From a virus (taxonomy: Duplodnaviria; Caudoviricetes): 64,000 bases of DNA. Location of the stretch: the IMG/VR virus record IMGVR_UViG_3300028797_000118, positions 1 through 64,000 of that record. One strand, written 5' to 3'. Positions 1 to 64,000 of the stretch are shown here, one piece after another (positions within the stretch are counted from its first letter, which is position 1; each line of letters begins with the position of its first letter). A program made the translations under genes and the position numbers. Below the pieces are notes generated by a model. It did not search any database. It saw only the letters and a program-made list of their open reading frames with translations, and was not told the origin of the DNA.

Positions 1-3000
1 TCCATAGACAAATTAAAGGCTACTGCTCAGGAATTTTGGACTACATTTATAAATTCTAAAACTGCAAAGATTTTCATTGAATTCTTAACGAAAGCGCTAG
101 AGATTTTAACGCGGATTTCTAAAGCAACTCATGGAATGGCAATTGCACCTACTGGAATTTTACTTGCTATGTTTGGAATGAATCCTAGAGAATTTATTAA
201 AGTTACACAGAGTATGTTTGATGGAATTCTCGTAAAATTAGGAGTCATGACAACAAGCATGAATGAAGTTGGAGAAGTAACTTCAAGAACGGTTAATGCA
301 TTTAAGGCAATAAAATTATCAGTAGCAGGAATAGCTGCTGCTTTGGCTATAACTGCCGCTGTAAAAGTATGGGAGCATTTTAATGTTACTGTAGAAGAAA
401 CACAAGAATCGATTGACGAAATTACCGAGAAAATATCTGAGCTTAATAGTACAATAAAAGAGCTTCAAGATTTAGAAACAAGGACTCCTGAACAGGAAAG
501 CCGTTTATCTTTATTAAGAGAAGAACTTCAGATTCAGGAACGATTATTAGAAATCGAAAATCGACGCAAAGTAAAGGAAATGTTTTCTTCTAGTAAAGAT
601 TCCATAATAAAACAAGTAACTGATGCGTTTGATAAAGAGAATTATTCTACTGTTTTAAGAAAATATCAAGAAAAATGGGTAAGATCTGATAAAGATGGGA
701 AAAACCAAAGAACTTATTTTTCTGATGTGATGACTGCCTATGATTCAGCTTATAAAAAGCTTCAAGAGAAATTAAATAAGTATAATCAAGAAATGCGTCA
801 AAATGCAGTAGGTTCTCGTGCATGGGAAAAAGCTTCTGAGAATTATAAAAAAGTTCAAAAAGAAATAAAACAAAGAACTGATAGTCTTGAAAAAGCATAT
901 GATAGAGAGTATGAATATTATCTTCAATTTTCTAACATTGTATTAAATATAAAAAAATTAAGGGATTCTTATGCGGAAGATGATCCTATTCAAGAAGAAC
1001 TTAAAAAATGGCAGCTTATTTTTGAGAATCAACTTGCACAGATGCAAAATGCTCTTGTAAGAGCAAGAGAACGATTAGGTATGAGTACAGATGATCTTAC
1101 TTTAGGATCAAGACTTCATACAAATCTTGTAGATATTACAAAAGGAAATCGGACTCAATTTGAAGAGCTTTTTAAATTTACTAAAAATTTTACTGATGAA
1201 CAAAAAGAAGCTTGGATTGTAGTAACTAAAGGTGCTGTAAATGCTAAAGATGCTATAGATAAATGGAATAAGTCTTTAAAGGAAGCTAACAATTCAACAA
1301 AATTCTTATCAATTGATTCTTCTGTTTTAGATTCTGTTACCGGAATAAACATCCGTTTAAAGGCACAATTTGATGAACTTGCAAGTGCATATGATGCTAT
1401 TTTTAATGGTGATAATGGATTTGATTTATCTGAAGTTGATAATGATCTCTTGAATAGTATCTCAGAGACTTTTGTTTCTTCAGCTGTAGAAAGTGAATTA
1501 TTATCTCAGGAACAAGCTACTGCTGCGGCTGAAAAATTCACTAGGGTGCTTACTGATCAAAAGTCAACTGCTATTGATGTTCAAAATGCATTTAATGAAC
1601 TTGCAACTTCTTATTTTTATGCTGCGGATGGTTTAAAAGAACTTAATGAAGAAAATGCAGAAGCAATAAAACAACAGCTTAAAAAATTAGGTGTAAAAAA
1701 TGCTGACCAAGTTGTTGATGAATATATTCGACTTAAAGTTGATCCAGACGGATATAATAAGATCAAACGTGAAGTTGGAAAGCAGATGCAGGAAATGGAA
1801 GAAGGTGGAACTGTCGATCTTCATGTTCGTCCTGTTATAGATACGAAAAAGCTTATAGAAAAAGAATGGAATAAAGTAGATCCTTCATTGGAGCCTGGCG
1901 GTGTTGCAACTATATTTAGTTCAACTTTTGCGAATAAAGCAGGTAATGTTGCCATAAATGTAACTCCTATTCTTCCTAATGGGGAAGTATTAACTCCAGA
2001 TGAACTTGAGAATTATGCAAATATGATTCTTGAAGGGGTTGATTCTGATGAAATCCCAGATATTCAATTAGGAGCGAAATTTACCGGTGCTGATGCTATT
2101 GAGCAAGCTAAGAAAGCTGCTGTTACGATGCATGAACTTCAGGATGTTTATTATGATCTTGATGAAATTTTATTAAACATAACAGAAGATACGTTTGAGG
2201 AAAGTGAAGCAAGATTAAAAGCAGCTGGCGTTGCAAACGCTCATGCTTTAGCAGTGGAATTCTTAAATGCAAATCTTGAAGCTGAAGCTTTGCAAGAAGA
2301 AGCTGTTAAAGCGGCTACATCTGATATGGCTGGAGAAACAGTACATGCTTCAGAAAGTTTTATTATGGAAGCTCAGATGTCTAATCTTGCAAAGATTCAT
2401 TTGGCAGATCTTGTTGCTGCACAAACTGTATTTAATCAGCAAGGATTAGATGTTGATGAAAAGATTGCGAAACTATCTTCACTTGCGACTGCTTATTTGG
2501 GAACTGCTGCTGCTGCTAAACTTGTCGAGATGACAAACAACAGAGGATATGAACATAGCTATACTCTTTCTCCTGAAGAAGCTTGGAAACAGATTATAGG
2601 AGAAATGGCAACGATAGAAATGCCTACGATTGATTTTAGTAGTGATGGAAAGAATACAAAAGGCGCAGGTGGTGCTGGAAAAGATGCTGCTGATGCGTAT
2701 GTCGAGGCTTATGAGAAGGAACTGAAAAAATTAGAAGACATGCGTGATCGTGGATTAATATCTGAAAAAGAGTATCTTAATCGTCTAAAAGATCTTATTG
2801 ACAAGTATTTTAAGGATAGAGAAAAATATGCTGAGAAATATGCTGAAGAACTTAAGAAGTATATGGATCAGATGCTAAGCTATTATAATTCTATTATTTC
2901 AGGGGTTACTACTCTTCTAGATAAAAGAATAAATGCTCTTCAAAAGAACAAAGATACTACCGTAGACGCATTGAATGCAGAAAAAGATGCTGCTGAAGAT

Positions 3001-5163
3001 CGTTATCAGACTGAAATTGATGCCATAGAAGATGAAATCGATGCTTTAGAAGATCAGCAAGATGCGTTAGATGATCAGATTGATCGGCTTAATGAAGAGG
3101 TTGATAAGTATCAGGAAATGATTGATGCTATCAACGATGCTAATGATGCTCGTGAAAGAGAGCTTAATCTTCAGAAAGCTCAATACGAACTTCAGAGAGC
3201 TCAGAACCAACGAACCAAGCTGGTATATACTGGTGAAGTTGGACAGATGCGTTATGAGCGTGACGAATCTGGGGTACGTGAAGCCAAAGAAAACGTTAAG
3301 AAATCTGAAGATGAGATTTCTATTGCTGCTATCGAAAAGCAGATAAAGCTTCTTGAAGATGAGATTAAACTTATTGAAAAGCAAAAAGAAGAGCTTGAAG
3401 ATCAGGCAAAAACTTTAAAGAAACAACAGGAAGAAGTTCAGGAACAATTAGATAAATCAAATAGATATTATGAAAAACTTATAAAACAGCAAGAAAAGTT
3501 TTATGATGATCAGATAAAAGCTCTTGAAAAGACTAAAACAAAATGGGAAGAGCTTGGTGCGATAGAAGAAGTTTCTAAAGCTTGGGGACTTATTTCTGAT
3601 GAAATGGAAGAACTTGGCTTTACTGTTGAAGATGTTCTTAATGATGTTCCTGGAGCTTTTGATGCATTTAAAGATAAGTATGTGTCAGTTCTTCAAGAAA
3701 TGCATAGTGGTGATCAGGGATTTTTAGATGGCCTGAAGCAAAACGTTTCTGAGATTCCTACTGAATTTGGTAAGATAACTACTGCTACTTCAGAAGCAAA
3801 ACAGCCACTTTCAGATCTTTCTACTGCTGCGGATACAGCATCAACAAAAGTATCAACACTTGGTACTTCTGCTTCAACTGCATCAACGGGTGTTAGTTCT
3901 TTAAAGACCGCATCTGAGGGTATTTCTGATAATCTTAATAGCTTAAATGAAGTTGCAAGTTTTGAAGGATTGACGGAAGCTCTTATACCTGTTGAAGAAG
4001 CTCTGAGCCGTATAAAAGAACTTCTTGGAGGTGTAGGTGATCCAAGCGGAAATTCAATATCCGGAGCTATTGCTGCTTTAAATACTTTAAAATTAGATGA
4101 AGCTAAGAATGCTTTTGTAGAACTTGCAGGAGCTATCAGTGGAGTTGTTTCAGCTCTTAATGGCGGTGGAGGTGGAAACGTTGAAGACCTTCCTATCTAC
4201 AATGTATATAGGAATAATGGATTTGGTGAAGGTGCCGGTGCCGATACCGGTGGTGGCGGTCTTGTAAGTGCTATTCAGGCAGTTAAGAGTGCAGCAGAGA
4301 ATTATATCGGAACAAATTCGGAAGAAGCTGCTGAAAATACAATAGGTTCATTCGTAGCATTATTAGAGGCAATCAAAAAGATAATTGAACAGATTGGCGA
4401 AGATACTGAAACAGAATCTACTCTTCTATCTTCTATAAGTATTGTTTCGGATGTCTCACAAGAAGCAATAAATGGAGAAGATGGAGCTGTAAGTGCTTTT
4501 AATGATCTTAAAACCAAGATAGATGAAGTAACAAGTGCTGCAAGAGAACTATTGGATGTTCTTAAAGAGATTGCTTCAATGGAAGTGTCAGGTGTACATA
4601 CTTCAAGTTCTGGAAATCAGCATGGAGGATCATCTGGTTCATTTGGAGGATCAAATGCTCAGGGTAATCCAAATGTTAAGACAAGTGGAAGAAGTCTTGT
4701 TGGTGAACTTGGTCCGGAAGTTGTTGTAAGAGGTGATAAGTATAGAGTTGTTGGAACTGATGGTCCTGAATTTGTAAATCTTAAAAAGGGAGACATTGTC
4801 CTTAATAGTAAACAGACAAAAGAACTTTTTGAGAAGAAAAAGGATGGTCATGGCAAAGCGTTTGCTGAGGGAAGTGGATTTACTTCATTTAATTTTACAG
4901 ATTCTTATAATGCTCTTCTTAATAAAGTAAAAGCAATGGATATTCCAACAATGAGTGAGATTAAGACTTCGATTGATACTCTTACAAGAACTGTTCAGTC
5001 GGAAATAAAGAATATAACAACTACGAAGACAAATGTTACTCAGAACAACACGTTTAATATTAGTGGTGTGACAGGTGAAGAAGTTGCGGAGAAGATAAAT
5101 AATACTCTTGTAACCACTTTTTCTGGCATGAGTCTCAATGCATATCAGCGTAGTATGGCGTAA
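1..5163 (+). CDS. Phage tail tape measure protein (5'-truncated; frame is open from position 1)
   Basis: >1675 aa, long Ala/Glu/Lys-rich helical and coiled-coil stretches, C-terminal LVGELGPEVV...AFAEG motif typical of siphovirus TMPs; precedes tail-tip genes. Confidence 0.9.
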   Translation, partial: SIDKLKATAQEFWTTFINSKTAKIFIEFLTKALEILTRISKATHGMAIAPTGILLAMFGMNPREFIKVTQSMFDGILVKLGVMTTSMNEVGEVTSRTVNAFKAIKLSVAGIAAALAITAAVKVWEHFNVTVEETQESIDEITEKISELNSTIKELQDLETRTPEQESRLSLLREELQIQERLLEIENRRKVKEMFSSSKDSIIKQVTDAFDKENYSTVLRKYQEKWVRSDKDGKNQRTYFSDVMTAYDSAYKKLQEKLNKYNQEMRQNAVGSRAWEKASENYKKVQKEIKQRTDSLEKAYDREYEYYLQFSNIVLNIKKLRDSYAEDDPIQEELKKWQLIFENQLAQMQNALVRARERLGMSTDDLTLGSRLHTNLVDITKGNRTQFEELFKFTKNFTDEQKEAWIVVTKGAVNAKDAIDKWNKSLKEANNSTKFLSIDSSVLDSVTGINIRLKAQFDELASAYDAIFNGDNGFDLSEVDNDLLNSISETFVSSAVESELLSQEQATAAAEKFTRVLTDQKSTAIDVQNAFNELATSYFYAADGLKELNEENAEAIKQQLKKLGVKNADQVVDEYIRLKVDPDGYNKIKREVGKQMQEMEEGGTVDLHVRPVIDTKKLIEKEWNKVDPSLEPGGVATIFSSTFANKAGNVAINVTPILPNGEVLTPDELENYANMILEGVDSDEIPDIQLGAKFTGADAIEQAKKAAVTMHELQDVYYDLDEILLNITEDTFEESEARLKAAGVANAHALAVEFLNANLEAEALQEEAVKAATSDMAGETVHASESFIMEAQMSNLAKIHLADLVAAQTVFNQQGLDVDEKIAKLSSLATAYLGTAAAAKLVEMTNNRGYEHSYTLSPEEAWKQIIGEMATIEMPTIDFSSDGKNTKGAGGAGKDAADAYVEAYEKELKKLEDMRDRGLISEKEYLNRLKDLIDKYFKDREKYAEKYAEELKKYMDQMLSYYNSIISGVTTLLDKRINALQKNKDTTVDALNAEKDAAEDRYQTEIDAIEDEIDALEDQQDALDDQIDRLNEEVDKYQEMIDAINDANDARERELNLQKAQYELQRAQNQRTKLVYTGEVGQMRYERDESGVREAKENVKKSEDEISIAAIEKQIKLLEDEIKLIEKQKEELEDQAKTLKKQQEEVQEQLDKSNRYYEKLIKQQEKFYDDQIKALEKTKTKWEELGAIEEVSKAWGLISDEMEELGFTVEDVLNDVPGAFDAFKDKYVSVLQEMHSGDQGFLDGLKQNVSEIPTEFGKITTATSEAKQPLSDLSTAADTASTKVSTLGTSASTASTGVSSLKTASEGISDNLNSLNEVASFEGLTEALIPVEEALSRIKELLGGVGDPSGNSISGAIAALNTLKLDEAKNAFVELAGAISGVVSALNGGGGGNVEDLPIYNVYRNNGFGEGAGADTGGGGLVSAIQAVKSAAENYIGTNSEEAAENTIGSFVALLEAIKKIIEQIGEDTETESTLLSSISIVSDVSQEAINGEDGAVSAFNDLKTKIDEVTSAARELLDVLKEIASMEVSGVHTSSSGNQHGGSSGSFGGSNAQGNPNVKTSGRSLVGELGPEVVVRGDKYRVVGTDGPEFVNLKKGDIVLNSKQTKELFEKKKDGHGKAFAEGSGFTSFNFTDSYNALLNKVKAMDIPTMSEIKTSIDTLTRTVQSEIKNITTTKTNVTQNNTFNISGVTGEEVAEKINNTLVTTFSGMSLNAYQRSMA

Positions 5164-5169
5164 TATCAG

Positions 5170-5201
5170 GAGCTATCACTGTCAAAGGTGATAGCTCTTT
5201 T
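5170..5201 (+). terminator. Intrinsic terminator after TMP
   Basis: GAGCTATCAC-8nt-GTGATAGCTC followed by TTTT. Confidence 0.75.
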
Positions 5202-5279
5202 CCGTGTTTATAGACACGGTCTTTTCATAATATCGTTCCCAGTGGCGTAGAGTTTTCTACGCCACGCCCCTAAAAAACA

Positions 5280-5537
5280 GTGGAGGAAAAAGTAGTGAAT
5301 ATACAAGAAGAGATTTTTAGATCGATAGAGAATTTGGCAAGACCAAACTCTCCTATCATTATGGATTTTCCTACTGTTATTTCAGGAGTAGGGAAAGATG
5401 GTTTCATAGTCAAAATAAATGGAATAGAACGTACAGCTAAAAATGGGATCGGACTGAATCTGAAAAAGGGAGATTCTGTATGGTGTCATGCGATGAACGG
5501 AAATATCGGTCAATTATATATCATATGTAGGAGGTGA
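5280..5537 (+). CDS. Small tail-associated protein
   Basis: 85 aa ORF between TMP and tail-tip genes; GGAGG suggests a start at the downstream GTG (~5296). Confidence 0.6.
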   Translation: MEEKVVNIQEEIFRSIENLARPNSPIIMDFPTVISGVGKDGFIVKINGIERTAKNGIGLNLKKGDSVWCHAMNGNIGQLYIICRR

Positions 5538-5544
5538 GGTTAAA

Positions 5545-7521
5545 GTGGCAAAACCTATTATTAAGACTATTTCTCCATTTGATGCCTTGACCTCGTATAG
5601 AGTCAACTTCATATGGACGGGAAATATGGCATATACGAACCGCATAGTTGTATATGATGCGGATACTATGCTTTCTGTTTATGATAATACATATACTCCT
5701 GTTCATACTCTTTTATACCATGATATACCGGCAGGAACACTTATTAACGGTAAAAAATATGCTGTTGCTATCTCAGTGACTGATGTTATAGGAGATGTTA
5801 GTGAGCTTTCTGATAAGTATTACTTTTGGTGCATGAAGAGTCCATCTTTTTATTTTGAAAATCTTGATGCTTCTGGACAGAACTATGTTTATAACTCTAT
5901 TTATGAAGCTACTCTTCATTATTATCAGGAAGATGATGTTCCTCTTTCATCGATACAGTTCTTTTTATATAGCTCTACTAAAGAACTTTTGGATAAAAGT
6001 GATGAGATCCAGTATAGTGGCCCAAAATCTTTGATATATAAATATACTGCACTTGAGAATAATAAAGTGTATTATATCAGAGCTATCGGACATAATACTA
6101 AAAGTGTTCCGGTCGATACAGGAGAAGTTCTTCTCATAGTCACATATGAAAATCCAGAAATGTATGCGACGTTTTATGCCAATGTAAATAAGACGATAGG
6201 AACAGTAGATTATTATTCAAATATCGTAGATATTGAATCTGATAGAAAAAGTGAAGAATATATTTATGATAATGGATATATAGATCTTACTGAGTCAGAT
6301 CCTTATAGAACGATGGATATCACAGAATCTAATTATCTTTATCCAGATATGGAAGTAAGTTGGATAAGTTTAGATGGTGAGATCTTAAATGGACATGTTT
6401 TGGATGGCCCAACTTTTACAGTAAGAGAATTTAAAGAGGTAAAATCTATAAGTTTAAGTGGTGAATCTGTACTGACTTCTGCCCCAAGGATAAGATTAAA
6501 TAATTATCAAAAGGGAAGTTATGTTTATGTAGATTATTGTGATCTTACTGTAGATGGATATCTTATTCAAAATATACTTGATTCGTACCCATTAAGAAGG
6601 CTTCCACTAAGTAATCTATGTGATAAGCTGACTATTCATCAGAATGGTCGTAGGGTTCTTGATAGACGGATTGAAGAAACAATAATCAATACAAATATCT
6701 CGCCTATATCAACAGGTGTAACAAGAAATATATACGGAAGAGATATGTTTACGGCATATTATGATATTGGAGCAACAAGTATTTATGGAAGTTCAAATCT
6801 TATATGTGATGCATTGCCAACTTCTGGTGAGACTTCAAAAGTCATGCTTATGCCGGATAATACTCTTGCAGTTATGTGGGATTATACTGAGTTTCCTATT
6901 ACTGATTATTATTCAGCAATGGAATGGCTTGTATCTAATCCTATCTCGCTGCTCTTCCCTCTTGCAAATCCTAAGCGCGTTTATCTTAGTGCTGTTGCTC
7001 TTCCAAAACTTACTAATACAAACAGTGTAAGGTATTCAAATAATTTTGTTATCCCTGCTGAAAATGCTACATTCTCAATAAGAATGATAGATTGTTTTAA
7101 GACGTGTGAAGTCCTTAGAGTTCAGACTGATGGCGTAGATTGTTTTGTAGTTGACTCGATTATTTATGATGATGGATATCTAAGATATAAACTTACAGTA
7201 TTTGGCCCAACAAGTGATTATATAATCTATTCTGAACCTTTGAAATTTAGGGATTGGGAAAATGATATCGTTACTCTTCATATAAGAAGGATCAATGGAA
7301 TATATGATATGTATGCATTTGTTACCATTGATGATCCAGATCCTGATAGAAATATGTGGTTTATGTTAAGTGAACCGCCGGAAGAAAGGACTCAGGAAAC
7401 AGATCTGTGGCTTGAATTAGATTATCCGACAAGTTATATAGATAAGACACATGTTGTCAGAGTATATCAGCCAGATAAGCCTACAGGACTTAGTGCTCAG
7501 AATATTTGGATTGGAGATTAA
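5545..7521 (+). CDS. Tail-tip/baseplate component, beta-rich (FN3/Ig-like N-terminus)
   Basis: 658 aa, Tyr/Thr/Asp-rich, in the tail operon, RBS GGAGGTGAGG. Confidence 0.6.
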   Translation: MAKPIIKTISPFDALTSYRVNFIWTGNMAYTNRIVVYDADTMLSVYDNTYTPVHTLLYHDIPAGTLINGKKYAVAISVTDVIGDVSELSDKYYFWCMKSPSFYFENLDASGQNYVYNSIYEATLHYYQEDDVPLSSIQFFLYSSTKELLDKSDEIQYSGPKSLIYKYTALENNKVYYIRAIGHNTKSVPVDTGEVLLIVTYENPEMYATFYANVNKTIGTVDYYSNIVDIESDRKSEEYIYDNGYIDLTESDPYRTMDITESNYLYPDMEVSWISLDGEILNGHVLDGPTFTVREFKEVKSISLSGESVLTSAPRIRLNNYQKGSYVYVDYCDLTVDGYLIQNILDSYPLRRLPLSNLCDKLTIHQNGRRVLDRRIEETIINTNISPISTGVTRNIYGRDMFTAYYDIGATSIYGSSNLICDALPTSGETSKVMLMPDNTLAVMWDYTEFPITDYYSAMEWLVSNPISLLFPLANPKRVYLSAVALPKLTNTNSVRYSNNFVIPAENATFSIRMIDCFKTCEVLRVQTDGVDCFVVDSIIYDDGYLRYKLTVFGPTSDYIIYSEPLKFRDWENDIVTLHIRRINGIYDMYAFVTIDDPDPDRNMWFMLSEPPEERTQETDLWLELDYPTSYIDKTHVVRVYQPDKPTGLSAQNIWIGD

Positions 7522-7536
7522 AGGGGAGGTGGCTTT

Positions 7537-8484
7537 ATGTTTTTTCTAGGTTTTAATTTTCTAGGAGCAGATGAGCTTGCTTGCCCTGTCTCTCCTACTT
7601 TACAAAAAGATAATACGTCGGTCGAACTTAGCAGTGTTAAGGCAGATGTCCTTGCTGTTACAAGAGATGTTGAGTTTACTCCGACTGAGGATGTCAATAC
7701 GACTTGGGATTTCAGTACTATATTTATTGCTGAATTTGAGGGCGATACACATGCAGGAAACGTAAACTGGGTTCTTGATAACGTTTCTCATGTTGTTGTA
7801 AAAAGACGTATTGTTGGAAGTTATAAATGGATCACTCTTGCTGTTAAGGAAGTTCATAGTGCAGAAGATCTTAATATCGGAGGAACTGATATTACTTGTG
7901 AATCATTGGAATATGAGTATGCTATTGTTCCAATGAACAACTCTATAGAAGGTGTTTATTCTACATGTACTGTAGATGTGACTAATGAAGATCTTGTTGT
8001 TATAGACAAGACCGGTATTTATCATACACCTTTGACTGATGGCTATTGTGATGTTGTAGATGTTCATCCTAATTCTGTGCTTGAGCTCTTACATAATAGA
8101 TATCCTACGATAGTAAGAAATACTATTGCTAATTATGAGACTATCACGGTAACTGGCGATTTCTTGCCATATGATGATAAGAACTGTCTCAATCTTGATA
8201 TTCTTAATGATGATGATGGACACAATGACAGAAAGAGGATTCTTTACAGAAGAGAGATAAAAGATTTTCTTACAAATGGAAAGACAAAGATATTAAAAAA
8301 CGTGGATGGTCAGTGTTGGCTTGTCTATGTTACTACTCCTCCTTCAGATACGGCTGATAATTATTATAATATACGTAAGTTGCAGTTTGGCTGTACAGAG
8401 GTCGGAGACTTAAAGAGTGAGCACGACTTGTATTATGCTGGATTACTTGACGTGCCGGAAGAATGGTGGTCTAGTAGTCAATGA
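7537..8484 (+). CDS. Putative distal tail protein
   Basis: 315 aa; position after TMP and before the hub-like gene; FLTNGKTKILKNVDG-type motif seen in large Firmicutes siphovirus tail genes. Confidence 0.55.
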   Translation: MFFLGFNFLGADELACPVSPTLQKDNTSVELSSVKADVLAVTRDVEFTPTEDVNTTWDFSTIFIAEFEGDTHAGNVNWVLDNVSHVVVKRRIVGSYKWITLAVKEVHSAEDLNIGGTDITCESLEYEYAIVPMNNSIEGVYSTCTVDVTNEDLVVIDKTGIYHTPLTDGYCDVVDVHPNSVLELLHNRYPTIVRNTIANYETITVTGDFLPYDDKNCLNLDILNDDDGHNDRKRILYRREIKDFLTNGKTKILKNVDGQCWLVYVTTPPSDTADNYYNIRKLQFGCTEVGDLKSEHDLYYAGLLDVPEEWWSSSQ

Positions 8485-10517
8485 GTAGGATTGTTGAACA
8501 GTATGATTTAAATCTTGTTGACCAGCATGTTCTTAATCTTTCCATAAAGGTTGAAGTTTACGACAAAGATTTAAATTATCTGGATAGCATGGACTGTGCT
8601 TTAATAAGTGGTACGTTTTCAATGGATGCATCTTCCGATGTAAGGAGGACTGCATCCATGATTATTTCTCCAAATATTAAGCATCAGTTAGGACTTCTTA
8701 TAGAAGAAGACAGCCTTGTTTGGATTAATAGAAATATAGTTCTTAATATAGGATTACAAGATCATATCACAGAGGAATATAAGTATTATAAATTAGGTAC
8801 TTTTGTGATAATGACATATAGTTCTACTTATGATGCTGTGACTAATCAGCTTACTCTTAATTGTTCTGATTGGATGTCAAAATTGGATGGAACGAAAAAT
8901 GGAGAACTTGGAGCTCTTGTGACTGAATTTCCGGCTTATAAGGAATTTTATTCTACTGAGAGTACCGGTGGAACAGATTGTTATTATTTTAAATATCCTG
9001 ACGTTCATTATTCTAATAAAATATATCAGGTTAATTCTGAAAAGCATACAAGATATGTGGACGGAGATTATGTTGTCCTTCAGATACCTATGGATAATCA
9101 GGGTGAGGATAAATTCAGATGGAATAGTCTTGAAGCTATAGATATCTATGATCTTTCGACCGGTCTTAAGATAAAGCCTGGTGTCATGCTTACGGATTTT
9201 AATTATGCTTTTAGATTTGGAAACAATAATCTTACTCTCATGTCTCATGTTCCTGTAGATAAGGTTGAGGATGGAGTACCTATAGCATATTACATAATCC
9301 GTGATGCTATGATAACTGCTATAACAAGGCTTGGAGGTCTTAAGGATTACAATATAGATGATATCGGTGAATTTCTTGCTATGCCACAATATAATTCTAA
9401 TTATGCATCATATAGGCTTCAGAATCCGCTCTGGAATAATATCCCTTATGATCTTGAATTTAATGTAGGAGATAATGTTCTTTCTATAATAACAACTTTA
9501 AGAGACCTTTATCCAAATTATGAAGCATATTTTGATGAGGATGGTGTCTTTTGTTGTGGAATGGTTCCATCAAGAAATGAAGATGATCCATTTCTTACTG
9601 ATGATTATCTTCAATCGGTTCTTATATCTGAAAATTATGATATAGATACTTCTTCTGTACGTAATGTATGTGAAGTTTGGGGCGCAGCTTTGGAGGTAGA
9701 TTTTACTGCGGATTCATGTGTTCTTTCTGGAAGCAATTATACGATTGATATCCCCGAATATGGAGATACCATGTTCTCTGGTGATATGATCGCAGTACAG
9801 ATTGAAAATACCAATCCTGCAAATGCTCTTCTTACCATACATACGACTTATACAGAATATAGTGGAGGTACGACGACTCAGGTAGAAAAGACATTTCCTT
9901 CTATCTTTATATATGATGAGATGACAGATAAACCTCTTGCTGCCGGTACTCTTGATGCGGGGACTATTTATGTCTTTAAAATAAAGACTATTCTTGTTAA
10001 TGGAGAGTATCCGACTAAATATGCATACTATCAGTCTGAATATCAGCCACAGGCTATGGATGTTCTTACTGATGGTACAGTTTCTACTGAAGACTGGAAA
10101 TGTGCTGATGGAACTATTGTAAAAGTTTGGAGTAAAGAGTATTTCGCGGACAAATTTGGTTGTAAGAAAAAGAACATTCATTTTACGGTAGATTCTAGCA
10201 GTGCATTTACTATTCAAAAGCTCGGAGAGATCCTTTCTGTAAAAAGTGGAGGTGAGTTTGAAAATATCACGTCTGATCAGAGAGCGGTCTCCCGAGCAAT
10301 CTGGGAGAATTGGAAATCAGCAAGGCTTACTGATACTATCTCTATTACTATCAAGTTGTCATTATTTACAGATGTAAATAAGAAGGTTACTTTTAGAAGA
10401 CACGATAAGGATGAAGCTGAGCAATATATCATTACATCTGTTTCTCATGATTTTACAGCAGGAACAAGTATGCTTGCGCTCTCCCACTTCTATCCTTTGT
10501 ATGTGGATATGCAATGA
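8481..10517 (+). CDS. Baseplate hub / Tal-like protein
   Basis: 678 aa; SDVRRTAS...LGTF...CSDWMSKLDG N-terminus and YIITSVSHDF C-terminus typical of hub proteins; ATGA overlap with upstream gene. Confidence 0.65.
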   Translation: MSRIVEQYDLNLVDQHVLNLSIKVEVYDKDLNYLDSMDCALISGTFSMDASSDVRRTASMIISPNIKHQLGLLIEEDSLVWINRNIVLNIGLQDHITEEYKYYKLGTFVIMTYSSTYDAVTNQLTLNCSDWMSKLDGTKNGELGALVTEFPAYKEFYSTESTGGTDCYYFKYPDVHYSNKIYQVNSEKHTRYVDGDYVVLQIPMDNQGEDKFRWNSLEAIDIYDLSTGLKIKPGVMLTDFNYAFRFGNNNLTLMSHVPVDKVEDGVPIAYYIIRDAMITAITRLGGLKDYNIDDIGEFLAMPQYNSNYASYRLQNPLWNNIPYDLEFNVGDNVLSIITTLRDLYPNYEAYFDEDGVFCCGMVPSRNEDDPFLTDDYLQSVLISENYDIDTSSVRNVCEVWGAALEVDFTADSCVLSGSNYTIDIPEYGDTMFSGDMIAVQIENTNPANALLTIHTTYTEYSGGTTTQVEKTFPSIFIYDEMTDKPLAAGTLDAGTIYVFKIKTILVNGEYPTKYAYYQSEYQPQAMDVLTDGTVSTEDWKCADGTIVKVWSKEYFADKFGCKKKNIHFTVDSSSAFTIQKLGEILSVKSGGEFENITSDQRAVSRAIWENWKSARLTDTISITIKLSLFTDVNKKVTFRRHDKDEAEQYIITSVSHDFTAGTSMLALSHFYPLYVDMQ

Positions 10518-10535
10518 TAGAAAAGGAGAAATATT

Positions 10536-11864
10536 ATGGCTACTGCTAAAGAAATGTTAGATATAGCTCGTAAATATATAGGCGTTATTGAAAAACCAAA
10601 CAATAATGTTGTTTTTAATACAAGATATTATGGTAGGGAAGTTAATGGACCTCAGTATGCATGGTGTGCAGTTTTTATCTGGTGCTGCTTTAAAGAAGCT
10701 GATGCTTTGGATATTTTCTGTGGAGGACAAAAGACTGCTCTTTGCCAGTTTGCTTTGGATTACTATAGGAAAAATGGAAAGTTTTATAAAAAAGATCCTA
10801 AAGTTGGAGATCTTGTATTTTTTAAATTTGGTACGAATCAAAGAGAAACTGATCACATGGGTTTTGTAGAGAGTATAAATTCAGATGGTTCAGTTAATAC
10901 TATTGAGGGAAATACCTCTGATTCTAATCAGAATAATGGTGGTATGGTCATGAGGAAAAAGCGTTCTTCTAAGATAGTTGGATATGCAAGGCCCGATTAC
11001 GATGAAGAATTTAAAAGTCTTCCTTCCATAGATGAGACTTATCCACAAAAAGGAATAGATATGTCGAAATATCAGACTGGGGTAAATTATAAGGCACTCC
11101 GAGCTGAAGGAGTTAAGTTTGTTATCTTAAAGGTTATCCGTAAAGACCTTAAAAAAGATGATATGTTCGAGACTCATTATAAAGGCTGTATAGATGCTGG
11201 TATCCCAGTAAGAGCAGTTTATAACTACTCTTATGCTACAACTGTTGAAAAAGCAAAGATAGATGCAAAAAGAGTCATAGAAATCTTAAACGGAAGGGAT
11301 ATCCCTGTTGTTTTGGATGTTGAAGATGCATCTCAAAAGAATCTAAAGGAAAGACTTGTACAGATAATCAATGCTTATCAGAGTGTTATTGTAAGTGCAG
11401 GTCTTAAATTTTGTGTTTATACAGGACTTTCTTTTTATAAGAATTTTATTGAGCCATATAAAGATATGATAAATACGACTCAGTTTTGGATTGCAAGATA
11501 TCCGTCTACTAGTGAGATGAGCTTTAGTATATCTCCTCCCGCGAATAAAAAGCCCGATGTTAATGGGCTTATAGGTTGGCAGTATACGTCAAATGGAGTT
11601 ATTCCTAAAGCTTATAGTGGAAAGCTTGATTTCGATATTTTATATTCTTCTATCTTAAGACAGGAAAGAAAGACTGGAGTCATAACAGCAAATTCATTAA
11701 GGATACGGAGTACTCCAAGTACTTCTAACCTAAATAATGTTGTAGGATATCTTAAAAAAGGTGACAATGTCGTTATATATGCTACCGATGTTAAGACCGG
11801 ATGGTATCAGATAGATCTTGAAGGAAAGAAATGGATAAGTAATAAATACGTAAGATTAAATTAA
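10536..11864 (+). CDS. Endolysin: CHAP + GH25 muramidase + SH3b
   Basis: CHAP motifs AWCAVF, DHMGFVE, TIEGNT; GH25 motifs GIDMSKYQ, LDVED, WIARY, WQYTS; SH3b LRIRSTP...GWY. Confidence 0.9.
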   Translation: MATAKEMLDIARKYIGVIEKPNNNVVFNTRYYGREVNGPQYAWCAVFIWCCFKEADALDIFCGGQKTALCQFALDYYRKNGKFYKKDPKVGDLVFFKFGTNQRETDHMGFVESINSDGSVNTIEGNTSDSNQNNGGMVMRKKRSSKIVGYARPDYDEEFKSLPSIDETYPQKGIDMSKYQTGVNYKALRAEGVKFVILKVIRKDLKKDDMFETHYKGCIDAGIPVRAVYNYSYATTVEKAKIDAKRVIEILNGRDIPVVLDVEDASQKNLKERLVQIINAYQSVIVSAGLKFCVYTGLSFYKNFIEPYKDMINTTQFWIARYPSTSEMSFSISPPANKKPDVNGLIGWQYTSNGVIPKAYSGKLDFDILYSSILRQERKTGVITANSLRIRSTPSTSNLNNVVGYLKKGDNVVIYATDVKTGWYQIDLEGKKWISNKYVRLN

Positions 11865-11883
11865 AAAGGAAGGAGGATAAAAA

Positions 11884-12513
11884 ATGGTCATACTTATGAA
11901 GTCAAACAAGGTACTTGTTTTGTCAAAGCCAAGTAAGCTCTATCAGAAAGAAAATGCTGTTGATGATATAGTTATCTATGTACCTGAGAAATATAATGAT
12001 TATGATCTAAAGGATTTTGTGGCTACTATGTATTATTCCAATCCGGCAAATGAAGCATATAGTGATGCACTTATAGCCGCAGAAGAAAGTGATAAAGAAG
12101 GATTTATTAAATACTCTCTTCCTGTTACAACAAAGATCACTACTGTTCCTGGCGTGATCAGTCTTTATCTGTCACTTGTACATACAGATATGGAGGCAGG
12201 GATCAAATATGTCTTAAAGACAAGCAATCTGGATATTACTGTCGAAGAATGGGCAGATTATTTTAAGTATATCTCTGATGATTCTTTATCTGCTATAGAT
12301 GATAAGATTGCGGAATTAGATTCAAAGATTGCAGAGATAAAAGCAATTGCTCAGACTCAGGTTCCAAATGACCTTGACCTTTCTGAGCAGGGACATCTTA
12401 ATCTCTCAGTAGATGGTACTCCTATTGGAAATGGAGTAAATATAGTTATTACTTCTGAAGATCCTGATGGAACAGATGATGGTGTTATTGATCTTGATAT
12501 TGTCGGAATCTAA
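11884..12513 (+). CDS. BppU-like baseplate/fibre adaptor
   Basis: N-terminal beta-sandwich pattern (YQKENAVDDIVIYVP...LKTS) followed by a coiled coil; tail context. Confidence 0.55.
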   Translation: MVILMKSNKVLVLSKPSKLYQKENAVDDIVIYVPEKYNDYDLKDFVATMYYSNPANEAYSDALIAAEESDKEGFIKYSLPVTTKITTVPGVISLYLSLVHTDMEAGIKYVLKTSNLDITVEEWADYFKYISDDSLSAIDDKIAELDSKIAEIKAIAQTQVPNDLDLSEQGHLNLSVDGTPIGNGVNIVITSEDPDGTDDGVIDLDIVGI

Positions 12514-12527
12514 GGGAGGGACGTATC

Positions 12528-13001
12528 ATGGCTGATGAGAAATGGATGAAGATTCCATATTTTGCTAAAGGTAAGGCAGAAAGTTTGGAAAGAGCTTTGC
12601 AAGGTGGTAAGTTCGATAACCTTGACAAAGCCTTATTTTATTTTGCTATAGATACAAAACAGTGGATATTGGTTGATATTGATAAGAGTATTCATGTGAT
12701 AACAGGATACAATGGTCAGCCAACTCCTACTCCTGGTGGGGACGGAAGTGTTAAAAGGGTGGATGTTCTTCCCTCTATTTTAGAAGGAGACCTTAATACT
12801 CTCTATATCCTTGGAGATATTGTCTATTCATTTAATGGTGCTTCTTATGTTCCAACATATAAAGAGGCTGAAAATGAGATAGGTAATCTTCCACCTAATA
12901 CTAATGTTGTTGAATACGTCAATGAAGTAAGAGAAGAAACGATTGAAGCTGCAAATCAGTATACTGATGAACAGCTTCAGTTGCATATTCTCTACGATTA
13001 A
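12528..13001 (+). CDS. Tail fibre-associated protein
   Basis: VDVLPSILEGDLNTLY fibre module; strong RBS. Confidence 0.5.
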   Translation: MADEKWMKIPYFAKGKAESLERALQGGKFDNLDKALFYFAIDTKQWILVDIDKSIHVITGYNGQPTPTPGGDGSVKRVDVLPSILEGDLNTLYILGDIVYSFNGASYVPTYKEAENEIGNLPPNTNVVEYVNEVREETIEAANQYTDEQLQLHILYD

Positions 13002-13010
13002 AGGAGGTGC

Positions 13011-13436
13011 ATGATGGCAAATTTTACTTTTTATCTTACACCTTCTGAAAAGTTAAATCAGATAGATTATCAGCTTGGAAATATCATATTTGTTGAAGAT
13101 CTTCATAGATTATATATGGATGGCATGTATGGAAGAGTCTGCTATGATTCCATAGTTATCTTTGATACAGAGCTTGAGCTTTATGAATATGAGCATCCTT
13201 TTGAGGGTTTTTATTTTGTTGAAGAGACAAAGACTTTATGGAGATATTATGAGGAAGAATGGACAAGTCTTACTGAGCCTCCTACAAGTAATGTTGTTTT
13301 TGTTCCTAAGAGTGAATTACCGGATGAAGGTGAATTTGCTGTGCTTTATGTATGTGATACAGAAATGTATGTCTGGGATATTGACAAGCACGATTATGTT
13401 GGTATAAATACAGAATCTATCTGGCATGAAGTCTAA
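13011..13436 (+). CDS. Tail fibre-associated protein
   Basis: ELPDEGEFAVLY module, ends SIWHEV. Confidence 0.5.
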   Translation: MMANFTFYLTPSEKLNQIDYQLGNIIFVEDLHRLYMDGMYGRVCYDSIVIFDTELELYEYEHPFEGFYFVEETKTLWRYYEEEWTSLTEPPTSNVVFVPKSELPDEGEFAVLYVCDTEMYVWDIDKHDYVGINTESIWHEV

Positions 13437-13454
13437 AGAGAGGAGGGAAATATT

Positions 13455-13703
13455 ATGAGTTATTGGATTGATGAATCGGATCCTGGAAGGATTATGTCTT
13501 CATCAAAGCAGATCCCATTTTGGGCAGATAGTGAAGATGATATTCCTAACCTTCCTACGACGACTTCTTACGGAGTTCAGCAGGGAGATGACACTGTATC
13601 ATGTAGACCTTGTGGGAAAGGTTCTACATGTACAGCTATCAATGACGGAACCGGAGCTTCTGTTTTTGCATTAAATTCAAATGACGAATGGAAGAAATTA
13701 TAA
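13455..13703 (+). CDS. Small tail-associated protein
   Basis: 82 aa with RBS GGAGGG; DIPNLPT...GS...W pattern. Confidence 0.5.
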   Translation: MSYWIDESDPGRIMSSSKQIPFWADSEDDIPNLPTTTSYGVQQGDDTVSCRPCGKGSTCTAINDGTGASVFALNSNDEWKKL

Positions 13704-13721
13704 AGAAAGGAGGAATGGCTT

Positions 13722-14195
13722 GTGGATAAGAAGGCTTATATTATTGCTAAAAATTCAAGCGTTTCTTACATTGATCAGGTACTTGATGGAGTTACCCTGA
13801 TTAATGGTAAGAACTGCGAGATAGATTCCATTACTCCTTCTGCTGATGGTAAATATACGACTGTAACTTTTGGATGGACCGGTAATAGTGGTACTCATTA
13901 TACTTCGGATATGCGAGTAGATAATGGTAAAGATGGTAGGTCTATTGATTCGATGGAGATTGTTGCTGATGCTCAAAAAAAGCTTCATCTCTATGTAACT
14001 TATGATGATGGATCTGCGCCTGTTGATGCCGGTATCATTCCTCTTCCGACTTTAGAGGTAGGTACGACAGAGACTGTTGAATATGACGAGCCTGCTGAAG
14101 TCATAGAAGTTACTACTGCTACTGGGATAAAACTTAATTTCAAGATTCCCCGTGGCGAACCTGGAACATCTGATCCTATTTGGCATGTTGTGTAA
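13722..14195 (+). CDS. Tail fibre-associated protein
   Basis: NGKDGRSI and LNFKIPRGEPG collagen-junction-like motifs common in phage fibres. Confidence 0.55.
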   Translation: MDKKAYIIAKNSSVSYIDQVLDGVTLINGKNCEIDSITPSADGKYTTVTFGWTGNSGTHYTSDMRVDNGKDGRSIDSMEIVADAQKKLHLYVTYDDGSAPVDAGIIPLPTLEVGTTETVEYDEPAEVIEVTTATGIKLNFKIPRGEPGTSDPIWHVV

Positions 14196-14212
14196 GGGGA
14201 AGGAGGTAAAAG

Positions 14213-16243
14213 ATGTCTTCAAATTTATATGATAAAACTACTCAGGAGCTCATACCATATGCAGGCAGTAATGAAGCAACAACGGCATCATTGGATAGTC
14301 TCTCCAATGTGCTTATCACTTCTCCTACAAATGGTCAGCTTCTTACTTTTGATGCAGAATCTCTTAAATGGAAAAATGCGGATAAAGAAAATGCAGCAAT
14401 TGAGATGAGTGACATTTCTGATGTAATAATTATGTCTGTTTCTCATGGCCAGATATTAAAATGGGAAGAAACGACTGGTAAATGGGTAAATAGTAATTTT
14501 CATGATATAACATCTCTTGGTGCTATTCCAAATGTGTATCTTGATGAGTTGTCGGATGGACAGTTTCTTATTTATGATACAACTTCTGGGAAATGGATAA
14601 ATACTACTTTGGAATATCAAAAGCCTCTTGTTGCTGATTATGGTATCTCAATAGATCAGAATAATAATAAGATTAAGGCAAAGACATTTGTAGGAACATT
14701 AAATGAATGGTATTCACTTTCTATGTCGGAACAGATGTCTTATGATTCAGTTGGAATAACTGACGATCAGAATACTGCATATGCAACAGAGATTGCTTAT
14801 GTTGATGAGCTTCCTCTTTCTGGAATCATGGATATAATCTATGGTCTTATGAATTTTGGAGAGAAACAGACTACAACTGCTGCTGATGGCTTTCTTGATA
14901 GTGTAAGTGCTTTTACAAAAACTACTGTTACAGGTGGATATAAGTATACTTCAAGTACGGCTGTTATAAGTACTGATGATCTGGCTTATTATTCTTTTGA
15001 ATCTATAACATATGATGGAACAAAATTTATTATTAATTGGGGCGGAGATTGGGAAGAAGAAGATCTTGCTCTTGGAGATACGTTCTATTATAAGACAATA
15101 GATAGGATCCAGTATTATGCTGGTCATCAGGAAACTCAGAGTTTTCATACATTTGAAAGTGATATTGAAGCATATAAAGTAACATACGACAATTCTTCTT
15201 CTGGATTGCTTTCATTGAATGTGCAGAGCGCTGTTGATGAACTTGCTGATGAAAAAGCTGATTCTGCTACTACGCTTTCTGGATATGGAATTACTGATGC
15301 TTATACAAAAGAAGAAATAGATAATGCGCTTTCTGAACTTGAAACAAATATAACATGGAAAGCTGCTGTAGCAACATATAGTGATATTGCTACTACTTAT
15401 CCTAATCCACAGCCTGGATGGACTGTAGTTGCTAATGATGTAAACATAGCATATAGATATACGACATCAGATGGTTGGACTGCTATTTCGGCTAATGCTA
15501 CTCCTGAAGCAACAGAACAGATAAATGGTCTTATGACTTCAACAATGGTAACTAAGCTTAATGGTATTGCTTCTGGTGCTGAAGTAAATCAGAATGCATT
15601 TAGTAATATTACTGTTGGATCTACTACTGTAGCTGCTGATAGTAAAACTGATACTCTTACTCTTGTTGCGGGATCTAATGTTACTTTAACTCCTGATGCA
15701 ACAAATGATAAAGTGACTATTGCAGCCACCAATACTACAACAGGAACCACATATGCAGCTGGATCTGCTCCTGCAAATACAACTTTTGGTACAAATGGAA
15801 GTATCAAAAATGCTTATGATTCATTAAATTCTTCTAAGCTTAAAAATGGTTATGCTAGTGCAACAACAAGTAAACAGGGAATTATTTTTGATAAATGTGC
15901 CGACAATAATTATTTCACATTTAGACCATATTTACCCAATAATCTTCTTCAGGTCACTAAAAATGATACAACGTCATTATTAAGTATATTCACTAATGGT
16001 ATTGTTGCAGCAGATGTGGGTTTGCGTTCTCCATTTTATTATTCAGCAGATCAAAGTATAAAAGTATCTTTTCAAGGAATACATGAAACTGTTGGTGGTG
16101 TAGAATATGATGGATATTCTATTAGATTACATCAGGTTAATAGTCTGTGGGGAATTGAATTTGCAGTATATTGGAACCTTGATGGAGCATATTGCAGAAA
16201 GAAAGTTAATAGCTCAACATGGGGAGCATGGACTAAGATTTAA
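14213..16243 (+). CDS. Tail fibre / receptor-binding protein
   Basis: Three repeats of L/I-S-D/N-V...GQ-L...W-N, TTLSGYGITDAYTK, KLNGIASGAEVN, C-terminal WGAWTKI knob-like end. Confidence 0.75.
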   Translation: MSSNLYDKTTQELIPYAGSNEATTASLDSLSNVLITSPTNGQLLTFDAESLKWKNADKENAAIEMSDISDVIIMSVSHGQILKWEETTGKWVNSNFHDITSLGAIPNVYLDELSDGQFLIYDTTSGKWINTTLEYQKPLVADYGISIDQNNNKIKAKTFVGTLNEWYSLSMSEQMSYDSVGITDDQNTAYATEIAYVDELPLSGIMDIIYGLMNFGEKQTTTAADGFLDSVSAFTKTTVTGGYKYTSSTAVISTDDLAYYSFESITYDGTKFIINWGGDWEEEDLALGDTFYYKTIDRIQYYAGHQETQSFHTFESDIEAYKVTYDNSSSGLLSLNVQSAVDELADEKADSATTLSGYGITDAYTKEEIDNALSELETNITWKAAVATYSDIATTYPNPQPGWTVVANDVNIAYRYTTSDGWTAISANATPEATEQINGLMTSTMVTKLNGIASGAEVNQNAFSNITVGSTTVAADSKTDTLTLVAGSNVTLTPDATNDKVTIAATNTTTGTTYAAGSAPANTTFGTNGSIKNAYDSLNSSKLKNGYASATTSKQGIIFDKCADNNYFTFRPYLPNNLLQVTKNDTTSLLSIFTNGIVAADVGLRSPFYYSADQSIKVSFQGIHETVGGVEYDGYSIRLHQVNSLWGIEFAVYWNLDGAYCRKKVNSSTWGAWTKI

Positions 16244-16271
16244 CGCTTAATTTATAACAATACATTTTATG

Positions 16272-16298
16272 AGCTGCTTATAATCAAGCAGTTTTTTT
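16272..16298 (+). terminator. Intrinsic terminator
   Basis: CTGCTT/AAGCAG hairpin followed by T7. Confidence 0.6.
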
Positions 16299-16322
16299 AT
16301 TATAGCGAAAGGAGGCATATAG

Positions 16323-18986
16323 ATGAGTCTTTCTTTTCGAGATTCAAATGGGATTCTTCATGAAATTGCAAGTAAATCTTTAACAGATTCTTTCTTGTCA
16401 AATAGTAGCGAGAATCCGGTAAAAAATAAGACGATTTATTATGCTTTGGAAAACAAAGTCGAGAAAGCAACTCAGGATTTAGTTCATTACTACTTGAAAA
16501 GTGAAACTTATTCAAAAGAAGAAGTTAATTCTCTTATCGGTTCAATCAGCTCACTTGATCTTGCAGTTGTAGCTACACTTCCAACGCAAGATATTTCAAC
16601 AACAACAATTTATTTGGTGGGTCCCGATTCAGAAACAGGGAAATATGATGAATATGTATATTTCAATAATTCATGGGTACAGATTGGAGATACCAGTATT
16701 GATCTTTCTGGATATGTTACTTCTTCTGAATTAACTGCTGCAATAGCTGATTTCTTAACTGAAACTGAGATTAGAAGTCTTGTTCAGACTTGTTATACAA
16801 AAATAGAAACTAATGCTCTTCTTGATGCAAAACAGGACGTTTTGACTTTTGATAATGCACCTATAGAAAATTCAACGAATCCTGTTAAATCCGGTGGTGT
16901 ATATACTGCTCTTTCTGGAAAACAAGACACTTTAACATATGATAATCTTCCAACTGAGAATTCTACTAATATGGTTAAATCTGGTGGAATTTATACAGCT
17001 ATTAATAGTCTTGGAGCAGATGACATAGCATATGATAATACAAATAGTGAACTTGTAGCAACCGATGTTCAGGATGCTGTTGATGAAATTGTAGAAGATG
17101 TTGAAAATTTAAATGAAAGCATAAATGGGAAAGTAGATTGGGAAAGTTTTAGTAAACTTGGCTCAATAAATGTTTGTCCAATATGTGTTGGTACTACTAC
17201 TCTTAATGGAGTGAAATTTACAGTAAATTCTGATGGAACAATAACAGCAACTGGAACAGCTACAGAATTTACGCCATTTGATATTGCTACCACGGATATG
17301 GGATATGTTATTGAAGATGGTGAGTATATCTTATCTGATGGTTTAGCAGAACATTCAAGTAACCAATATTCAACAGTTACAATTATTGATCAGAATGATG
17401 AAGTTCATTATGATTATGCAAATACAAAGGATTCTGGGAAGAATGTCTTTTCGATAGATAATAGTAATATAAAAAAGTTATATGTATCTATTTGTATTGG
17501 TAATGATTATACAGTATCTAATTTAGTTTTTAAACCTATGATTCGTCCTTCCTCAGTTACTCCTAATACATTTGTTCCATATTCTGAAACAAATAAACAG
17601 CTTACAAATGATAAAGTTGATTGGAAAACAGTAGGATATCTTGGTGCAAAAAATTTAAATTCTTATCCATATTATCAAGCAGATTCAGTTACTTCTAATG
17701 ATGTAACATTTACAGTTCAAAGTGATGGATCGGTTCTTGTTAATGGTACTGCTTCAGCAGATACTACATATATATTCCATACAAGAGCTTCTGAATTAAA
17801 CAGTTTGATTCTTCCTAATGGAAGATATATCATTTCAGGTTGCCCTTCAACTGGTTCATCATCAACATATCGTATAAATGCTAATAGAACTGTAAGTGGT
17901 TCAGGTGTAGTATATGGATCAGATATAGGTAAAGGTCTTGAAGTTACATTAAATGGAGATGATTATTCTAATGATAGAGTTAGATTGGGTTTATATATTT
18001 ATATTAATAATGGTACAACACTTGATAATATAGTATTTAAACCAATGATTCGATTAGCTTCTGACAAAGATGAAACATATCAACCTTATTCTATGACAAA
18101 TCAAGATATTACATCTTATGTTCAATCGATAAGTAATCCAAATTTACTTGATAATCCTTGGTTTACAATAAATCAACGTGGACAAACAACTTATACTGCT
18201 CCTATTGGATCATCTTATATGACAGTGGATAGATGGCATAAATTTGGGGGGACGGTTGTTGTTTCAAGTGATGGAGTTACATTATCTACAACGACTTCTG
18301 ATACAGATGGAAATTTTTATTCTGAGTATCTTTTATCAGAATATAGACATTTTTTAGGTTCTAAAGTAACTCTTTCAATTAAAATCAATAATAAAATTTA
18401 TAGTGCAACAGGAAGAGTTCCTAGTTCTACAGCGTCTTATTGGCAAACTCCAATTAGGTTTTATCCATTAAGTGGAATTGGATTATTAGTTGCATTACAT
18501 ATATCTCCAACTTCTAGTTCAAGATTTCAGGTAAGCATTCTAGTTCCTAAAGATGGTAATGAATATACTATTCAAGCAATTAAACTTGAAATGGGTGATA
18601 TCTCGACTTTAGGATTAGATACTTCTCCTAATTATGCTCAGGAATTAGATAAATGTAAACGTTATTTTGAAAAGAATTCATGGTTTTCATGGACTCCAGA
18701 AAAAGCCTTAGCTAATGGATATATATTTAGAGGCTTTTCTTATCGATATGATGTGCAGAAGAGAGCTCAACCTTCATTTACTTTTATATCTGGCAATGCT
18801 AATGGTCAATTAATTGATTTGACTACAAATACAACTCTTGCAAATGCAGATATTACCATTTCTAATAGTGGAGCATGGAATCCTAGAATGGTTCAATTAA
18901 AAGTTGAACATGCTTCAATTGTATCTGGCCATGAATACTTTTTTGCTGTTGGAGATAATGTATTTAGTATTTCAGCAGATATATAA
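16323..18986 (+). CDS. Tail fibre / receptor-binding protein with two tandem carbohydrate-binding-like domains
   Basis: Tandem KQD-LT-DN-P-ENSTN-VKSGG repeats; duplicated FTV-SDG...FKPMIR...PY domain; C-terminal NLLDNPWF...ELDKCKRYF domain. Confidence 0.75.
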   Translation: MSLSFRDSNGILHEIASKSLTDSFLSNSSENPVKNKTIYYALENKVEKATQDLVHYYLKSETYSKEEVNSLIGSISSLDLAVVATLPTQDISTTTIYLVGPDSETGKYDEYVYFNNSWVQIGDTSIDLSGYVTSSELTAAIADFLTETEIRSLVQTCYTKIETNALLDAKQDVLTFDNAPIENSTNPVKSGGVYTALSGKQDTLTYDNLPTENSTNMVKSGGIYTAINSLGADDIAYDNTNSELVATDVQDAVDEIVEDVENLNESINGKVDWESFSKLGSINVCPICVGTTTLNGVKFTVNSDGTITATGTATEFTPFDIATTDMGYVIEDGEYILSDGLAEHSSNQYSTVTIIDQNDEVHYDYANTKDSGKNVFSIDNSNIKKLYVSICIGNDYTVSNLVFKPMIRPSSVTPNTFVPYSETNKQLTNDKVDWKTVGYLGAKNLNSYPYYQADSVTSNDVTFTVQSDGSVLVNGTASADTTYIFHTRASELNSLILPNGRYIISGCPSTGSSSTYRINANRTVSGSGVVYGSDIGKGLEVTLNGDDYSNDRVRLGLYIYINNGTTLDNIVFKPMIRLASDKDETYQPYSMTNQDITSYVQSISNPNLLDNPWFTINQRGQTTYTAPIGSSYMTVDRWHKFGGTVVVSSDGVTLSTTTSDTDGNFYSEYLLSEYRHFLGSKVTLSIKINNKIYSATGRVPSSTASYWQTPIRFYPLSGIGLLVALHISPTSSSRFQVSILVPKDGNEYTIQAIKLEMGDISTLGLDTSPNYAQELDKCKRYFEKNSWFSWTPEKALANGYIFRGFSYRYDVQKRAQPSFTFISGNANGQLIDLTTNTTLANADITISNSGAWNPRMVQLKVEHASIVSGHEYFFAVGDNVFSISADI

Positions 18987-18999
18987 AATTACATTTAAA

Positions 19000-19022
19000 A
19001 GAGAGAGTGAAGTGCTCTCTCT
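19000..19022 (+). terminator. Hairpin/terminator before the four-gene module
   Basis: AGAGAGAG-7nt-CTCTCTCT. Confidence 0.5.
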
Positions 19023-19045
19023 TATTATTTTAAGGAGAATTTAAT

Positions 19046-19405
19046 ATGAATGGATTTTATAACAATCCTTATCAGAATCAGCTTTATCAGTCTTATATTC
19101 AGCCTTTGCAGCAGGCGCAGACAACAAACATTGTAAAGGTAAATGGAAAGCCTGGTGCTGATGCATATCAGCTTGGTCCAAATAGTAGTGCTCTTCTTCT
19201 TGATGAGACTGCTGCTATGGTTTGGCTCGTTCAGACTGATGGTGCAGGATATAAGACAGCGACTGCATATGACATTATTCCTCATAAAGAAGTTAAACAA
19301 GAGGATATGTTCAAAAAACTTGAAGATAGAATAAGTAAATTGGAGGATAAAGTAAATGCTAAATCCAATTCTTCAGATGTTAAATCAAGGAAATCCACAG
19401 AGTAA
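19046..19405 (+). CDS. Hypothetical protein (Q/Y-rich N-terminus, small globular core, coiled-coil tail)
   Basis: 119 aa, RBS AAGGAG; first gene of four-gene module. Confidence 0.7.
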   Translation: MNGFYNNPYQNQLYQSYIQPLQQAQTTNIVKVNGKPGADAYQLGPNSSALLLDETAAMVWLVQTDGAGYKTATAYDIIPHKEVKQEDMFKKLEDRISKLEDKVNAKSNSSDVKSRKSTE

Positions 19406-19622
19406 TATTATGTTGCAAGCTTTTGGAGCAATGATGAGAGGGGAGTCTCCTCAACAGTTTTTACAAAAACTTGCTCAGACAGATCCTAGATTACAAGGAC
19501 TTGATTTATCTAACCCTCAGAAAGCTGCTGAAGATTTATATCGTCAGAATGGGCAGGATATAAATGAAGCAAAAGAATCTGTAAAAGGAAAGATAAGTCA
19601 ATTCCTCAGTAATAAACAGTAA
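19356..19622 (+). CDS. Hypothetical Q/M/N-rich helical protein
   Basis: 88 aa, GGAGG upstream, overlaps previous gene. Confidence 0.7.
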   Translation: MLNPILQMLNQGNPQSNIMLQAFGAMMRGESPQQFLQKLAQTDPRLQGLDLSNPQKAAEDLYRQNGQDINEAKESVKGKISQFLSNKQ

Positions 19623-19660
19623 CTAATAATAAATACTTTTTTAAGAAAGGGGATTTTACT

Positions 19661-20194
19661 ATGAACGAATCTACTGGATTTATGTCAAATGATTGGTTAG
19701 GAGCATTTTTGATTATCGCTATTTTGTTTGGTGGCGGTTTTGGTGGATTTGGAGGACGTGGAGCTATGCCTAATGTTGCGACAGTTCAGGATGTAAATCA
19801 GGCAGTTGATAATCAGGCTACGCAGGCAAGTCTTCAGAATGTATTGCTTAGCAGTGCAAATAATAACTATGAGACTGCAAGACTTGTTGAGAATCAGACA
19901 ACTCAGCTTATGAATCAGAATAACACTAATCTTATAAATGCTATTCAGGGATTTAATAATGTGTCACAGCAAATCATGAATCAGACAAATGTTCTTGGTT
20001 CAAAACTTGATCAGCTCGGCTTCCAGATGGATCAGTGCTGCTGCTCTATTAAGACTCTTATTAAGGACAATCAGATTGCGGATCTTACAAATCAGCTTAA
20101 CAACGCAAATAATGCAGCAATTAACTCTGCACAGAGTCAGTATCTCCTCTCTCAGTTAGGCAAGTGGACTCCTTATACAGCAACAACAACTTGA
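19661..20194 (+). CDS. Membrane-anchored N/Q-rich coiled-coil protein with CCC motif
   Basis: WLGAFLIIAILF + GGGFGGFGG, long N/Q heptads, QCCC. Confidence 0.75.
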   Translation: MNESTGFMSNDWLGAFLIIAILFGGGFGGFGGRGAMPNVATVQDVNQAVDNQATQASLQNVLLSSANNNYETARLVENQTTQLMNQNNTNLINAIQGFNNVSQQIMNQTNVLGSKLDQLGFQMDQCCCSIKTLIKDNQIADLTNQLNNANNAAINSAQSQYLLSQLGKWTPYTATTT

Positions 20195-20204
20195 GGTGAT
20201 ATAA

Positions 20205-20513
20205 ATGCGGATAATCAAATCATTAGTTGAAAAAATCGATGATGAGCTTATGGATGCTGAGAAGTATATAAATTGTGCTTATGAAACTAAGATGGATTAT
20301 CCAGATGTTTCATTGGTATATTTTAAACTTTCTCAGGAAGAGATGAAGCATATGCAAATGCTTCATACTCAGGTTGTAAAAATAATCGAGGAACATAAGA
20401 AAACAAATGAAGTTCCATTAGTCATGAAAGAATTGTATAACTATCTACATGAACGTCAGATAGAATGGGCTGCGAAGATAGAACTTAAACAAAAGAATTA
20501 TAACAATCAATAA
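20205..20513 (+). CDS. Ferritin-like helical protein
   Basis: DELMDAEKY...EEMKH (E...ExxH half di-iron motif). Confidence 0.55.
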   Translation: MRIIKSLVEKIDDELMDAEKYINCAYETKMDYPDVSLVYFKLSQEEMKHMQMLHTQVVKIIEEHKKTNEVPLVMKELYNYLHERQIEWAAKIELKQKNYNNQ

Positions 20514-20527
20514 GGAGGGATTAAAGA

Positions 20528-22117
20528 ATGGCTAATGTTATTTTTAATAAAGTCATTGCCCAAGGCGGTCAGACTGCAAAGGAAAGATATGATGCTATGT
20601 CCCACAGCGAGGGTACATTCTATCTTGTAGGTTCTGAGCTTTATCTTGGGGATGTTTTACTTTCTGCTAATATCGCAGAAGAAGTTGAGTATGATAATAC
20701 ATTGACTTCAATGACAGCAGATAATGTTCAAGATGCTATAGACGAATTGCATGATCTTGATGCTGATAAAAAAGTATATATGGAAGATGCTTCTTCAGGT
20801 CAGAGTGAGTATGCTAAAGTTTATAATTTCTATCAGGGATCAGAAGGCAGTTCACTTTCTCCTGTTGTTGGAGAACTTATCGGAACTATCAATATTCCTT
20901 TGGATAAAGTTGTTCAAGCTGGTTCTGTTGTAGAAGTTGTATTCGTTGAAGGAATAGGTGGAGATCCTGATACTCTTCATGAAGGAGATGCTTTAGGTCC
21001 GGATGTTACTACTCTCATAAAAGGTTCTGCAACTCCTACAGAAGCTGATGCCGGTAAATATATCAAACTTGAACTTCAGAATGTAACTGATCCGTTATAT
21101 ATTGCTGTTAAAGATCTTGTAGATGTTTATACAGGTGGATCAAATACTGAAGCAACAGTTACTATTGATGGTAATAATGTTATCACAGTTACGATTGGAA
21201 AAATCGATGCAACAAAGGTAATCTATCAGGAAGCAGCTGATGCTACATATGAGCAGATTGTTGCTCCCGCAACTTTTGATGAAAATGAGACATATTATAC
21301 ATATGATAGTTCAACAGATACTTATACAGAAGATGATACTGTAACAGTTTCTAATTTTGATGATAAGGTTGCAGCTGGATTATATATCGTTGATACACCT
21401 GCTGTTTCTGAGATAAATGTAAAAGATCAGATTGATACTGTTGATGGTAAGGTAGATAATCTTGCAGATTATGTAGGTACATTTACTCCTCAGCTTGGTG
21501 TTGATACAGTTATTGATTATATTGATACAAAGACAGGAGAAGGTGTTGGTGCTCTTAATTCTGAAGCCGGTATTGCTTCTGTTTCTGCTAATGTTGTAAC
21601 CATTAAAGCAGGTATTGTTGAGACTGAAGGTCTTATAGATAATGTTCCAACCTCTGTTTCAGGTACTCAGCATACTGGTTACTATGATGATTCTAAATTC
21701 TGGGAGGAACCACAGGTTGAAGGTTATCTAAATTCAAGTGATGGCAGATTCTATGAAGAAGATACATATACTACAGAGATTCCTTCGGTAACTGGAAAAA
21801 TATATAAAGATATTCCAACAGAAGTAACATATGAATGGGATGATACTCTTGCAACTCCTGCATATGTAGAAGCTACAAGAACTGAGATTACACCTAATAC
21901 TACTGATTATTATACAGATACTCCAAGTAATAAGAATTATAAATGGACAGGAAAAGCTTATGTCCTTGTGTCTGCTGATATTGTTCTTGAAGAAGTTGCT
22001 GTAACTGGTGCTGCTGCTGATGTTTCTTATAACAATACAACAAGTCAGATGACTGCTGATGATGTTCAGGAAGCAATAGATGAAATTGCCGGAAGACTTA
22101 CTTGGAACGAAGTTTGA
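20528..22117 (+). CDS. Acidic tail fibre/decoration protein
   Basis: YDN...MTADNVQDAIDEL module near both ends, D/E/T-rich. Confidence 0.6.
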   Translation: MANVIFNKVIAQGGQTAKERYDAMSHSEGTFYLVGSELYLGDVLLSANIAEEVEYDNTLTSMTADNVQDAIDELHDLDADKKVYMEDASSGQSEYAKVYNFYQGSEGSSLSPVVGELIGTINIPLDKVVQAGSVVEVVFVEGIGGDPDTLHEGDALGPDVTTLIKGSATPTEADAGKYIKLELQNVTDPLYIAVKDLVDVYTGGSNTEATVTIDGNNVITVTIGKIDATKVIYQEAADATYEQIVAPATFDENETYYTYDSSTDTYTEDDTVTVSNFDDKVAAGLYIVDTPAVSEINVKDQIDTVDGKVDNLADYVGTFTPQLGVDTVIDYIDTKTGEGVGALNSEAGIASVSANVVTIKAGIVETEGLIDNVPTSVSGTQHTGYYDDSKFWEEPQVEGYLNSSDGRFYEEDTYTTEIPSVTGKIYKDIPTEVTYEWDDTLATPAYVEATRTEITPNTTDYYTDTPSNKNYKWTGKAYVLVSADIVLEEVAVTGAAADVSYNNTTSQMTADDVQEAIDEIAGRLTWNEV

Positions 22118-22124
22118 TTGTAAT

Positions 22125-22159
22125 GGAGGGGATAGACTTCTATCCTCTCCTGTTTTTTT
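22125..22159 (+). terminator. Intrinsic terminator
   Basis: GGAGGGGATAG-ACTT-CTATCCTCTCC then T tract. Confidence 0.7.
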
Positions 22160-22177
22160 AGATGGGAGGGAAAATAT

Positions 22178-23461
22178 ATGGCAAAGCCTATATTTACAAA
22201 AGGTGGAACTGCTGGTATAGATGTCGAACCCCTCGTTGATGGACAGATTCTTTTTGATCAAGACCGTACTAGGATACTTCTTGATACTACAATTGATGGG
22301 ACACTTACTCGTCTTATAATGACAGAAAAAGATACTTTTAATGGAACTAGAGCGGAGTGGGCTGCTCTTACTGATGAACAGAAAGAGATTTTTACTTATG
22401 TTCATCTTACTGACGATTATGAATTTAAGAGTTCCGCATTTATCGGTGCTACAGAAAATTCTGATGGAGCTGCTGGTCTTGTTCCTGAACCAAAGATTGC
22501 TGACAGACATAAAATTTTATGTGGAAATGGACAATGGATTGATCACATTATTGATGATAGTCTTGATGTTTTGAGTGAAAATCCTGTTCAGAATAGAACT
22601 TTGACTAATGCCCTTGATGGGAAATTGAATTCTTCTTTAAAGGGTGTCGCTAATGGTCTTGCTGAACTTGATAACACTGGAAAGATTCCGGCATCTCAGC
22701 TTCCAGGTTCACTTAATCTTTTGGAGAAATATCCCACTGTTAATGATTTTCCTGCGTTGGGTGACGATTATACGATGTATGTTGCAGAAGATACAAACTT
22801 TGTATATCGTTGGACTGGTTCCGATTATGTGCAGATTGATGCATCGATTCAGATAGGAGAAACCTCTCAGTCTGCATTTCGTGGAGATCATGGTAAGATT
22901 GCTTATGATCATGCATATACTAATAAAGGAATAGCTCTTTCAAGTGGTTTATATAAAATTACAACTAATTCTGAAGGACATATCACCGCTGGAACAGCTG
23001 TTACAAAAACTGATATTACAGATCTTGGTATACCTGGATCTGCAACTGAATGTAGTGTTACCGATGTATCAGGAGCTATTTCAAGTTTAGATGATTTTGT
23101 TAGTAAATCAGCAAAAGGTAAGCTTGTTTCAAACTTTATAATTACTGATACAGATAACGTTTTTGGTCTTGGTTCTGGTGCTACTGTCAGAGGAAGTATT
23201 CAGTATTCAAATGCTTATGATGGAACAAGTGACGTAGATGGAAATGGATTTATCTATACTTCTAGTTCGGTTAGTCCTGTATTTATTAAGATTACGGGAA
23301 CTAGTTCTTTTATATTGTCAAAACAGAGTATCACGACTCCGACTAAAGAAGATATTGGTCTTGGCAATGTAGAAAATTTAGACTATAAAAAGATGTTTAC
23401 ATATTCTGCTTCTGAACCTTCAGGTGTTTGGAATGGATGTGTTTGGGTGGCATCTACTTGA
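22178..23461 (+). CDS. Tail fibre protein
   Basis: GAAGLVPEP, KGVANGLAELDNTGKIPASQLP, AFRGDHGKIAYDH, TKEDIGLGNVEN fibre modules. Confidence 0.75.
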   Translation: MAKPIFTKGGTAGIDVEPLVDGQILFDQDRTRILLDTTIDGTLTRLIMTEKDTFNGTRAEWAALTDEQKEIFTYVHLTDDYEFKSSAFIGATENSDGAAGLVPEPKIADRHKILCGNGQWIDHIIDDSLDVLSENPVQNRTLTNALDGKLNSSLKGVANGLAELDNTGKIPASQLPGSLNLLEKYPTVNDFPALGDDYTMYVAEDTNFVYRWTGSDYVQIDASIQIGETSQSAFRGDHGKIAYDHAYTNKGIALSSGLYKITTNSEGHITAGTAVTKTDITDLGIPGSATECSVTDVSGAISSLDDFVSKSAKGKLVSNFIITDTDNVFGLGSGATVRGSIQYSNAYDGTSDVDGNGFIYTSSSVSPVFIKITGTSSFILSKQSITTPTKEDIGLGNVENLDYKKMFTYSASEPSGVWNGCVWVAST

Positions 23462-23480
23462 ATAAAAGGAGGAGTAAGTT

Positions 23481-23810
23481 ATGGCAGATTATACGCATGA
23501 GTATAGTAATTTCCCCACTACTATATATACTCTCCATAATTTTTTAGATCTCAAGGATGCTCCTTTGAATGTTGCAAGTGTAGTTTCTGATATTAAAAAT
23601 CTTATTCTTCAGGGAAGTTATAATCAGGCTGCACTAAAACTTGAAGAAAATAAAAATATTCTCTCTCAGTATCTTATAGATGCAACTTTTATTAATACTT
23701 TGGATGAGGAACTTCGAAATCTTGAGATTTATGCTAAGACAAAAAAACAGGCTTTATATTATACTACTGAGGAACCGGAAGGCGTGTCCGGTGATATTTG
23801 GATAGGTTAG
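23481..23810 (+). CDS. Tail-associated protein (paralog of next gene)
   Basis: FP...D...Y..A...N...N.L..E..N/A.E.YA...P...WI pattern shared with 23815-24147. Confidence 0.55.
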   Translation: MADYTHEYSNFPTTIYTLHNFLDLKDAPLNVASVVSDIKNLILQGSYNQAALKLEENKNILSQYLIDATFINTLDEELRNLEIYAKTKKQALYYTTEEPEGVSGDIWIG

Positions 23811-23814
23811 CTTT

Positions 23815-24147
23815 ATGCATAATACAAGTACTGTTTTCCCTGAGTCTTTTGACAATAGATTTTTCTTTAATGATGTTCGTCTTCGACACGCCGATATAAT
23901 GAGAGGATATAGGGATTATTTATTGAATAAAGATTATGTGGGTGCATCTCAATATCTATACAATAATGTTGAGATAGCAAATCAAGACATGGATTATAAT
24001 GGTGCGTATTTATGGAACACTTTGGAAAATCGTGTATCTGCCATTGAAAATTATGCTATCTCTATGGAAGAGACAAACGTTCGTCCATATTGTTCAAATG
24101 TACCACCTACGCAAAAAATGGAGCATATGTCATGGATTTGCGATTGA
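23815..24147 (+). CDS. Tail-associated protein (paralog of previous gene)
   Basis: Same pattern as 23481-23810; last gene before terminator. Confidence 0.55.
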   Translation: MHNTSTVFPESFDNRFFFNDVRLRHADIMRGYRDYLLNKDYVGASQYLYNNVEIANQDMDYNGAYLWNTLENRVSAIENYAISMEETNVRPYCSNVPPTQKMEHMSWICD

Positions 24148-24151
24148 TTTT

Positions 24152-24186
24152 TAGGGAATTATGGTTTGGCCATAGTTCCCTTTTTT
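24152..24186 (+). terminator. Intrinsic terminator ending the tail operon
   Basis: AGGGAATTATGG-loop-CCATAGTTCCCT followed by T run. Confidence 0.75.
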
Positions 24187-24309
24187 CGCATTTAAGATGC
24201 AGATATTATCTGAGCTGTGACGATATGTTAAAATTTGCCGTCTATTTTCGTTTTTTATTATCTTTTTGAATATTTGTCCATAATCAATATAAAACGTCTA
24301 AAATGTGCC

Positions 24310-24900
24310 AAATTTTAATAAATAAAATATATATCACTTTTATGATATTGCTAATTACATATCAAATATACAACATCATAATATTGATATATATAATTAA
24401 CTATCTCAATATATATATTATAAATTCGTTATTGTAATATTTATTTATAAATACTCATATTCTTATTTTTATATTGTAATATTAATATTTTTATTTTTAT
24501 TTTATATATTACATTTTAATATTTTGATATTTTTATATAAATTTTATATATTTGATATTGTAATATTAATTTCCAAATACTAATTTATAGATATTGAGTT
24601 TATAATATCGGTATAATTAAATATATATTTTAAATTTACTATTGGTATATATATTTAATTATATCGATATTGACATATATAATTTTATATAGTAGTATTT
24701 AAAAATCTATTTTGTAATTTTGATTATACGTTATTGATATTTATATTTTGATTTTATTATTTTAGTTTATTGTTATTGATTTATTGATTGTGTTTTTGTG
24801 ATATTACTATCTTCAAACTACTATCCATATATTAATTTTTATATTTTACATTTGTAATTATGATATTTGCATTTAAATATCATGATATATATTTTATTAT
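24310..24900. promoter_or_regulatory. Very AT-rich non-coding region with degenerate short repeats; putative centromere (parS) and parA promoter
   Basis: Recurrent TATTGTAATATT (three copies), many TTGATAT, local 8-bp phasing; directly upstream of parA as in type Ib par loci. Confidence 0.5.
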
Positions 24901-24920
24901 TCAAAAAAGGGGAATGAAAA

Positions 24921-25718
24921 ATGAGTATTAACATTGCTATCGCAAATCAAAAAGGAGGAGTAGGGAAAACAACGACTACTATTATCTTAGCTGATGCATT
25001 AAAGCACATTGGCTATAAGGTTCTTGTTATCGATCTTGATCCTCAGTGTAACACGACTGACACATATGGAGCAAAGCTTGAAGATGTATATACGATCTAT
25101 GATGTTCTTGATGGTGAATGCAAAACTGAAGAAGCTATACAAAAATTAGTATTAGGAGATATTATTCCTGGAGACAAACTACTTGCAGACAATCTTGATC
25201 ATTTTAATGCAAAGATGTCAAGAGAACTATTATTAAAAAAGAGACTAAAAGAAGTTGATAAGAAATATGATTTTGTTATAATCGATACCCCTCCTACGCT
25301 TGGTTTATATATGGTCAATGCGCTTGCTGCTTCAAATGGATGTGTAATTCCACTAAAGGCTGAGAGATATTCAGTAAGTGGTCTTGGAGAACTTTTTTCG
25401 ACAATAAACAATATAAGAGAAGCCGGAGTTAATGAAAATCTTAAGGTATATGGAACTCTTATAACCAATTTCGACACAAGAAACGACCTTGATAGAAGAC
25501 TTAAGATGGAACTTCCTGAGACTGCATCTCAGTACAATTTTAGGAATTTTAATTCTTATATAAGGATTTGTCAGGACATCAAGAAATCACAAAATCTTAA
25601 TTTTGAAGAGGGTGAGATAATAAATCGTTCATTGTTTGATAATTATCCTGGAAGTAATGCTGCTGAAGATTATGTAAAATTCACAAAAGAATTATTGGAG
25701 GTAATAAAGAATGGCTAA
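24921..25718 (+). CDS. parA: ParA/Soj partition ATPase
   Basis: NQKGGVGKTTT deviant Walker A, DLDPQ, IIDTPP Walker B; no N-terminal HTH (type Ib). Confidence 0.95.
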   Translation: MSINIAIANQKGGVGKTTTTIILADALKHIGYKVLVIDLDPQCNTTDTYGAKLEDVYTIYDVLDGECKTEEAIQKLVLGDIIPGDKLLADNLDHFNAKMSRELLLKKRLKEVDKKYDFVIIDTPPTLGLYMVNALAASNGCVIPLKAERYSVSGLGELFSTINNIREAGVNENLKVYGTLITNFDTRNDLDRRLKMELPETASQYNFRNFNSYIRICQDIKKSQNLNFEEGEIINRSLFDNYPGSNAAEDYVKFTKELLEVIKNG

Positions 25719-26052
25719 AACAACTAAGACAAGTAATCTGTTTTCGGGATTTAATCCACCGACACTTCCTTCAACAAGTACTGTTGAAAAAAAAGAAGTC
25801 CCGGAAGTCGTAGCAGAAAAGAAAGTTATGGTAGAAGAGAAAAAAGAAGTTGTAAAACAAAATATTTCTACACAGCAATTTATTTTCAAAAGAGGTCGTC
25901 CAAAAGAACTTGTTGGTAAGCAACATCTATATTCTGCAAGGATAAATGAAGATCTTTTTAAACTTGCAAAGAAAACTGCTGAGAAGAAATTTGACAATAG
26001 TGTAAATGCGTATCTTAATTATCTGATTGCTAAAGATCAAGGATTAATGTGA
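25711..26052 (+). CDS. Putative centromere-binding protein (disordered N-terminus, AT-hook, ribbon-helix-helix)
   Basis: Overlaps parA stop; KRGRPK then YSARINEDLF...SVNAYLNYLI RHH-like pattern. Confidence 0.7.
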   Translation: MAKTTKTSNLFSGFNPPTLPSTSTVEKKEVPEVVAEKKVMVEEKKEVVKQNISTQQFIFKRGRPKELVGKQHLYSARINEDLFKLAKKTAEKKFDNSVNAYLNYLIAKDQGLM

Positions 26053-26176
26053 AAAGATAAATTGTAAGGAATGGGACTGTTATACCTCCATTCCTTTATA
26101 GATTCTTATATTGAACAATACCGTTCATCTTTATTGTTCAATTTGCATTTTTAGAAAGATATGATATTATTATTTT

Positions 26177-26270
26177 ACAAAGATGCTACCGATAGACGGT
26201 TAGCTCTGGTTAATAGTTACAGTTCAAAAAAACCGCTTCCTACTGGCCAAAGTATTCAGCGGTTTTTTTG
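26177..26270 (+). ncRNA. Putative type I antitoxin sRNA (locus 1)
   Basis: Promoter TTGCAT(26143)-16-TGnTATTAT(26165-70); ends in bidirectional terminator AAAAAAACCGCT...AGCGGTTTTTTT shared with the convergent toxin mRNA. Confidence 0.7.
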
Positions 26271-26280
26271 ATGGAAAAAT

Positions 26281-26376
26281 TTATTTCTTGAACTTTAAGA
26301 TGATTGCGATTATGAAAATAATAAATCCCATTATCACAAGATTCATACTCAAAGTTATAAGTAATAGTCTTAGCAT
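26281..26376 (-). CDS. Putative type I (holin-like) toxin, 31 aa: MLRLLLITLSMNLVIMGFIIFIIAIILKFKK
   Basis: Single hydrophobic helix with basic C-terminus, long structured leader, convergent sRNA; not in the ORF track (<60 aa). Confidence 0.75.
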   Translation of the reverse strand: MLRLLLITLSMNLVIMGFIIFIIAIILKFKK

Positions 26377-26504
26377 CTCTAGCCCCTATCAGATTTCCCA
26401 TAATACATACCTCCTTACATAAAGGGAGTTCTCAGGATAAACCTGGCAAAGAGCCAACCGCCTACCGTTAATTGGTAGCATCCATGCTATTCTATCATAA
26501 CGGC

Positions 26505-26583
26505 ATAAAAAACGCTAGGTATTGCGAGTACCTAGCGTTTTTGTGTTAATTTGTTTTGAAATAGTAACCACATTTCTTTGCTT
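26505..26583 (-). ncRNA. Orphan small RNA (antitoxin-like)
   Basis: Promoter TTGACT-16-TATAGT with extended TG (26617-26590); terminator AAAAACGCTAGGTA-CTCGCAA-TACCTAGCGTTTTT; no ORF. Confidence 0.6.
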
Positions 26584-26739
26584 ACTCACACTATAGCACG
26601 TTCAATCTATTAGTCAAATTTATATAATTCTTTTAGTTAGCAGACAACGGTTGTTGTTTTATTAATTAATAACAACTAGTATTAATTAATTCTTATTACA
26701 TACCTTGTAAACCGCATGGTTAAGCCATTTCTTATATTC

Positions 26740-26934
26740 AATTTCCTAGAATTCAGGTACGAATTTCCTAGAATTTGGGTATGAATCTCCTAGAAATCGG
26801 GTGCAAGTTTCCTAGAAATCAGAACAAAAAATACCATAAAAAACTACCCTAATTTCCTAGAATTTGGGTATGAGTTTCCTAGAAATCGGAACAAACTTCC
26901 TAGAAATCAGAACAATATCCTAGAATTTAGAACA
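26740..26934 (+). repeat. Replication origin iterons: eight ~21-22 bp direct repeats in two blocks of four (core TCCTAGAA)
   Basis: e.g. AATTTCCTAGAATTTGGGTATG twice exactly; inverted cores TTCTAGGA at ~26988 and 27041; immediately upstream of the Rep_3 gene. Confidence 0.9.
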
Positions 26935-27098
26935 TTGTAAGAAAAGCCGTATTTATGGGGAAAATTGAATTTAATAAATATTCTATTTTCTAGGAGATTC
27001 TTCCAGGTATTTTATTTACTAGGGTTCAAAACATTCTATATTCTAGGATAGATGTTTTCTGGATTTTAGTATATTTCAAATTTACTAGATAAATGGGA

Positions 27099-27127
27099 TT
27101 GACAGGTATTTTTATCTCATTTACAAT
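27099..27127 (+). promoter_or_regulatory. Sigma-A promoter of rep
   Basis: TTGACA-17-TACAAT. Confidence 0.75.
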
Positions 27128-27150
27128 TAAAAGAACTGAGAGAGGGGTGT

Positions 27151-28404
27151 GTGATTATGGGGCAAAAAAAAACGCAAGATAGTACCACTGATATTCTTTC
27201 AAGTAAAAAATATACAAAGTCTAATGCTTTGGTCAATTCAAAGGGGAAAGCTGGATTATTAGCAGAAAAATTATTCGCAGTAGGAATTCAGAGAGCAGTT
27301 GAAGATGAAAAGACCGGCATTCTTACAACAACAATTCGAGGAATAGAACTAAAGAAGATTTTCCAAACTAATCGTGGATCGTTTTACGCTGATGTTAGTG
27401 CGTTGGTGGATCCGCCAACAAATGATTCTCCATCATTACTTGATTGGAGGATAATTTATAAAGATGACGAATCGCAGAGTATTGAAGCAATAAATGTTAT
27501 TACTGATTGTTCGTTCAAAAAAGGTGTTTTCGAAATAAGATTTAATAATAAGATCACACCACAGGTAAGAAGATTGCAAGCAAATTATACTATTTTTTCA
27601 CTTGCAGATACGATGCCTTTAAAAAGCATTTATTCTTTTAAATTATATGAGATATTAAAATCTGAATATGACAGACAAGATTATGCGGCTAAAAAAAGAG
27701 AATTATGGAATCCGAATGCAACCTATATAACGGAAATGCATATTGTTGATCTGAAACTAAGAGTAGGTATCATTGATAGTTCATGGAGTAATGAAATAGC
27801 TGAAGAGCTTAGAAAGCCTGATCCAGATTATAATCTGATTGAAAAAATCACGGATGCATTATTAAAAAGCGAAGGAGCTATTGATAAAAATAAAAAGACA
27901 TATAAGAGTTATAAGAGAATAGATAATTTTAAAAAAAATGTTCTTGATAGAGCAAAAGAAGAATTAGAAGAAAAAACATCTATAAAGTTTGATTATGAAA
28001 ATTTAACAGGAGGAGCAGGGGGAAAAGTATATGGAATAAGATTTTTTATTTCGAAAAATATAAAAGAATCTGATACTATTGAAATAGTTGAGAATCCAAA
28101 AGTTTTTATGTCGAAAGAAGAAAAATTTGAGATTCTGGAAACTATTGCTGATATGATTGGAAATTCATTTTCATATAGGGATGTCAAAGTTATTTCTGAA
28201 AGAGCAGGTTACAATATAGAGAAAGTAAAAAATGCGTATGAGATTATGTTAAGCAATAAGACAACAATAAGTGACCCAACTGCTTGGATGATTAGTGCTA
28301 TTGAAAAAAATTATCAGAGAGGGATAGGAACAAAGTTAGTAAAAACTTATGCAAATCCCAATGAAGATATTTCTGAATTAGAAGCATTACTTTTAGATAA
28401 CTAA
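27151..28404 (+). CDS. Plasmid replication initiator, Rep_3 family
   Basis: KSNALV, LKSIYSFKLYEILKS, FKKNVLDRAKEEL, GKVYGIRF motifs; adjacent iterons. Confidence 0.9.
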   Translation: MIMGQKKTQDSTTDILSSKKYTKSNALVNSKGKAGLLAEKLFAVGIQRAVEDEKTGILTTTIRGIELKKIFQTNRGSFYADVSALVDPPTNDSPSLLDWRIIYKDDESQSIEAINVITDCSFKKGVFEIRFNNKITPQVRRLQANYTIFSLADTMPLKSIYSFKLYEILKSEYDRQDYAAKKRELWNPNATYITEMHIVDLKLRVGIIDSSWSNEIAEELRKPDPDYNLIEKITDALLKSEGAIDKNKKTYKSYKRIDNFKKNVLDRAKEELEEKTSIKFDYENLTGGAGGKVYGIRFFISKNIKESDTIEIVENPKVFMSKEEKFEILETIADMIGNSFSYRDVKVISERAGYNIEKVKNAYEIMLSNKTTISDPTAWMISAIEKNYQRGIGTKLVKTYANPNEDISELEALLLDN

Positions 28405-28425
28405 AAATACTCATGGGGGAGAAAG

Positions 28426-29907
28426 ATGTACGGACCGCAAACAAAGGAAGACTTAAAGATTTTTCTCAGTGATATAGAAGAGTGTAAAAGATTAAGTGGT
28501 AATTCAGCAAATGATTTAAGACGTAGGCGAAGAACGCTTAATATTGTATGGGCAATAACAGATTCTTTAAAAGATGTTCAATTTGAAGAATTAATGAGCA
28601 ATATGTATTTTAAGTGTTCTGATGAAATGAAGCCTATTTTGAATTTTTATGAAGATTGTCTTATAGATAGCAAATTAAACAATGATGAATTTAGACGTAA
28701 GTTACATGATAGATTGTTAGTTTTTTGTAATAAGATTAAAGAGAGTAACAAACAATGTTTGATTGTGGAATTTTATAATATTTTGAATCAAGCATGTATA
28801 CGAAAAAATTATTCGGATCCTTTGATAAACAAAATCTTTAGTGCGTATCTTTCATTGGTTCAGCAAAGTATTACATATTTTTATGATGATATTACTAAGT
28901 ATTTTTACGGTATAAAAGACGATGGAACTTTTTTAGTAGTTGAAGATAAATGGCCTATGATAGATTGGGCTCATGAAGATTATGCCGAGAAAATATTTTA
29001 TCAAACGGTTTATGGGAAAAAAGTTAATGAAGAAAAAATGTTTTTGGAAGCAAAAAGAAGATATGCTCAATACGGTCTCAAAGTCAATAATATTGAGGAT
29101 ATGATTGCAATAAGTACAATTGCTAATAATTTTGGTAATGTAACAGCAGCAATGGCATATTATATGTCTGAACAGACAAAGGATATGCTTCCTGAAAATG
29201 AAATTGGTCTTAAGATAAATAATTATCCCAAAAAGTGGTTAGATACAGAATATTACAAGGAACGTTTATTAAAAAGGAATTTTGCATTACCTGGATGTAT
29301 AAAAGCAACTTGTGAATATGCTGGAGATATTAAAGAAATTTATTTTAGAGAAGTAATAAAAGATGATAATGTTGTAATGCTTTATAAGGTTATAACTAAA
29401 ATTGGATTTGATGAATATTCAGATATTCCTGGATATTATATTCCAAGTGAAAAATTTATGTATTTATATTATAACGTTGCGGAAGGAGCAAAAGATGAAG
29501 GCGTTATTATAGAGAACTTTATTTTAGAGTTATATTTTTTATTGACGGTAAGGCGAACAGAAGAAGAAAAAGAAATGAAACAATATTCTTTACCTCTTAT
29601 TGCAGAAGAATATGATGATGTTTATAAGATACCAAGATGGAAGAATCAACCTATAATATCATTCTCTTTATTTGGTCGAGAGGATAAGAAGGATAAAGGA
29701 CAAAAAAGGACATATAAACAAGGTGTCTATGAATATGATAATGCCAAGATCGGATGCTTTATAAGAAGATTACCGGCAGGACAGACAGCTTCTTGGGAAG
29801 CTATGACAAATGCTGCAAAGTACGGTTATGAGCTTGAAAAAGGATATACATTTGTTACACCATTTGCTAGAAAACAACGTCATATAAAAGTTTTGGGAGG
29901 ATTATGA
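28426..29907 (+). CDS. Hypothetical protein
   Basis: 493 aa ORF, co-oriented with rep; C-terminal FIRRLPAGQTAS...GYTFVTPF. Confidence 0.7.
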   Translation: MYGPQTKEDLKIFLSDIEECKRLSGNSANDLRRRRRTLNIVWAITDSLKDVQFEELMSNMYFKCSDEMKPILNFYEDCLIDSKLNNDEFRRKLHDRLLVFCNKIKESNKQCLIVEFYNILNQACIRKNYSDPLINKIFSAYLSLVQQSITYFYDDITKYFYGIKDDGTFLVVEDKWPMIDWAHEDYAEKIFYQTVYGKKVNEEKMFLEAKRRYAQYGLKVNNIEDMIAISTIANNFGNVTAAMAYYMSEQTKDMLPENEIGLKINNYPKKWLDTEYYKERLLKRNFALPGCIKATCEYAGDIKEIYFREVIKDDNVVMLYKVITKIGFDEYSDIPGYYIPSEKFMYLYYNVAEGAKDEGVIIENFILELYFLLTVRRTEEEKEMKQYSLPLIAEEYDDVYKIPRWKNQPIISFSLFGREDKKDKGQKRTYKQGVYEYDNAKIGCFIRRLPAGQTASWEAMTNAAKYGYELEKGYTFVTPFARKQRHIKVLGGL

Positions 29908-30380
29908 GAACAGAGTATATTCATTATGGATCTTCTGAATTACTGCCTATTCAAAAAATTAGGAATCAAAAACATTTTTCAAAACCGGTAGGGGGAATAT
30001 GGGCAAGTCCTGTGGATGCTAAATTTGGTTGGAAGGATTGGTGCAAACGAGAGCATTTTAGAGTATGTGAATTAAGTAATTCTTTTAAATTTATACTTAA
30101 TGAGGATGCAAAGATATTTCACATTTATAGTGTAAGTGATCTAAAAAAGCTTCCACTACAAGATAAAGATAAATTATCTGACTTTTTTCTTATATCACAA
30201 TACTATTTGGATTTTGAAAAGATTGAAAAAGAATATGATGGTATTGAACTGCATTTATCGGAAGAAAATTTTGAAGAAACCGGTTTTGGAAAAGGTTTAT
30301 ATTTTTCTTTATATGGTTGGGATTGTGATTCCATCATACTTTTCCATGATAATGTAATAGAAAAATGGTGGAGTAAATAA
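29904..30380 (+). CDS. Hypothetical protein, possible ADP-ribosyltransferase-like fold
   Basis: YIHYG / GGIWASP / YDGI...WDCDS motif order; fold call is tentative. Confidence 0.45.
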   Translation: MRTEYIHYGSSELLPIQKIRNQKHFSKPVGGIWASPVDAKFGWKDWCKREHFRVCELSNSFKFILNEDAKIFHIYSVSDLKKLPLQDKDKLSDFFLISQYYLDFEKIEKEYDGIELHLSEENFEETGFGKGLYFSLYGWDCDSIILFHDNVIEKWWSK

Positions 30381-30476
30381 GATTGAAAAAACAATTTCGT
30401 AAAATTTCGGTTTTACGAAAAACTTATGGGTGGTTAGGTATTTATATTTAATATAATTATAGAGAGGGAGAAAAAA

Positions 30477-30773
30477 ATGGAAAGACAGATGTATTATGAT
30501 TTTGCAAGAAGTTTAAAAGGGAAATTAATTGAAGAAGTCAATGGATATGTTAAGACAGAGATTTATCCAGATATTGATACTATTATTGTTAAATTTACAT
30601 TTAAAGAATTTGAATTTAGTTATCCAATCAACGAAATTGCAGACATTATATATAGTGGTTCTTCAGATATACTTGTAGATAATATAATAGAGAAATATAA
30701 GAAAGCGATTATGAGAGGCTTTTTTAAAACGAAGGGAAAGAAAGAACAAGAACAACTTGTTGAAATTCTATGA
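30477..30773 (+). CDS. Hypothetical protein
   Basis: 98 aa with RBS GAGGGAG. Confidence 0.6.
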   Translation: MERQMYYDFARSLKGKLIEEVNGYVKTEIYPDIDTIIVKFTFKEFEFSYPINEIADIIYSGSSDILVDNIIEKYKKAIMRGFFKTKGKKEQEQLVEIL

Positions 30774-30897
30774 AAATTATTAAAACCACCGAATTCGGTG
30801 GTTTTAGTTTTTCTAAGTATATAAATAATAAAATTTCTGATACATTATTCTGTTTATTTAGTGTACAATAAAATATACATCGCAAATTTGAAAGGAA

Positions 30898-31221
30898 GTG
30901 ACAAACATGAAGGTTTGCGAGGAAATGACAAAATTACGTGATTGGCTAAATGAAAAAAATATAGAATGGGAGGATAGATCAGAAGATTTTGGGATTAAAT
31001 GGGTTGAATTTTGGATATGTAGAACACATTTTAGATTAAAGGGAAAACTCATATCTGTAATTAATGGATATGGGACTTATGGCGGATACGGAATATATGA
31101 AGGAAATAACGAAGGTCTGCTTGAAGTCATGGGATTGTATGAAGAAGTAGAAGGATATCTTACAGCAAAGGAACTTATTGAAGAAATACAAAAACGTATA
31201 GACTTGGAGGAGAAAAAATGA
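30898..31221 (+). CDS. Hypothetical protein
   Basis: ORF with RBS, first of a translationally coupled run. Confidence 0.6.
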   Translation: MTNMKVCEEMTKLRDWLNEKNIEWEDRSEDFGIKWVEFWICRTHFRLKGKLISVINGYGTYGGYGIYEGNNEGLLEVMGLYEEVEGYLTAKELIEEIQKRIDLEEKK

Positions 31222-31718
31222 GTTTCGTAAAGGCGATTACACCAAGATTGATGCATGAACAGTTTGGGTTATATCATGGGAATTGGTTTCCAGAAATGGA
31301 CAGATGTTGGGAAGACTTTGAGAGAGGATATAGTGTCTGTTCCAGAATGATATATACCAAGCAGTATGGAAATGTTGAACACGTAACGATCGGTAAAATG
31401 CGTAAAAAAGGTGAGTCTTTAGTTCCTGTTGCTGGGGAAAGACCTATTGGATGGGCTGAGAAGATGATGATTAAGAATGAGCTTTTTGGTGAGGACAGAT
31501 TCGCAATTGAAGTTTATCCTAAACAAAAAAATCTAGTCGATACTTCTGATGTGTATCACTTATGGGTATTTAACAAAAAGTACGACATGCCATTTGGCAT
31601 ACATCCAAGAGAGCATATTAAAGCAATCAATAGAGGAGATGCAAAACTTACATTAGAAGAATTAGAGATCCTTCAGAAAAAAATGGATGAAAAAGAGGGG
31701 GATGCGGCATGGACATAA
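31218..31718 (+). CDS. Conserved phage protein (EHV..W..M..K..F..P..V..HLW family)
   Basis: Motifs shared with 32259-32600. Confidence 0.65.
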   Translation: MSFVKAITPRLMHEQFGLYHGNWFPEMDRCWEDFERGYSVCSRMIYTKQYGNVEHVTIGKMRKKGESLVPVAGERPIGWAEKMMIKNELFGEDRFAIEVYPKQKNLVDTSDVYHLWVFNKKYDMPFGIHPREHIKAINRGDAKLTLEELEILQKKMDEKEGDAAWT

Positions 31719-32254
31719 TACACTTATTAGCTATTGAAGTTTGCCAAGGAAATCCGGGGGCCTTGACGTTTTATTGCGAGGCTATGAACAAAGGAAAGAC
31801 TAACCAAAAAACATTTCAAAAAGTCATTTCAGGATTTTGCAGGATGCAAGAAAATAATATAAAAGGTTCAAAGCTTTATATGCTATGGAATGATTGTCTT
31901 GACAGAGACACAGATAGAGCTATATATATCATGCTGCATGACACGATTGAAAGCATTATAGAGCATATAAATTATGATGGTGGTGTAGGCATCCCGTATA
32001 AAGACAATGAGCCTAGACCATACCATAAAGAGCCAAACGGAGAATGGTGGATATTTACATTCTTAAATGATGGATCTGATAAAGCAGGAAAGTGTGTAAA
32101 GATTAAAGGGACTTACGGTGAAGCAAGAGAAAAGATGATAGAAAAATATGGGACACACTTTGCATTTCAATACGAGGAAGGCAACTGGGAAAAGAATTGG
32201 AACGATCCTGACAGAGAACATGAGATGGAAGATGTCATTGATATCATAAGGTGA
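31709..32254 (+). CDS. Hypothetical protein (apparent two-domain fusion)
   Basis: GNPGAL...GSKLYMLWNDC domain plus WIFTF...YGEAREKM...FAFQY domain. Confidence 0.6.
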   Translation: MDIIHLLAIEVCQGNPGALTFYCEAMNKGKTNQKTFQKVISGFCRMQENNIKGSKLYMLWNDCLDRDTDRAIYIMLHDTIESIIEHINYDGGVGIPYKDNEPRPYHKEPNGEWWIFTFLNDGSDKAGKCVKIKGTYGEAREKMIEKYGTHFAFQYEEGNWEKNWNDPDREHEMEDVIDIIR

Positions 32255-32258
32255 AACC

Positions 32259-32600
32259 ATGAGAGATGAAAAAGAATACATCGATAAAGTGATATGGGAT
32301 GATGACCCAAACCTTGTAAGAAGTGGTTTAAAAATAGGACTCATAACACTTCCTAAAGGGCAGAAAGCTTCTGTTATAGTCGGCAGAAACGAAGATGGCT
32401 ATGAACATGTGAGCATACAGCTTTTTTGTGACCGATTACCCAAGTGGAACGAAATGTGTTACGTCAAAGATTTATTTTGGGACGAGGAGGAAGAAGTAGT
32501 TCAGATACACCCGAAAAAAAGTCAGTATGTCAATATGACAGAAGCATTGCATCTGTGGCGACCTGTTGATGGGGATTTTTCAATTCTAAATAAGGGGTAA
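32259..32600 (+). CDS. Conserved phage protein (EHVS..W..M..K..F..HP..YVN..LHLW family)
   Basis: Motifs shared with 31218-31718. Confidence 0.65.
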   Translation: MRDEKEYIDKVIWDDDPNLVRSGLKIGLITLPKGQKASVIVGRNEDGYEHVSIQLFCDRLPKWNEMCYVKDLFWDEEEEVVQIHPKKSQYVNMTEALHLWRPVDGDFSILNKG

Positions 32601-32603
32601 AAT

Positions 32604-32942
32604 ATGAGCGCAAAAGAATATAATGAAGCATATCCATACATGACCGAATTAGAACATGACCTAATGTATGATCTATATTATAGCGAGAATACTACAAATC
32701 ACGATGGACATACTTGGGTAACGTATGGGGATGTTGAAAGAATTGTTGGAACTATTATTCAGGAAAGGCATAAGGAAATGACAGAGAGGGAACAGAAACT
32801 AATCGAGATACTTAAGAAAGCTATATCTTTATCTGATAATGAGAATGTTCCGGCATTCATTCTACAAGAGTACATTCAAAAAAATGGTTTTCTTAGTAAT
32901 GATGCAGCAGAAGAAGTCAGGAGGCTGTTAAATGATACTTGA
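32604..32942 (+). CDS. Hypothetical protein
   Basis: 112 aa ORF in operon. Confidence 0.55.
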   Translation: MSAKEYNEAYPYMTELEHDLMYDLYYSENTTNHDGHTWVTYGDVERIVGTIIQERHKEMTEREQKLIEILKKAISLSDNENVPAFILQEYIQKNGFLSNDAAEEVRRLLNDT

Positions 32943-33354
32943 TGAAGAAGACATCTGTTCAAAAGAGTCTATGAAACTTGAAGCAATCAAGCGTATGAAA
33001 AAGTTAAATATTCGGGATGATGTTATTGAAGCTTTCAAAAATAATGATCTACTACTCTGCTCTAGCTATGAAGAAATAAAAGAAGTTCCACCTGAAATAT
33101 TAAAAAATATAAAAGATTGGGAAAAGAAATTTGGGAATTTAGTATTTCATGTAATTTATAGCGAATTATTTGGATGCATAATATATAATGCATTATCTGT
33201 TTCTTGCTATATGGAAGATTGGGATTATGAAAATGAAATACTAGAAATAGGTTGGTCTATGGCTTATACAATAAATGAGACTATACCTCAATTTTCTGAA
33301 TCGGGATTTATTCTACTAAAGAATTCAAATGGAATTTTACATAGAATAAATTAA
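32932..33354 (+). CDS. Hypothetical protein
   Basis: 140 aa ORF in operon. Confidence 0.6.
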   Translation: MILDEEDICSKESMKLEAIKRMKKLNIRDDVIEAFKNNDLLLCSSYEEIKEVPPEILKNIKDWEKKFGNLVFHVIYSELFGCIIYNALSVSCYMEDWDYENEILEIGWSMAYTINETIPQFSESGFILLKNSNGILHRIN

Positions 33355-33367
33355 GTGAGGAGTTTTA

Positions 33368-34462
33368 ATGATAAAAGGCGTAAAATTTAGGATCTATCCC
33401 AACAAAGAACAACAACAATTAATAGACCAGACATTCGGATGTTGTAGACTTGTATATAATAAAGCTCTTGCATTAAGAAAAGAAGCATATGAAGAAAGAC
33501 AAGAAAAGGTGGGCTACATGCAAACTTCTGCTATGCTCACAAAACTCAAAAAGCAAGATGAGTTCGTCTTCCTTAAAGATGTAGATTCTATCGCTCTGCA
33601 GCAGTCTCTCAGAGACTTAGACCGTGGATTCAAAAACTTTTTTGAGAAACGTGCAAGGCATCCTCAGTTCAAGAGTAAACATAACAACCATCAGTCCTAT
33701 AGAACCATTAACCAAGGTGATAACATCCGTATTGTTGGCAAATATATCAAACTTCCTAAGCTTGGATATGTAAAAATCAGGCAATCTATGGAAGTTGGGC
33801 ATATCAATAACGTCACCATTGAGAAGACTCCTACAGGTAAATATTTCGTAGTCCTTAACGTGGATTTTGAGCCTAAACTGCGTCCAAACAACGGATGTAT
33901 GGTCGGTATAGATGTTGGTATTAAAGAGTTCTATTCTGACAGTAACGGTAATGTCGTAAACAATCCTAAATACCTCGAAATGTCACAGCGTAAACTCATT
34001 CGTGAACAGCGCAGGTTGTCACGTAAACAGAAAGACTCTAATAACCGCAATAAACAACGTATTCGTGTGGCTAAAGTTCATGAGAAGATAACCAATCAGC
34101 GTAATGATTTCCTTCAAAAGCAGTCAACTATGCTTGTTAGCGAAAACCAAACTATCTGCATAGAAGACCTTAATGTTAAGGGAATGATACATAATCATAA
34201 GCTTGCCAAATCTATAGCAAGTGCATCATGGAGTAAGTTCTTTACAATGCTTGAATATAAAGCTGCATGGTACGGGAGTGAGGTAATCAAAGTGCCCACT
34301 ATGTACCCAAGCAGTCAGACTTGCAGTTGTTGCGGCTATAAAAATCCACTTGTAAAGAATCTTGCTGTACGCACATGGGAATGTCCTCAGTGTCATGCAA
34401 AGCATGACAGAGACACTAACGCAAGTATAAACATACTAAACAAAGGGCTATTCATAGCCTGA
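33368..34462 (+). CDS. tnpB: TnpB RNA-guided endonuclease (IS200/IS605 family)
   Basis: KFRIYP...FGCCRLVYN HTH; RuvC GIDVG / IEDL / DRDTNA; CSCC..CPQC zinc finger. Confidence 0.95.
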   Translation: MIKGVKFRIYPNKEQQQLIDQTFGCCRLVYNKALALRKEAYEERQEKVGYMQTSAMLTKLKKQDEFVFLKDVDSIALQQSLRDLDRGFKNFFEKRARHPQFKSKHNNHQSYRTINQGDNIRIVGKYIKLPKLGYVKIRQSMEVGHINNVTIEKTPTGKYFVVLNVDFEPKLRPNNGCMVGIDVGIKEFYSDSNGNVVNNPKYLEMSQRKLIREQRRLSRKQKDSNNRNKQRIRVAKVHEKITNQRNDFLQKQSTMLVSENQTICIEDLNVKGMIHNHKLAKSIASASWSKFFTMLEYKAAWYGSEVIKVPTMYPSSQTCSCCGYKNPLVKNLAVRTWECPQCHAKHDRDTNASINILNKGLFIA

Positions 34463-34590
34463 AACATAAACAGTACCGTAGGGCATACGGGAATTTACGC
34501 TTGTGGAGACCGTGTAAAACTAAAGCTCTTATAGCAATGTAGTGGTCGTCGAAACAAGAATCCCACGACTTTAGTCGTGTGGAGTGTCAA
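34463..34590 (+). mobile_element. IS200/IS605 right end / omegaRNA scaffold of the solo tnpB
   Basis: Subterminal hairpin CCCACGAC-TTTA-GTCGTGTGG then GTGTCAA terminus; resembles the right end at 38093-38125. Confidence 0.85.
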
Positions 34591-34610
34591 CTAAATCATA
34601 AAAAGCTTTT

Positions 34611-34763
34611 CTAATTTGAAGTTGTATCAGATCCATTGCAATCCTCCTCTTCTATCTCATCTTCTACATCAGATCCATTACACTCTTTTTGATGAGAACA
34701 TAAATTGCAATTACATTCATAAGAATAATTACCGGTTATAAAGCATCTTTCATTAGCATTCAT
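34611..34763 (-). CDS. Small Cys-rich acidic protein (50 aa)
   Basis: MNANERCFITG...CNCNLCSHQKEC; RBS GGAGG; internal CNGSD duplication. Confidence 0.55.
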   Translation of the reverse strand: MNANERCFITGNYSYECNCNLCSHQKECNGSDVEDEIEEEDCNGSDTTSN

Positions 34764-34913
34764 TTTTTACCTCCGAAATTAGTCCGTTTTTGTAAGAGAA
34801 CGGTTTTATTAAACTCTTTGCAAAGTAGATCATTAGCAATATATATTGCTATGAAGTGGCATCATAGTTTTGACACTATGACACCGAAGGTATAGAGGAT
34901 TTTTTAATGCAAA

Positions 34914-34976
34914 TTGCGGAGATAGGATTCGAACCTACTTTTTTATTTAACGAGCTACCATTGCTCAAACTCCGCT
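34914..34976 (-). ncRNA. tRNA-fMet-like RNA lacking the anticodon arm (pseudo-tRNA or tRNA mimic)
   Basis: A-GCGGAG TTT GAGC-AATGGTA-GCTC G TTAAATAAAAAA GTAGG-TTCGAAT-CCTAT CTCCGC-A-A: intact acceptor, D and T arms, no anticodon stem. Confidence 0.8.
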
Positions 34977-35045
34977 GAGGGTGCGGAGCTAAAAAGCTCC
35001 GCGAAAAGGGTGTATGTGTCATGTTTGTGGGGACAAACATTTGAC

Positions 35046-35234
35046 CTAAACTTTAATTGTTTTACATATATTCTTATCGATCCATTGAACTAATCTATCT
35101 CTTGGTATGATATATTGTTTATTTATTCTGATTTTGGGAAAGTCATCTTTTCTCACTAAAGAATATGTTTGGTTTATTCCAATGCCTAGAAGTTCCGACA
35201 ATTCTTTTACTGTCATCATCTCTTTCATAATCAT
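35046..35234 (-). CDS. Excisionase-like HTH DNA-binding protein
   Basis: MTVKELSELLGIG...YSLV...FPKIRI...IPRDRL..WI (HTH_17 pattern). Confidence 0.8.
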   Translation of the reverse strand: MIMKEMMTVKELSELLGIGINQTYSLVRKDDFPKIRINKQYIIPRDRLVQWIDKNICKTIKV

Positions 35235-35237
35235 TCC

Positions 35238-35468
35238 TCACAATTGGTTTAGAAATGCTTGAGCAATATTCTGATTGGTATATAAGTTTTCTTCATCTTC
35301 TATCCCAATCATATAAGCACATCCTTTTTCTTCCCAAGCAAAAATCATATTTGGATAAACTTTTGTGATTTTTAGTTTATAAACTTTTTTTGTTCCGGTT
35401 AGTTTATTATGAAATGCATAATAAACATACATACCTGGACTATATTCTTCAGTAAAATCAATATCCAT
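35238..35468 (-). CDS. Hypothetical protein
   Basis: 76 aa ORF in operon. Confidence 0.55.
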   Translation of the reverse strand: MDIDFTEEYSPGMYVYYAFHNKLTGTKKVYKLKITKVYPNMIFAWEEKGCAYMIGIEDEENLYTNQNIAQAFLNQL

Positions 35469-35961
35469 GTTGTCTTTCTAATTTTGAAGCATACTCCAAA
35501 ATATTTGAAACATATTTACTTGGTTTAGTGGCAGAAAAATTTTTTTCTCCATGATATATTGCAAGAACAATTGCAGGATCTTCATATTCTTCAAAAAGTT
35601 CAGAAAGAAGATCAGCTGCTATTAGTAAATTATTATATGGATTACAGATATCGGACTCGTCAATATTTAATTTTTGCAACCTTTTTTTGTGGCTTGAAAG
35701 ATGTATTTGCATAAGTCCGTAGCAACCTTCTGAATTTTTAATATTAGGGATATATCTACTTTCATGATATGCAATAGCTTCTAATAATTCGGGACTGATA
35801 TTATATCTTTCACCTACCAAATTTGCTGCAATTTCGATATTTCTGGGAATTTCTTCTTGCTCATAAAATTGAAGACTTTTAGCTGAATAGTCTTCATCTG
35901 AAGCATAAGTTGTTGGACACATAAGTATAAAGATTCCCAAGAATAATAAGAACTTTTTCAT
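35458..35961 (-). CDS. Secreted SLT-family lytic transglycosylase
   Basis: Signal peptide MKKFLLFLGIFIL; AIAYHES (catalytic Glu), GLMQ, AIYH motifs. Confidence 0.85.
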   Translation of the reverse strand: MKKFLLFLGIFILMCPTTYASDEDYSAKSLQFYEQEEIPRNIEIAANLVGERYNISPELLEAIAYHESRYIPNIKNSEGCYGLMQIHLSSHKKRLQKLNIDESDICNPYNNLLIAADLLSELFEEYEDPAIVLAIYHGEKNFSATKPSKYVSNILEYASKLERQHGY

Positions 35962-36052
35962 ATTGTTTCCTCCAACTGATAAATTAATGATACGTTATAA
36001 TCACTTAAAGTGTCAACCGTTAATTTTGTCAATCAATAAATCAATTTCATCA

Positions 36053-36081
36053 TTGAAATCAATATATTTTTTTGTTATAGT
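36053..36081 (+). promoter_or_regulatory. Promoter of toxin mRNA (locus 2)
   Basis: TTGAAA-17-TATAGT with extended TG. Confidence 0.65.
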
Positions 36082-36285
36082 GTTCTACAGGTGGTAGCGG
36101 TTCCCTTGATAGTAATTACAAGGGAGGGACGGCGCCGATGGATTATATCACAGTTGTAACGCTGATTACCAAATGTCGCCGTAAAGCCCCTTGCTTTAGC
36201 AATGGGGATATAAGGCGACTATTATATTGCTTGAAGTTATCTAATTTCTATTGCATTAGATAGACATTAGCTATATAATGTATAT

Positions 36286-36678
36286 ATGGAATACAAATCA
36301 AATCACAATGTAGTCTATTCCTGCAAATACCATGTGGTATGGTGTCCTAAGTATCGACGTTCCGTTTTAATAAACGGTGTTGATGTTCGCTTAAAGGAGT
36401 TGATTAAAAAAATCTGCGACCAACTTAACGTCGAAATCATCGAAATGGAAATCATGCCAGACCATGTACATTTGCTTATGGGAGTAGACCCTCAATTCGG
36501 AGTACATAAAGCCGTAAAACAAATTAAAGGATATTCTTCTAAAGTATTGAGAGATGAGTTTCCCTGGCTTAAATCAAGGCTTCCGAGCCTCTGGACAAAC
36601 AGCTACTTTGTTAGCACAGTTGGTGGTGCTCCACTTGCTGTCATTAAACAGTATATTGAGAATCAGAAAAATGTGTAG
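36286..36678 (+). CDS. tnpA: IS200 Y1 (HUH) transposase
   Basis: YHVVWCPKYRR, DHVH, KGYSS, LWTNSYF, YIENQ. Confidence 0.97.
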   Translation: MEYKSNHNVVYSCKYHVVWCPKYRRSVLINGVDVRLKELIKKICDQLNVEIIEMEIMPDHVHLLMGVDPQFGVHKAVKQIKGYSSKVLRDEFPWLKSRLPSLWTNSYFVSTVGGAPLAVIKQYIENQKNV

Positions 36679-36687
36679 GTGTCACTT

Positions 36688-36852
36688 ATGAACCAAGAAC
36701 TCAAAAATATTATTCTTGCAAAATGTGATGATCGTGAACGTCTGGGATATGACCATCTAAACGATTCTGATATTATGGATATCCTTGAAGAGTGTAACAA
36801 CAAGAATATATCTGTAACCCGTAAAGAATTAGAGCAGTTAGGAATGGATTAA
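36688..36852 (+). CDS. Small passenger protein inside the IS (54 aa)
   Basis: MNQELKNIILAKCDDRERLGYDHLNDSDIMDILEECNNKNISVTRKELEQLGMD fills the tnpA-tnpB gap; stop abuts the tnpB ATG. Confidence 0.6.
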   Translation: MNQELKNIILAKCDDRERLGYDHLNDSDIMDILEECNNKNISVTRKELEQLGMD

Positions 36853-37989
36853 ATGCAATTATCAGAAACAGTAAAACTCTATATGACTAAAGAGCAAAGG
36901 TCTCTTGTCGTTATGGCTATGAACGAGTATATAAGTACCGTAAATAGCCTTGTTTCTGTTGCTGTAAATGGAACGTCTATCAGTAAATATACAACTGCTG
37001 ATGTTAGTGCAAACCTTCCATCTGCATTAACAAATCAGTGTATTCGTGATGCCAGATCTATTATAAACAAATACAGTAAAGCTGTACGCAAGGCTGACAG
37101 CAAAAACAAGCAGCTTGAAAAACGTGGTTCTGAAATCAGAGTAAAGGAACCTTCCGTTCCTGTCTTAAAAAGACCTTGCTGCTATATCAATAATCAGAAC
37201 TTCAAAATCAAGGATAACCATATTGAATTTCCCGTTTTGATGGGAGGCAAGTCAAAGCGTATAGCAATTCACACATCTATGACCGATAGACAGAAATCTG
37301 TACTTGCGGACTCTAAACTTGGCACAATGCGTATTGTTTATAAAGGCAACAAGATAATGGCTCAAATCGTGTATGAGGTTGCTGAAACCGAATATTCTAA
37401 TGATGGCAATATCATGGGTATTGACCTTGGTATTAAGTGTCCTGCGGTGTCTTGTATTTCTGACGGTAGCGTTAAATTCTACGGTAATGGTCGCAAAAAT
37501 AAATATATGCGCAGACATTATAAGTATCTCCGTAAGAAACTCCAAAAAGCTAAACATCCTGAAGCTGTGGGCCGCATTAACAACAAAGAACAGCGCATTA
37601 TGAAGGATCTCGACCATAAGTTAAGCCACGACATTGTAGAAACTGCGGTTGCTCACAATGTTAAAACCATAAAATTAGAGCGATTAGCAAATATCCGCTC
37701 TACGACAAGAACAAGTCGCAAAAACAACCACAGTCTGCATACATGGTCATTCTATAGACTTGCACAGTATATAGAATATAAAGCCAAACTTGCAGGCATT
37801 AAAGTTGAGTACGTAAATCCCGCATACACAAGTCAGACATGTCCTGTCTGTGGTCATGTACATCATGCCAATGATAGGAACTATGTTTGTAAGTGTGGAT
37901 TCCATATCCACAGGGATTTGCTCGGTGCTATGAATATCTGTAACTCAACTGAGTATGTTGGCGATAGTAATATCAGACATACTGCCTAA
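36853..37989 (+). CDS. tnpB: TnpB RNA-guided endonuclease
   Basis: GIDLG / LERL / HRD RuvC residues; YTSQTCPVCG...CKCG zinc finger. Confidence 0.93.
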   Translation: MQLSETVKLYMTKEQRSLVVMAMNEYISTVNSLVSVAVNGTSISKYTTADVSANLPSALTNQCIRDARSIINKYSKAVRKADSKNKQLEKRGSEIRVKEPSVPVLKRPCCYINNQNFKIKDNHIEFPVLMGGKSKRIAIHTSMTDRQKSVLADSKLGTMRIVYKGNKIMAQIVYEVAETEYSNDGNIMGIDLGIKCPAVSCISDGSVKFYGNGRKNKYMRRHYKYLRKKLQKAKHPEAVGRINNKEQRIMKDLDHKLSHDIVETAVAHNVKTIKLERLANIRSTTRTSRKNNHSLHTWSFYRLAQYIEYKAKLAGIKVEYVNPAYTSQTCPVCGHVHHANDRNYVCKCGFHIHRDLLGAMNICNSTEYVGDSNIRHTA

Positions 37990-38192
37990 GCTGCTATATG
38001 CACTGGCTTAGGATGGGTAATGGCATACCCATACCTTGCACTACGACCTACTAGAAATAGACTGGTCAGCCGATAACTTCGGCAGGTAGCAAGAATCCCC
38101 TGCCTTTAGGCATGGGGAGTGTCAAAGCGGTTATTAATTGCTTGATTAATTTTTTCGGGCTTGTTCTCAAAATAATTGAGAATGCAGACAAT

Positions 38193-38275
38193 AATAAAAA
38201 CCGCTCCTAACCCGGAAAAGTTTTGAGCGGTTTTTATTAATCATCTTAACTTCAAGGGTATCGCTACCACTTGTC
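38193..38275 (-). ncRNA. Putative antitoxin sRNA A (locus 2)
   Basis: TTGAAA-16-TATAAT promoter (38309-38282); overlaps toxin 3' end and shares its terminator. Confidence 0.75.
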
Positions 38276-38312
38276 TAGTCTATTATAGCAAATTATTATA
38301 TATTTTCAAGCA

Positions 38313-38393
38313 ATAAAAAATCACTCCAGCCCGTTAAAGTTGTGAGTGATTTTTTAATTTCTCTCGCTTCAAAGGGGTATCACTACCGCCTTC
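38313..38393 (-). ncRNA. Orphan paralogous sRNA B
   Basis: TTGAAA-16-TATAAT promoter (38427-38400); homologous to sRNA A with compensatory terminator changes; no toxin on the opposite strand. Confidence 0.7.
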
Positions 38394-38494
38394 TTTATTA
38401 TTATAGCACAAAAATATATTATTTCAAGCAATAACATTCCCCATCATCAAGAGAACAATTCGGATACTCTTTACTCCTTTAGCTGATGGAAGTG

Positions 38495-41400
38495 TCAAGA
38501 TTCGGAGATAATAGAATATTTGGTGACTAATAATTCTTTATCTTCTAATTGTTTCCATACTTCTTTTCCTACATCATTTACTATTTTAGCCCATTTGAAA
38601 TCATTGGCCCATTCTTTTATATGTAATATTTGACCCTCGTCAAATGGATTTTTTTCAAAAACTTTTTTGCGAAACTTTGCAATTATATTGAATCCAGTTT
38701 TTAATTGATATAAAGTTACAAGTTTAGATTGTTTGCCATTTATTTTTGATGCAACATATACATCTTCAGAAACATTCGGTATAGTGATTTGCAAATATCC
38801 AAGACATTCTAATTCATAATTTATTTTATCGAAAATTGTTGTTTGGGGCATAGGATATTTATTTATAATGGTTCTAATTAATGGTTTTGTATCTTCAAAA
38901 ATCATTTTTTTATTTGTAGATTTTTGAGCATATTTTTCAAAGTCACTATAATCATAAGTGGATTCTAGTATTTCTTCTTTTTTAAACTCTTTTCTGCTAT
39001 AAAATTTATTAAATATTTCAGTTTGCTTAAGAAGTTCATTTATATCTCCAAACATAGAAAAATAGTTTATTTTTATCAATATTATGAGCTGTCGAGAATC
39101 AATGTTTGTTTCGTTCTTTATATCAGCTAAAAGATCAATAAAATCGCAGTATTTTTCTTTTTTCAATTGATAAAGTTCTTCAGCTATTGTACGACTCATA
39201 TTAAGAACAGCCGATAAAGCAGGGACAATCAGTTTATTTTGAGGATCTGCTTTGAATTCTCTATTATCTAAACCAAATAAATAAGCTCCTTCAGATATTC
39301 CGAATCCTTTTTTCATTTCATTTTTAAGAGCTACAACTTTTGATTTATTACCTTTTTGTACATAATAATTTAGTAAGGTTTCATAAAATTCATATGGATA
39401 ATGTGCTTTTTGCCAAGCTTGATAAAGGCCATCAAGTGCTACAGCATATGCATGAGAACTATTAAATGAATATCCACAGTTATCATTTATGATTATCCAT
39501 ACTTTTTCTGCACTTTCCTGAGCTTTATTTTCAGATAAATGCTCTTCTTCAATCAATTTTTTCTTAAATCCGAGAATAAATCTAGTTTTAAGTGGCTTAA
39601 CTTTTTCAGGATGTTTTTTTGCAATTGCCTTAATTGCACTATAACACTCGCTCATTGGAAATCCCGCATAGTTAAGAACCATCATACATTGTTCTTGAAA
39701 AAAGATATAAGAAACAGGAAGTTCTTCTGTTCGTAGCATATTATCAAGAGCAGGTATTCCATATGAGAAATCTTCTCTACTTTCAAATTTGGAATACATT
39801 GATTTAAATCCTGGCCTTATCGCAGCAACAAATGCACTGAGCTCAGATATATTATGTGGTTTATATTTCATGCACTTATTTCTTGTGTTTTCTTTTTCAA
39901 CCTGATTTATACTTATGGTTAATCCTTTAGCATAAATATCCCAAGTAGCTTCATCATTTTTCGTTTTTTCTATTAAGGTATCGACATCAAAATGTTCTAT
40001 ACCGATACGTTTAAAAACAAGATCTATTAAAAGAACAACGTCAACTTTTAATATATCATTTTTTAAAAATTTATAATTTTCTGCTATAGCTCCATCTATT
40101 ACACATGTAATATATTCTTTTTTAGATGTTCTGCTCTTACATTTTATTAAGCCAATTTCTCTGCGTATATCCCCATCATATAAAAGATAAGCACTTGGAG
40201 CACGTTTTTTGTCGGAAATAACGCCCCAATACTCTTTACTCTTTTCTATATATTCAGAGTATTGTTCATCAACATAATCATAAATATTTATTTCGTTTTC
40301 TTCATCATCAGAAGCGTTTTTAATAGCTTCATCATATTGACTTATTTGTTTTGAGATTGTATTTGCAAGGTCAAAGTTCATATTTTTTGCTTTAGCATAC
40401 ATTTTAAATGCTGCAAGCTTTTTCATTGTACCAAAAGCAAGCATGGCAACAGCATGATTTTCACCTAATATTCGTTGTTGTGCTTGCTCAAAGATTTCTG
40501 GTGTACCTACGTTTAAATCTATATCTGGAAGAGAACGAGTCTCAAGAATCCTTGTAGTGGAAATAAATCTTTCTGGATATAACTTAATAGCAGATTTAAA
40601 CCTATCTATTTTTGAAAATCCGCAAAGTGTATTTGAAAAGAAACCAATAGCAGATCCTCTTCCGGTATCAGTGATAAGACCACCATGTTTAAGAGCATCT
40701 TGAACAATTGCATAATCAAGAAGAGGATAATCACACATACCGGTATCTTTATAAGTTTGAACTTCAGCTTTAACCCCTTCATAATATCTTTGATAATCTT
40801 CTGAAGGAATCTTCTTCATATATTCTTTAAATTTCTTAGTTATAAGTCTTGAATATTTTTTATCTTTTTCAGCTTTTGTTAGATTGGGATATAAAGATGG
40901 AAGTTTTATATCTTTAGTAAAAATGCGAACATTATCATAATCACAAAAATCTAATGCAATGTCAGTATTATTCATTGCACGATGAATAAGCTCATCAGAA
41001 AAAACTCCTTGAGCTTTAAATCTATTGATTACATTTTCGTCGCTTGGATAATCCATAAACCAACCATCTTCATCATCATAATGGACATCCTTTGCTTCTA
41101 AAAGATAATCTCTTAATTTTTCATCTTCTGAATTAGTATAATGTGAATCAAGTCCTACAATAAAATCAATATTGTATTTTTTTGCAAGTTCTAATTGATG
41201 AAAAGACCAATCTTTTTGTTTTTTTGTATTATGATATTGAGCTTCTAAGAAGAAGTTTTCTCCAAAATGATCATGGAATTGCCCTACAATTTCGTCAATA
41301 TCTTCATATCCTGAAAAAGCAATACAAGCGGATGATACTACGACATCTTTAGGCGGTAAGCTTAATATCAAAGGAATGTCGATACGCGGTCTATAATAAT

Positions 41401-41725
41401 ATCCGGTAATATTAGCTTCAGATAAGATATCATTTATTGCTTCTCTTCCTTGATTTGATTTTGCCCAAATACAGATATGATGATTGGATTTATCTTTTTC
41501 AAAACGATCTTTAACCCAATAAGCTTCGGTTCCAATTACAGCTTTTAAATTATATTTTTTGGCAAGTTCATATGTTTGGAAATAATAGCCTTGCCATCCA
41601 TGTTCAATAGACGACAAGACTTTGTGATTTAATTCTAATGCACGTTTAGCATAATCTTCATTTGAAACAACTGCATCTGTAATCATGATATTCGAATATG
41701 AAGTATGACGATGTAAATTTTGCAT
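38495..41725 (-). CDS. dnaE: DNA polymerase III alpha subunit (family C)
   Basis: PHP HRHTSYS...DSH; GRGSA, PDIDLN, LKNDIL, RPG, FQEQ, YSFNSSHA. Confidence 0.95.
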   Translation of the reverse strand: MQNLHRHTSYSNIMITDAVVSNEDYAKRALELNHKVLSSIEHGWQGYYFQTYELAKKYNLKAVIGTEAYWVKDRFEKDKSNHHICIWAKSNQGREAINDILSEANITGYYYRPRIDIPLILSLPPKDVVVSSACIAFSGYEDIDEIVGQFHDHFGENFFLEAQYHNTKKQKDWSFHQLELAKKYNIDFIVGLDSHYTNSEDEKLRDYLLEAKDVHYDDEDGWFMDYPSDENVINRFKAQGVFSDELIHRAMNNTDIALDFCDYDNVRIFTKDIKLPSLYPNLTKAEKDKKYSRLITKKFKEYMKKIPSEDYQRYYEGVKAEVQTYKDTGMCDYPLLDYAIVQDALKHGGLITDTGRGSAIGFFSNTLCGFSKIDRFKSAIKLYPERFISTTRILETRSLPDIDLNVGTPEIFEQAQQRILGENHAVAMLAFGTMKKLAAFKMYAKAKNMNFDLANTISKQISQYDEAIKNASDDEENEINIYDYVDEQYSEYIEKSKEYWGVISDKKRAPSAYLLYDGDIRREIGLIKCKSRTSKKEYITCVIDGAIAENYKFLKNDILKVDVVLLIDLVFKRIGIEHFDVDTLIEKTKNDEATWDIYAKGLTISINQVEKENTRNKCMKYKPHNISELSAFVAAIRPGFKSMYSKFESREDFSYGIPALDNMLRTEELPVSYIFFQEQCMMVLNYAGFPMSECYSAIKAIAKKHPEKVKPLKTRFILGFKKKLIEEEHLSENKAQESAEKVWIIINDNCGYSFNSSHAYAVALDGLYQAWQKAHYPYEFYETLLNYYVQKGNKSKVVALKNEMKKGFGISEGAYLFGLDNREFKADPQNKLIVPALSAVLNMSRTIAEELYQLKKEKYCDFIDLLADIKNETNIDSRQLIILIKINYFSMFGDINELLKQTEIFNKFYSRKEFKKEEILESTYDYSDFEKYAQKSTNKKMIFEDTKPLIRTIINKYPMPQTTIFDKINYELECLGYLQITIPNVSEDVYVASKINGKQSKLVTLYQLKTGFNIIAKFRKKVFEKNPFDEGQILHIKEWANDFKWAKIVNDVGKEVWKQLEDKELLVTKYSIISES

Positions 41726-41742
41726 TATTCCCTCCTTAGAAA

Positions 41743-41949
41743 TTAATTTTCATAATTCAGATATTCGTCTACTTTGCTCATATCATATTCAATGGTCCCT
41801 TTTCCTCTTTCTAATTTGAGTTCATTATCCGCTTCATTAAAAAGAAAATTTTTAAGACATCTGCTATCTTGAGTCTGACAAAATTTTTTCCCTTTATAGA
41901 CCCAATACCAACTATCCAATTCACATCCACACCATTCACAATAATCCAT
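41743..41949 (-). CDS. Small zinc-binding protein
   Basis: CEWCG...C...C. Confidence 0.55.
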   Translation of the reverse strand: MDYCEWCGCELDSWYWVYKGKKFCQTQDSRCLKNFLFNEADNELKLERGKGTIEYDMSKVDEYLNYEN

Positions 41950-42490
41950 TTTTTTGCTCTCTTTTATCAGTAAAGGTTTTTATTCGAATAAAACGAAAAC
42001 CTTTTGTTTGACTGTATGCTCCACTTAGAACTTTATTTATTGCTTTAAGGTTTGCTCCGGTAGCTTTTGCTGCAGCTGTTTGAGAATTATAAAGAGTTGC
42101 ATTATAATCTTTGTCTACTACCAATATATCTGTTCTATTAGATTTAGGGATCAAATGATCTTCGTGTGCCATTTGAGAATTTTTTCTTCTTGTCGTCCAT
42201 TGAAGATTTTCAGCAGTATTTTCCTCTTTGTTATTATTGATATGATCAACAACATCAAAATTTATAGGATCAGGATTAGGAACAAATGCTTTAGCAACAA
42301 GAATATTTACTCTTTTTCTTTTTCTAAAAACATTACAAGTATAGTATCCATCTCTATCTTTTGATTGTTTTAAAAGTCGAGTCTTTCTTTTTACACGACC
42401 TTTATTACTAATATAATAATCTTTTGTACCTTCAATTAAAGCCCATTTCTCTCCTGGTAAAGTTGGAACTGGCATACATTTTTCCTCCAA
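41936..42490 (-). CDS. NUMOD4-HNH-NUMOD1 homing endonuclease
   Basis: EKW..I..Y.ISNKGRV; VDHINNNK..N..ENLQWTT..N; C-terminal YNSQTAAAKATG. Confidence 0.88.
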   Translation of the reverse strand: MEEKCMPVPTLPGEKWALIEGTKDYYISNKGRVKRKTRLLKQSKDRDGYYTCNVFRKRKRVNILVAKAFVPNPDPINFDVVDHINNNKEENTAENLQWTTRRKNSQMAHEDHLIPKSNRTDILVVDKDYNATLYNSQTAAAKATGANLKAINKVLSGAYSQTKGFRFIRIKTFTDKREQKNGLL

Positions 42491-42628
42491 TTTTGAGCCG
42501 TTGCACCCTCGACATTTAAATATTTAACTGTTCGTGTATACATCAGTATTCATGCATATTTCAGGTCAATGGTAAGATGCATTTATTTGATTTAAATTTC
42601 TACCAGAAAAACACATGATTTTTATAAA

Positions 42629-43213
42629 TCAATCTATAATTTTATCAACATTATCCACTATGTTATCCACATTTTGATAATAATCTTCTCGTCCTAACAA
42701 TAATTGTCCTAAAATAGCAACAATACAATTAGGAACAAGACCATTCCCCGCAGCTTTATATAATGCAGAATTTGATGAAACTTTTTGAGCATCTTCAAAT
42801 TCTTTTTCAGTAAGCCCCATTAAAAGAAATGTTTCTTTTGGAGTTATTTTTCTTATTCTATAAGCATAACCATCTTTAATAACTTCTACTTTGTCCATAT
42901 TTTTCTCCGTTCTTTTTCTTTCAAGAACCATATTATCTTTGAAAACTGAAGTTATACAACCACATATTCCACCTTCTCTCACTTCTAAACGTTGTTCAAG
43001 TTCAATTCCAGGAGTTCTATTTGAAGGATTTTCAATGTTACGACCTCTTGAAGCAACTATATATTTTTCTATGATTATAGGTTGTCTATTACCTCCGCCC
43101 ATAATATTTATTGTTGGACATAATCCACTTGGATCATAGGTATTACCACCGAAATTTCCACCTTCATTTTCTCGGTATATATTTCCTAGACGTTTGATTT
43201 CATTCATGATCAA
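42629..43213 (-). CDS. C5 cytosine methyltransferase, C-terminal part (TRDs + motifs IX-X)
   Basis: RKITPKETFLLMG and LYKAAGNG. Confidence 0.85.
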   Translation of the reverse strand: MIMNEIKRLGNIYRENEGGNFGGNTYDPSGLCPTINIMGGGNRQPIIIEKYIVASRGRNIENPSNRTPGIELEQRLEVREGGICGCITSVFKDNMVLERKRTEKNMDKVEVIKDGYAYRIRKITPKETFLLMGLTEKEFEDAQKVSSNSALYKAAGNGLVPNCIVAILGQLLLGREDYYQNVDNIVDNVDKIID

Positions 43214-44297
43214 ATCCTTTCTCGATCATTATTCTTGTAGGATCCTTATATGCTGTTGATGTAATACAAGGACATACTCCATTTTCATTAAACACCCAAT
43301 TTCTTTGATGTATTTTATCATTATCTGCCGGAGTTATATTCCCAAGAGGACTATTTATCGGCAAGTCTTTAAGACCGCCTCTTTCTAATAATTTTTCTAT
43401 CAGAGCCTTGGCTTTGGGAGTATTTAGGTAATACCTTTCATCTACTTCATCTTCTAAAAAATCTTTCATACATGTAGTAAGTTTTATTGGTTTAGGAAAT
43501 GTATAATTTGCATTTTTATTCAAAATGCTCAATATAAATGTACGATTACGAGATTGAGGTATTCCATAATCTTTAGCATTCATATCAGTCCAAAATGTTT
43601 TATATCCAAGTGAGTTCAATGTTTCTAACCAACTATTAAATTGGACAAGAAACTTTTTACTATGACACGCTGCAACATTTTCTGCTAATAAAATTTGTGG
43701 AAGACAATCTTGTTCTTTACATTCTTCTAGGATCCTTCCAATTTCCCATAACAAAGAGCTAGAAGTTCCTGACCCTTTCTCATAACCTTCTTGTTTTCCG
43801 GCAAAAGAAATTGCTTGACAAGGATATGAATATACTAAAATATATGTATATTTATCCACATTTTTAATCTCAAGGTCTTCTGCATGGACATTTATTATAG
43901 AACCTATATTATGAGTTGCAATGAAATTATTATATGTTTCAATAATCCATTTCTCACCTTTTCTTTTTATCTTGTCATATGTAAGAGGTATCTTGCCATC
44001 AACAGATACTCCTTTCATAAAAAGAAAATCTATGAGTTCATCAATATTTTTATTTTGTGCATAATTTGTATAATCTTTAAAATGCATAGCATTATACATT
44101 TTTACCGCTTGAGCATCCCATTCGGATGTTTTGTAATCTTCATAAGGCCAATCTAATTTTTTTAGAGCGCTGATCTGACACCCTATTCCACTAAAACATG
44201 AGATGAATCTTATAGGAGTAGTAATCTTATATGGTTTATTTTTATTTTCTTGCAGATAATCTTCAAGTTCTATTTGTTCTCCCCAAACAATGCCCAT
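43200..44297 (-). CDS. C5 cytosine methyltransferase, N-terminal part (motifs I-VIII)
   Basis: FSGIG, YPCQ, ENV, PQSRNR. Confidence 0.92.
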   Translation of the reverse strand: MGIVWGEQIELEDYLQENKNKPYKITTPIRFISCFSGIGCQISALKKLDWPYEDYKTSEWDAQAVKMYNAMHFKDYTNYAQNKNIDELIDFLFMKGVSVDGKIPLTYDKIKRKGEKWIIETYNNFIATHNIGSIINVHAEDLEIKNVDKYTYILVYSYPCQAISFAGKQEGYEKGSGTSSSLLWEIGRILEECKEQDCLPQILLAENVAACHSKKFLVQFNSWLETLNSLGYKTFWTDMNAKDYGIPQSRNRTFILSILNKNANYTFPKPIKLTTCMKDFLEDEVDERYYLNTPKAKALIEKLLERGGLKDLPINSPLGNITPADNDKIHQRNWVFNENGVCPCITSTAYKDPTRIMIEKGFDHE

Positions 44298-44308
44298 GCT
44301 ATTCTCCT

Positions 44309-44986
44309 TTAATTTTGTTTATCAAGATAATCATTTGTTATATTAGCTATAGCTTCAATCAATTTTTTTGGATAAGTACTCCTATTTTTTGCTCCTTTTA
44401 TAGCTTGAGTTCCAAAAGTTTTAGAACCGCGTGGAGTTTTAGGATGACAATCATCTCCATATTTGCAAGGCGGAATAAGCGCCGGATTAGGAATATTCGT
44501 CCAAAGATTTGTAGCTTTCATTCTACGCTCATTTAGAGGTAATTCCATCATATATTTGCAATATGTAACAGTATGCTTATATTTTTCATACGGTCTCATC
44601 CAAGTCATCTTTTGAAGACAAGCTCTTGGATTTTCTATCCACCAAACTTTTGGAGATAATTCTTTAAGTAATTCCAAAACATGTTGATCAGTATCATCAC
44701 ATTGCTTCGCATAATCTGATATAGGATCTAGATTTCCTGTTTCTTTATTTTTGATTCTATGATGACTTATTGCGGCAAGACTATATGTCGTGCAATCTGG
44801 AGCCATCCAAACGACATCAGGATGTCTAAATTTTTCTGGTAAATCAGCTAATTTAAGCTTGCCAATATCACAATGCATATCAGCTTCAAGTTTTTCATTC
44901 CAATCTATTGTAAAAGATTCAAATCCATATTTACGAAATTCTGCGGAGATTTCTCCTGTTCCGGAAAATAATTCAAGAATAGTCAT
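44309..44986 (-). CDS. Short C5-methyltransferase-like protein
   Basis: LELFSGTG, APDCTTYS, IENP, Y..Y...K.T.LW. Confidence 0.75.
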   Translation of the reverse strand: MTILELFSGTGEISAEFRKYGFESFTIDWNEKLEADMHCDIGKLKLADLPEKFRHPDVVWMAPDCTTYSLAAISHHRIKNKETGNLDPISDYAKQCDDTDQHVLELLKELSPKVWWIENPRACLQKMTWMRPYEKYKHTVTYCKYMMELPLNERRMKATNLWTNIPNPALIPPCKYGDDCHPKTPRGSKTFGTQAIKGAKNRSTYPKKLIEAIANITNDYLDKQN

Positions 44987-45203
44987 TTTTGTCCTCTTTC
45001 TTCAGATGCAGCACCATCACTTGTTTAAATGTATAATTTTAACAATTAAGACTTACTATCTTTTATAAGATAATAATTATTCTCAAAATCAGGATCGTAG
45101 ACAATTTCATAATCGTCACCTTTTATTTTTTTTAAGATAGACTTTTGTTCAAGCTCAAATACATCTTCAGTAAATTCTATTTCAGCAATTTTAATAAACA
45201 TAT

Positions 45204-45500
45204 TTATCTTTTCCCCTTTCTTAATCTTTCGGTCATAATCGTTTTTTGTTCTTCAGATAATTCTCGTTTAACTATTTTTGATCTAAATGAAATCATTTTT
45301 TTATTTGATAAATTATAATATTTGCCTACTAAGTCGCCATCTTGTGTCTTTGTCTCACGGACAAGTTTGTAATATGTTGGTGCTGATTTACAGAGTTTAT
45401 CTAATCTTGTCATCATTGTTGAATCTGAAGTCCATACAGTACATCCTAAAGAATCTCTGTCAAATTGAATTACTGTTTCTTGTTCACTTATTGGAACCAT
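45204..45500 (-). CDS. Conserved phage hypothetical protein
   Basis: EQETVIQF...VWTSD...RELSEEQK. Confidence 0.6.
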   Translation of the reverse strand: MVPISEQETVIQFDRDSLGCTVWTSDSTMMTRLDKLCKSAPTYYKLVRETKTQDGDLVGKYYNLSNKKMISFRSKIVKRELSEEQKTIMTERLRKGKR

Positions 45501-45678
45501 TTATCTCCACCTCCTCAAATTCTAATTCGGATTCGGCATTACCATTTCCTATTGCTCGAAAGAAAGTATTACAGTCAATGCAATTAAGAATAAGTTCATC
45601 ACTTTTACAAGTCCTGACTTGACCTCCGCATTTGGGACAGATAGCTTTGAAACTTTTATAAAAAATAATATATTTCAT
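45484..45678 (-). CDS. Zinc-ribbon protein
   Basis: CPKCG...CIDC. Confidence 0.6.
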   Translation of the reverse strand: MKYIIFYKSFKAICPKCGGQVRTCKSDELILNCIDCNTFFRAIGNGNAESELEFEEVEINGSNK

Positions 45679-46316
45679 AAATACTCCTTAAGATAAGTTC
45701 TTAGTGGCTCTTGGATTGAATTACTTTTATTTTTTAATTCAAACAGATAATCTTTATCAAGTTGATAAACAAGCCAAAAATTCATATTTTTATATTTACC
45801 ACTCTTAAAAAAGTAAAGTTCTGGATCTGGAAGAGCTTCTTGTTTTATTAGCATTTTAACACTAGATGTAAGTGGTACTCTTAAACTCAGATAATCACTA
45901 AAGTATATAAGTGCTTTAGGATCTTTATCATATGCAATGTCAGAACAATTCCTAAAAGAATCAAGCTGATTTGCAATATAGTCTTTAAGTTTTTGTTTGA
46001 TATCATGTTCAACTTTTATATTTCTTATCCAATTTGTATCTTTAATGTTTCTAAAGCAAGTTGATATACGAATACTATCTCTCATTTTAGGATGTGGATA
46101 TGCTTCTTTAATTTCTTCTAATTGAAGAAAACAATTACATACATCACAACCTATCAAAGTCTGCATGATAAGACCGCCAGGACAATCATAAGCATTTGTT
46201 GCTAAGCACCAAAACTCTAAAGATGTTTTTTCAAGTAAATCAGCACAATATTCACGCATAGATTCAGTTTCAAAAGCATCTAAAAATTTTTTAAAGATTT
46301 TTAGTCTATTGCTCAT
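45675..46316 (-). CDS. Degenerate HD-like protein with C-terminal FxSGKYK domain
   Basis: PGGL..T segment without His/Asp ligands; FKSGKYK..F..V...D..Y. Confidence 0.45.
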   Translation of the reverse strand: MSNRLKIFKKFLDAFETESMREYCADLLEKTSLEFWCLATNAYDCPGGLIMQTLIGCDVCNCFLQLEEIKEAYPHPKMRDSIRISTCFRNIKDTNWIRNIKVEHDIKQKLKDYIANQLDSFRNCSDIAYDKDPKALIYFSDYLSLRVPLTSSVKMLIKQEALPDPELYFFKSGKYKNMNFWLVYQLDKDYLFELKNKSNSIQEPLRTYLKEYL

Positions 46317-46453
46317 TAAATAACCATTCCTTTAAAGTATTAAAAGAGTTAACGGCTTCTGAGGTAAGATTTGGACTAATGGTCATATAATTACTTATTT
46401 CCCATAATCCTTTTATTGCTGCTGTCTTTTGTTCAAGAACTTCAATATCTTTT

Positions 46454-46681
46454 TTATCCATCTTTTAATTCCTCAATAAATTCATCAAGGATTCTATATA
46501 TTTCTATGATATCATCAATTTTATATCCATCCTTATAATTATATTCTGTATAATAATCCGCCATTTTAGTTCTCTTACTTTTAAGACTTTGGGCTAAAAT
46601 GGTAACTTCTCCATGCTTAGTAAAATCTATATTATAATGGACATTTTTTTCTATAGAATCATCTATTATTAGTCTCTTCAA
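46454..46681 (-). CDS. Hypothetical protein
   Basis: 75 aa coupled ORF. Confidence 0.5.
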   Translation of the reverse strand: MKRLIIDDSIEKNVHYNIDFTKHGEVTILAQSLKSKRTKMADYYTEYNYKDGYKIDDIIEIYRILDEFIEELKDG

Positions 46682-47751
46682 AATAAATCATCCTCATTTT
46701 CTTGTCTATCTAATTGATCAATAAAATCACTTAAATATGGACAAGTTTTTTTATGTGGACATAAACTAGTACAATAGTATATGTCATTAACAGTCTTTCC
46801 ATTTTTCTGAACTTTAGTAAAATTTCTATGAGTATTTATCTTATAATCATTCGGATATGTTTCCCAAGATTCGATAGTTTTTTCAATATAGTCTAGACAT
46901 TCTGCTTTAGATTCTTCAGAGAAAACATATTCTTCAACACATGGTTTAATCTTAAATTGGGAAGATACTTGTTTTGGTAATATATTTGTTTCTTTAAAAT
47001 TGTCAATGATCAATTCTATATCAAGTTCATCATAGCCTAATTCTTTAAGTATATTTGAAATTGGGCCGGATAATTCACTACTTATTTTTCTCCGTTCAAT
47101 AGTTTTATGAACTTCAGTTTTTTCTTTACTTTTAATTGTTTTATATCCCCAATATGTTACATTTACATATTTAGTAAATATCCAATTTATACTCCTAACT
47201 TTATAACCTTGAGATTCAAGTGCTAGACCGTAAAATATAAGTTGTCTACCATGTTCTTTTAATTCTGTCTTAGAATAAAAAGAACTTGTTTTGTAATCAT
47301 AGATATCTACGAAGTTATCATGAATCCATATAAGATCCACATATCCTTGCATAAAGTATCCTTTTGGCGTGATATAAGTTACTAGCTCTTCAGCCTTTAA
47401 ATTATCTTTTTTTGGTGATTTGTAATTGGTACAAAAATGAGTCATATTTGATATCCAATTAGTGCGAATAGAATTTCCACCTTTTATATCTTTAGGGAAC
47501 TCAAGCCCAAGCATATCAAGGGTTTCTAATTCACTTTGCATGGCAGGAAGAAGATCTGCTTCAGAAGCTTTATTATTTACTATATTTTCAAGACATTCAT
47601 GAATACTACTTCCAAGAATTGTATATACGTTTTTATCTCCACGATCATCTAAAACATAAGTCCGATAAGCTTCATAGAGACATCTATTGATAGTATCTAA
47701 TCTCGAAATTGAATAAACAGTATTTTTATCCATAATTCTCCTTGTATTCAT
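46678..47751 (-). CDS. Cas4/AddB-like PD-(D/E)xK exonuclease
   Basis: YSISRL...C, GSSIH, E, GYVD, DYKT, QL..Y, C-terminal C-x3-C-x5-C. Confidence 0.85.
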   Translation of the reverse strand: MNTRRIMDKNTVYSISRLDTINRCLYEAYRTYVLDDRGDKNVYTILGSSIHECLENIVNNKASEADLLPAMQSELETLDMLGLEFPKDIKGGNSIRTNWISNMTHFCTNYKSPKKDNLKAEELVTYITPKGYFMQGYVDLIWIHDNFVDIYDYKTSSFYSKTELKEHGRQLIFYGLALESQGYKVRSINWIFTKYVNVTYWGYKTIKSKEKTEVHKTIERRKISSELSGPISNILKELGYDELDIELIIDNFKETNILPKQVSSQFKIKPCVEEYVFSEESKAECLDYIEKTIESWETYPNDYKINTHRNFTKVQKNGKTVNDIYYCTSLCPHKKTCPYLSDFIDQLDRQENEDDLF

Positions 47752-48748
47752 TCAGATTTTGTTTTAGTAATTTCTTAAAGATATCTAATCCAAAATCACT
47801 TGGACTTGCTTTAGATCCTTTCGGCAATCCTCCATAAAGATAAAATACTTTATTATGATAAACAGAATTATTTACATATACTTGAGCACAAGCTTTTTTA
47901 ATTTCTTCTAACGAAACTCCTTCGTCAAATGCAATAATGATTTCATCACACATAAGTGATTTTATTATTGCAGCTTGAGAGATAGATATATCATGTCCCA
48001 TTATTGCGGAAGCAATATTGCAACCAAAATCTGAACATTGCATAACGGATTTTTCTGCTTCAAAAATAATAAGTTTACTTTTTTTTACGATACATTTGTA
48101 ATTTTGTGAAAGACCATAGACTACCGAAGACTTTTGAAAAGGAATTTCAGCCCAATATTTATTTACAAGAACATCTTCATTTTTTCTTGCTTTGCAACCA
48201 ATTAGCTCATCTTGTATATTTGTAATCGGTATTAGGATAGCATTATTTTCAAGATCAAATCTTAAATCGAATTTTTCTTGAGTAACATATGAAATGCCAT
48301 CGATAAAAAATCTAAGGTTACAAGCTCTTTTCGGTAGAATACTTCGATCATATTTTTTTAATTCTGTATCAGAAGTTTTTTTAGATGAATCAAGTCCTTT
48401 ATAAAATCCACCAAAGGGACGCGATATTTGTTCATCTTTGCATTTGAAATTTATCCAATTAGCAATAATGTTCAGTGCTTTTGGAAATGAAACTTTTTTC
48501 ATATCCATCACGAGGGAGTAAATGTTACCTCTTGAACTTCGAGTTGTGCAAATATAATTTAAACTTGCAGTATATATAATATATCCATATAAATTGTCTG
48601 CTGTTGGATCAGGTCTTGGAGAGGTAATCATTTGTTTTGCAGCATTGTATTTGATTTTATCTTCTGGAAAGTTCAATTTGATCAAAATCTTTATGATCAA
48701 ATCTGGATTGTGCCGAAGTTGTTCAGATAATGCTTCGACATTAATAAT
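47726..48748 (-). CDS. DNA primase (Toprim); start probably ATT at 48748
   Basis: LIPI...G.KAR, VYGL, IFEAEKS, IIIAFD; GGAGG precedes in-frame ATT 48 nt upstream of the listed ORF. Confidence 0.8.
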   Translation of the reverse strand: MINVEALSEQLRHNPDLIIKILIKLNFPEDKIKYNAAKQMITSPRPDPTADNLYGYIIYTASLNYICTTRSSRGNIYSLVMDMKKVSFPKALNIIANWINFKCKDEQISRPFGGFYKGLDSSKKTSDTELKKYDRSILPKRACNLRFFIDGISYVTQEKFDLRFDLENNAILIPITNIQDELIGCKARKNEDVLVNKYWAEIPFQKSSVVYGLSQNYKCIVKKSKLIIFEAEKSVMQCSDFGCNIASAIMGHDISISQAAIIKSLMCDEIIIAFDEGVSLEEIKKACAQVYVNNSVYHNKVFYLYGGLPKGSKASPSDFGLDIFKKLLKQNLNEYKENYG

Positions 48749-48769
48749 TACCGCCTCCTCTCCATTAAG

Positions 48770-49900
48770 TTAATTTCTTAAAATTTTTATGTCATATACT
48801 AATTTTTCACAAAAATCATTAACTTCTTTTAGCGTTGTTTCATTGCTTAGACTTATTCTTATTGAACTATTTGCTTCTTCATCAGAGCAACCGATAGCTT
48901 TAAGTACATGAGATGGTTTTTGTGAGTCAGAGTTGCAAGCTGAACCAGTAGAAACATATATTTCTTGCTCATCAAGCATCGTAACAAGTTCTTCACCACG
49001 TATTCCTGTAAAAGAAACATTTAATATATTTGGTATATGAGTAGGAGCTGTTATGGGTGTTCCATTGATTTTTATATCGGGAATATTTGTATTTAAAAAA
49101 TCCCAAATATATGAACTTAATTTACGGACAGCCCAAGAATATTCTAATTTGTTTATTGCAAGTTCACAGGCTTTTGCAAATCCTATAATGTAGGGAACAT
49201 TTTCAGTTCCACCTCGCATTCCGAATTCTTGCTGCCCACCACAGATTAAAGGTCTATAAAATTGCTGAGCATCTTTTCGTATATAAAGAGCTCCAATTCC
49301 TTTAGGAGCACCTATTTTATGACCAGAAATTGAAAGAGAAGTTATTCCACTCTCATGAACATTTATTGGCATATGGCCTAAAGCTTGTACTGCATCAACG
49401 TGAAAAAAGATTCCTTCTGTTTCACATATTTTTGCTATATCAGATATAGGTTGAATCGTTCCGATTTCGTTATTAACCATCATTACCGCTACTAATGGAG
49501 TATGATGGTTAATTTTTGCAATCAAAGAATTAGTATCAATTTTTCCTTCAGAGTCAACAGGTATGTACTCTGCATCGATACCTTCAGAATTTACAGAATT
49601 TAAAACGGAATGATGCTCGATTGTAGATACAAGAACATCACCAGAATGTATACAATATACTCCATGAATTCCCCAAGTGTTTGCTTCACTACCAGAACTA
49701 GTAAAAAAGATTTCATTTGGATCTGCACCAATAGATTCAGCTACAATTTTACGGGCATTATTTATTGCATTATGCGCTTTTCTTCCGATTAAATATTTAC
49801 TTGAAGGATTTCCCCAATCTGAAGAAAGCCAGGGATTCATGGCTTCTAAAACTTCTTTTTTAATTGGTGTTGTAGATGCATTATCGAAATAATAAGACAT
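48770..49900 (-). CDS. iscS: Cysteine desulfurase (IscS/NifS, group I)
   Basis: YFDNASTT, GNPSS, FTSSGSEAN, HVDAVQA, SGHK (PLP Lys), RGGTEN, STGSAC (catalytic Cys). Confidence 0.95.
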   Translation of the reverse strand: MSYYFDNASTTPIKKEVLEAMNPWLSSDWGNPSSKYLIGRKAHNAINNARKIVAESIGADPNEIFFTSSGSEANTWGIHGVYCIHSGDVLVSTIEHHSVLNSVNSEGIDAEYIPVDSEGKIDTNSLIAKINHHTPLVAVMMVNNEIGTIQPISDIAKICETEGIFFHVDAVQALGHMPINVHESGITSLSISGHKIGAPKGIGALYIRKDAQQFYRPLICGGQQEFGMRGGTENVPYIIGFAKACELAINKLEYSWAVRKLSSYIWDFLNTNIPDIKINGTPITAPTHIPNILNVSFTGIRGEELVTMLDEQEIYVSTGSACNSDSQKPSHVLKAIGCSDEEANSSIRISLSNETTLKEVNDFCEKLVYDIKILRN

Positions 49901-49960
49901 ATTATTCCTCCCTTACAATTGGGTTATTTTAATTATACAACTCATGTGTAATTTTAACAA

Positions 49961-50302
49961 TCAAACAATAAAATGCATTCCGCATTTTTCGCAATATCCA
50001 CTTGCAGCTTGCCATTCTAATGTAACTTTATTTCGAACATATAAAGTTCTAACACATTTTTTACCATCACATCCAAAGTATTTACTTTTATGACAATCCT
50101 CATACACTATCTTTTGTTCTTCTCTTTTTTTTAGCCAATCTATCATTTCTTTCTGTGTAACAGAAATTTCTTTTCCACATTCCACACATATATATTTCCC
50201 CTTTTCATCTTTCCAAAGAGGTTCTTCACATTCTGGACAACTTGGACGAAAGAAACATTTGTCAGTATGAAAATCATAATCTAATCCCCAAATAGCATCC
50301 AT
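49961..50302 (-). CDS. Double zinc-ribbon protein
   Basis: CPEC..CVEC..C..C..CEKCG. Confidence 0.6.
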   Translation of the reverse strand: MDAIWGLDYDFHTDKCFFRPSCPECEEPLWKDEKGKYICVECGKEISVTQKEMIDWLKKREEQKIVYEDCHKSKYFGCDGKKCVRTLYVRNKVTLEWQAASGYCEKCGMHFIV

Positions 50303-50596
50303 TGGTTAGTACTCCTCTTCAACATAAATTAAAATGCAACAATAATCAGTGAAATGTATAGCGACTATATTTGATTTACATACATTCCCAGTATTGAGAT
50401 AATTAACTAAGTCTATTTCAGATTCAAAGCTTTCTATTTTATACATATACTTCCTCCATATTGGTTGTTGTATATTTAAATTATATTCTCCTTAATCCAC
50501 TTCTCATAACATTGAATGAATACTTCTTTTGTCATGACAAGTTCTCTTTTGACACAATCTGGATAAATAGGTGTTTCTACATAACATGCGTCGTCC

Positions 50597-50842
50597 TCAA
50601 ATATAATTTTCTGTTCCATTTGTTATCCTCACTTTCATTTTTGACCCGCAATTCGGACAAAAGTTAGTTCTAACATCAACTTCACTGCTATACAGCATTT
50701 CGCCTTCGCTGCCATACTAACATTCAGAACACTCATACCAATCACAGTAATCGTCACTCTGCTTTATCCATTCGCCCGTCTTTGGCTCTTTTGGCTCTTG
50801 TTCTAAAGTATCTATATACTCTTTTAATTCTTCTCTTGTCAT
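50597..50842 (-). pseudogene. Zinc-ribbon module gene with in-frame TAG (50717-50719)
   Basis: MTREELKEY...GEWI...CSEC*YGSEG...FCPNCG in one frame. Confidence 0.7.
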
Positions 50843-53800
50843 TCCTTATTCTCACTTTCTTCTTTGTTATCAAATACTATGCAACAAGGTTCGTCACCCT
50901 CACCAAAATTTATTACTATGATATTTTGTGCATCATGCTTATGCTTTTCACACCACTTTATTCTTGCTTCATGGAATAGCTCAGACGTATCCCACCCAAT
51001 TTTTGAACAATCTCCATTTATAACGAAAGTATATTCTTGATTTATATAACTTTTCATTATAGGACTTATCATATTTTCAATATATTCCTCACGTCCTACA
51101 TCTTGCCTAATAATTTGACTAAACGCTTCTATAGCATCTTCTCTTAGTTTTTCTAATTTATCCTTTTTCCAATGATGCACTATTGTCATTTCATTTCGTA
51201 CTGTTCCCATATTTACTTCTCGCTTTCTGCCTTTAGAGCATTGATTTTATCCCTTATTAACCGCTGTACCTTTGCGACTTCAAGATTGTAAGCGGCTGAC
51301 TCGTCAATCTGCAAATCAAGTTCTTCCAACATAGCCACCATATCATCCTTTAAGCGGTTTTCGTAGTTGGATTGCATCTTCTGATATTTTCGTATTATAT
51401 CTTTGGATGTCTGTAATGCTTCAATCATATCTGAATAGGCTTTATTAAGTGGTGTATTTGCTGTCCATGTTCCTCTAACACCTGTTCCAACAACCTCTCC
51501 ATTAGCCACGTTTTCATTTATCAACTTCTGGTACGCACCGATAGAAAAATCTAATTTATGTATGCATTCCTCAATCGTCATTCCCATCTTCCTTCTGCTC
51601 TGCTATTAGAGCTTCTATAACATCGTAGGCATCACAGTTACATTCATCACTTACTATCGCCAATAAGAGCTCATCTGATATGTCCGCAGTATCATGTAAG
51701 TGATAAAAGTTTACTATTTTCTTTTGCTTTTTAGTCATTTCTGCTCCTTACATTTCATACAGTAATTTCCTTTCTATATTCATCGATCATATCTTTTAAA
51801 GCATCTCTAATTTCATTATAACGAATTCTTTCCCATTCATTATTTATATCTTTACGAGCATAAATTGAACTTCCTGTATCCATTACTCTTCTTACACAAT
51901 GTAATGCGCCATATAGTACAAGCAATTCTTTATCCATGTTTTCTTCTCCTTTATTATATATTAGTATATTTTTTTATGATTTTAATTGTGTCATTTAAAT
52001 CTACTTTTTTTGTATCACCTTTATATAAAACATAAGTTTGCAATTTGGAAATTTCTTTAATAATATCATTAACTTTATTAATTGGAATTGCATCTATAAT
52101 AAGTATGTTATGAACTTGCTTATAACTTGCTCTTGATAAAAGACATGTTTTGCAAGCAGACGCATCTAATTGGCAACCATTATTTAAATATTCGCAAGCA
52201 ATCCATCGGATTTGATTTCTATCAATTAGTTCCATTTTGGTTTTCTTCCTCCATATCCTTATCTTTATTGATTACTTTTAAATAATTAGCTTTCATAAAA
52301 TCATTTATAGCTTGTTGATATCCGGTAGAATATCCTTTTACATATGATTCTGATTCTATAAGTTTTATCGTATTTATTATTTCTTCATTCCACTTGCTCA
52401 TTTTCTTTCCTTATCTGCCTTAATGCTTCTTGAAATCTTTCTTTTGTTTCTTCTGATACAGGAAGAACTTTTTCTCTTCTTCCCCTTAAATTTTCATTTC
52501 CAATAGGCATTAGCTTTTCTTCATATATTTTTTGTAGTTGTGATTCAGTGTGATTATTCCCCGATATTACAGTATTAGCATTACTAATTATTTGAATACA
52601 TTTTTTCGCAGTTTCGTTATAAATTTTCATATCGCTACTCATATATCGATCATAAATCTCTGCGATAACTTCATCTGCTTCGATAAGTCTACTATGATTT
52701 TGAGGAAGAGTAATGCCTTTCTTTATAATCTCTTTAAGATAATTTGAAGATAACCAATCTAAATGTTTTCTAAGGTCATCTGGTATATCAATAATGATTT
52801 GCATTATTTATCTCCTTATTACAATATTTCTCAATGATGTCTATAACATAATTACCAAAAATTCTACAGTTTACATCGGAACAATTTATTCCTGAGCAAT
52901 CTTTGTTTTTAGTACATTCAGTTTTTGTTTTCAATTCGGAAATCATTTTATCAATAATTTCTCTTGGTATTGCATCAAGTTGTTTAAGGGTATCTATTCT
53001 ATTTATTTTTATTGCTTCGCAGCCTTCTTCTACCCAATAATGAGTTCCGAAACCATTTACAATTTTTTTAATTTTAGCCATCACGAATCTCCTTTCTTTA
53101 AGGGACACTCTGAAGAATTTTTGAACGATGCAAATGAAACATATTGTAGCCAGGGCTTATTTATTAAATCTTGAACTAATTTGCCTCTAAAACATTCAGA
53201 AGGACAAATATCTCTTTTATAATCTGAACAATGTGAGTAATCATGATTCATTGAAAATTTTATGTTTTGATCATCTAAATTGCTTACTATTTGCATATGC
53301 TATACCTCAAAATACTAGATAAAGGAATATGATACTCTCTTTTTGTTACTTCAAATCGAGTATTATAAATCAGACAATTCTTTTTTATATAACAAGAATT
53401 AACATAGAATTGATCTTTCTCTCCATTATTATATTCAATTGTAAGTTTCATCATCTTCCCCTTTCTCGATAAAGTTGAGATTTGATGCATACATTACTTT
53501 TGCTGTTTTTATATCATCAGAATGATTCTGTTTGTTTTTTATAAATTGCATTAAAGCTTTATTAGAGATTAACCATTCAGATGGAGAATATTCAACTGTT
53601 ACTTTTTTACAACAATCATTTTCGGTTAATATGCTTGTCTTCATTTTTATTCTCCTTAAACATTATGACTTTAACGTATTCATAAATCTGTATTTCCTGA
53701 TCTTTAAAAGGAAATTTATTGCAATAAGGACATCTAATGTGCTCACGCTGTTCTTCTTCGGTTAATCCATAACCGCACCAATTAGTATCCATATCTAACT

Positions 53801-56800
53801 CAACGGCATTTTCAGACCCTACTTCTTTAATAATTATTGCATCATCAAAATCCTTTCCTTCACGGTCAAAGTAATTTGTTATTATGCGAAATATAGGTTT
53901 ACCACACTTTTCACACTTAATCATTTTTTAATCCTTTCTGTTTATATGCTTATTACAAATTTCCAAAGCTCGTTCCATACCGTATCTAAAGTCATCATCT
54001 GGTAATTCATCTTGTTCTACTCCAAGGTATTCAGCTTTATATTTATCAAAATCAGCATAAGCAGCTTCTTTTTCATCCATGATCTCAGCTTTGATATCTT
54101 CAAATATTGCTTCTTTCATCTCTTTGACAGTATCTCTGATAACTTTACTGTATCTATGGCAACAATGCTTTTCTTGATCGTGTTCTTTGCAACCGGTACA
54201 CCATTGAAATTCTTCGCTTTTTGGATAGACACTTGGCAACTCATCAATGATATTTTCCTTAAAACAAATAGGCAAATATAAATCTTGCCAATCCCATTTT
54301 TCTAGCATATCCAATACCGCTTTTCTGCTTATACAATCTTCTGCTTCAACTGCTAAGTCTTTATTAGTAGTTCTCTCGTATTCAAGCTCGAATATTTCAT
54401 CTATTTCTAATAAGTTAATAGCCATTTCAAGTGCTGCCATGTATTTGGGATTATATTGATAAATTGAATCATCTGTTCCTTCTACTTCTTTTAATATTTC
54501 TATTGCTTCTTTTCTTGTCATATATCCTCCTCATAAGCTTCTTACGGCATACACTCTTTTGTATGTTCGCAAAAATCACAGCCATTTTTACACCATTTTC
54601 CAATTGGTTGAATATTTTGTATTCTTTTATTAATTAATGCAATATAATCATCTCTATCTTTTGGTAAGTTTAAGCCTGTTAATTGCAATAATACTTCTTC
54701 TTTTTCTATATACTCAGCCATTCTCTTCCCCTTTATCCACTTCTATTACTGTTGGTCTAATATAAATCTATCTCAATTAGCTTGTCTTGTACTATAAAGC
54801 CAATGGCAATATTGAACTTGATTAGATTCAAATAGAGATAGGTTTCATTGAAGCTATGAGTAAAAGCAAAACCCAAACTCCAATCATGCTTTGACATACG
54901 ATAGATTCTGAATCCAAACCTCGCTCTATCACTCATTAGTCATTTTCCCTCCTTATCTGCTTCTATTACTGTTGGTGCGCATTCAATATCTTCAAGCAAA
55001 ACAACCGCTAATCCTTTATCATCATACGGCAAATCTGTTATATCAATTGAGCTTATGGGTAATTCATCCGCATCAATTAACCTACCGTATCCTTTGGGAA
55101 GTACCACGCCATTTGCAATTCTTTCAACCAAGCTATTAAACATAGTTCCATAGCCATATTCTTTGAGATTTTTATAATGTTCGTATTCTTCATCGGATAT
55201 GTTAATTACTATCTGCATCTTATTCCTCCTTATCACAATATTTGTGAATAATCTCTTCAACACGATGATATGGAATAGTCACACTTCCAAGACTTCTACT
55301 CCATGTGCTAAGTGCTTTTATCTCATCTATCATTTCATCTACTGATTTAAGAGGGCAACGAGGATGCCTAATAGTACTATAATCATTATCACTATCACAA
55401 TCCCACCAAATTTGATGAAAGTAATGACAATTTTTATTTTTGCACTTATTGCAATTCTTAGGCATATCCATATCAGTTATTATTACTGCCATCTTTGTCC
55501 TCCTTATCCTCACTTTCTGCCTTGTACTTGTCGATAATCTCAAGCACATCTTCTGCGCATAGCATATTTGTTCTATGGTCTACTTCAAACTCGATTTCGG
55601 CTCTTATCTTGTCAAGCACCATCTGCTTATCATGTTCACACACCTTTTCTGATACACAAAGCTTATTGATGAATGGCTCTTGTGGATTGACAGGTGGTAA
55701 ATCTTCGACAAATTCTGTTACCGTCATATCTGGAGCATGAAACCCATACTTAATCATTTGCTCTTTTACCGCCTGTCTGCTTACTGCATCAACTCCTAAA
55801 TCATTCTTAGTAGTTGGTTTACTCGCATACTGTCCTCTGTCTAATTCCTGTAAGTTATTTAATATGTACGACTCATAGGAATCATTTGATACCACACCAT
55901 CTTTAGCCATCATGATTTCAAATATTCTGTCTGCATCTGTACCATACAGAACAGAACCATTTAATAGATCACAAGCGATCTTAAATGCTCTGCAATAATC
56001 TGTTGGGTTATTCTTAGTAGTTGGCTCTTGGTCTCGATAAAATAGACTTCCGTTTGTGCCGTATTCTACAAGTACCCTGTTGACATTTTCATAATGCTCG
56101 GTAGTTACAACAAGTGTTCCGTCTTTTTCAAGTATAGGCTCTTGCCTTATAGCTAAGTTCTGTTCGTCTTTATCCGCCCATTTAAACCACTTCCCACAAT
56201 AAGAGCAGTAAATCCCTTTTTGAGTCCCTTTATCAGCAAAGAAAAAGTCATTATGCCCACATTTGCATTTATAATCTTTGATTTCCATCCATTATTCCTC
56301 GCTTTCTACCTTATCTCTGCTCCTTTATGTATGGTGCATTCCACCAATCAACAGATACTCGACACTTACTCCCATTTAACTTAAATATTATGGTATCAAG
56401 GATAATTTCTTCATCTTGTGGGAACATAGCCTTTATAACATCTCCGTTAGTTGCCTTTTCAGGGATAGGGATAACTTTAATATCAACTAATCTTGAAAAC
56501 TCACCTATTGATATCTCACATTTGTTTAATAGATTTTCCGCTTCAGTATATATTTTATTTACGGTAGATATTTTCTTCATATAGTATTACCCACTACCTT
56601 TCTCCAAACTTCTCCATCCTTCTCATCCGGAAAGCCATTTTTAAACCAATCAAAAACTTCATTTGGAATATCAATAAGTATTTTCATTCTTTCTCCTTTC
56701 TTGTATAAGGTTCATTCCACCAATACAGAGGAAATGTTGCGATCCATACTCCAACATCAAATAAAACTAGCCTTTCTCCTATATCGATTTCAGCATTTGG

Positions 56801-57146
56801 AAACATTGCTTTTATTACGTCCCCATTTGTTATGGTTGCTCTCTTTGGGATATTGATTTGTATGAACATATCTCTTACCTTTCTAATTCAGTTCCACAAT
56901 TCGGACAAAGCAAACGATACGCTATTTACAGCATTCATTAATTCATCCCATTCATCTGAAGATATTTGAATATCAGTATTCTCAATAGCATTTATGACTT
57001 TCTGCTTATCTACGACATTTGCATGTTCTTCCATAAGTTTTAGTAATCTATAAAGTTTAATCCTGGTTGCTTTTTTATATGGAACACATTTAGCTTGAAG
57101 CGCATAATATACAGCTTCGTTATAGCTCATTTTATCTGCAAAAATT

Positions 57147-57527
57147 TCAGCCTCTTCTTTCGTCATTGTTTTCTCCTTTATATGGTTCAGGTATTCTCCG
57201 TTCCATCCAAGCAATTACTTCCGCTTGTCCCCAATTAAGAATAGGAATATTTCCCCAATCCGAAAAACCAAATTTGTTTTGTTCTTTAGGAATAGGCGAA
57301 TAAAAAGTTTCAACAGTCCAATTATCTCTGTCATCTATCAGACTTCTACATGTAGCATTCACAAATGTATTAGGTTCTGGCAATCTTTCACTTACAGGAA
57401 TTCATTTATCCATTTTTATTCTGCCATGTTTAATAGCTTCCAAAATATATTCTATTTTCCCCATGGCAATTCCAATAGTTTTTATATCAGAATATAATTT
57501 TTCATCAATATCAATTACTATTTGCAT
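57147..57527 (-). pseudogene. MQIVIDI module fused to a DUF551-like domain, TGA at the conserved Trp (57402-57404)
   Basis: MDK*IPVSERLPE...VIAWM..IPEPY matches the WIPVSERLPE family. Confidence 0.7.
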
Positions 57528-58056
57528 TAGTTACCTCACAAATTTGTATTTTTATTTTCCCAAGAGATCCATTTCTGCAATTCTTTTTGTTCTATTTGAT
57601 ATTTATTTATTCCATTCTCAGATAAAACAAATGCATCTACTATTGGTTTATCTATCTCCCAAATATCGATGATATATTTTGTATTTAAAAGAACTTCAAT
57701 ATTATCATATGTTGCATGAATAATCATGATTTATTCTCCCTATATTGTTCTAACATATCGTTTATCATAGCTTGGCAAGTCCATACTATTTCCTGTTCTC
57801 TTTTTGTATTAATTTGGATTTTATCAAATTCTTTTTCTACATTTCTTATTTCAGTTAAAAGATAAGCAACATCATGGTTTGCTTCTAGATCAGTAATAGC
57901 ACAATAAAGAGCTTCATATTGTTCAGTATTATTTGGAAACAAATTTATTATCCATTTCATCCATTTTATAACCATTGAACGTGTCATAATTCATACCCTC
58001 CATTTGTGTTAATTTTAGTAATCACAAGATTATTTAAAATTTCTAGAAATATAATG

Positions 58057-58281
58057 TTATCTATTTTCTTTTTTTGAATTATGTATCTCTAACAACCAAT
58101 CAGATGAAATATTTAATTCTTCACATATTGTTATAATCGATTCAGCTGAAGGCAATCTTGAGCCATTGATATATCTGCTTATTGTTGCTTGAGTTATACC
58201 AGTTTTTTCGGATAAATCTTTTTGTGATAAACCTTTAATTTCTAATATTAGTTTTAGATTTTTATTTATAGACATCAACAA
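58057..58281 (-). CDS. XRE-family HTH regulator
   Basis: GLSQKDLSEKTGITQATISRYING.R.P...L.IS.DWL. Confidence 0.9.
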   Translation of the reverse strand: MLMSINKNLKLILEIKGLSQKDLSEKTGITQATISRYINGSRLPSAESIITICEELNISSDWLLEIHNSKKENR

Positions 58282-58747
58282 ATTCCTTATAATATATGAT
58301 TATTTTATATTCTCTTTCCCTGAATAGGATTTAAACCACCATTCTATATCAAAACTTTCAATGGTTTTATTTTGGGGGAAATCAACATAAACACATTTAT
58401 TTTCATGATCTATTTCTTTTATTTTAGAATCTGGAATAACAGCTAGGATTACATCTCCATTTGTTATATTGCTACGTTTAGGAATATTTATTGTCATTAA
58501 CATTATAATGCTATCCTTTCTTTTAATGTTTTCTTATTTATTCCAAAAGATTTTTATCCATTTTATAGTACAACAAGAAGAGATTATTCCACATGAAAAA
58601 ACCCATGCTGCAAAAAAAAGACATAACCCACCAATGGAATAATGATGAGCTTTTATTCGTATTATAGCAAATGCTAAATCTGCGCCACAAGTGATAAAAC
58701 AACATATTGAGCTTAATATAGACATTATAAAAACAAATATATTTGAT

Positions 58748-59110
58748 TTATTTTTCATTTAGATATTCCTCATTAGGCTCTTGATTTTTATTTTGATTAT
58801 CTTTTTCTTCTTCAATATGAATTCCTTCAGTAATATATAAATATTCAGACATCTTTAATATATGAGCTCCACAATAAGGACAGAATTCATAATCAGCATT
58901 TTTTTCTGGATCCCAAAAACCTTGACAATTATGACAAAAATAATCATTGTCTATTCCATTATCTGTTTCAACTTCTTTTTTTTCAATATAAGTAATATGT
59001 TCAGGAGCAATTATTTTCAGCTCGTCTAAACAGTAATTATATCCCTTATCAAAATCATCTAATACTGCACGTTTATAATTGGTTAAATTTTCTATACAAG
59101 TAAGGCTCAT
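58748..59110 (-). CDS. Zinc-ribbon protein
   Basis: CHNC...CPYCG. Confidence 0.6.
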   Translation of the reverse strand: MSLTCIENLTNYKRAVLDDFDKGYNYCLDELKIIAPEHITYIEKKEVETDNGIDNDYFCHNCQGFWDPEKNADYEFCPYCGAHILKMSEYLYITEGIHIEEEKDNQNKNQEPNEEYLNEK

Positions 59111-59122
59111 AGGATCCCTCCT

Positions 59123-60586
59123 TTAACTTCCTTTATGATCGTTTTTGATAGTGCAATATCCAATTTCATTCCATTTATTCCATTGAGCTTCCCATTGATA
59201 AATGATTTGATTTGAATCCTCATCATTTCTTGTTTTATTGATAAATACAACTATATACTTTTTTTCGGGATCAAGAGTAAGATAATTTTTTTCCTTATTT
59301 TCTTTATCCCAAGTCCAAGCTCTGCAATCATTTTTTTCTCCGGTGTATTCATCATTCCAAAGTCTTCTCATCATAATTAATTCTGATACGACTTCTTTAA
59401 CTTGCTTGGAACCGGCTAAACAACTTGCATCAAGGAAGCGTTGATTCGTTGTATAAAGAGCTTGCTGAAAAGTCATAACCATGCTTACATTAAGTTGAGA
59501 GACCAAATTGAATACTCTCCTGGAATTTTTTAAAAGCTGAAGCCATTCATCTTTTCCATTGGAGATATCATCATTTTTAAAAGTATCCCATATAAAACAC
59601 TTATATCCTTTATGTGCATACTTTTTCATATACTTCATAAGTATGGTTGTATTATTATCAAAGAGCTTAATAAACTTAATATTATTATATTTTGTTTTGG
59701 AAATTTCGGCAGCTTTTTTCATCATTTCTATCTCTTCTTCGCTGAACTTTCCGATTTTTATTTTTTTCCTTGTAAGGCCATAATAACCAAGATCATGAGT
59801 TAAGATATGAACCATAAGCAAATGTCTGTAAGCTTCTGCTTTCATTTCATTTGAAAAAATAACTACCGGAGTTTTATTTTCAGCGAGAGCAACTGCCATA
59901 TTTTCAAAAGCAAAACTTGTTTTCCCTCCACCTGAAGCGCCAGAAATAAGATAACAATCTCCAAATGGTAATCCAAGGGTAATATAATTTAAAATTGGAC
60001 AAGCATTTCCATAATATATTCCATTAGATTCTCCATTTTTACATCTTTGAATGTAATTATCGTCAATGATAAGATCTTCTGATTCAACTCCATGAGAAGA
60101 TGACATAGCTATAGAGCTATTTAAAACTTCAAAAACACCATAGACCTCATCGTTTGATATAGTTGAAAGCTGTTCTATTTTATTAGTAAAAAGGTCTTCA
60201 TATTTTTCTGCAATAACTGCAAGAGAATTCATTTTAGTAATTGAATCGTAATAACTGGTTACGTTATCGCAGTCAATAAGTTCTTCTAAATCTTTAATGG
60301 ATTGATATCCACCATACCGTTCATATTTCTTTTTTATTTCTGGAAGATCTGATAAAAATGCTTCAAGTGTTATTGCATCAAAATGACGTATTCCTTGTTC
60401 ATATAACATACGTCCAAGATTCCAATAAAATTTTGCATCTTCATTTTTTAAAGTTTTATCACCATTTGCATTAACCTCTTTATATTCTTCATATAATGAT
60501 GGATCCTCCCAACAAGAAAAAACAAAACAAGCTTCTTTTTTTTCTCGATCCTTATTTATTTTTTTTAGCGTTTCTTGTAAATCCAC
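59123..60586 (-). CDS. dnaB: DnaB-like replicative helicase
   Basis: SGASGGGKT Walker A, FSNEM, IWDTFK, TFQ, NKTR. Confidence 0.88.
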   Translation of the reverse strand: MDLQETLKKINKDREKKEACFVFSCWEDPSLYEEYKEVNANGDKTLKNEDAKFYWNLGRMLYEQGIRHFDAITLEAFLSDLPEIKKKYERYGGYQSIKDLEELIDCDNVTSYYDSITKMNSLAVIAEKYEDLFTNKIEQLSTISNDEVYGVFEVLNSSIAMSSSHGVESEDLIIDDNYIQRCKNGESNGIYYGNACPILNYITLGLPFGDCYLISGASGGGKTSFAFENMAVALAENKTPVVIFSNEMKAEAYRHLLMVHILTHDLGYYGLTRKKIKIGKFSEEEIEMMKKAAEISKTKYNNIKFIKLFDNNTTILMKYMKKYAHKGYKCFIWDTFKNDDISNGKDEWLQLLKNSRRVFNLVSQLNVSMVMTFQQALYTTNQRFLDASCLAGSKQVKEVVSELIMMRRLWNDEYTGEKNDCRAWTWDKENKEKNYLTLDPEKKYIVVFINKTRNDEDSNQIIYQWEAQWNKWNEIGYCTIKNDHKGS

Positions 60587-61093
60587 TTACAGATCCCCCA
60601 AGATATCAGTAATATGATCTTCGCCTTTAAGTATAATTCTGCCAGCAGTTAAATCATTTGGCGGTATTATATTATGTATTTTTTGTATTTGTTCTTTGCG
60701 GTTATGAAAATCTTTATAGACATCAATTGCAGAATTCTTTAGGATGCCTTGATAATATAAAAGGCGATGAACTTCCGAATCAAATTCTTTATTTTCATTG
60801 GCCCAAATGAATTTTTTTTTGTTCTTTAATATTGTTTCATAAAGAACATCATATCCAATTGCCTTGCCTAAGCTATTGATGATTTTATTAAGAATAGGTG
60901 GAACGATGACATAATTTGCTATTTCGCAAATAGTGTCAATACAGAGATTGCGATATTCCGCATCCTTTTTTGTTTTGTTATATGTCTCTTTATTAATATA
61001 GTACTTTCCATTTGGTGCTTTATAAAATACGTCTGAAGTTCCCCATTGTTTTGTAACCTGACATCTGACTTTTCTTGCCATTGAAACCTCCAT
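60587..61093 (-). CDS. Hypothetical replication protein (possible helicase loader/adaptor)
   Basis: Abuts helicase start; role inferred from position only. Confidence 0.5.
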   Translation of the reverse strand: MEVSMARKVRCQVTKQWGTSDVFYKAPNGKYYINKETYNKTKKDAEYRNLCIDTICEIANYVIVPPILNKIINSLGKAIGYDVLYETILKNKKKFIWANENKEFDSEVHRLLYYQGILKNSAIDVYKDFHNRKEQIQKIHNIIPPNDLTAGRIILKGEDHITDILGDL

Positions 61094-61130
61094 TTATGCA
61101 ATAAAGGCGAGATAAATTCTCGCCTTCACT

Positions 61131-62270
61131 TTATGCATTAAGAAGATCAAGAATATTCTCTAAACACTTTGTTGGAAAGACTTCCGGATCTTTGAATGAA
61201 GAAAATCCGTTTTCTTTCATATAATCTTTTACTTCCTCTTGTATATCTTTAGTAGCTGACTTCATTGCAGTTTTGATTTCTCCGAGAAGTTCAACGTTTC
61301 TTTCGATATCATAACTATCATGTTTTTCTTTTATAGATTTAGAATTTGCCAAAGCTTTTTTTTCTGCTTCAGCTTCATTTTTATCATCTTCTTTTTTTCT
61401 TTCGCTTAAAGAAACTCCTGCATTTTCAACCTCTTTTTTAAGAGCATCTTCAATTGCATTTATAAATGCATTTGGATCAAAAGGAATTTCTTCAACGATA
61501 TATTTAAGTCTTCCGCCTGCATCAATTGCGTAGTTAGAATCTCTAAATTTAATCATACGAACTTCATCCTTAACTACACCTTTCATTATGTCTTTCCCTT
61601 TGTTGTCTTTTTTGCCTGTTTTTTCGCTTACGATATTGAGATCCACATATGCAACGGCAATCAAATCTATATTTCTTTTAAGTCTTCCAAAGTATTTTTG
61701 TGCAACATCAGAAGTAAGAAGTTGATAAGTGCGATTAGAATACTGATCTTGGACTTCTTTATTTTTGACATGCATTATGTAATTTACTTTAATCCCTACA
61801 TTTTCTAAACGAGCAATCATTTCTTCAAGAAGATCTCCGGCCTTATCAAGACCACGCTGCCATCCTCCATAGATTGCGTAAATACTATCTTTTCTTTCTT
61901 CAGGATTATCTTTATTCCATATTCTGATAGCTTCTTGTTCTGCTAAAGCTATTGCATTATCCCATGTATCGATAATGATGGTTTTAAGATCGGGATAGGT
62001 TTCCCTATTTTCTTCGATATCTGTTACAATTTCATCAAATTTGCTCCAAGTCTTAACGTTTTCATAATTGATACCTTCAATATGTGAAGCGCCCTTTTCT
62101 CGATACATTTCAAGAAACATATATCCATTTTCTCCGGCAACTTTTTCATATACTTCTTTTAAAAGAGTTGTCTTTCCGACTTTTGGAATACCCATAAAGA
62201 TTAAGCTGGTATCCAGGATATTTAATGAAACATGATTTCGATGTCCAAATTTTCCCATAGAATATTCCAC
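61131..62270 (-). CDS. Sak4-like AAA ATPase (putative single-strand annealing protein)
   Basis: GIPKVGKTT, IIIDT, GGW..G, IMH, AGGRL. Confidence 0.8.
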   Translation of the reverse strand: MEYSMGKFGHRNHVSLNILDTSLIFMGIPKVGKTTLLKEVYEKVAGENGYMFLEMYREKGASHIEGINYENVKTWSKFDEIVTDIEENRETYPDLKTIIIDTWDNAIALAEQEAIRIWNKDNPEERKDSIYAIYGGWQRGLDKAGDLLEEMIARLENVGIKVNYIMHVKNKEVQDQYSNRTYQLLTSDVAQKYFGRLKRNIDLIAVAYVDLNIVSEKTGKKDNKGKDIMKGVVKDEVRMIKFRDSNYAIDAGGRLKYIVEEIPFDPNAFINAIEDALKKEVENAGVSLSERKKEDDKNEAEAEKKALANSKSIKEKHDSYDIERNVELLGEIKTAMKSATKDIQEEVKDYMKENGFSSFKDPEVFPTKCLENILDLLNA

Positions 62271-62276
62271 CTTTCT

Positions 62277-63377
62277 TTAATCGCCAAATAAATCATCAAG
62301 ATCATTATTTGAATCTTCTTTTTTATTTTCAGTATTCTCAGGTGGATTCATCATATCTTCAAAGTTCTCCTGAGCACTTGGAATATATATATGACTTTCA
62401 AAATCAGGATCATCAAGAACTATCATGCCATCTGCATAGTCTCCTATGAGATTAAATCCTTTATAATTAAATGTGATTTTACGATCACCATATATATTCC
62501 CTTTTGGTCTAAAATCATTAAGCTCTGCAAGACCAAGTTTTATCATCTGTTTTTGATTATCAGTAAGTTGGCTTTCATCGAATTCAACTTCTTCATTTCC
62601 ATTAGAATATGAAAGAGTAATTCCAATCTGATAATATTTGTTTTTCTTGAGTTTACTTACAATCTCTTTATCTTCATCCATCGCAAGACCAATCTGTTTA
62701 AATTGGAAATTTATTTTTTCAAAATGAATTTCATTATCAAGATCAGCTTTATGACAATCAAAGATTACTTGCTTCGATATATATACTCCTTTATGATCCT
62801 TATCAAGATTTTCTTTTGTCCAACCATTGATATAGATCTTCTTTTCCTTTTTCCAATCAGCAGAATCGATACTCTCTTTATTAAAGTAAAAATCACCACT
62901 AACTCTTAATTGATTTTTTTTAGTATCGTTTTCTTCAAGTTCATACATATGCTGAATTTCAAAACGATCTGTTATTTTCCCTTTATATTCATTTTTACGA
63001 ACTCTTCCGGTTATAGTAAATCTTTTCCCGTTTATTTTATCTATATTATCTTTTGCAAAAAGAATAAAATCGTATGCTGATAAAAACTCATATCGACTTT
63101 TGTCAATAAAAGTAATAACAGTTTTATTAGTTGCTTTTTTAAGATGCTCTTCTTTAAATCGATCTTCCCAATCGATTTCATTTTCTACGTTGTTGGAATC
63201 ATAATATTTGATCTGATCATATTTAAAAGATGTTACTTCACAATATGCTCTATTATTTGGAGCTGCGATACATGTAAGATTAAGAGTATAACCATCATAG
63301 TTATCAATCTTTTTAAAGAATGGGACTTTTGCTTCTAGTTTATTTGCTTCAATCTTTCCTGTAAAATTGAATCTCAT
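62277..63377 (-). CDS. Putative single-stranded DNA-binding protein
   Basis: Beta-rich, acidic tail DLDDLFGD, directly upstream of the Sak4-like gene. Confidence 0.6.
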   Translation of the reverse strand: MRFNFTGKIEANKLEAKVPFFKKIDNYDGYTLNLTCIAAPNNRAYCEVTSFKYDQIKYYDSNNVENEIDWEDRFKEEHLKKATNKTVITFIDKSRYEFLSAYDFILFAKDNIDKINGKRFTITGRVRKNEYKGKITDRFEIQHMYELEENDTKKNQLRVSGDFYFNKESIDSADWKKEKKIYINGWTKENLDKDHKGVYISKQVIFDCHKADLDNEIHFEKINFQFKQIGLAMDEDKEIVSKLKKNKYYQIGITLSYSNGNEEVEFDESQLTDNQKQMIKLGLAELNDFRPKGNIYGDRKITFNYKGFNLIGDYADGMIVLDDPDFESHIYIPSAQENFEDMMNPPENTENKKEDSNNDLDDLFGD

Positions 63378-63396
63378 AAATTTGATCTCCTTTAAT

Positions 63397-63609
63397 TCAA
63401 TCTATTCCATTGTGAGTATGTTTGCTTGCCATACCTGCAAGATAATGAATATCCTTAAGCGGAGAAATCCCTTTGTAACCACATTTAGGACATTCATGCT
63501 CTTCTACTTCAGTGTTATAAAGTTTTCTCTTTGTAACAATTGTTTCATTCCAATAGAATTGAGATTTACATCTTGAGCAGATGCACTTGATTTCGCTATA
63601 ATCTCCCAT
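63397..63609 (-). CDS. Zinc-ribbon protein
   Basis: CSRC...CPKCG; RBS AAGGAG. Confidence 0.6.
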   Translation of the reverse strand: MGDYSEIKCICSRCKSQFYWNETIVTKRKLYNTEVEEHECPKCGYKGISPLKDIHYLAGMASKHTHNGID

Positions 63610-63637
63610 ACATCAACTCCTTTTTTTGAGTTATTCT

Positions 63638-63685
63638 AATTATAATTCCTGATAAAAGTTGATGTCAATGCTTAATTTTAACAAT
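63638..63685 (-). promoter_or_regulatory. Promoter of the SSB/Sak4/helicase operon with upstream repeated motif
   Basis: ATTGTTAAAATTA-N4-TTGACA-N18-TATAAT. Confidence 0.7.
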
Positions 63686-63727
63686 CAAGACAAACAAGAT
63701 TTGCTATCTTGAAAAAGATAGCAAATA

Positions 63728-63958
63728 CTAGTCTGCTTCGAAAATAAAATATGATCCATCTTTAAAAATTAAATAAAGACAATTATCATCTGCTTTTATA
63801 GATTGAATATTTGCTTTTTTGATTGAATGATAGCTATCATCTTCATACATAATCTCAATTGTTTCAGTGTAATCCCAGCAAATACCAACTGTTTTGGAGA
63901 TCCCCCCTCCAACAGTTTGTGTAGATTTGTTAGATTCTATAACAGTAACGTTTTCCAT
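63728..63958 (-). CDS. Hypothetical protein
   Basis: 76 aa ORF; true start uncertain. Confidence 0.45.
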   Translation of the reverse strand: MENVTVIESNKSTQTVGGGISKTVGICWDYTETIEIMYEDDSYHSIKKANIQSIKADDNCLYLIFKDGSYFIFEAD

Positions 63959-64000
63959 TTCATATAAACGTCTTAGGAATTCTGTTATATTAACACAATT

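Follow-up and report, generated by a model that had tools for sequence, protein, structure and literature searches.

A horizontally exchanged four-gene phage cassette encoding a predicted single-pass membrane rod protein

Introduction

Morons and superinfection-exclusion genes of phages, exemplified by lambda lom and bor, T5 llp, T1 cor, HK97 gp15 and lactococcal Sie2009, are single genes that often carry their own promoter and terminator. A second group of phage membrane proteins, comprising the i-spanin Rz, PBSX XhlA, BhlA/UviB and phi29 p16.7, combines an N-terminal transmembrane (TM) helix with a coiled coil, an architecture common among lysis proteins; Rz has functionally important cysteines, and p16.7 is a membrane-anchored coiled-coil scaffold.

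Here we describe a phage gene cassette that resembles morons and exclusion genes in being accessory, exchangeable and, by prediction, envelope-associated, and in lying between fibre genes, beside lysis genes or by an integrase gene, positions like those of such genes in well-studied phages. It differs from them in comprising three to six genes and in having no promoter-like site in the window. Its product g177 is like Rz, XhlA, BhlA/UviB and p16.7 in that a helical rod comes after a predicted TM helix close to the N-terminus, and several of those proteins adjoin lysis genes, as the cassette does in some phages. However, we found no sequence or profile similarity between them, and the CCC motif, Gly/Phe linker and two partner genes of g177 have no counterpart in that group; the rod is N/Q-rich and nearly uncharged, most hosts are monoderm and there is no lipoprotein partner. 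A further product, g102, shares with ferritins, bacterioferritins and rubrerythrins a helix-A Glu, a Tyr seven residues later and a helix-B ExxH, but it has three predicted helices in ~100 aa where the ferritin superfamily has a four-helix bundle of ~160 aa, and the second-half ferritin ligands (helix-C Glu, helix-D Glu/ExxH) are absent from it. Exosporium BclA and the Cys-rich basal-layer proteins offer a looser parallel, in that other lineages have gene clusters in which a BclA_C-matching gene is joined by Cys-rich partners and ferritin-like proteins; unlike BclA, the cassette has no collagen-like region and no BclA_C gene here, and its hosts include non-sporulating genera.

Results

Gene layout and module boundaries

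The window, meaning the whole 64,000-nt stretch analysed (positions 1 to 64,000 of IMG/VR record IMGVR_UViG_3300028797_000118, a rumen jumbo phage), holds four plus-strand open reading frames at 19046–20513, where the earlier note had placed them. The features discussed below are:

18999–19023, plus strand: terminator-like hairpin 3′ of an 887-aa fibre gene (11-bp stem, 3-nt loop, T-rich tail)
19046–19405, plus strand: g119, 119 aa, with a Shine–Dalgarno-like site 5′
19356–19622, plus strand: g88, 88 aa, overlapping g119 by 50 nt, with a Shine–Dalgarno-like site 5′
19661–20194, plus strand: g177, 177 aa, phrog_16490 family, with a Shine–Dalgarno-like site 5′
19697–19747, plus strand: hydrophobic helix of g177 leading into the GGGFGGFGG linker, residues 13–29 (hydropathy maximum 1.94)
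20036–20044, plus strand: CCC motif of g177, residues 126–128, invariant in 27 close sequences
20205–20513, plus strand: g102, 102 aa, with a Shine–Dalgarno-like site 5′
20528–22117, plus strand: fib529, a 529-aa fibre-like gene, after a 14-nt gap from g102

The g88 start lies within the 3′ end of g119, and the 50-nt overlap suggests translational coupling of the two genes. In six further lineages (L004, L017, L019, L103, L042 and L045), the small Met/Gln-rich gene is likewise overlapped by the gene upstream of it.

The hairpin, previously noted at 19000–19022, is borne out: a 71-nt segment folds at −17 kcal/mol (z −3.7), and none of 200 shuffles was as stable. The 5′ edge of the module lies here: DNA similarity to a sister jumbo phage (L002) starts at 19017, aside from a patch at 18075–18175. 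Similarity by blastn to unrelated phages of ~45 kb is limited to about 19123–20507, at 68–70% identity, the exceptions being short fibre patches at ~17000–18200 and a single patch at 22052–22089; another locus, L013, matches only 19861–20167, inside the module. The earlier description of the module as self-contained thus stands for its edges but not for its 3′ transcriptional boundary: no terminator-like site was found between 19452 and 21260, fib529 begins 14 nt after g102, and the next strong hairpin lies at 22125–22150. Although fib529 is probably on the same transcript as the cassette, it is not part of the exchanged module, because it is common to L002 (89% amino acid identity) and not, beyond short patches, to the 45-kb phages. 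A consensus scan for sigma-70-type sites found nothing promoter-like between the upstream hairpin and g119, and Rfam gave no match within 16000–25000. Where a moron would have its own promoter and terminator, the predicted elements here are the upstream hairpin and a terminator-like site only after fib529, with no promoter-like site.

Distribution of the cassette

The four open reading frames are real genes and form one horizontally exchanged phage cassette. All four keep their order in 14 of 15 related viral loci, the remaining one being truncated at a contig end, and the cassette flanks are unrelated between carrier phages. Among related loci, g177 retains 69–98% identity between phages whose neighbouring fibres share ~30%. 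Profile scans of contigs from bacterial metagenome-assembled genomes (MAGs) gave no loci with the g177 alignment in a first pass and three in a second; the four-gene order is present in two MAG loci, with g88 passing its HMM in only one, and HMMs gave no confirmation of one of the three, a Pelosinus locus (L128).

Colinearity supports the proposal of a functional unit, but not of four genes throughout, as beyond the rumen lineage only three families travel together. When co-occurrence of the four families was checked, g119, g88 and g177 recurred as a triad, whereas g102 relatives appeared in 23 of the 27 loci that could be evaluated in the window's own cluster and in none of 72 elsewhere, and thus in the rumen lineage only. 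The conserved core is therefore the triad of g119 (phrog_21718), a g88-type Met/Gln-rich protein and g177 (phrog_16490). Its carriers are Clostridium perfringens phages and gut phages from humans, lemurs, rodents and the cattle rumen, and the triad order was seen in C. perfringens phages, Dulem virus 39 and Dulem viruses 35 and 36. The g177-type rod also occurs without the triad in crAss-like phages, so that the family spans Firmicutes, crAss-like and Bacteroides phages.

Across the sources surveyed, 116 of 118 contained a g177-family gene, and these fell into 10 clusters at 50% identity; across lineages, the rods share 24–44% identity with one reference member. By HMM, a g119-family gene sits directly upstream of the rod gene in 84 of 109 evaluable loci, and matches to phrog_21718 add two lineages, giving an upstream g119-type gene in 6 of 10 clusters; the match to phrog_21718 in cassettes of C. 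perfringens phages and Dulem viruses is likewise to the upstream gene. A small Met/Gln-rich gene lies directly upstream of the rod in 96 of the 109 loci, which represent 7 of 10 clusters. The earlier note's statement that similar cassettes, with no function assigned to them, recur in phages of gut Firmicutes was correct, given the C. perfringens and gut phage triads and the label 'unknown function' on both PHROGs. Those two entries are single-protein families with no stated linkage, and the linkage in a triad is new here; literature searches found no published description of the cassette and no proteome of a carrier phage. Searches of INPHARED by megablast with 16000–24200 and by tblastn with g177 gave no match, and relatives in named phages were reached only with more distant family members as queries. 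One carrier of a g177-family gene has a named host, a Butyrivibrio. A search for sequencing runs gave eleven of DNA type and none of RNA; the best was labelled bovine gut metagenome, and two may be the source.

Genomic positions

Positions of the cassette are non-homologous between phages. In this genome it lies between fibre genes, and fibre- or tail-like genes also flank it in loci L010 and L012. In the ~45-kb phages it stands beside endolysin and holin or holin-like genes, or next to an integrase gene. In L032, a Phage_holin_4_1 gene follows g102. A human-gut group of 56 loci has it between an endolysin-type gene and an r1t-type holin gene in the two members checked (L042 and L045), the endolysin-type gene carrying GH25/CW_7/LysM in L042 and SH3_5 only in L045. 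In C. perfringens phages it belongs to the early region, where its neighbours are anti-repressor, Gam, recombinase and single-stranded DNA-binding protein (SSB) genes; another rumen group has it immediately 5′ of the large terminase gene (TerL); and in Bacteroides phage C3_41T2LP it is found beside RecT, resolvase and replication genes. In the crAss-like phage cr116_1, a holin and an L,D-carboxypeptidase gene lie ~2 kb upstream. In the present genome, the best holin-like pair, recognized by hydropathy only, is at 112072–112901, ~92 kb from the cassette, and the only GH25 gene is at 10536–11864, 7 kb away.

g177, a predicted membrane rod protein

g177 is the most conserved gene of the module and is predicted to encode a single-pass membrane rod protein. 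At the N-terminus, an acidic tail precedes one hydrophobic helix and a linker rich in Gly and Phe; a long helical region, rich in N/Q and poor in charge, then leads to CCC and to a C-terminal motif that is conserved. The helix, GGGFGGFGG, N/Q coiled coil and CCC are as the earlier note had them, with the helix at residues 13–29 and CCC at 126–128. Among 12 small open reading frames tested from the tail and fibre region of the window, g177 alone has a hydrophobic 19-mer with a Kyte–Doolittle mean of at least 1.6. The N/Q-rich stretch (N 15%, Q 11%) shows moderate heptad periodicity, with 4–6 of 8 a/d positions hydrophobic, and charged residues are scarce (K 2, R 1, D 4 and E 2%; ~9% charged outside the TM segment). 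In an alignment of 27 sequences, mean column identity is 81% and W12, A15–A20 and F23–G25 are invariant. Among 35 diverse family members, 31 have CCC, which is nearly invariant in the wide family alignment, and the N-terminal tails together hold 113 D/E against 26 K/R; many relatives also have Cys/Gly/Pro-rich C-terminal tails.

The protein matches phrog_16490 (3.9e-10; 4.3e-11 in a PHROG profile search on the genome itself), as do 18 of 22 diverse relatives. The family is large: of 3814 candidates, 3741 were homologues at E ≤ 0.001, representing 3741 clusters at 90% identity and 181 representatives at 50% among 1.84 billion proteins. Its ESM Atlas clusters are 83–94% viral, and for both g177 and g119 the Atlas returned only unnamed viral clusters. 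PDB searches with the single sequences of g177, g119 and g102 gave nothing meaningful.

Several assignments were considered and rejected. Although g177 has one predicted TM segment, it lacks the charged C-terminal tail of a holin, and neither it nor 22 relatives matched a holin Pfam family. A two-component i-spanin was set aside because a Cys-containing lipobox is absent from the embedded 56-aa open reading frame (19989–20159), g88 and g102. Judged from sequence, a type IV pilin-like protein is not indicated: a G|F site occurs, but it follows an acidic leader and Glu5 is missing. Distant members do have an LSxxDIxAL...GG-like N-terminus, but the protein is too large for a double-glycine bacteriocin and no transporter or peptidase gene is present.

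g119 and g88

g119 matches phrog_21718 (8.6e-10) and consists of a Q/N/Y-rich N-terminus, a small beta domain (~30–77), a zipper-like helix (85–106) and a basic tail. The label Q/Y-rich given to it earlier holds for the first ~27 residues but not for the whole protein, which is only 8% Q and 6% Y. Its AlphaFold2 (AF2) model has a mean pLDDT of 77, rising to 95–96 over residues 31–80. No fold match was found in the PDB (Foldseek best E 0.32; VIA Z ≤ 3.9, in a list filled by the C-terminal helix that barely probes the small beta domain), and 22 BFVD matches at E ≤ 0.001 were all uncharacterized or auto-labelled gut-virome phage proteins. Of 677 candidates, 665 were homologues at E ≤ 0.001. Kinship with a 146-aa protein of C. 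perfringens phages follows from the PHROG common to both and not from hhalign, in which the g119 alignment gave a weak match (E 0.015).

The small Met/Gln-rich protein g88 has an alignment with 74% mean column identity. Its sole family match, to the XPC-binding/STI1-like PF09280 (E 0.0015), scores 18.5 bits against a cut-off of 26.4 and covers only 15 residues, and a domain of that type was not accepted. PDB searches with profiles of the g119 and g88 alignments gave coiled-coil noise only. Complex prediction for g177 with g88 scored 0.19 and 0.20 against a mark of 0.32, without controls, and counts neither way.

Neither g119, g88 nor g102 contains a hydrophobic 19-mer at the same threshold or an N-terminal signal-like segment, and all three are probably cytoplasmic. 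Searches with the four proteins revealed no DNA-binding fold or family.

g102, a lineage-specific ferritin remnant

A lineage-specific remnant of the ferritin fold, g102 has three helices and retains the site-A ligands Glu, Tyr and ExxH. The E...ExxH pattern pointed out in the earlier note was upheld: E14, Y21, E46 and H49, the ligand residues, are invariant in 57 aligned sequences, as are H54 and H82, the last being the only invariant residue of helix 3. By contrast, the description 'ferritin-like' applies as a remote and truncated kinship and not to the four-helix fold. A profile search of the PDB matched helices A and B of the ferritin BfrB (its residues 16–65) at E 2.2e-4, and 16 of 20 matches were ferritins, bacterioferritins or rubrerythrins; the NCBIfam model MbfA matched at E 2.9e-4, with 20.4 bits against a cut-off of 450. 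The AF2 model (pLDDT 93) has three helices in 102 aa and no fourth. A fold search returned generic three-helix bundles only, headed by syntaxin Habc (Z 11.8), and Pfam had no ferritin or rubrerythrin match at E ≤ 1. All 54 of 54 candidates were homologues at E ≤ 0.001, and the homologue numbers for g177, g119 and g102 put the observation far outside chance. g102 has three helices, no helix-D ligand set and scores below curated cut-offs; on our tentative reading the cassette is no ferritin cage, and any di-iron site would be half a site at most. Encapsulated ferritin and the N-terminal domain of MbfA are short or partial forms of the superfamily.

A C. perfringens phage cluster encodes a 175-aa, weakly ferritin-like protein of its own (E 0.009; 21 of 22 PDB matches to ferritins), for which hhalign against the g102 alignment indicated no relation (probability 2%).

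Discussion

As a tentative first choice, we read the cassette as a moron-like accessory complex that would act on the cytoplasmic membrane of the host and not form part of the virion. g177 would insert in the membrane with its N-terminus outside, an orientation suggested by the acidic N-tail, and with its rod in the cytoplasm, where it would oligomerize along the rod, the Cys triplet serving as a metal or disulfide staple. The g119–g88 pair would supply soluble partners of g177, where g88 may serve the hydrophobic Gly/Phe segment as holdase or adaptor and g119 may be a zipper-dimer adaptor, and g102 might bind metal that serves the Cys/His chemistry. The favoured output would be altered membrane admission that blocks incoming phage DNA or re-adsorption (superinfection exclusion), and tuning of membrane breakdown at lysis would be the second choice. 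Given the wide spread among phages, a target common to all hosts fits better than a single virion architecture. A membrane-inserting assembly with dedicated chaperones, one of the options in the earlier note, fits this predicted anatomy and is close to our reading.

Several points argue against action at the host membrane. No homologue with known function was found, strictly lytic phages are among the carriers of the family, and the exclusion proteins known to us are encoded by single genes and not by three to six. With so few charges, the rod resembles a fibre or extracellular filament more than a cytoplasmic coiled coil, and the Cys/Gly/Pro-rich tails of relatives suggest an extracytoplasmic or virion setting that clashes with the N-out/C-in topology. 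Because no promoter-like site precedes g119 and the cassette runs directly into a fibre gene, it is probably expressed with the late genes and not as an independent moron. PADLOC models identified no defence system in the four proteins, the sole match being to the coiled-coil-type DndD (E 0.0099).

In a doubtful though serious alternative, the proteins would be a fibre, spike or ejection set of the virion and g177 an oligomeric, particle-borne rod whose hydrophobic, Gly/Phe-rich N-terminal segment enters the target membrane at infection. With a fusion-peptide-like segment, heptad rod, Cys cluster and second helix, g177 would be kept soluble by g88 until assembly, and the next gene would encode a variable knob or fibre. 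The charge-poor rod fits this, as do the place of the cassette within a fibre cluster 14 nt from fib529, the fibre- or tail-like flanks in L010 and L012, and the next gene in other lineages, which encodes a beta-rich protein of ~130–145 aa with sub-threshold BclA_C matches in 4 of 5 tested. Depositors have also labelled crAss-like and Bacteroides-phage homologues 'spike protein/glycoprotein' or 'outer capsid protein/viral fiber'. Yet the cassette also occupies non-homologous positions that include early, recombination and lysogeny regions; it is common to jumbo, ~45-kb and crAss-like phages, which would be unusual for a part fitting one virion; and a strongly hydrophobic helix of 17–20 residues is atypical of a soluble fibre. 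The available part of the crAss001 virion atlas lists no such protein (PMC10172136), which says little, as crAss001 was absent from the tblastn matches. A role as tail-fibre chaperone is unlikely on sequence grounds, the cassette being found also far from any fibre gene. An accessory function in lysis, with g177 holin-like or XhlA/antiholin-like and the small proteins regulating the timing or completeness of envelope breakdown, is unlikely in our estimate, even though the TM and coiled-coil architecture suits it and lysis genes are recurrent neighbours: the endolysin-type and r1t-type holin genes in L042 and L045, endolysin and holin-like genes in the 45-kb phages, Phage_holin_4_1 in L032, and the holin and L,D-carboxypeptidase ~2 kb upstream in cr116_1. 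This adjacency is weak evidence, because accessory genes accumulate anyway at the ends of late operons, where lysis modules sit. Moreover, canonical holins are already present in those phages, g177 has neither a holin-type charged C-terminus nor a holin Pfam match, and in the present genome ~92 kb separate the cassette from the best holin-like pair, and 7 kb lie between it and the sole GH25 gene.

The remaining readings are less probable still. A membrane organizer of replication or packaging, in which an anchored coiled-coil scaffold would use the g119 zipper and basic tail as an arm for nucleic acid or a partner, is improbable: it draws on that zipper helix and tail, on the anti-repressor, Gam, recombinase and SSB neighbours in C. 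perfringens phages, on the RecT, resolvase and replication genes adjoining in C3_41T2LP and on TerL directly downstream in a rumen group, but no DNA-binding fold or family was detected, the window has a late, fibre-cluster gene set, and the charge-poor rod is unlike known scaffolds of the p16.7 type. More improbable again is the idea put forward in the earlier note, a shell or fibril cross-linked by disulfides or metal whose chemistry would resemble that of the spore coat or exosporium. Spore coat proteins assemble in the cytoplasm without signal peptides, and the accessory proteins here have none either; the Cys triplet, the Cys-rich tails of relatives, ferritin-like g102 and the weakly ferritin-like 175-aa protein of C. 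perfringens phages also point that way. However, the only link to such structures is a gene absent here, the one that follows the rod in other lineages and matches BclA_C in 4 of 5 members tested (E 1.3e-6 to 1.7e-3, at 18.7–28.7 bits against a Pfam cut-off of 38). Weak matches of this kind are common, as 4 of 14 control genomes gave them below cut-off at E ≤ 0.1, and a PDB sequence search with the Dulem BclA_C-like protein gave 0 matches. At the same E-value limit, BclA_C (PF18573) is absent from the whole 124-kb record; the four proteins have no collagen-like or GXX repeats and no coat or exosporium family match in Pfam or NCBIfam; the rod also occurs in Bacteroides and crAss-like phages; and one named host belongs to Butyrivibrio, in which sporulation is not known. 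Hitch-hiking of unrelated small genes, with no functional unit at all, we consider hardly credible: confinement of g102 to one lineage would fit it, as would a match of the phrog_21718 control search to a Lactococcus lactis genome (the phrog_16490 control had none), but gene order, overlap and module edges are kept even though the rods share only 24–44% identity with the reference.

Should the cassette guard or open the host membrane, as in our favoured reading, it would matter for how phages compete in gut ecosystems and for their host range there; otherwise it would be a new kind of phage membrane assembly, with a predicted Cys-triplet rod and a minimal, ferritin-derived metal site. A bolder and rather unlikely idea is that the g177 family is a membrane-remodelling rod resembling class I fusion proteins or spanins, made up of a hydrophobic peptide rich in Gly and Phe, a heptad rod, a Cys cluster and a second helix, with Met-rich g88 as dedicated holdase, g119 as a prion-like zipper adaptor and, in some lineages, a TNF/BclA-like knob or mini-ferritin. 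If so, it would be a hitherto unrecognized machine that breaches, fuses or seals host membranes for phages of monoderm gut bacteria and for crAss-like phages.

Once phrog_21718, phrog_16490 and the small Met/Gln-rich protein are seen as linked, three orphan families of 'hypothetical' proteins become a single system open to testing, and annotators gain a marker for an exchangeable accessory module, for which the 'spike' and 'fiber' labels on crAss-like homologues are misleading. The 45-kb phages also encode, 3′ of the cassette, an N/Q/A-rich protein of ~350 aa that has no relative in this genome.

Organization of the cassette

Four plus-strand open reading frames (g119, g88, g177 and g102, named by protein length in amino acids) sit between the 887-aa and 529-aa fibre genes of the window, inside the fibre cluster and exactly as an earlier note, made from the sequence alone, had described them. 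The hairpin it had placed upstream was borne out as a terminator-like structure by computed fold energy. Each gene carries a Shine-Dalgarno-like site, g119 and g88 overlap by 50 nt, and no terminator-like site separates g102 from the 529-aa fibre gene, which starts 14 nt past it. Minus-strand ORFs over the region had no conserved counterparts, tblastn matches being all on the plus strand, and no Rfam family matched across 16000-25000. Nine terminator-like sites were found against 2.7 expected. All but one of the four fibre-like genes are followed by a strong terminator-like hairpin, and beyond the 427-aa gene another such hairpin comes after small genes; these fibre-cluster hairpins could set graded expression or stabilise transcripts.

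Features of the window
136-5163, tape-measure gene, followed by tail-protein genes (left half)
10536-11864, GH25-type lysin of 442 aa, among the tail genes
Left half, fibre-like genes of 676, 887, 529 and 427 aa
16271-16294, 18999-19023, 22125-22150 and 24153-24181, terminator-like hairpins of the fibre cluster
19046-20513, plus strand, g119, g88, g177 and g102
24921-25718 and 27151-28404, ParA and Rep3 genes, beyond the fibre-like genes
33368-34462, 36286-36678 and 36853-37989, IS200/IS605-type transposase genes by PHROG match (two TnpB-like, one IS200-type TnpA-like), beyond the fibre-like genes
Left half, opposite strand, replication block

The most conserved cassette gene is g177, with a mean column identity of 81% and 69-98% identity between phages whose fibres stand at about 30%. 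It encodes a rod protein with a membrane-type hydrophobic helix: from the N terminus, a short acidic tail leads into a single hydrophobic helix; then come the invariant linker GG(G)-x-G, a region rich in N/Q with moderate heptad periodicity and nearly devoid of charged residues, and an invariant CCCSIKTLIKDNQIA block followed by a conserved C-terminal motif. Across 35 diverse family members, CCC is present in 31, and D/E outnumber K/R in the N-tails (113 vs 26) and in the 25 residues after the helix (65 vs 38). Many distant relatives bear an extra N-terminal 'LSxxDIxAL' segment and Cys/Gly/Pro-rich C-terminal tails. phrog_16490 matched 18 of 22 diverse relatives scanned, and none of the 22 had a convincing Pfam match. 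In an exhaustive profile search of 1.84 billion proteins, no more than 181 representatives reached E<=0.001, yet homologues form 3741 clusters at 90% identity, marking the family as abundant but narrow.

None of the curated families accommodates the cassette proteins; their assignments are to two PHROG families, both of unknown function. For g119, which matches phrog_21718, a small beta domain stands out with confidence in the AF2 model, between a Q-rich helix modelled at low confidence and a C-terminal helix; fold searches found no resembling solved structure, and its BFVD matches (n=22) were uncharacterised or auto-labelled gut-virome phage proteins. No family matched g88, apart from a 15-residue sub-threshold XPC-binding/STI1-like motif. 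The description of g102 as ferritin-like held in part. Its profile matched BfrB in the PDB across helices A and B (E 2.2e-4), 16 of 20 PDB matches were ferritins, bacterioferritins or rubrerythrins, the NCBIfam MbfA model matched weakly, and the Glu, Tyr and ExxH aligned to ferritin are invariant in the family. Unlike ferritins, however, g102 is predicted to have three long helices (AF2, pLDDT 93; fold searches returned generic three-helix bundles only) rather than four, and lacks the second-half ligands. We read it as a putative ferritin-fold remnant retaining half of the di-iron site.

Exchange between phages

Scanning viral contigs with g177 yielded 15 loci, of which 13 showed all four genes in colinear order by tblastn. 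In L013, where an integrase flanks the cassette, blastp identified the fourth gene as a g102 relative (33% identical); L014 is truncated by the end of its contig. L002, a 126-kb sister phage, is similar from 19017 onward through the downstream fibres (86% DNA identity), with the upstream fibre replaced. The remaining loci lie on short fragments or on contigs of ~35-45 kb; of the ~45-kb contigs, at least one is complete with terminal repeats. Between the window and these remaining loci, DNA similarity covers only about 19123-20507 (68-70%), short fibre patches aside, and the flanks differ. Theirs contain an endolysin (GH25, ELLD or glucosaminidase) and small proteins of holin-like type, with a small Sigma70_r4 protein immediately upstream of the cassette and a ~350-aa N/Q/A-rich protein downstream. 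The cassette is also carried by two contigs of bacterial MAGs (labels Firmicutes and Clostridiales), and one protein match bears the name Butyrivibrio sp. AE2032. Together the four genes make up a single exchanged module, and very probably one conserved functional cassette.

At 18075-18175 the gene for the 887-aa fibre contains a stretch of ~100 nt that matches, at 74-86% identity, fibre genes from several 45-kb phages with which it otherwise shows no relationship; this may mark a recombination point or a fibre motif common to them. The small upstream proteins occur in several lineages, and none precedes the cassette in the window; their only match is to Sigma-70 region 4 (E 2e-8 to 2e-4), and they may be dedicated cassette regulators. 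The ~350-aa family has a flagellin-like composition and 50-98% identity among four loci; neither Pfam nor PHROG gave a match, and the window's genome contains no relative.

Features of related loci
Sigma-70 region 4-only proteins: L015 4942-5325; L004 5039-5329; L012 5105-5320; L101 122-313
~350-aa N/Q/A-rich family: L015 6885-7970; L006 6031-7089; L004 8071-9114; L012 8350-9426
Rod-family genes: L020 4599-5495 (crAss-like cr116_1, 'spike protein/glycoprotein'); L021 4626-5543 (Bacteroides phage C3_41T2LP, 'outer capsid protein/viral fiber')
175-aa ferritin-like protein, phrog_17879: L017 7419-7946 (Clostridium phage vB_CpeS-17DYC)

The triad beyond the rumen lineage

Distant rod-protein queries recovered relatives in 42 GenBank phage records, including six C. 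perfringens phages, Dulem (lemur) and rodent-gut viruses, human faecal phages, crAss-like phages and a Bacteroides uniformis phage. The crAss-like records label the gene 'spike protein/glycoprotein', that of the B. uniformis phage 'outer capsid protein/viral fiber'. The L020 and L021 genes belong to the family with a transmembrane helix, Gly-rich linker, CCC and Cys-tail, and coiled-coil similarity is probably all that lies behind their spike and fiber labels. In the C. perfringens phages the rod gene lies in the early region, with an anti-repressor gene on one side and Gam, recombinase, ThyX and SSB genes on the other; ahead of it come genes for a phrog_21718 protein of 146 aa, Y/N/Q-rich at its head, and, overlapping, for one of 77 aa (35% Met+Gln), and after it comes a Cys-rich beta protein. 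Dulem virus 39 has the same order, beside an integrase. Four genes past the rod gene of L017, a 175-aa protein shows weak ferritin similarity (E 0.009; 21 of 22 PDB matches are ferritins) and no relation to g102 by hhalign, suggesting a second, unrelated ferritin-like protein in this distant version of the cluster.

Iterated HMMs were run on the ORFs of 118 pooled sources, which comprised the window, the loci from GenBank and the IMG/VR loci returned by four queries. Of these sources, 116 contained a rod-family ORF, and the ORFs grouped into 10 clusters at 50% identity.

Neighbours of the rod gene
g119-family gene directly upstream: 84/109 evaluable loci (own HMM); 6/10 clusters, including L019 and L033 added by the PHROG model
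Small Met/Gln-rich ORF directly upstream: 96/109 evaluable loci; 7/10 clusters
g102 relative downstream: 23/27 evaluable loci of the window's own cluster, 0/72 elsewhere; 1/10 clusters

Within the module, the triad of g119, g88 and g177 is conserved; the proposed co-occurrence of four families extends across several clusters for the triad, but for g102 is confined to the window's own. In one more group, of 19 loci (L103-L121), an upstream 129-aa protein resembles g119 by eye, missed by both our g119 HMM and phrog_21718, and the crAss-like and Bacteroides phages carry the rod gene with no detectable g119 or g88 relatives. Many other lineages encode a ~130-145 aa beta-rich protein right after the rod gene, with sub-threshold BclA_C matches in four of five tested members; weak BclA_C matches were common in control genomes, and the gene is absent from the window's genome.

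Proposed role

The location of the cassette differs from phage to phage.

Genomic positions
Window and L002: between fibre genes
45-kb phages: beside lysis genes or integrase
56-locus human-gut group: endolysin-type gene on one side, r1t-type holin on the other (checked in two members)
Second rumen group: just before a Phage_holin_4_1 gene or TerL, after a connector-like gene
C. perfringens and Bacteroides phages: early or recombination regions

We rate the cassette as a phage accessory membrane module. The membership criteria for holins, spanins, exosporium components and PADLOC entries did not place it clearly in any of these groups; an endolysin gene next to the cassette, as expected for a holin, is seen in several related phages but not in the window's genome. 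A search of open-access literature brought up no description of it. Because the module hops between unrelated positions, phage sizes and hosts of two bacterial phyla, and because its partner proteins lack export signals, we prefer, to a part fitted to the virion, a host-directed accessory complex that the cytoplasmic membrane would anchor, although this mechanism as a whole is tentative and somewhat doubtful. A virion fibre or ejection role stays a serious rival: the rod is uncharged and fibre-like in composition, its relatives have Cys-rich tails, genes for fibres or knobs often come after the cassette, and in the window the cassette lacks its own promoter. In well-studied phages, genome positions like those of the cassette are occupied by exclusion genes and other morons; for the host-directed complex we therefore place superinfection exclusion or entry blocking first as a possible output, and lysis tuning second. 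There is a small chance that the cassette is a new kind of membrane-remodelling machine.

Genome setting

The IMG/VR record (G000) is linear, 124,447 bases long and an estimated 68% complete, the window being its first 64 kb. Its sole GH25 gene encodes the 442-aa lysin, which joins an N-terminal endolysin-type domain (phrog_21357) to a GH25 muramidase. By hydropathy, none of the five small ORFs after this gene has a hydrophobic segment, so no holin adjoins it, and two holin Pfam models found no match in the genome. On hydropathy alone, the most holin-like genes are an overlapping pair outside the window (G000 112072-112901) that resembles a holin with its partner, encoding 131 aa with two hydrophobic segments and 145 aa with one segment and a charged helix. 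The phage genome also contains two TnpB-like genes (phrog_506, 3.6e-139 and 3.6e-52) and an IS200-type TnpA-like gene (phrog_2577, 2.1e-54). Just past the fibre cluster lie a ParA-type partition ATPase (AAA_31, 2.4e-52) and a Rep3-type initiator (6e-15), from which this large phage may be maintained like a plasmid, as a phage-plasmid.

Follow-up and report, generated by a model that had tools for sequence, protein, structure and literature searches.

An IS608-like element inserted in a type I toxin-like gene of a phage-plasmid

[quoted passage not shown] Their toxins are short peptides (under 40 aa) in which a single hydrophobic helix is combined with a charged tail, and their genes are located on mobile elements. 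Also, Pedersen and Gerdes are said to have described in 1999 hok/sok loci of E. coli K-12 that were inactivated by insertion sequences.

The transposon IS608 inserts 3' of the tetranucleotide TTAC, terminates with TCAA on the right, has AAAG as its left guide (GL) and is excised without a scar, TTAC being kept (PMC3201880). In donor-joint homing, as known from ISDra2, the TAM of the nuclease TnpB is the target motif of the transposase TnpA and the guide is the DNA outside the right end (Karvelis 2021, PMC8612924). For ISGst, TnpB homing destroys the excision products and thereby keeps the IS in place, and in the same study the TnpB of IS608 showed no activity when assayed for interference in E. 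coli (Meers 2023, bioRxiv 10.1101/2023.03.14.532601).

In the window (the whole stretch of 64,000 nucleotides that was analyzed), an IS608-like element interrupts a gene whose product resembles a type I toxin. Like IS608 (ISHp608, Helicobacter pylori), the element presents TTAC/TCAA ends, a tetranucleotide on the 5' side of each hairpin (AAAG on the left, GAAT on the right), and subterminal imperfect palindromes at both ends, with neither terminal inverted repeats nor a target duplication. Its left end, in the hairpin region, matches Helicobacter IS608-type left ends at 95%, its TnpA is about 70% identical by eye to 2a6m, and tnpA and tnpB have the same orientation. In contrast to IS608, an additional gene of 54 aa separates tnpA from tnpB, the hosts are gut and rumen Bacillota and their phages, the spacing from TTAC to the hairpin foot is 17 nt (19 in IS608) and the corresponding spacing at the right end is 8 nt (10 in IS608). 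As in the donor-joint homing of ISDra2 and ISGst, the expected TAM is the target motif, the expected guide lies just outside the right end and a structured omegaRNA reaches into the 3' part of tnpB, whereas the donor joint here would fall within a toxin-like ORF.

The interrupted locus shares with par/Fst, TxpA/RatA and BsrG/SR4 a peptide of under 40 aa with a charged tail and one hydrophobic, predicted transmembrane helix, a predicted convergent antisense RNA with a common bidirectional terminator, a leader that would pair with the ribosome-binding site, and its position on a mobile element. It differs from them in having no sequence similarity, in its two tandem sRNA genes, and in the recurrence of a toxin leader motif at the sRNA 5' ends with the same polarity, not as its complement. 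As in the hok/sok loci hit by IS elements in E. coli K-12, a type I toxin locus would be disabled with its antisense parts kept; the IS elements there are chromosomal and are not known to carry an RNA-guided nuclease, whereas the locus described here lies on a phage-plasmid. We consider it quite probable that this is an ordinary IS608-like insertion in codons 10-11 of a dispensable type I-toxin-like gene, within a TA hotspot of the phage-plasmid.

Ends, genes and omegaRNA of the element

The element and its borders comprise the following features:

36166..36169, + strand: TTAC, target and left cleavage tetranucleotide of TnpA, expected TAM of TnpB
36170..38125, + strand: IS608-like IS200/IS605 element, 1,956 bp, with tnpA, an extra 54-aa gene, tnpB and omegaRNA
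36183-36186 and 36187-36207, + strand: left-end guide AAAG and subterminal imperfect palindrome IPL
36286..36678, + strand: tnpA, Y1 HUH transposase, 130 aa (PF01797, E 2e-45)
36688..36852, + strand: extra 54-aa gene between tnpA and tnpB (57 aa if GTG 36679 is used)
36853..37989, + strand: tnpB, 378 aa, RNA-guided nuclease candidate (PF07282 and PF01385)
37979..38125, + strand: omegaRNA scaffold and right end, 5' limit approximate, with GAAT 38093-38096, IPR 38097-38117 and TCAA 38122-38125
38126..38145, + strand: right flank, expected omegaRNA guide/target (AGCGGTTATTAATTGCTTGA) from its position relative to the right end

At the left junction, CTGATTAC is followed by CAAATGTCGCC and the IS begins at 36170, directly 3' of TTAC; at the right junction, GGGGAGTGTCAA, ending with the last IS base 38125, is followed by AGCGGTTATT, where the flank starts at 38126. 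The IS thus lies between the flanks proposed in an earlier note on this DNA, which are borne out to the base (junctions 36169/36170 and 38125/38126). The ends are exact because about 45 related copies in Bacillota genomes have common termini, with TTAC followed by C(A/G)A on the left and GAGTGTCAA followed by variable sequence on the right. TTAC stands immediately 5' of the left end in almost all related copies (38 listed), and each right end listed terminates in TGTCAA, beyond which the sequence is unrelated. IPL and IPR are 80% alike as direct repeats. Further downstream, a 23-mer resembling the right end (38476-38498, 74%) has no hairpin and was judged to be a chance match. Joining the flanks in silico yielded a continuous ORF with zero duplicated bases. 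TTAC occurs 598 times in the window, and the insertion site is therefore not rare.

The element is present once in the 124,447-bp virus record, and 78 related loci were found in Bacillota genomes. Three copies (L099-L101) have the same three-gene layout with 92-93.5% identity; they occupy other TTAC sites with different left flanks, and where the contig includes the right end, the similarity to the window stops at the end of the IS. The element belongs to the IS200/IS605 family and is IS608-like, and the presence of copies at different sites points to mobility.

TnpA could be aligned over 127 residues to the ISHp608 TnpA 2a6m (E 6e-57), keeps the HVH motif and the tyrosine of KQY, and shows 66-96% identity with full-length TnpA proteins from related copies. 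TnpB is full length against homologues of 63-85% identity and has a zinc-finger/TNB domain. In alignments to TnpB/Cas12f structures, including 8hr5, the D of GIDLG, the E of KLERL and the D of HRDLL face the conserved RuvC acids (8hr5). Nuclease activity is not to be assumed, because the TnpB of IS608 itself gave none in E. coli. The 54-aa passenger gene is missing in about 45 related IS copies and is found in the L099-L101 copies. Its protein has free-standing homologues in phages and is confidently modelled as a three-helix structure, for which Foldseek gave no significant structural match. The omegaRNA fold comprises 45 predicted pairs, 29 of which show compensatory changes (RNAalifold, 46 copies), and no Rfam family was matched on 35000-39500. 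The enzymes are intact, and the element looks active.

The interrupted toxin-like gene and its predicted sRNAs

The gene split by the insertion and its neighbouring signals are as follows:

36053..36081, + strand: predicted toxin-gene promoter, TTGAAA-17-TATAGT with TG
36089..36137, + strand: putative toxin mRNA leader, GGTGGTAGCGGTTCCCTTGA motif, with a hairpin pairing with the AAGGGAGGG ribosome-binding site
36138..36169, + strand: 5' portion of the split toxin-like ORF (codons 1-10 and 2 further bases)
38126..38210, + strand: 3' portion of the split toxin-like ORF (27 codons and the stop codon)
38192..38239, no strand assigned: predicted bidirectional terminator, common to toxin mRNA and sRNA A
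38190..38309, - strand: putative sRNA A gene, promoter 38309-38282, RNA about 38274-38190
38312..38427, - strand: putative sRNA B gene, promoter 38427-38400, RNA about 38392-38312, tandem paralogue with its own terminator

Once the IS is removed in silico, the ORF runs from ATG 36138 to the stop codon at 38208-38210 and encodes MDYITVVTLIT joined to AVINCLINFFGLVLKIIENADNNKNRS, i.e. a 38-aa hydrophobic peptide with a polar tail and a maximum 19-residue hydropathy of 2.25. In its interrupted form, the ORF reads into the IS and gives a non-hydrophobic product of 41 aa (36138-36263, hydropathy 0.43). The split ORF is not due to chance, because sibling phage contigs align over the junction and encode intact homologues. 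Five IS-free siblings (L102-L105 and L107) align straight over it with 74-77% nucleotide identity, and the three that were read (L102-L104) encode intact homologues of 33-34 aa, 58-64% identical to the joined peptide (pairwise E 2e-13 for L103). These homologues, found at the same place, agree with the earlier claim that removal of the IS restores a 38-aa ORF resembling a membrane toxin. The core (A/S)VINCLIN(F/I)(F/I)GLVL is conserved in the window and in L102-L104, and the N-terminal stretch of the peptide is kept in the nearer siblings.

More distant cassettes were found in L002 and L089. Their ORFs differ by 6 synonymous codon changes and by 4 non-synonymous ones that are confined to codons 5-11, a sign of purifying selection between these two cassettes. 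A BLASTP comparison of the joined peptide with P0003, a distant member, was not significant, and the P0003 branch is considered homologous on the basis of synteny and of the alignment of the cassette DNA. The polymerase relatives L086 and L087 present other genes at the corresponding place, and the upstream part of L108 is too short to be informative for the comparison of the locus.

The signals around the ORF are conserved as well. The -10 region and the downstream leader are kept in sibling cassettes (the leader in L102-L104, L002 and L089). Promoters and terminator hairpins of both sRNA genes were predicted in silico, both promoters, including that of sRNA A, being 11/12 matches with TG. 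The predicted sRNA A, kept in L102-L104 and L089, is complementary to the last 55 nt or so of the toxin mRNA with a perfect 3' overlap (predicted duplex energy -89.5 kcal/mol). The promoter, the leader in which the ribosome-binding site is sequestered, the bidirectional terminator and the pair of convergent sRNA genes together give the locus a type I TA architecture, in which the sRNAs would be expressed and the 38-aa peptide, type I-toxin-like in appearance, may be toxic. As far as predicted promoters and terminators go, the intact antitoxin assumed in the earlier note is plausible.

It is unlikely, though worth weighing, that the peptide is a small phage membrane protein under antisense RNA control, for example holin-like or an exclusion factor; an addiction module would then not be what the insertion disables. 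The peptide matches no known type I toxin family: the joined sequence had no match in Pfam, with Fst/Ldr, Hok, TxpA, BsrG and Hol_Tox among the families considered, and searches of the ESM Atlas gave sub-threshold leads only. A weak Hol_Tox hint was obtained for a distant member, that of L002, only (E 0.052, 13.9 bits, below the cut-off of 23.3), and an exhaustive phmmer search with this member found one relative. Also, one homologue lies amid tail-fibre genes, away from replication genes. However, the layout is that of classical Gram-positive type I TA loci, in which a hydrophobic peptide of less than 40 aa has a polar tail, the ribosome-binding site is sequestered and a bidirectional terminator is common to the toxin gene and a convergent sRNA, and in siblings type II TA genes stand alongside.

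The locus sits between a transglycosylase gene and a DnaE-like polymerase gene of a replicon of about 124 kb, and in the siblings L102 and L103 the same gap contains PemK/MazE and BrnA-like genes, which suggests a TA hotspot. The record is probably a phage-plasmid, as virion and lysis genes (GH25+CHAP lysin, 10536-11864) are combined with partition (ParA-type ATPase, 24921-25718) and a replication initiator (Rep_3, 27151-28404) on an IMG/VR virus contig. The element inserted 3' of TTAC, with its TnpA, 54-aa passenger, TnpB and omegaRNA, and cuts off the region for the transmembrane and C-terminal segments from the promoter, the leader and the first 10 codons; because of this separation the toxin is most likely null. 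Both convergent antitoxin-like sRNA genes are still present. The insertion may persist because the toxin gene is dispensable, antitoxins being present and a second, intact type I-like locus (26281-26376) adjoining par/rep. Both gene halves, the leader and both sRNA promoters are undamaged, which would fit a recent insertion; selection to keep them would fit too.

Sibling alleles and the search for TnpB targets

Excision by TnpA would create a scarless donor joint (TTAC followed by AGCGGTTATT), which the TnpB-omegaRNA complex would cut, and recombination of the cut joint with an occupied copy would restore the IS. The occupied site would be protected because TCAA stands in place of the TAM; in its own record, the guide matches solely this junction, with TCAA and not TTAC on its 5' side. 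The use of TTAC as TAM and of the right flank as guide, put forward in the earlier note, agrees with their position and with the related copies, and is generic to IS605-family insertions. The programming of TnpB against the intact allele is thus not special to this locus, since the donor joint equals TAM plus guide at every such insertion.

No exact empty allele, for which the earlier note had suggested a search, was found in IMG/VR, in JGI metagenomes or among the lineage contigs listed. The exact joined 30-mer and the 24-mers of either flank were absent from IMG/VR, the left-flank 20-mer had no match in JGI metagenomes, and blastn of both flanks gave no match among GenBank phages. The exact TAM+guide 20-mer was likewise absent from IMG/VR. 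Its one match in JGI metagenomes (L082) has unrelated flanks, adjoins 5S/23S rRNA-like sequence (by eye) and was taken as chance. Among the assembly contigs listed for this phage lineage none has an empty site, and the IS is present in every one listed with an identical or truncated SLT neighbour. The phage is held in samples ERZ27257207, ERZ27257203, SRR10393135 and SRR10393136. Nor does the record itself have a target of TAM plus guide, and none of the alleles sampled is a cleavable target.

All five sibling alleles sampled have TTGT where the window has TTAC, and over the 20 nt of the guide region they differ at 4-5 positions, 4 and 7 among them; the joined site here reads TTAC+AGCGGTTATTAATTGC and the sibling counterpart TTGT+AGCAGTAATCAATTGT. 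With this TAM and these mismatches, neither insertion into the sibling alleles nor their cleavage by TnpB is to be expected. The distant alleles L002 and L089 have no TAM+guide match either.

These observations bear on the proposal of the earlier note that the phage-plasmid with the IS, keeping its antitoxin, cleaves or converts co-resident siblings with an intact toxin and so spreads the knock-out as a homing anti-addiction drive. We consider such a drive very unlikely. The donor joint is by construction identical to the intact allele, no damage is apparent in the sRNA genes with their 11/12 promoter matches, and the lineage shows the occupied allele alone, which is compatible with fixation; however, ordinary TnpB-assisted retention or drift would explain this fixation equally well. 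The absence of the exact empty allele and the sequence of the sibling alleles leave no known target, so that the attack on toxin-positive siblings finds no support, and nothing points to selection because TnpB is programmed in this way wherever an IS605-family element inserts. It is also very improbable that TnpB guided by the toxin 3' half, together with the kept antitoxin sRNAs, constitutes a gene drive against co-infecting phage-plasmids with the progenitor TTAC allele; if true, a transposon homing nuclease would have been co-opted for plasmid-versus-plasmid addiction conflicts.

Fate of the toxin-like gene and meaning of the insertion

A 32-aa hybrid ORF starts at ATG 38112 in the right end of the IS, in frame with the 3' part of the toxin-like gene, and contains a hydrophobic segment of hydropathy 1.93. 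Complete loss of function is not proven, because this hybrid retains most of the hydrophobic segment. It is nevertheless highly improbable that the hybrid acts as a rewired toxin, translated from tnpB/omegaRNA read-through ending at the toxin terminator and controlled by sRNA A. Any read-through transcript would include the target region of sRNA A, but no Shine-Dalgarno sequence was seen upstream of 38112, this ATG is part of the right-end hairpin, i.e. of the 3' stem of the omegaRNA, and an in-frame fusion arises by chance in one case out of three. Moreover, the first 11 residues are gone, whereas the N-terminal stretch is kept in nearer siblings.

A reversible toxin switch, in which TnpA excision would restore the toxin often enough to be useful and the gene would be turned off again by homing or a new insertion, is hardly credible: scarless IS608-type excision with TTAC kept, an intact-looking TnpA and two undamaged gene halves would permit it, but TnpB homing eliminates excision products so that the IS stays, the opposite of switching and in conflict with this suggestion of the earlier note, a restored toxin would be silenced anyway because the antitoxin sRNAs are present, and the lineage assemblies listed include no empty-site contig.

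The ordinary IS608-like insertion that we favor reveals no new mechanism. It constitutes a clean natural case of an IS608-type element on a phage-plasmid, for which the pre-insertion allele is readable exactly, and the peptide that it interrupts appears to belong to a small, previously undescribed family with six members found. The logic by which the interrupted gene becomes the guide of TnpB applies to whichever gene the element enters. Also, the escape of the siblings through a two-base difference in the TAM (TTGT vs TTAC) may provide a natural test bed for the stringency of TAM and seed recognition.

The insertion sequence and its ends

The virus record that holds the window is 124,447 bp long (IMG/VR), the window being its first 64 kb. 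An IS608-like insertion sequence (IS) lies there between genes for a transglycosylase and a DnaE-like polymerase:

35458–35961, minus strand: transglycosylase gene (PF01464)
36170–38125: IS608-like insertion sequence, 1,956 bp
36183–36186: AAAG of the left end, directly 5' of hairpin 36187–36207
36286–36678: Y1 HUH transposase, tnpA (PF01797, E 2e-45)
36679–36852: orf54, flanked by tnpA and tnpB of the IS; 54 aa, or 57 aa if counted from a GTG further upstream
36853–37989: TnpB, 378 aa (PF07282 and PF01385)
38093–38096: GAAT of the right end, 5' of hairpin 38097–38117, which is similar to the left one
38495–41725, minus strand: DnaE-like polymerase gene

The closest solved structure for TnpA was that of ISHp608 TnpA (2a6m, E 6e-57); the alignment pairs the HUH histidines and also the C-terminal tyrosine. 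TnpB matched TnpB/Cas12f structures with all three RuvC acidic positions aligned. The ends were fixed by comparison with related IS copies, about 45 in number, that gut and rumen Bacillota genomes carry (their TnpB is 63–85% identical). TTAC precedes the left end in almost every listed copy, the listed right ends all terminate at ...GAGTGTCAA, and outside both ends the sequences are unrelated. Because the ends are exact in this comparison, the junctions claimed in the earlier note, ...CTGATTAC / AGCGGTTATT..., proved correct to the base. We take GAAT, which does not occur in the text of PMC3201880, to be the right guide of IS608. Helicobacter copies match the left-end hairpin region of the window IS at 95% identity. 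IS608 has the same TTAC, TCAA and left guide (AAAG), and its excision leaves a scarless donor joint with TTAC kept (PMC3201880). The last ~150 nt of the IS form a conserved structured RNA, with compensatory changes in 29 of 45 predicted pairs (46 copies aligned), and this covariation fits an omegaRNA.

Where the window IS has orf54, the ~45 related copies have merely 12 nt. The tnpA-orf54-tnpB layout also occurs on three other contigs (L099–L101; 92–93.5% identity) at other TTAC sites, and orf54 homologues form 21 clusters (58–94% identity), those looked up being free-standing genes on phage contigs of 75–94 kb. The product is confidently predicted as a three-helix bundle (pLDDT 90.7), with an invariant L-x-D-S-D at the start of helix 2; structure comparison of the model gave no significant match, only weak, acyl-carrier-protein-like ones. 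On several phage contigs of ~75–92 kb, ~70 nt like the IS right end (window 38056–38127, 79%) directly follow the orf54 homologue (L094, 344–580; L091–L093, ~3501–3740), with no tnpA or tnpB called near these stretches. Such a stretch may have been left behind by an IS, or the IS may have captured the gene from such a source.

Other elements lie nearby:

33368–34590: second TnpB, 364 aa (HTH_OrfB_IS605, OrfB_IS605 and TNB)
41936–42490, minus strand: HNH/NUMOD4 homing-endonuclease-like gene, immediately upstream of the DnaE-like polymerase gene

Neither a tnpA nor a recognisable left end accompanies the second TnpB, which is followed by a related right end terminating at GAGTGTCAA (34590); its guide is expected to be CTAAATCATAAAAAGC..., adjoining a cysteine-rich minus-strand ORF of 50 aa. 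The HNH/NUMOD4 gene is another selfish element in the region. A stretch of 23 nt (38476–38498) that resembles the IS right end (74%) and stops at GTGTCAA, at the polymerase gene's stop codon, is devoid of a hairpin and probably a chance resemblance.

The interrupted toxin-like gene and its cassette

Joining 36169 to 38126 gives a 38-aa ORF, MDYITVVTLITAVINCLINFFGLVLKIIENADNNKNRS, whose core is strongly hydrophobic and whose tail is polar. The proposal that precise IS removal restores a membrane-toxin-like ORF was borne out by homologous intact ORFs at the same place in siblings. Five sibling phage contigs (L102–L105 and L107), located via the neighbouring transglycosylase (protein 78% identical), run straight through the junction without the IS (74–77% at the nucleotide level), and the three that were read (L102–L104) carry intact ORFs of 33–34 aa that share 58–64% identity with the joined peptide (L103: E 2e-13). 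Two more distant cassettes with a 37-aa ORF were found, one at the same place in a 126-kb sibling (L002) and one in another phage (L089), where tail-fibre genes flank it; codon changes between these two ORFs are 6 synonymous and 4 non-synonymous. Taken together, these uninterrupted alignments, intact ORFs, distant cassettes and codon changes show by sequence comparison that the joined ORF is a real gene. Since the joined peptide matched no Pfam toxin family and an exhaustive phmmer search for the distant branch returned one relative only, the name type I toxin is read from the architecture, without family assignment.

The cassette layout is the usual one of Gram-positive type I toxin-antitoxin loci:

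36053–36081: promoter of the toxin-like gene, rated good
38192–38239: bidirectional terminator
38309–38282, minus strand: near-consensus promoter of the predicted sRNA A gene, convergent to the toxin-like gene
38427–38400, minus strand: promoter of a second predicted sRNA gene, sRNA B, in tandem

In the toxin mRNA leader, a hairpin is predicted to pair with the ribosome-binding site, and sRNA A is perfectly complementary to the final ~55 nt of the toxin mRNA. The leader and both sRNAs start, in the same RNA sense, with a common motif, G(G/T)GGTAG(C/T)G(G/A)T.CCCTTGA (36089–36110; 38251–38274 and 38370–38392, minus strand), an inverted repeat in the DNA that is kept in L089 and L102–L104. Either a protein or an RNA may bind this motif as a common site, or the motif may base-pair with the terminator arm AACCGCT.

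The insertion severs the transmembrane part of the ORF from its start. The gene's promoter, its leader and codons 1–10 now lead into the IS, and the product predicted from them is a non-hydrophobic peptide of 41 aa (hydropathy 0.43). From ATG 38112 in the right-end hairpin, a 32-aa hybrid ORF reads in frame into the final 27 codons of the toxin; no ribosome-binding site precedes it, its start falls within the putative omegaRNA stem, and its translation seems unlikely.

Targets of TnpB

For IS605-family TnpB, the TAM is the TnpA target motif and the guide is the DNA just beyond the right end; TnpB cuts the donor joint after excision, and recombination then restores the element (bioRxiv 10.1101/2023.03.14.532601; PMC8612924). 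By this family mechanism the intact toxin gene is indeed what TnpB is programmed against, as claimed, but this is generic and not specific to the locus. As IS608's own TnpB was inactive in E. coli assays (bioRxiv 10.1101/2023.03.14.532601), activity of the window TnpB is not to be presumed. Where the IS is present, the DNA that matches the guide is protected because TCAA, not TTAC, precedes it, and the record contains no further guide match.

The earlier note also proposed a homing drive, in which TnpB would cleave or convert sibling phage-plasmids with an intact toxin. A drive needs targets. The search for empty alleles gave no true match: the joined sequence was not found in IMG/VR, and was absent from JGI metagenomes save one 20-mer adjoining rRNA-like sequence (by eye), taken as chance. 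The IS was present in all four contigs shown from a large assembly collection with an identical or truncated neighbouring protein (ERZ27257207, ERZ27257203, SRR10393135 and SRR10393136), with which three further such contigs were grouped by their same neighbouring genes. At the TAM position, all five sibling alleles read TTGT (codons ATT-GTA versus ATT-ACA), and each carries 4–5 mismatches in the 20-nt guide region, positions 4 and 7 among them. Given the reported TAM sensitivity of TnpB (bioRxiv 10.1101/2023.03.14.532601), neither insertion nor cleavage is expected at these sibling alleles; in L002 and L089, nothing resembles TAM plus guide. With no target in these databases, contigs or sibling alleles, the drive is unsupported. 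So is a reversible switch in which excision restores the toxin gene, as the established role of TnpB is to remove excision products and, with the sRNAs present, a restored toxin gene would be silenced anyway.

A probably tolerated insertion

The element is an ordinary IS608-like insertion into a member of a new type I-toxin-like gene family. The insertion site is not special, since TTAC occurs 598 times in the window. Essential coding sequence makes up most of a phage genome, so insertions that survive lie mostly in genes the phage can do without. Between the polymerase and transglycosylase genes there is a toxin-antitoxin hotspot: in the siblings L102 (1825–2826) and L103 (468–1469), genes for a PemK-like toxin and a MazE-like antitoxin, along with a BrnA-like gene, adjoin the type I-like cassette. 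The window has a second such locus:

26281–26376, minus strand: second, intact type I-like locus, 31-aa ORF MLRLLLITLSMNLVIMGFIIFIIAIILKFKK

It has a convergent arrangement with a common terminator, and lies between ParA (24921–25718) and Rep_3 (27151–28404). A dispensable gene, a toxin-antitoxin hotspot and a second intact locus would together make the loss of one toxin cheap when its antitoxin is retained. We thus favour, as the explanation of the insertion, that it was tolerated in a dispensable toxin gene, the phage losing the toxin and keeping the antitoxin at what would be little cost.
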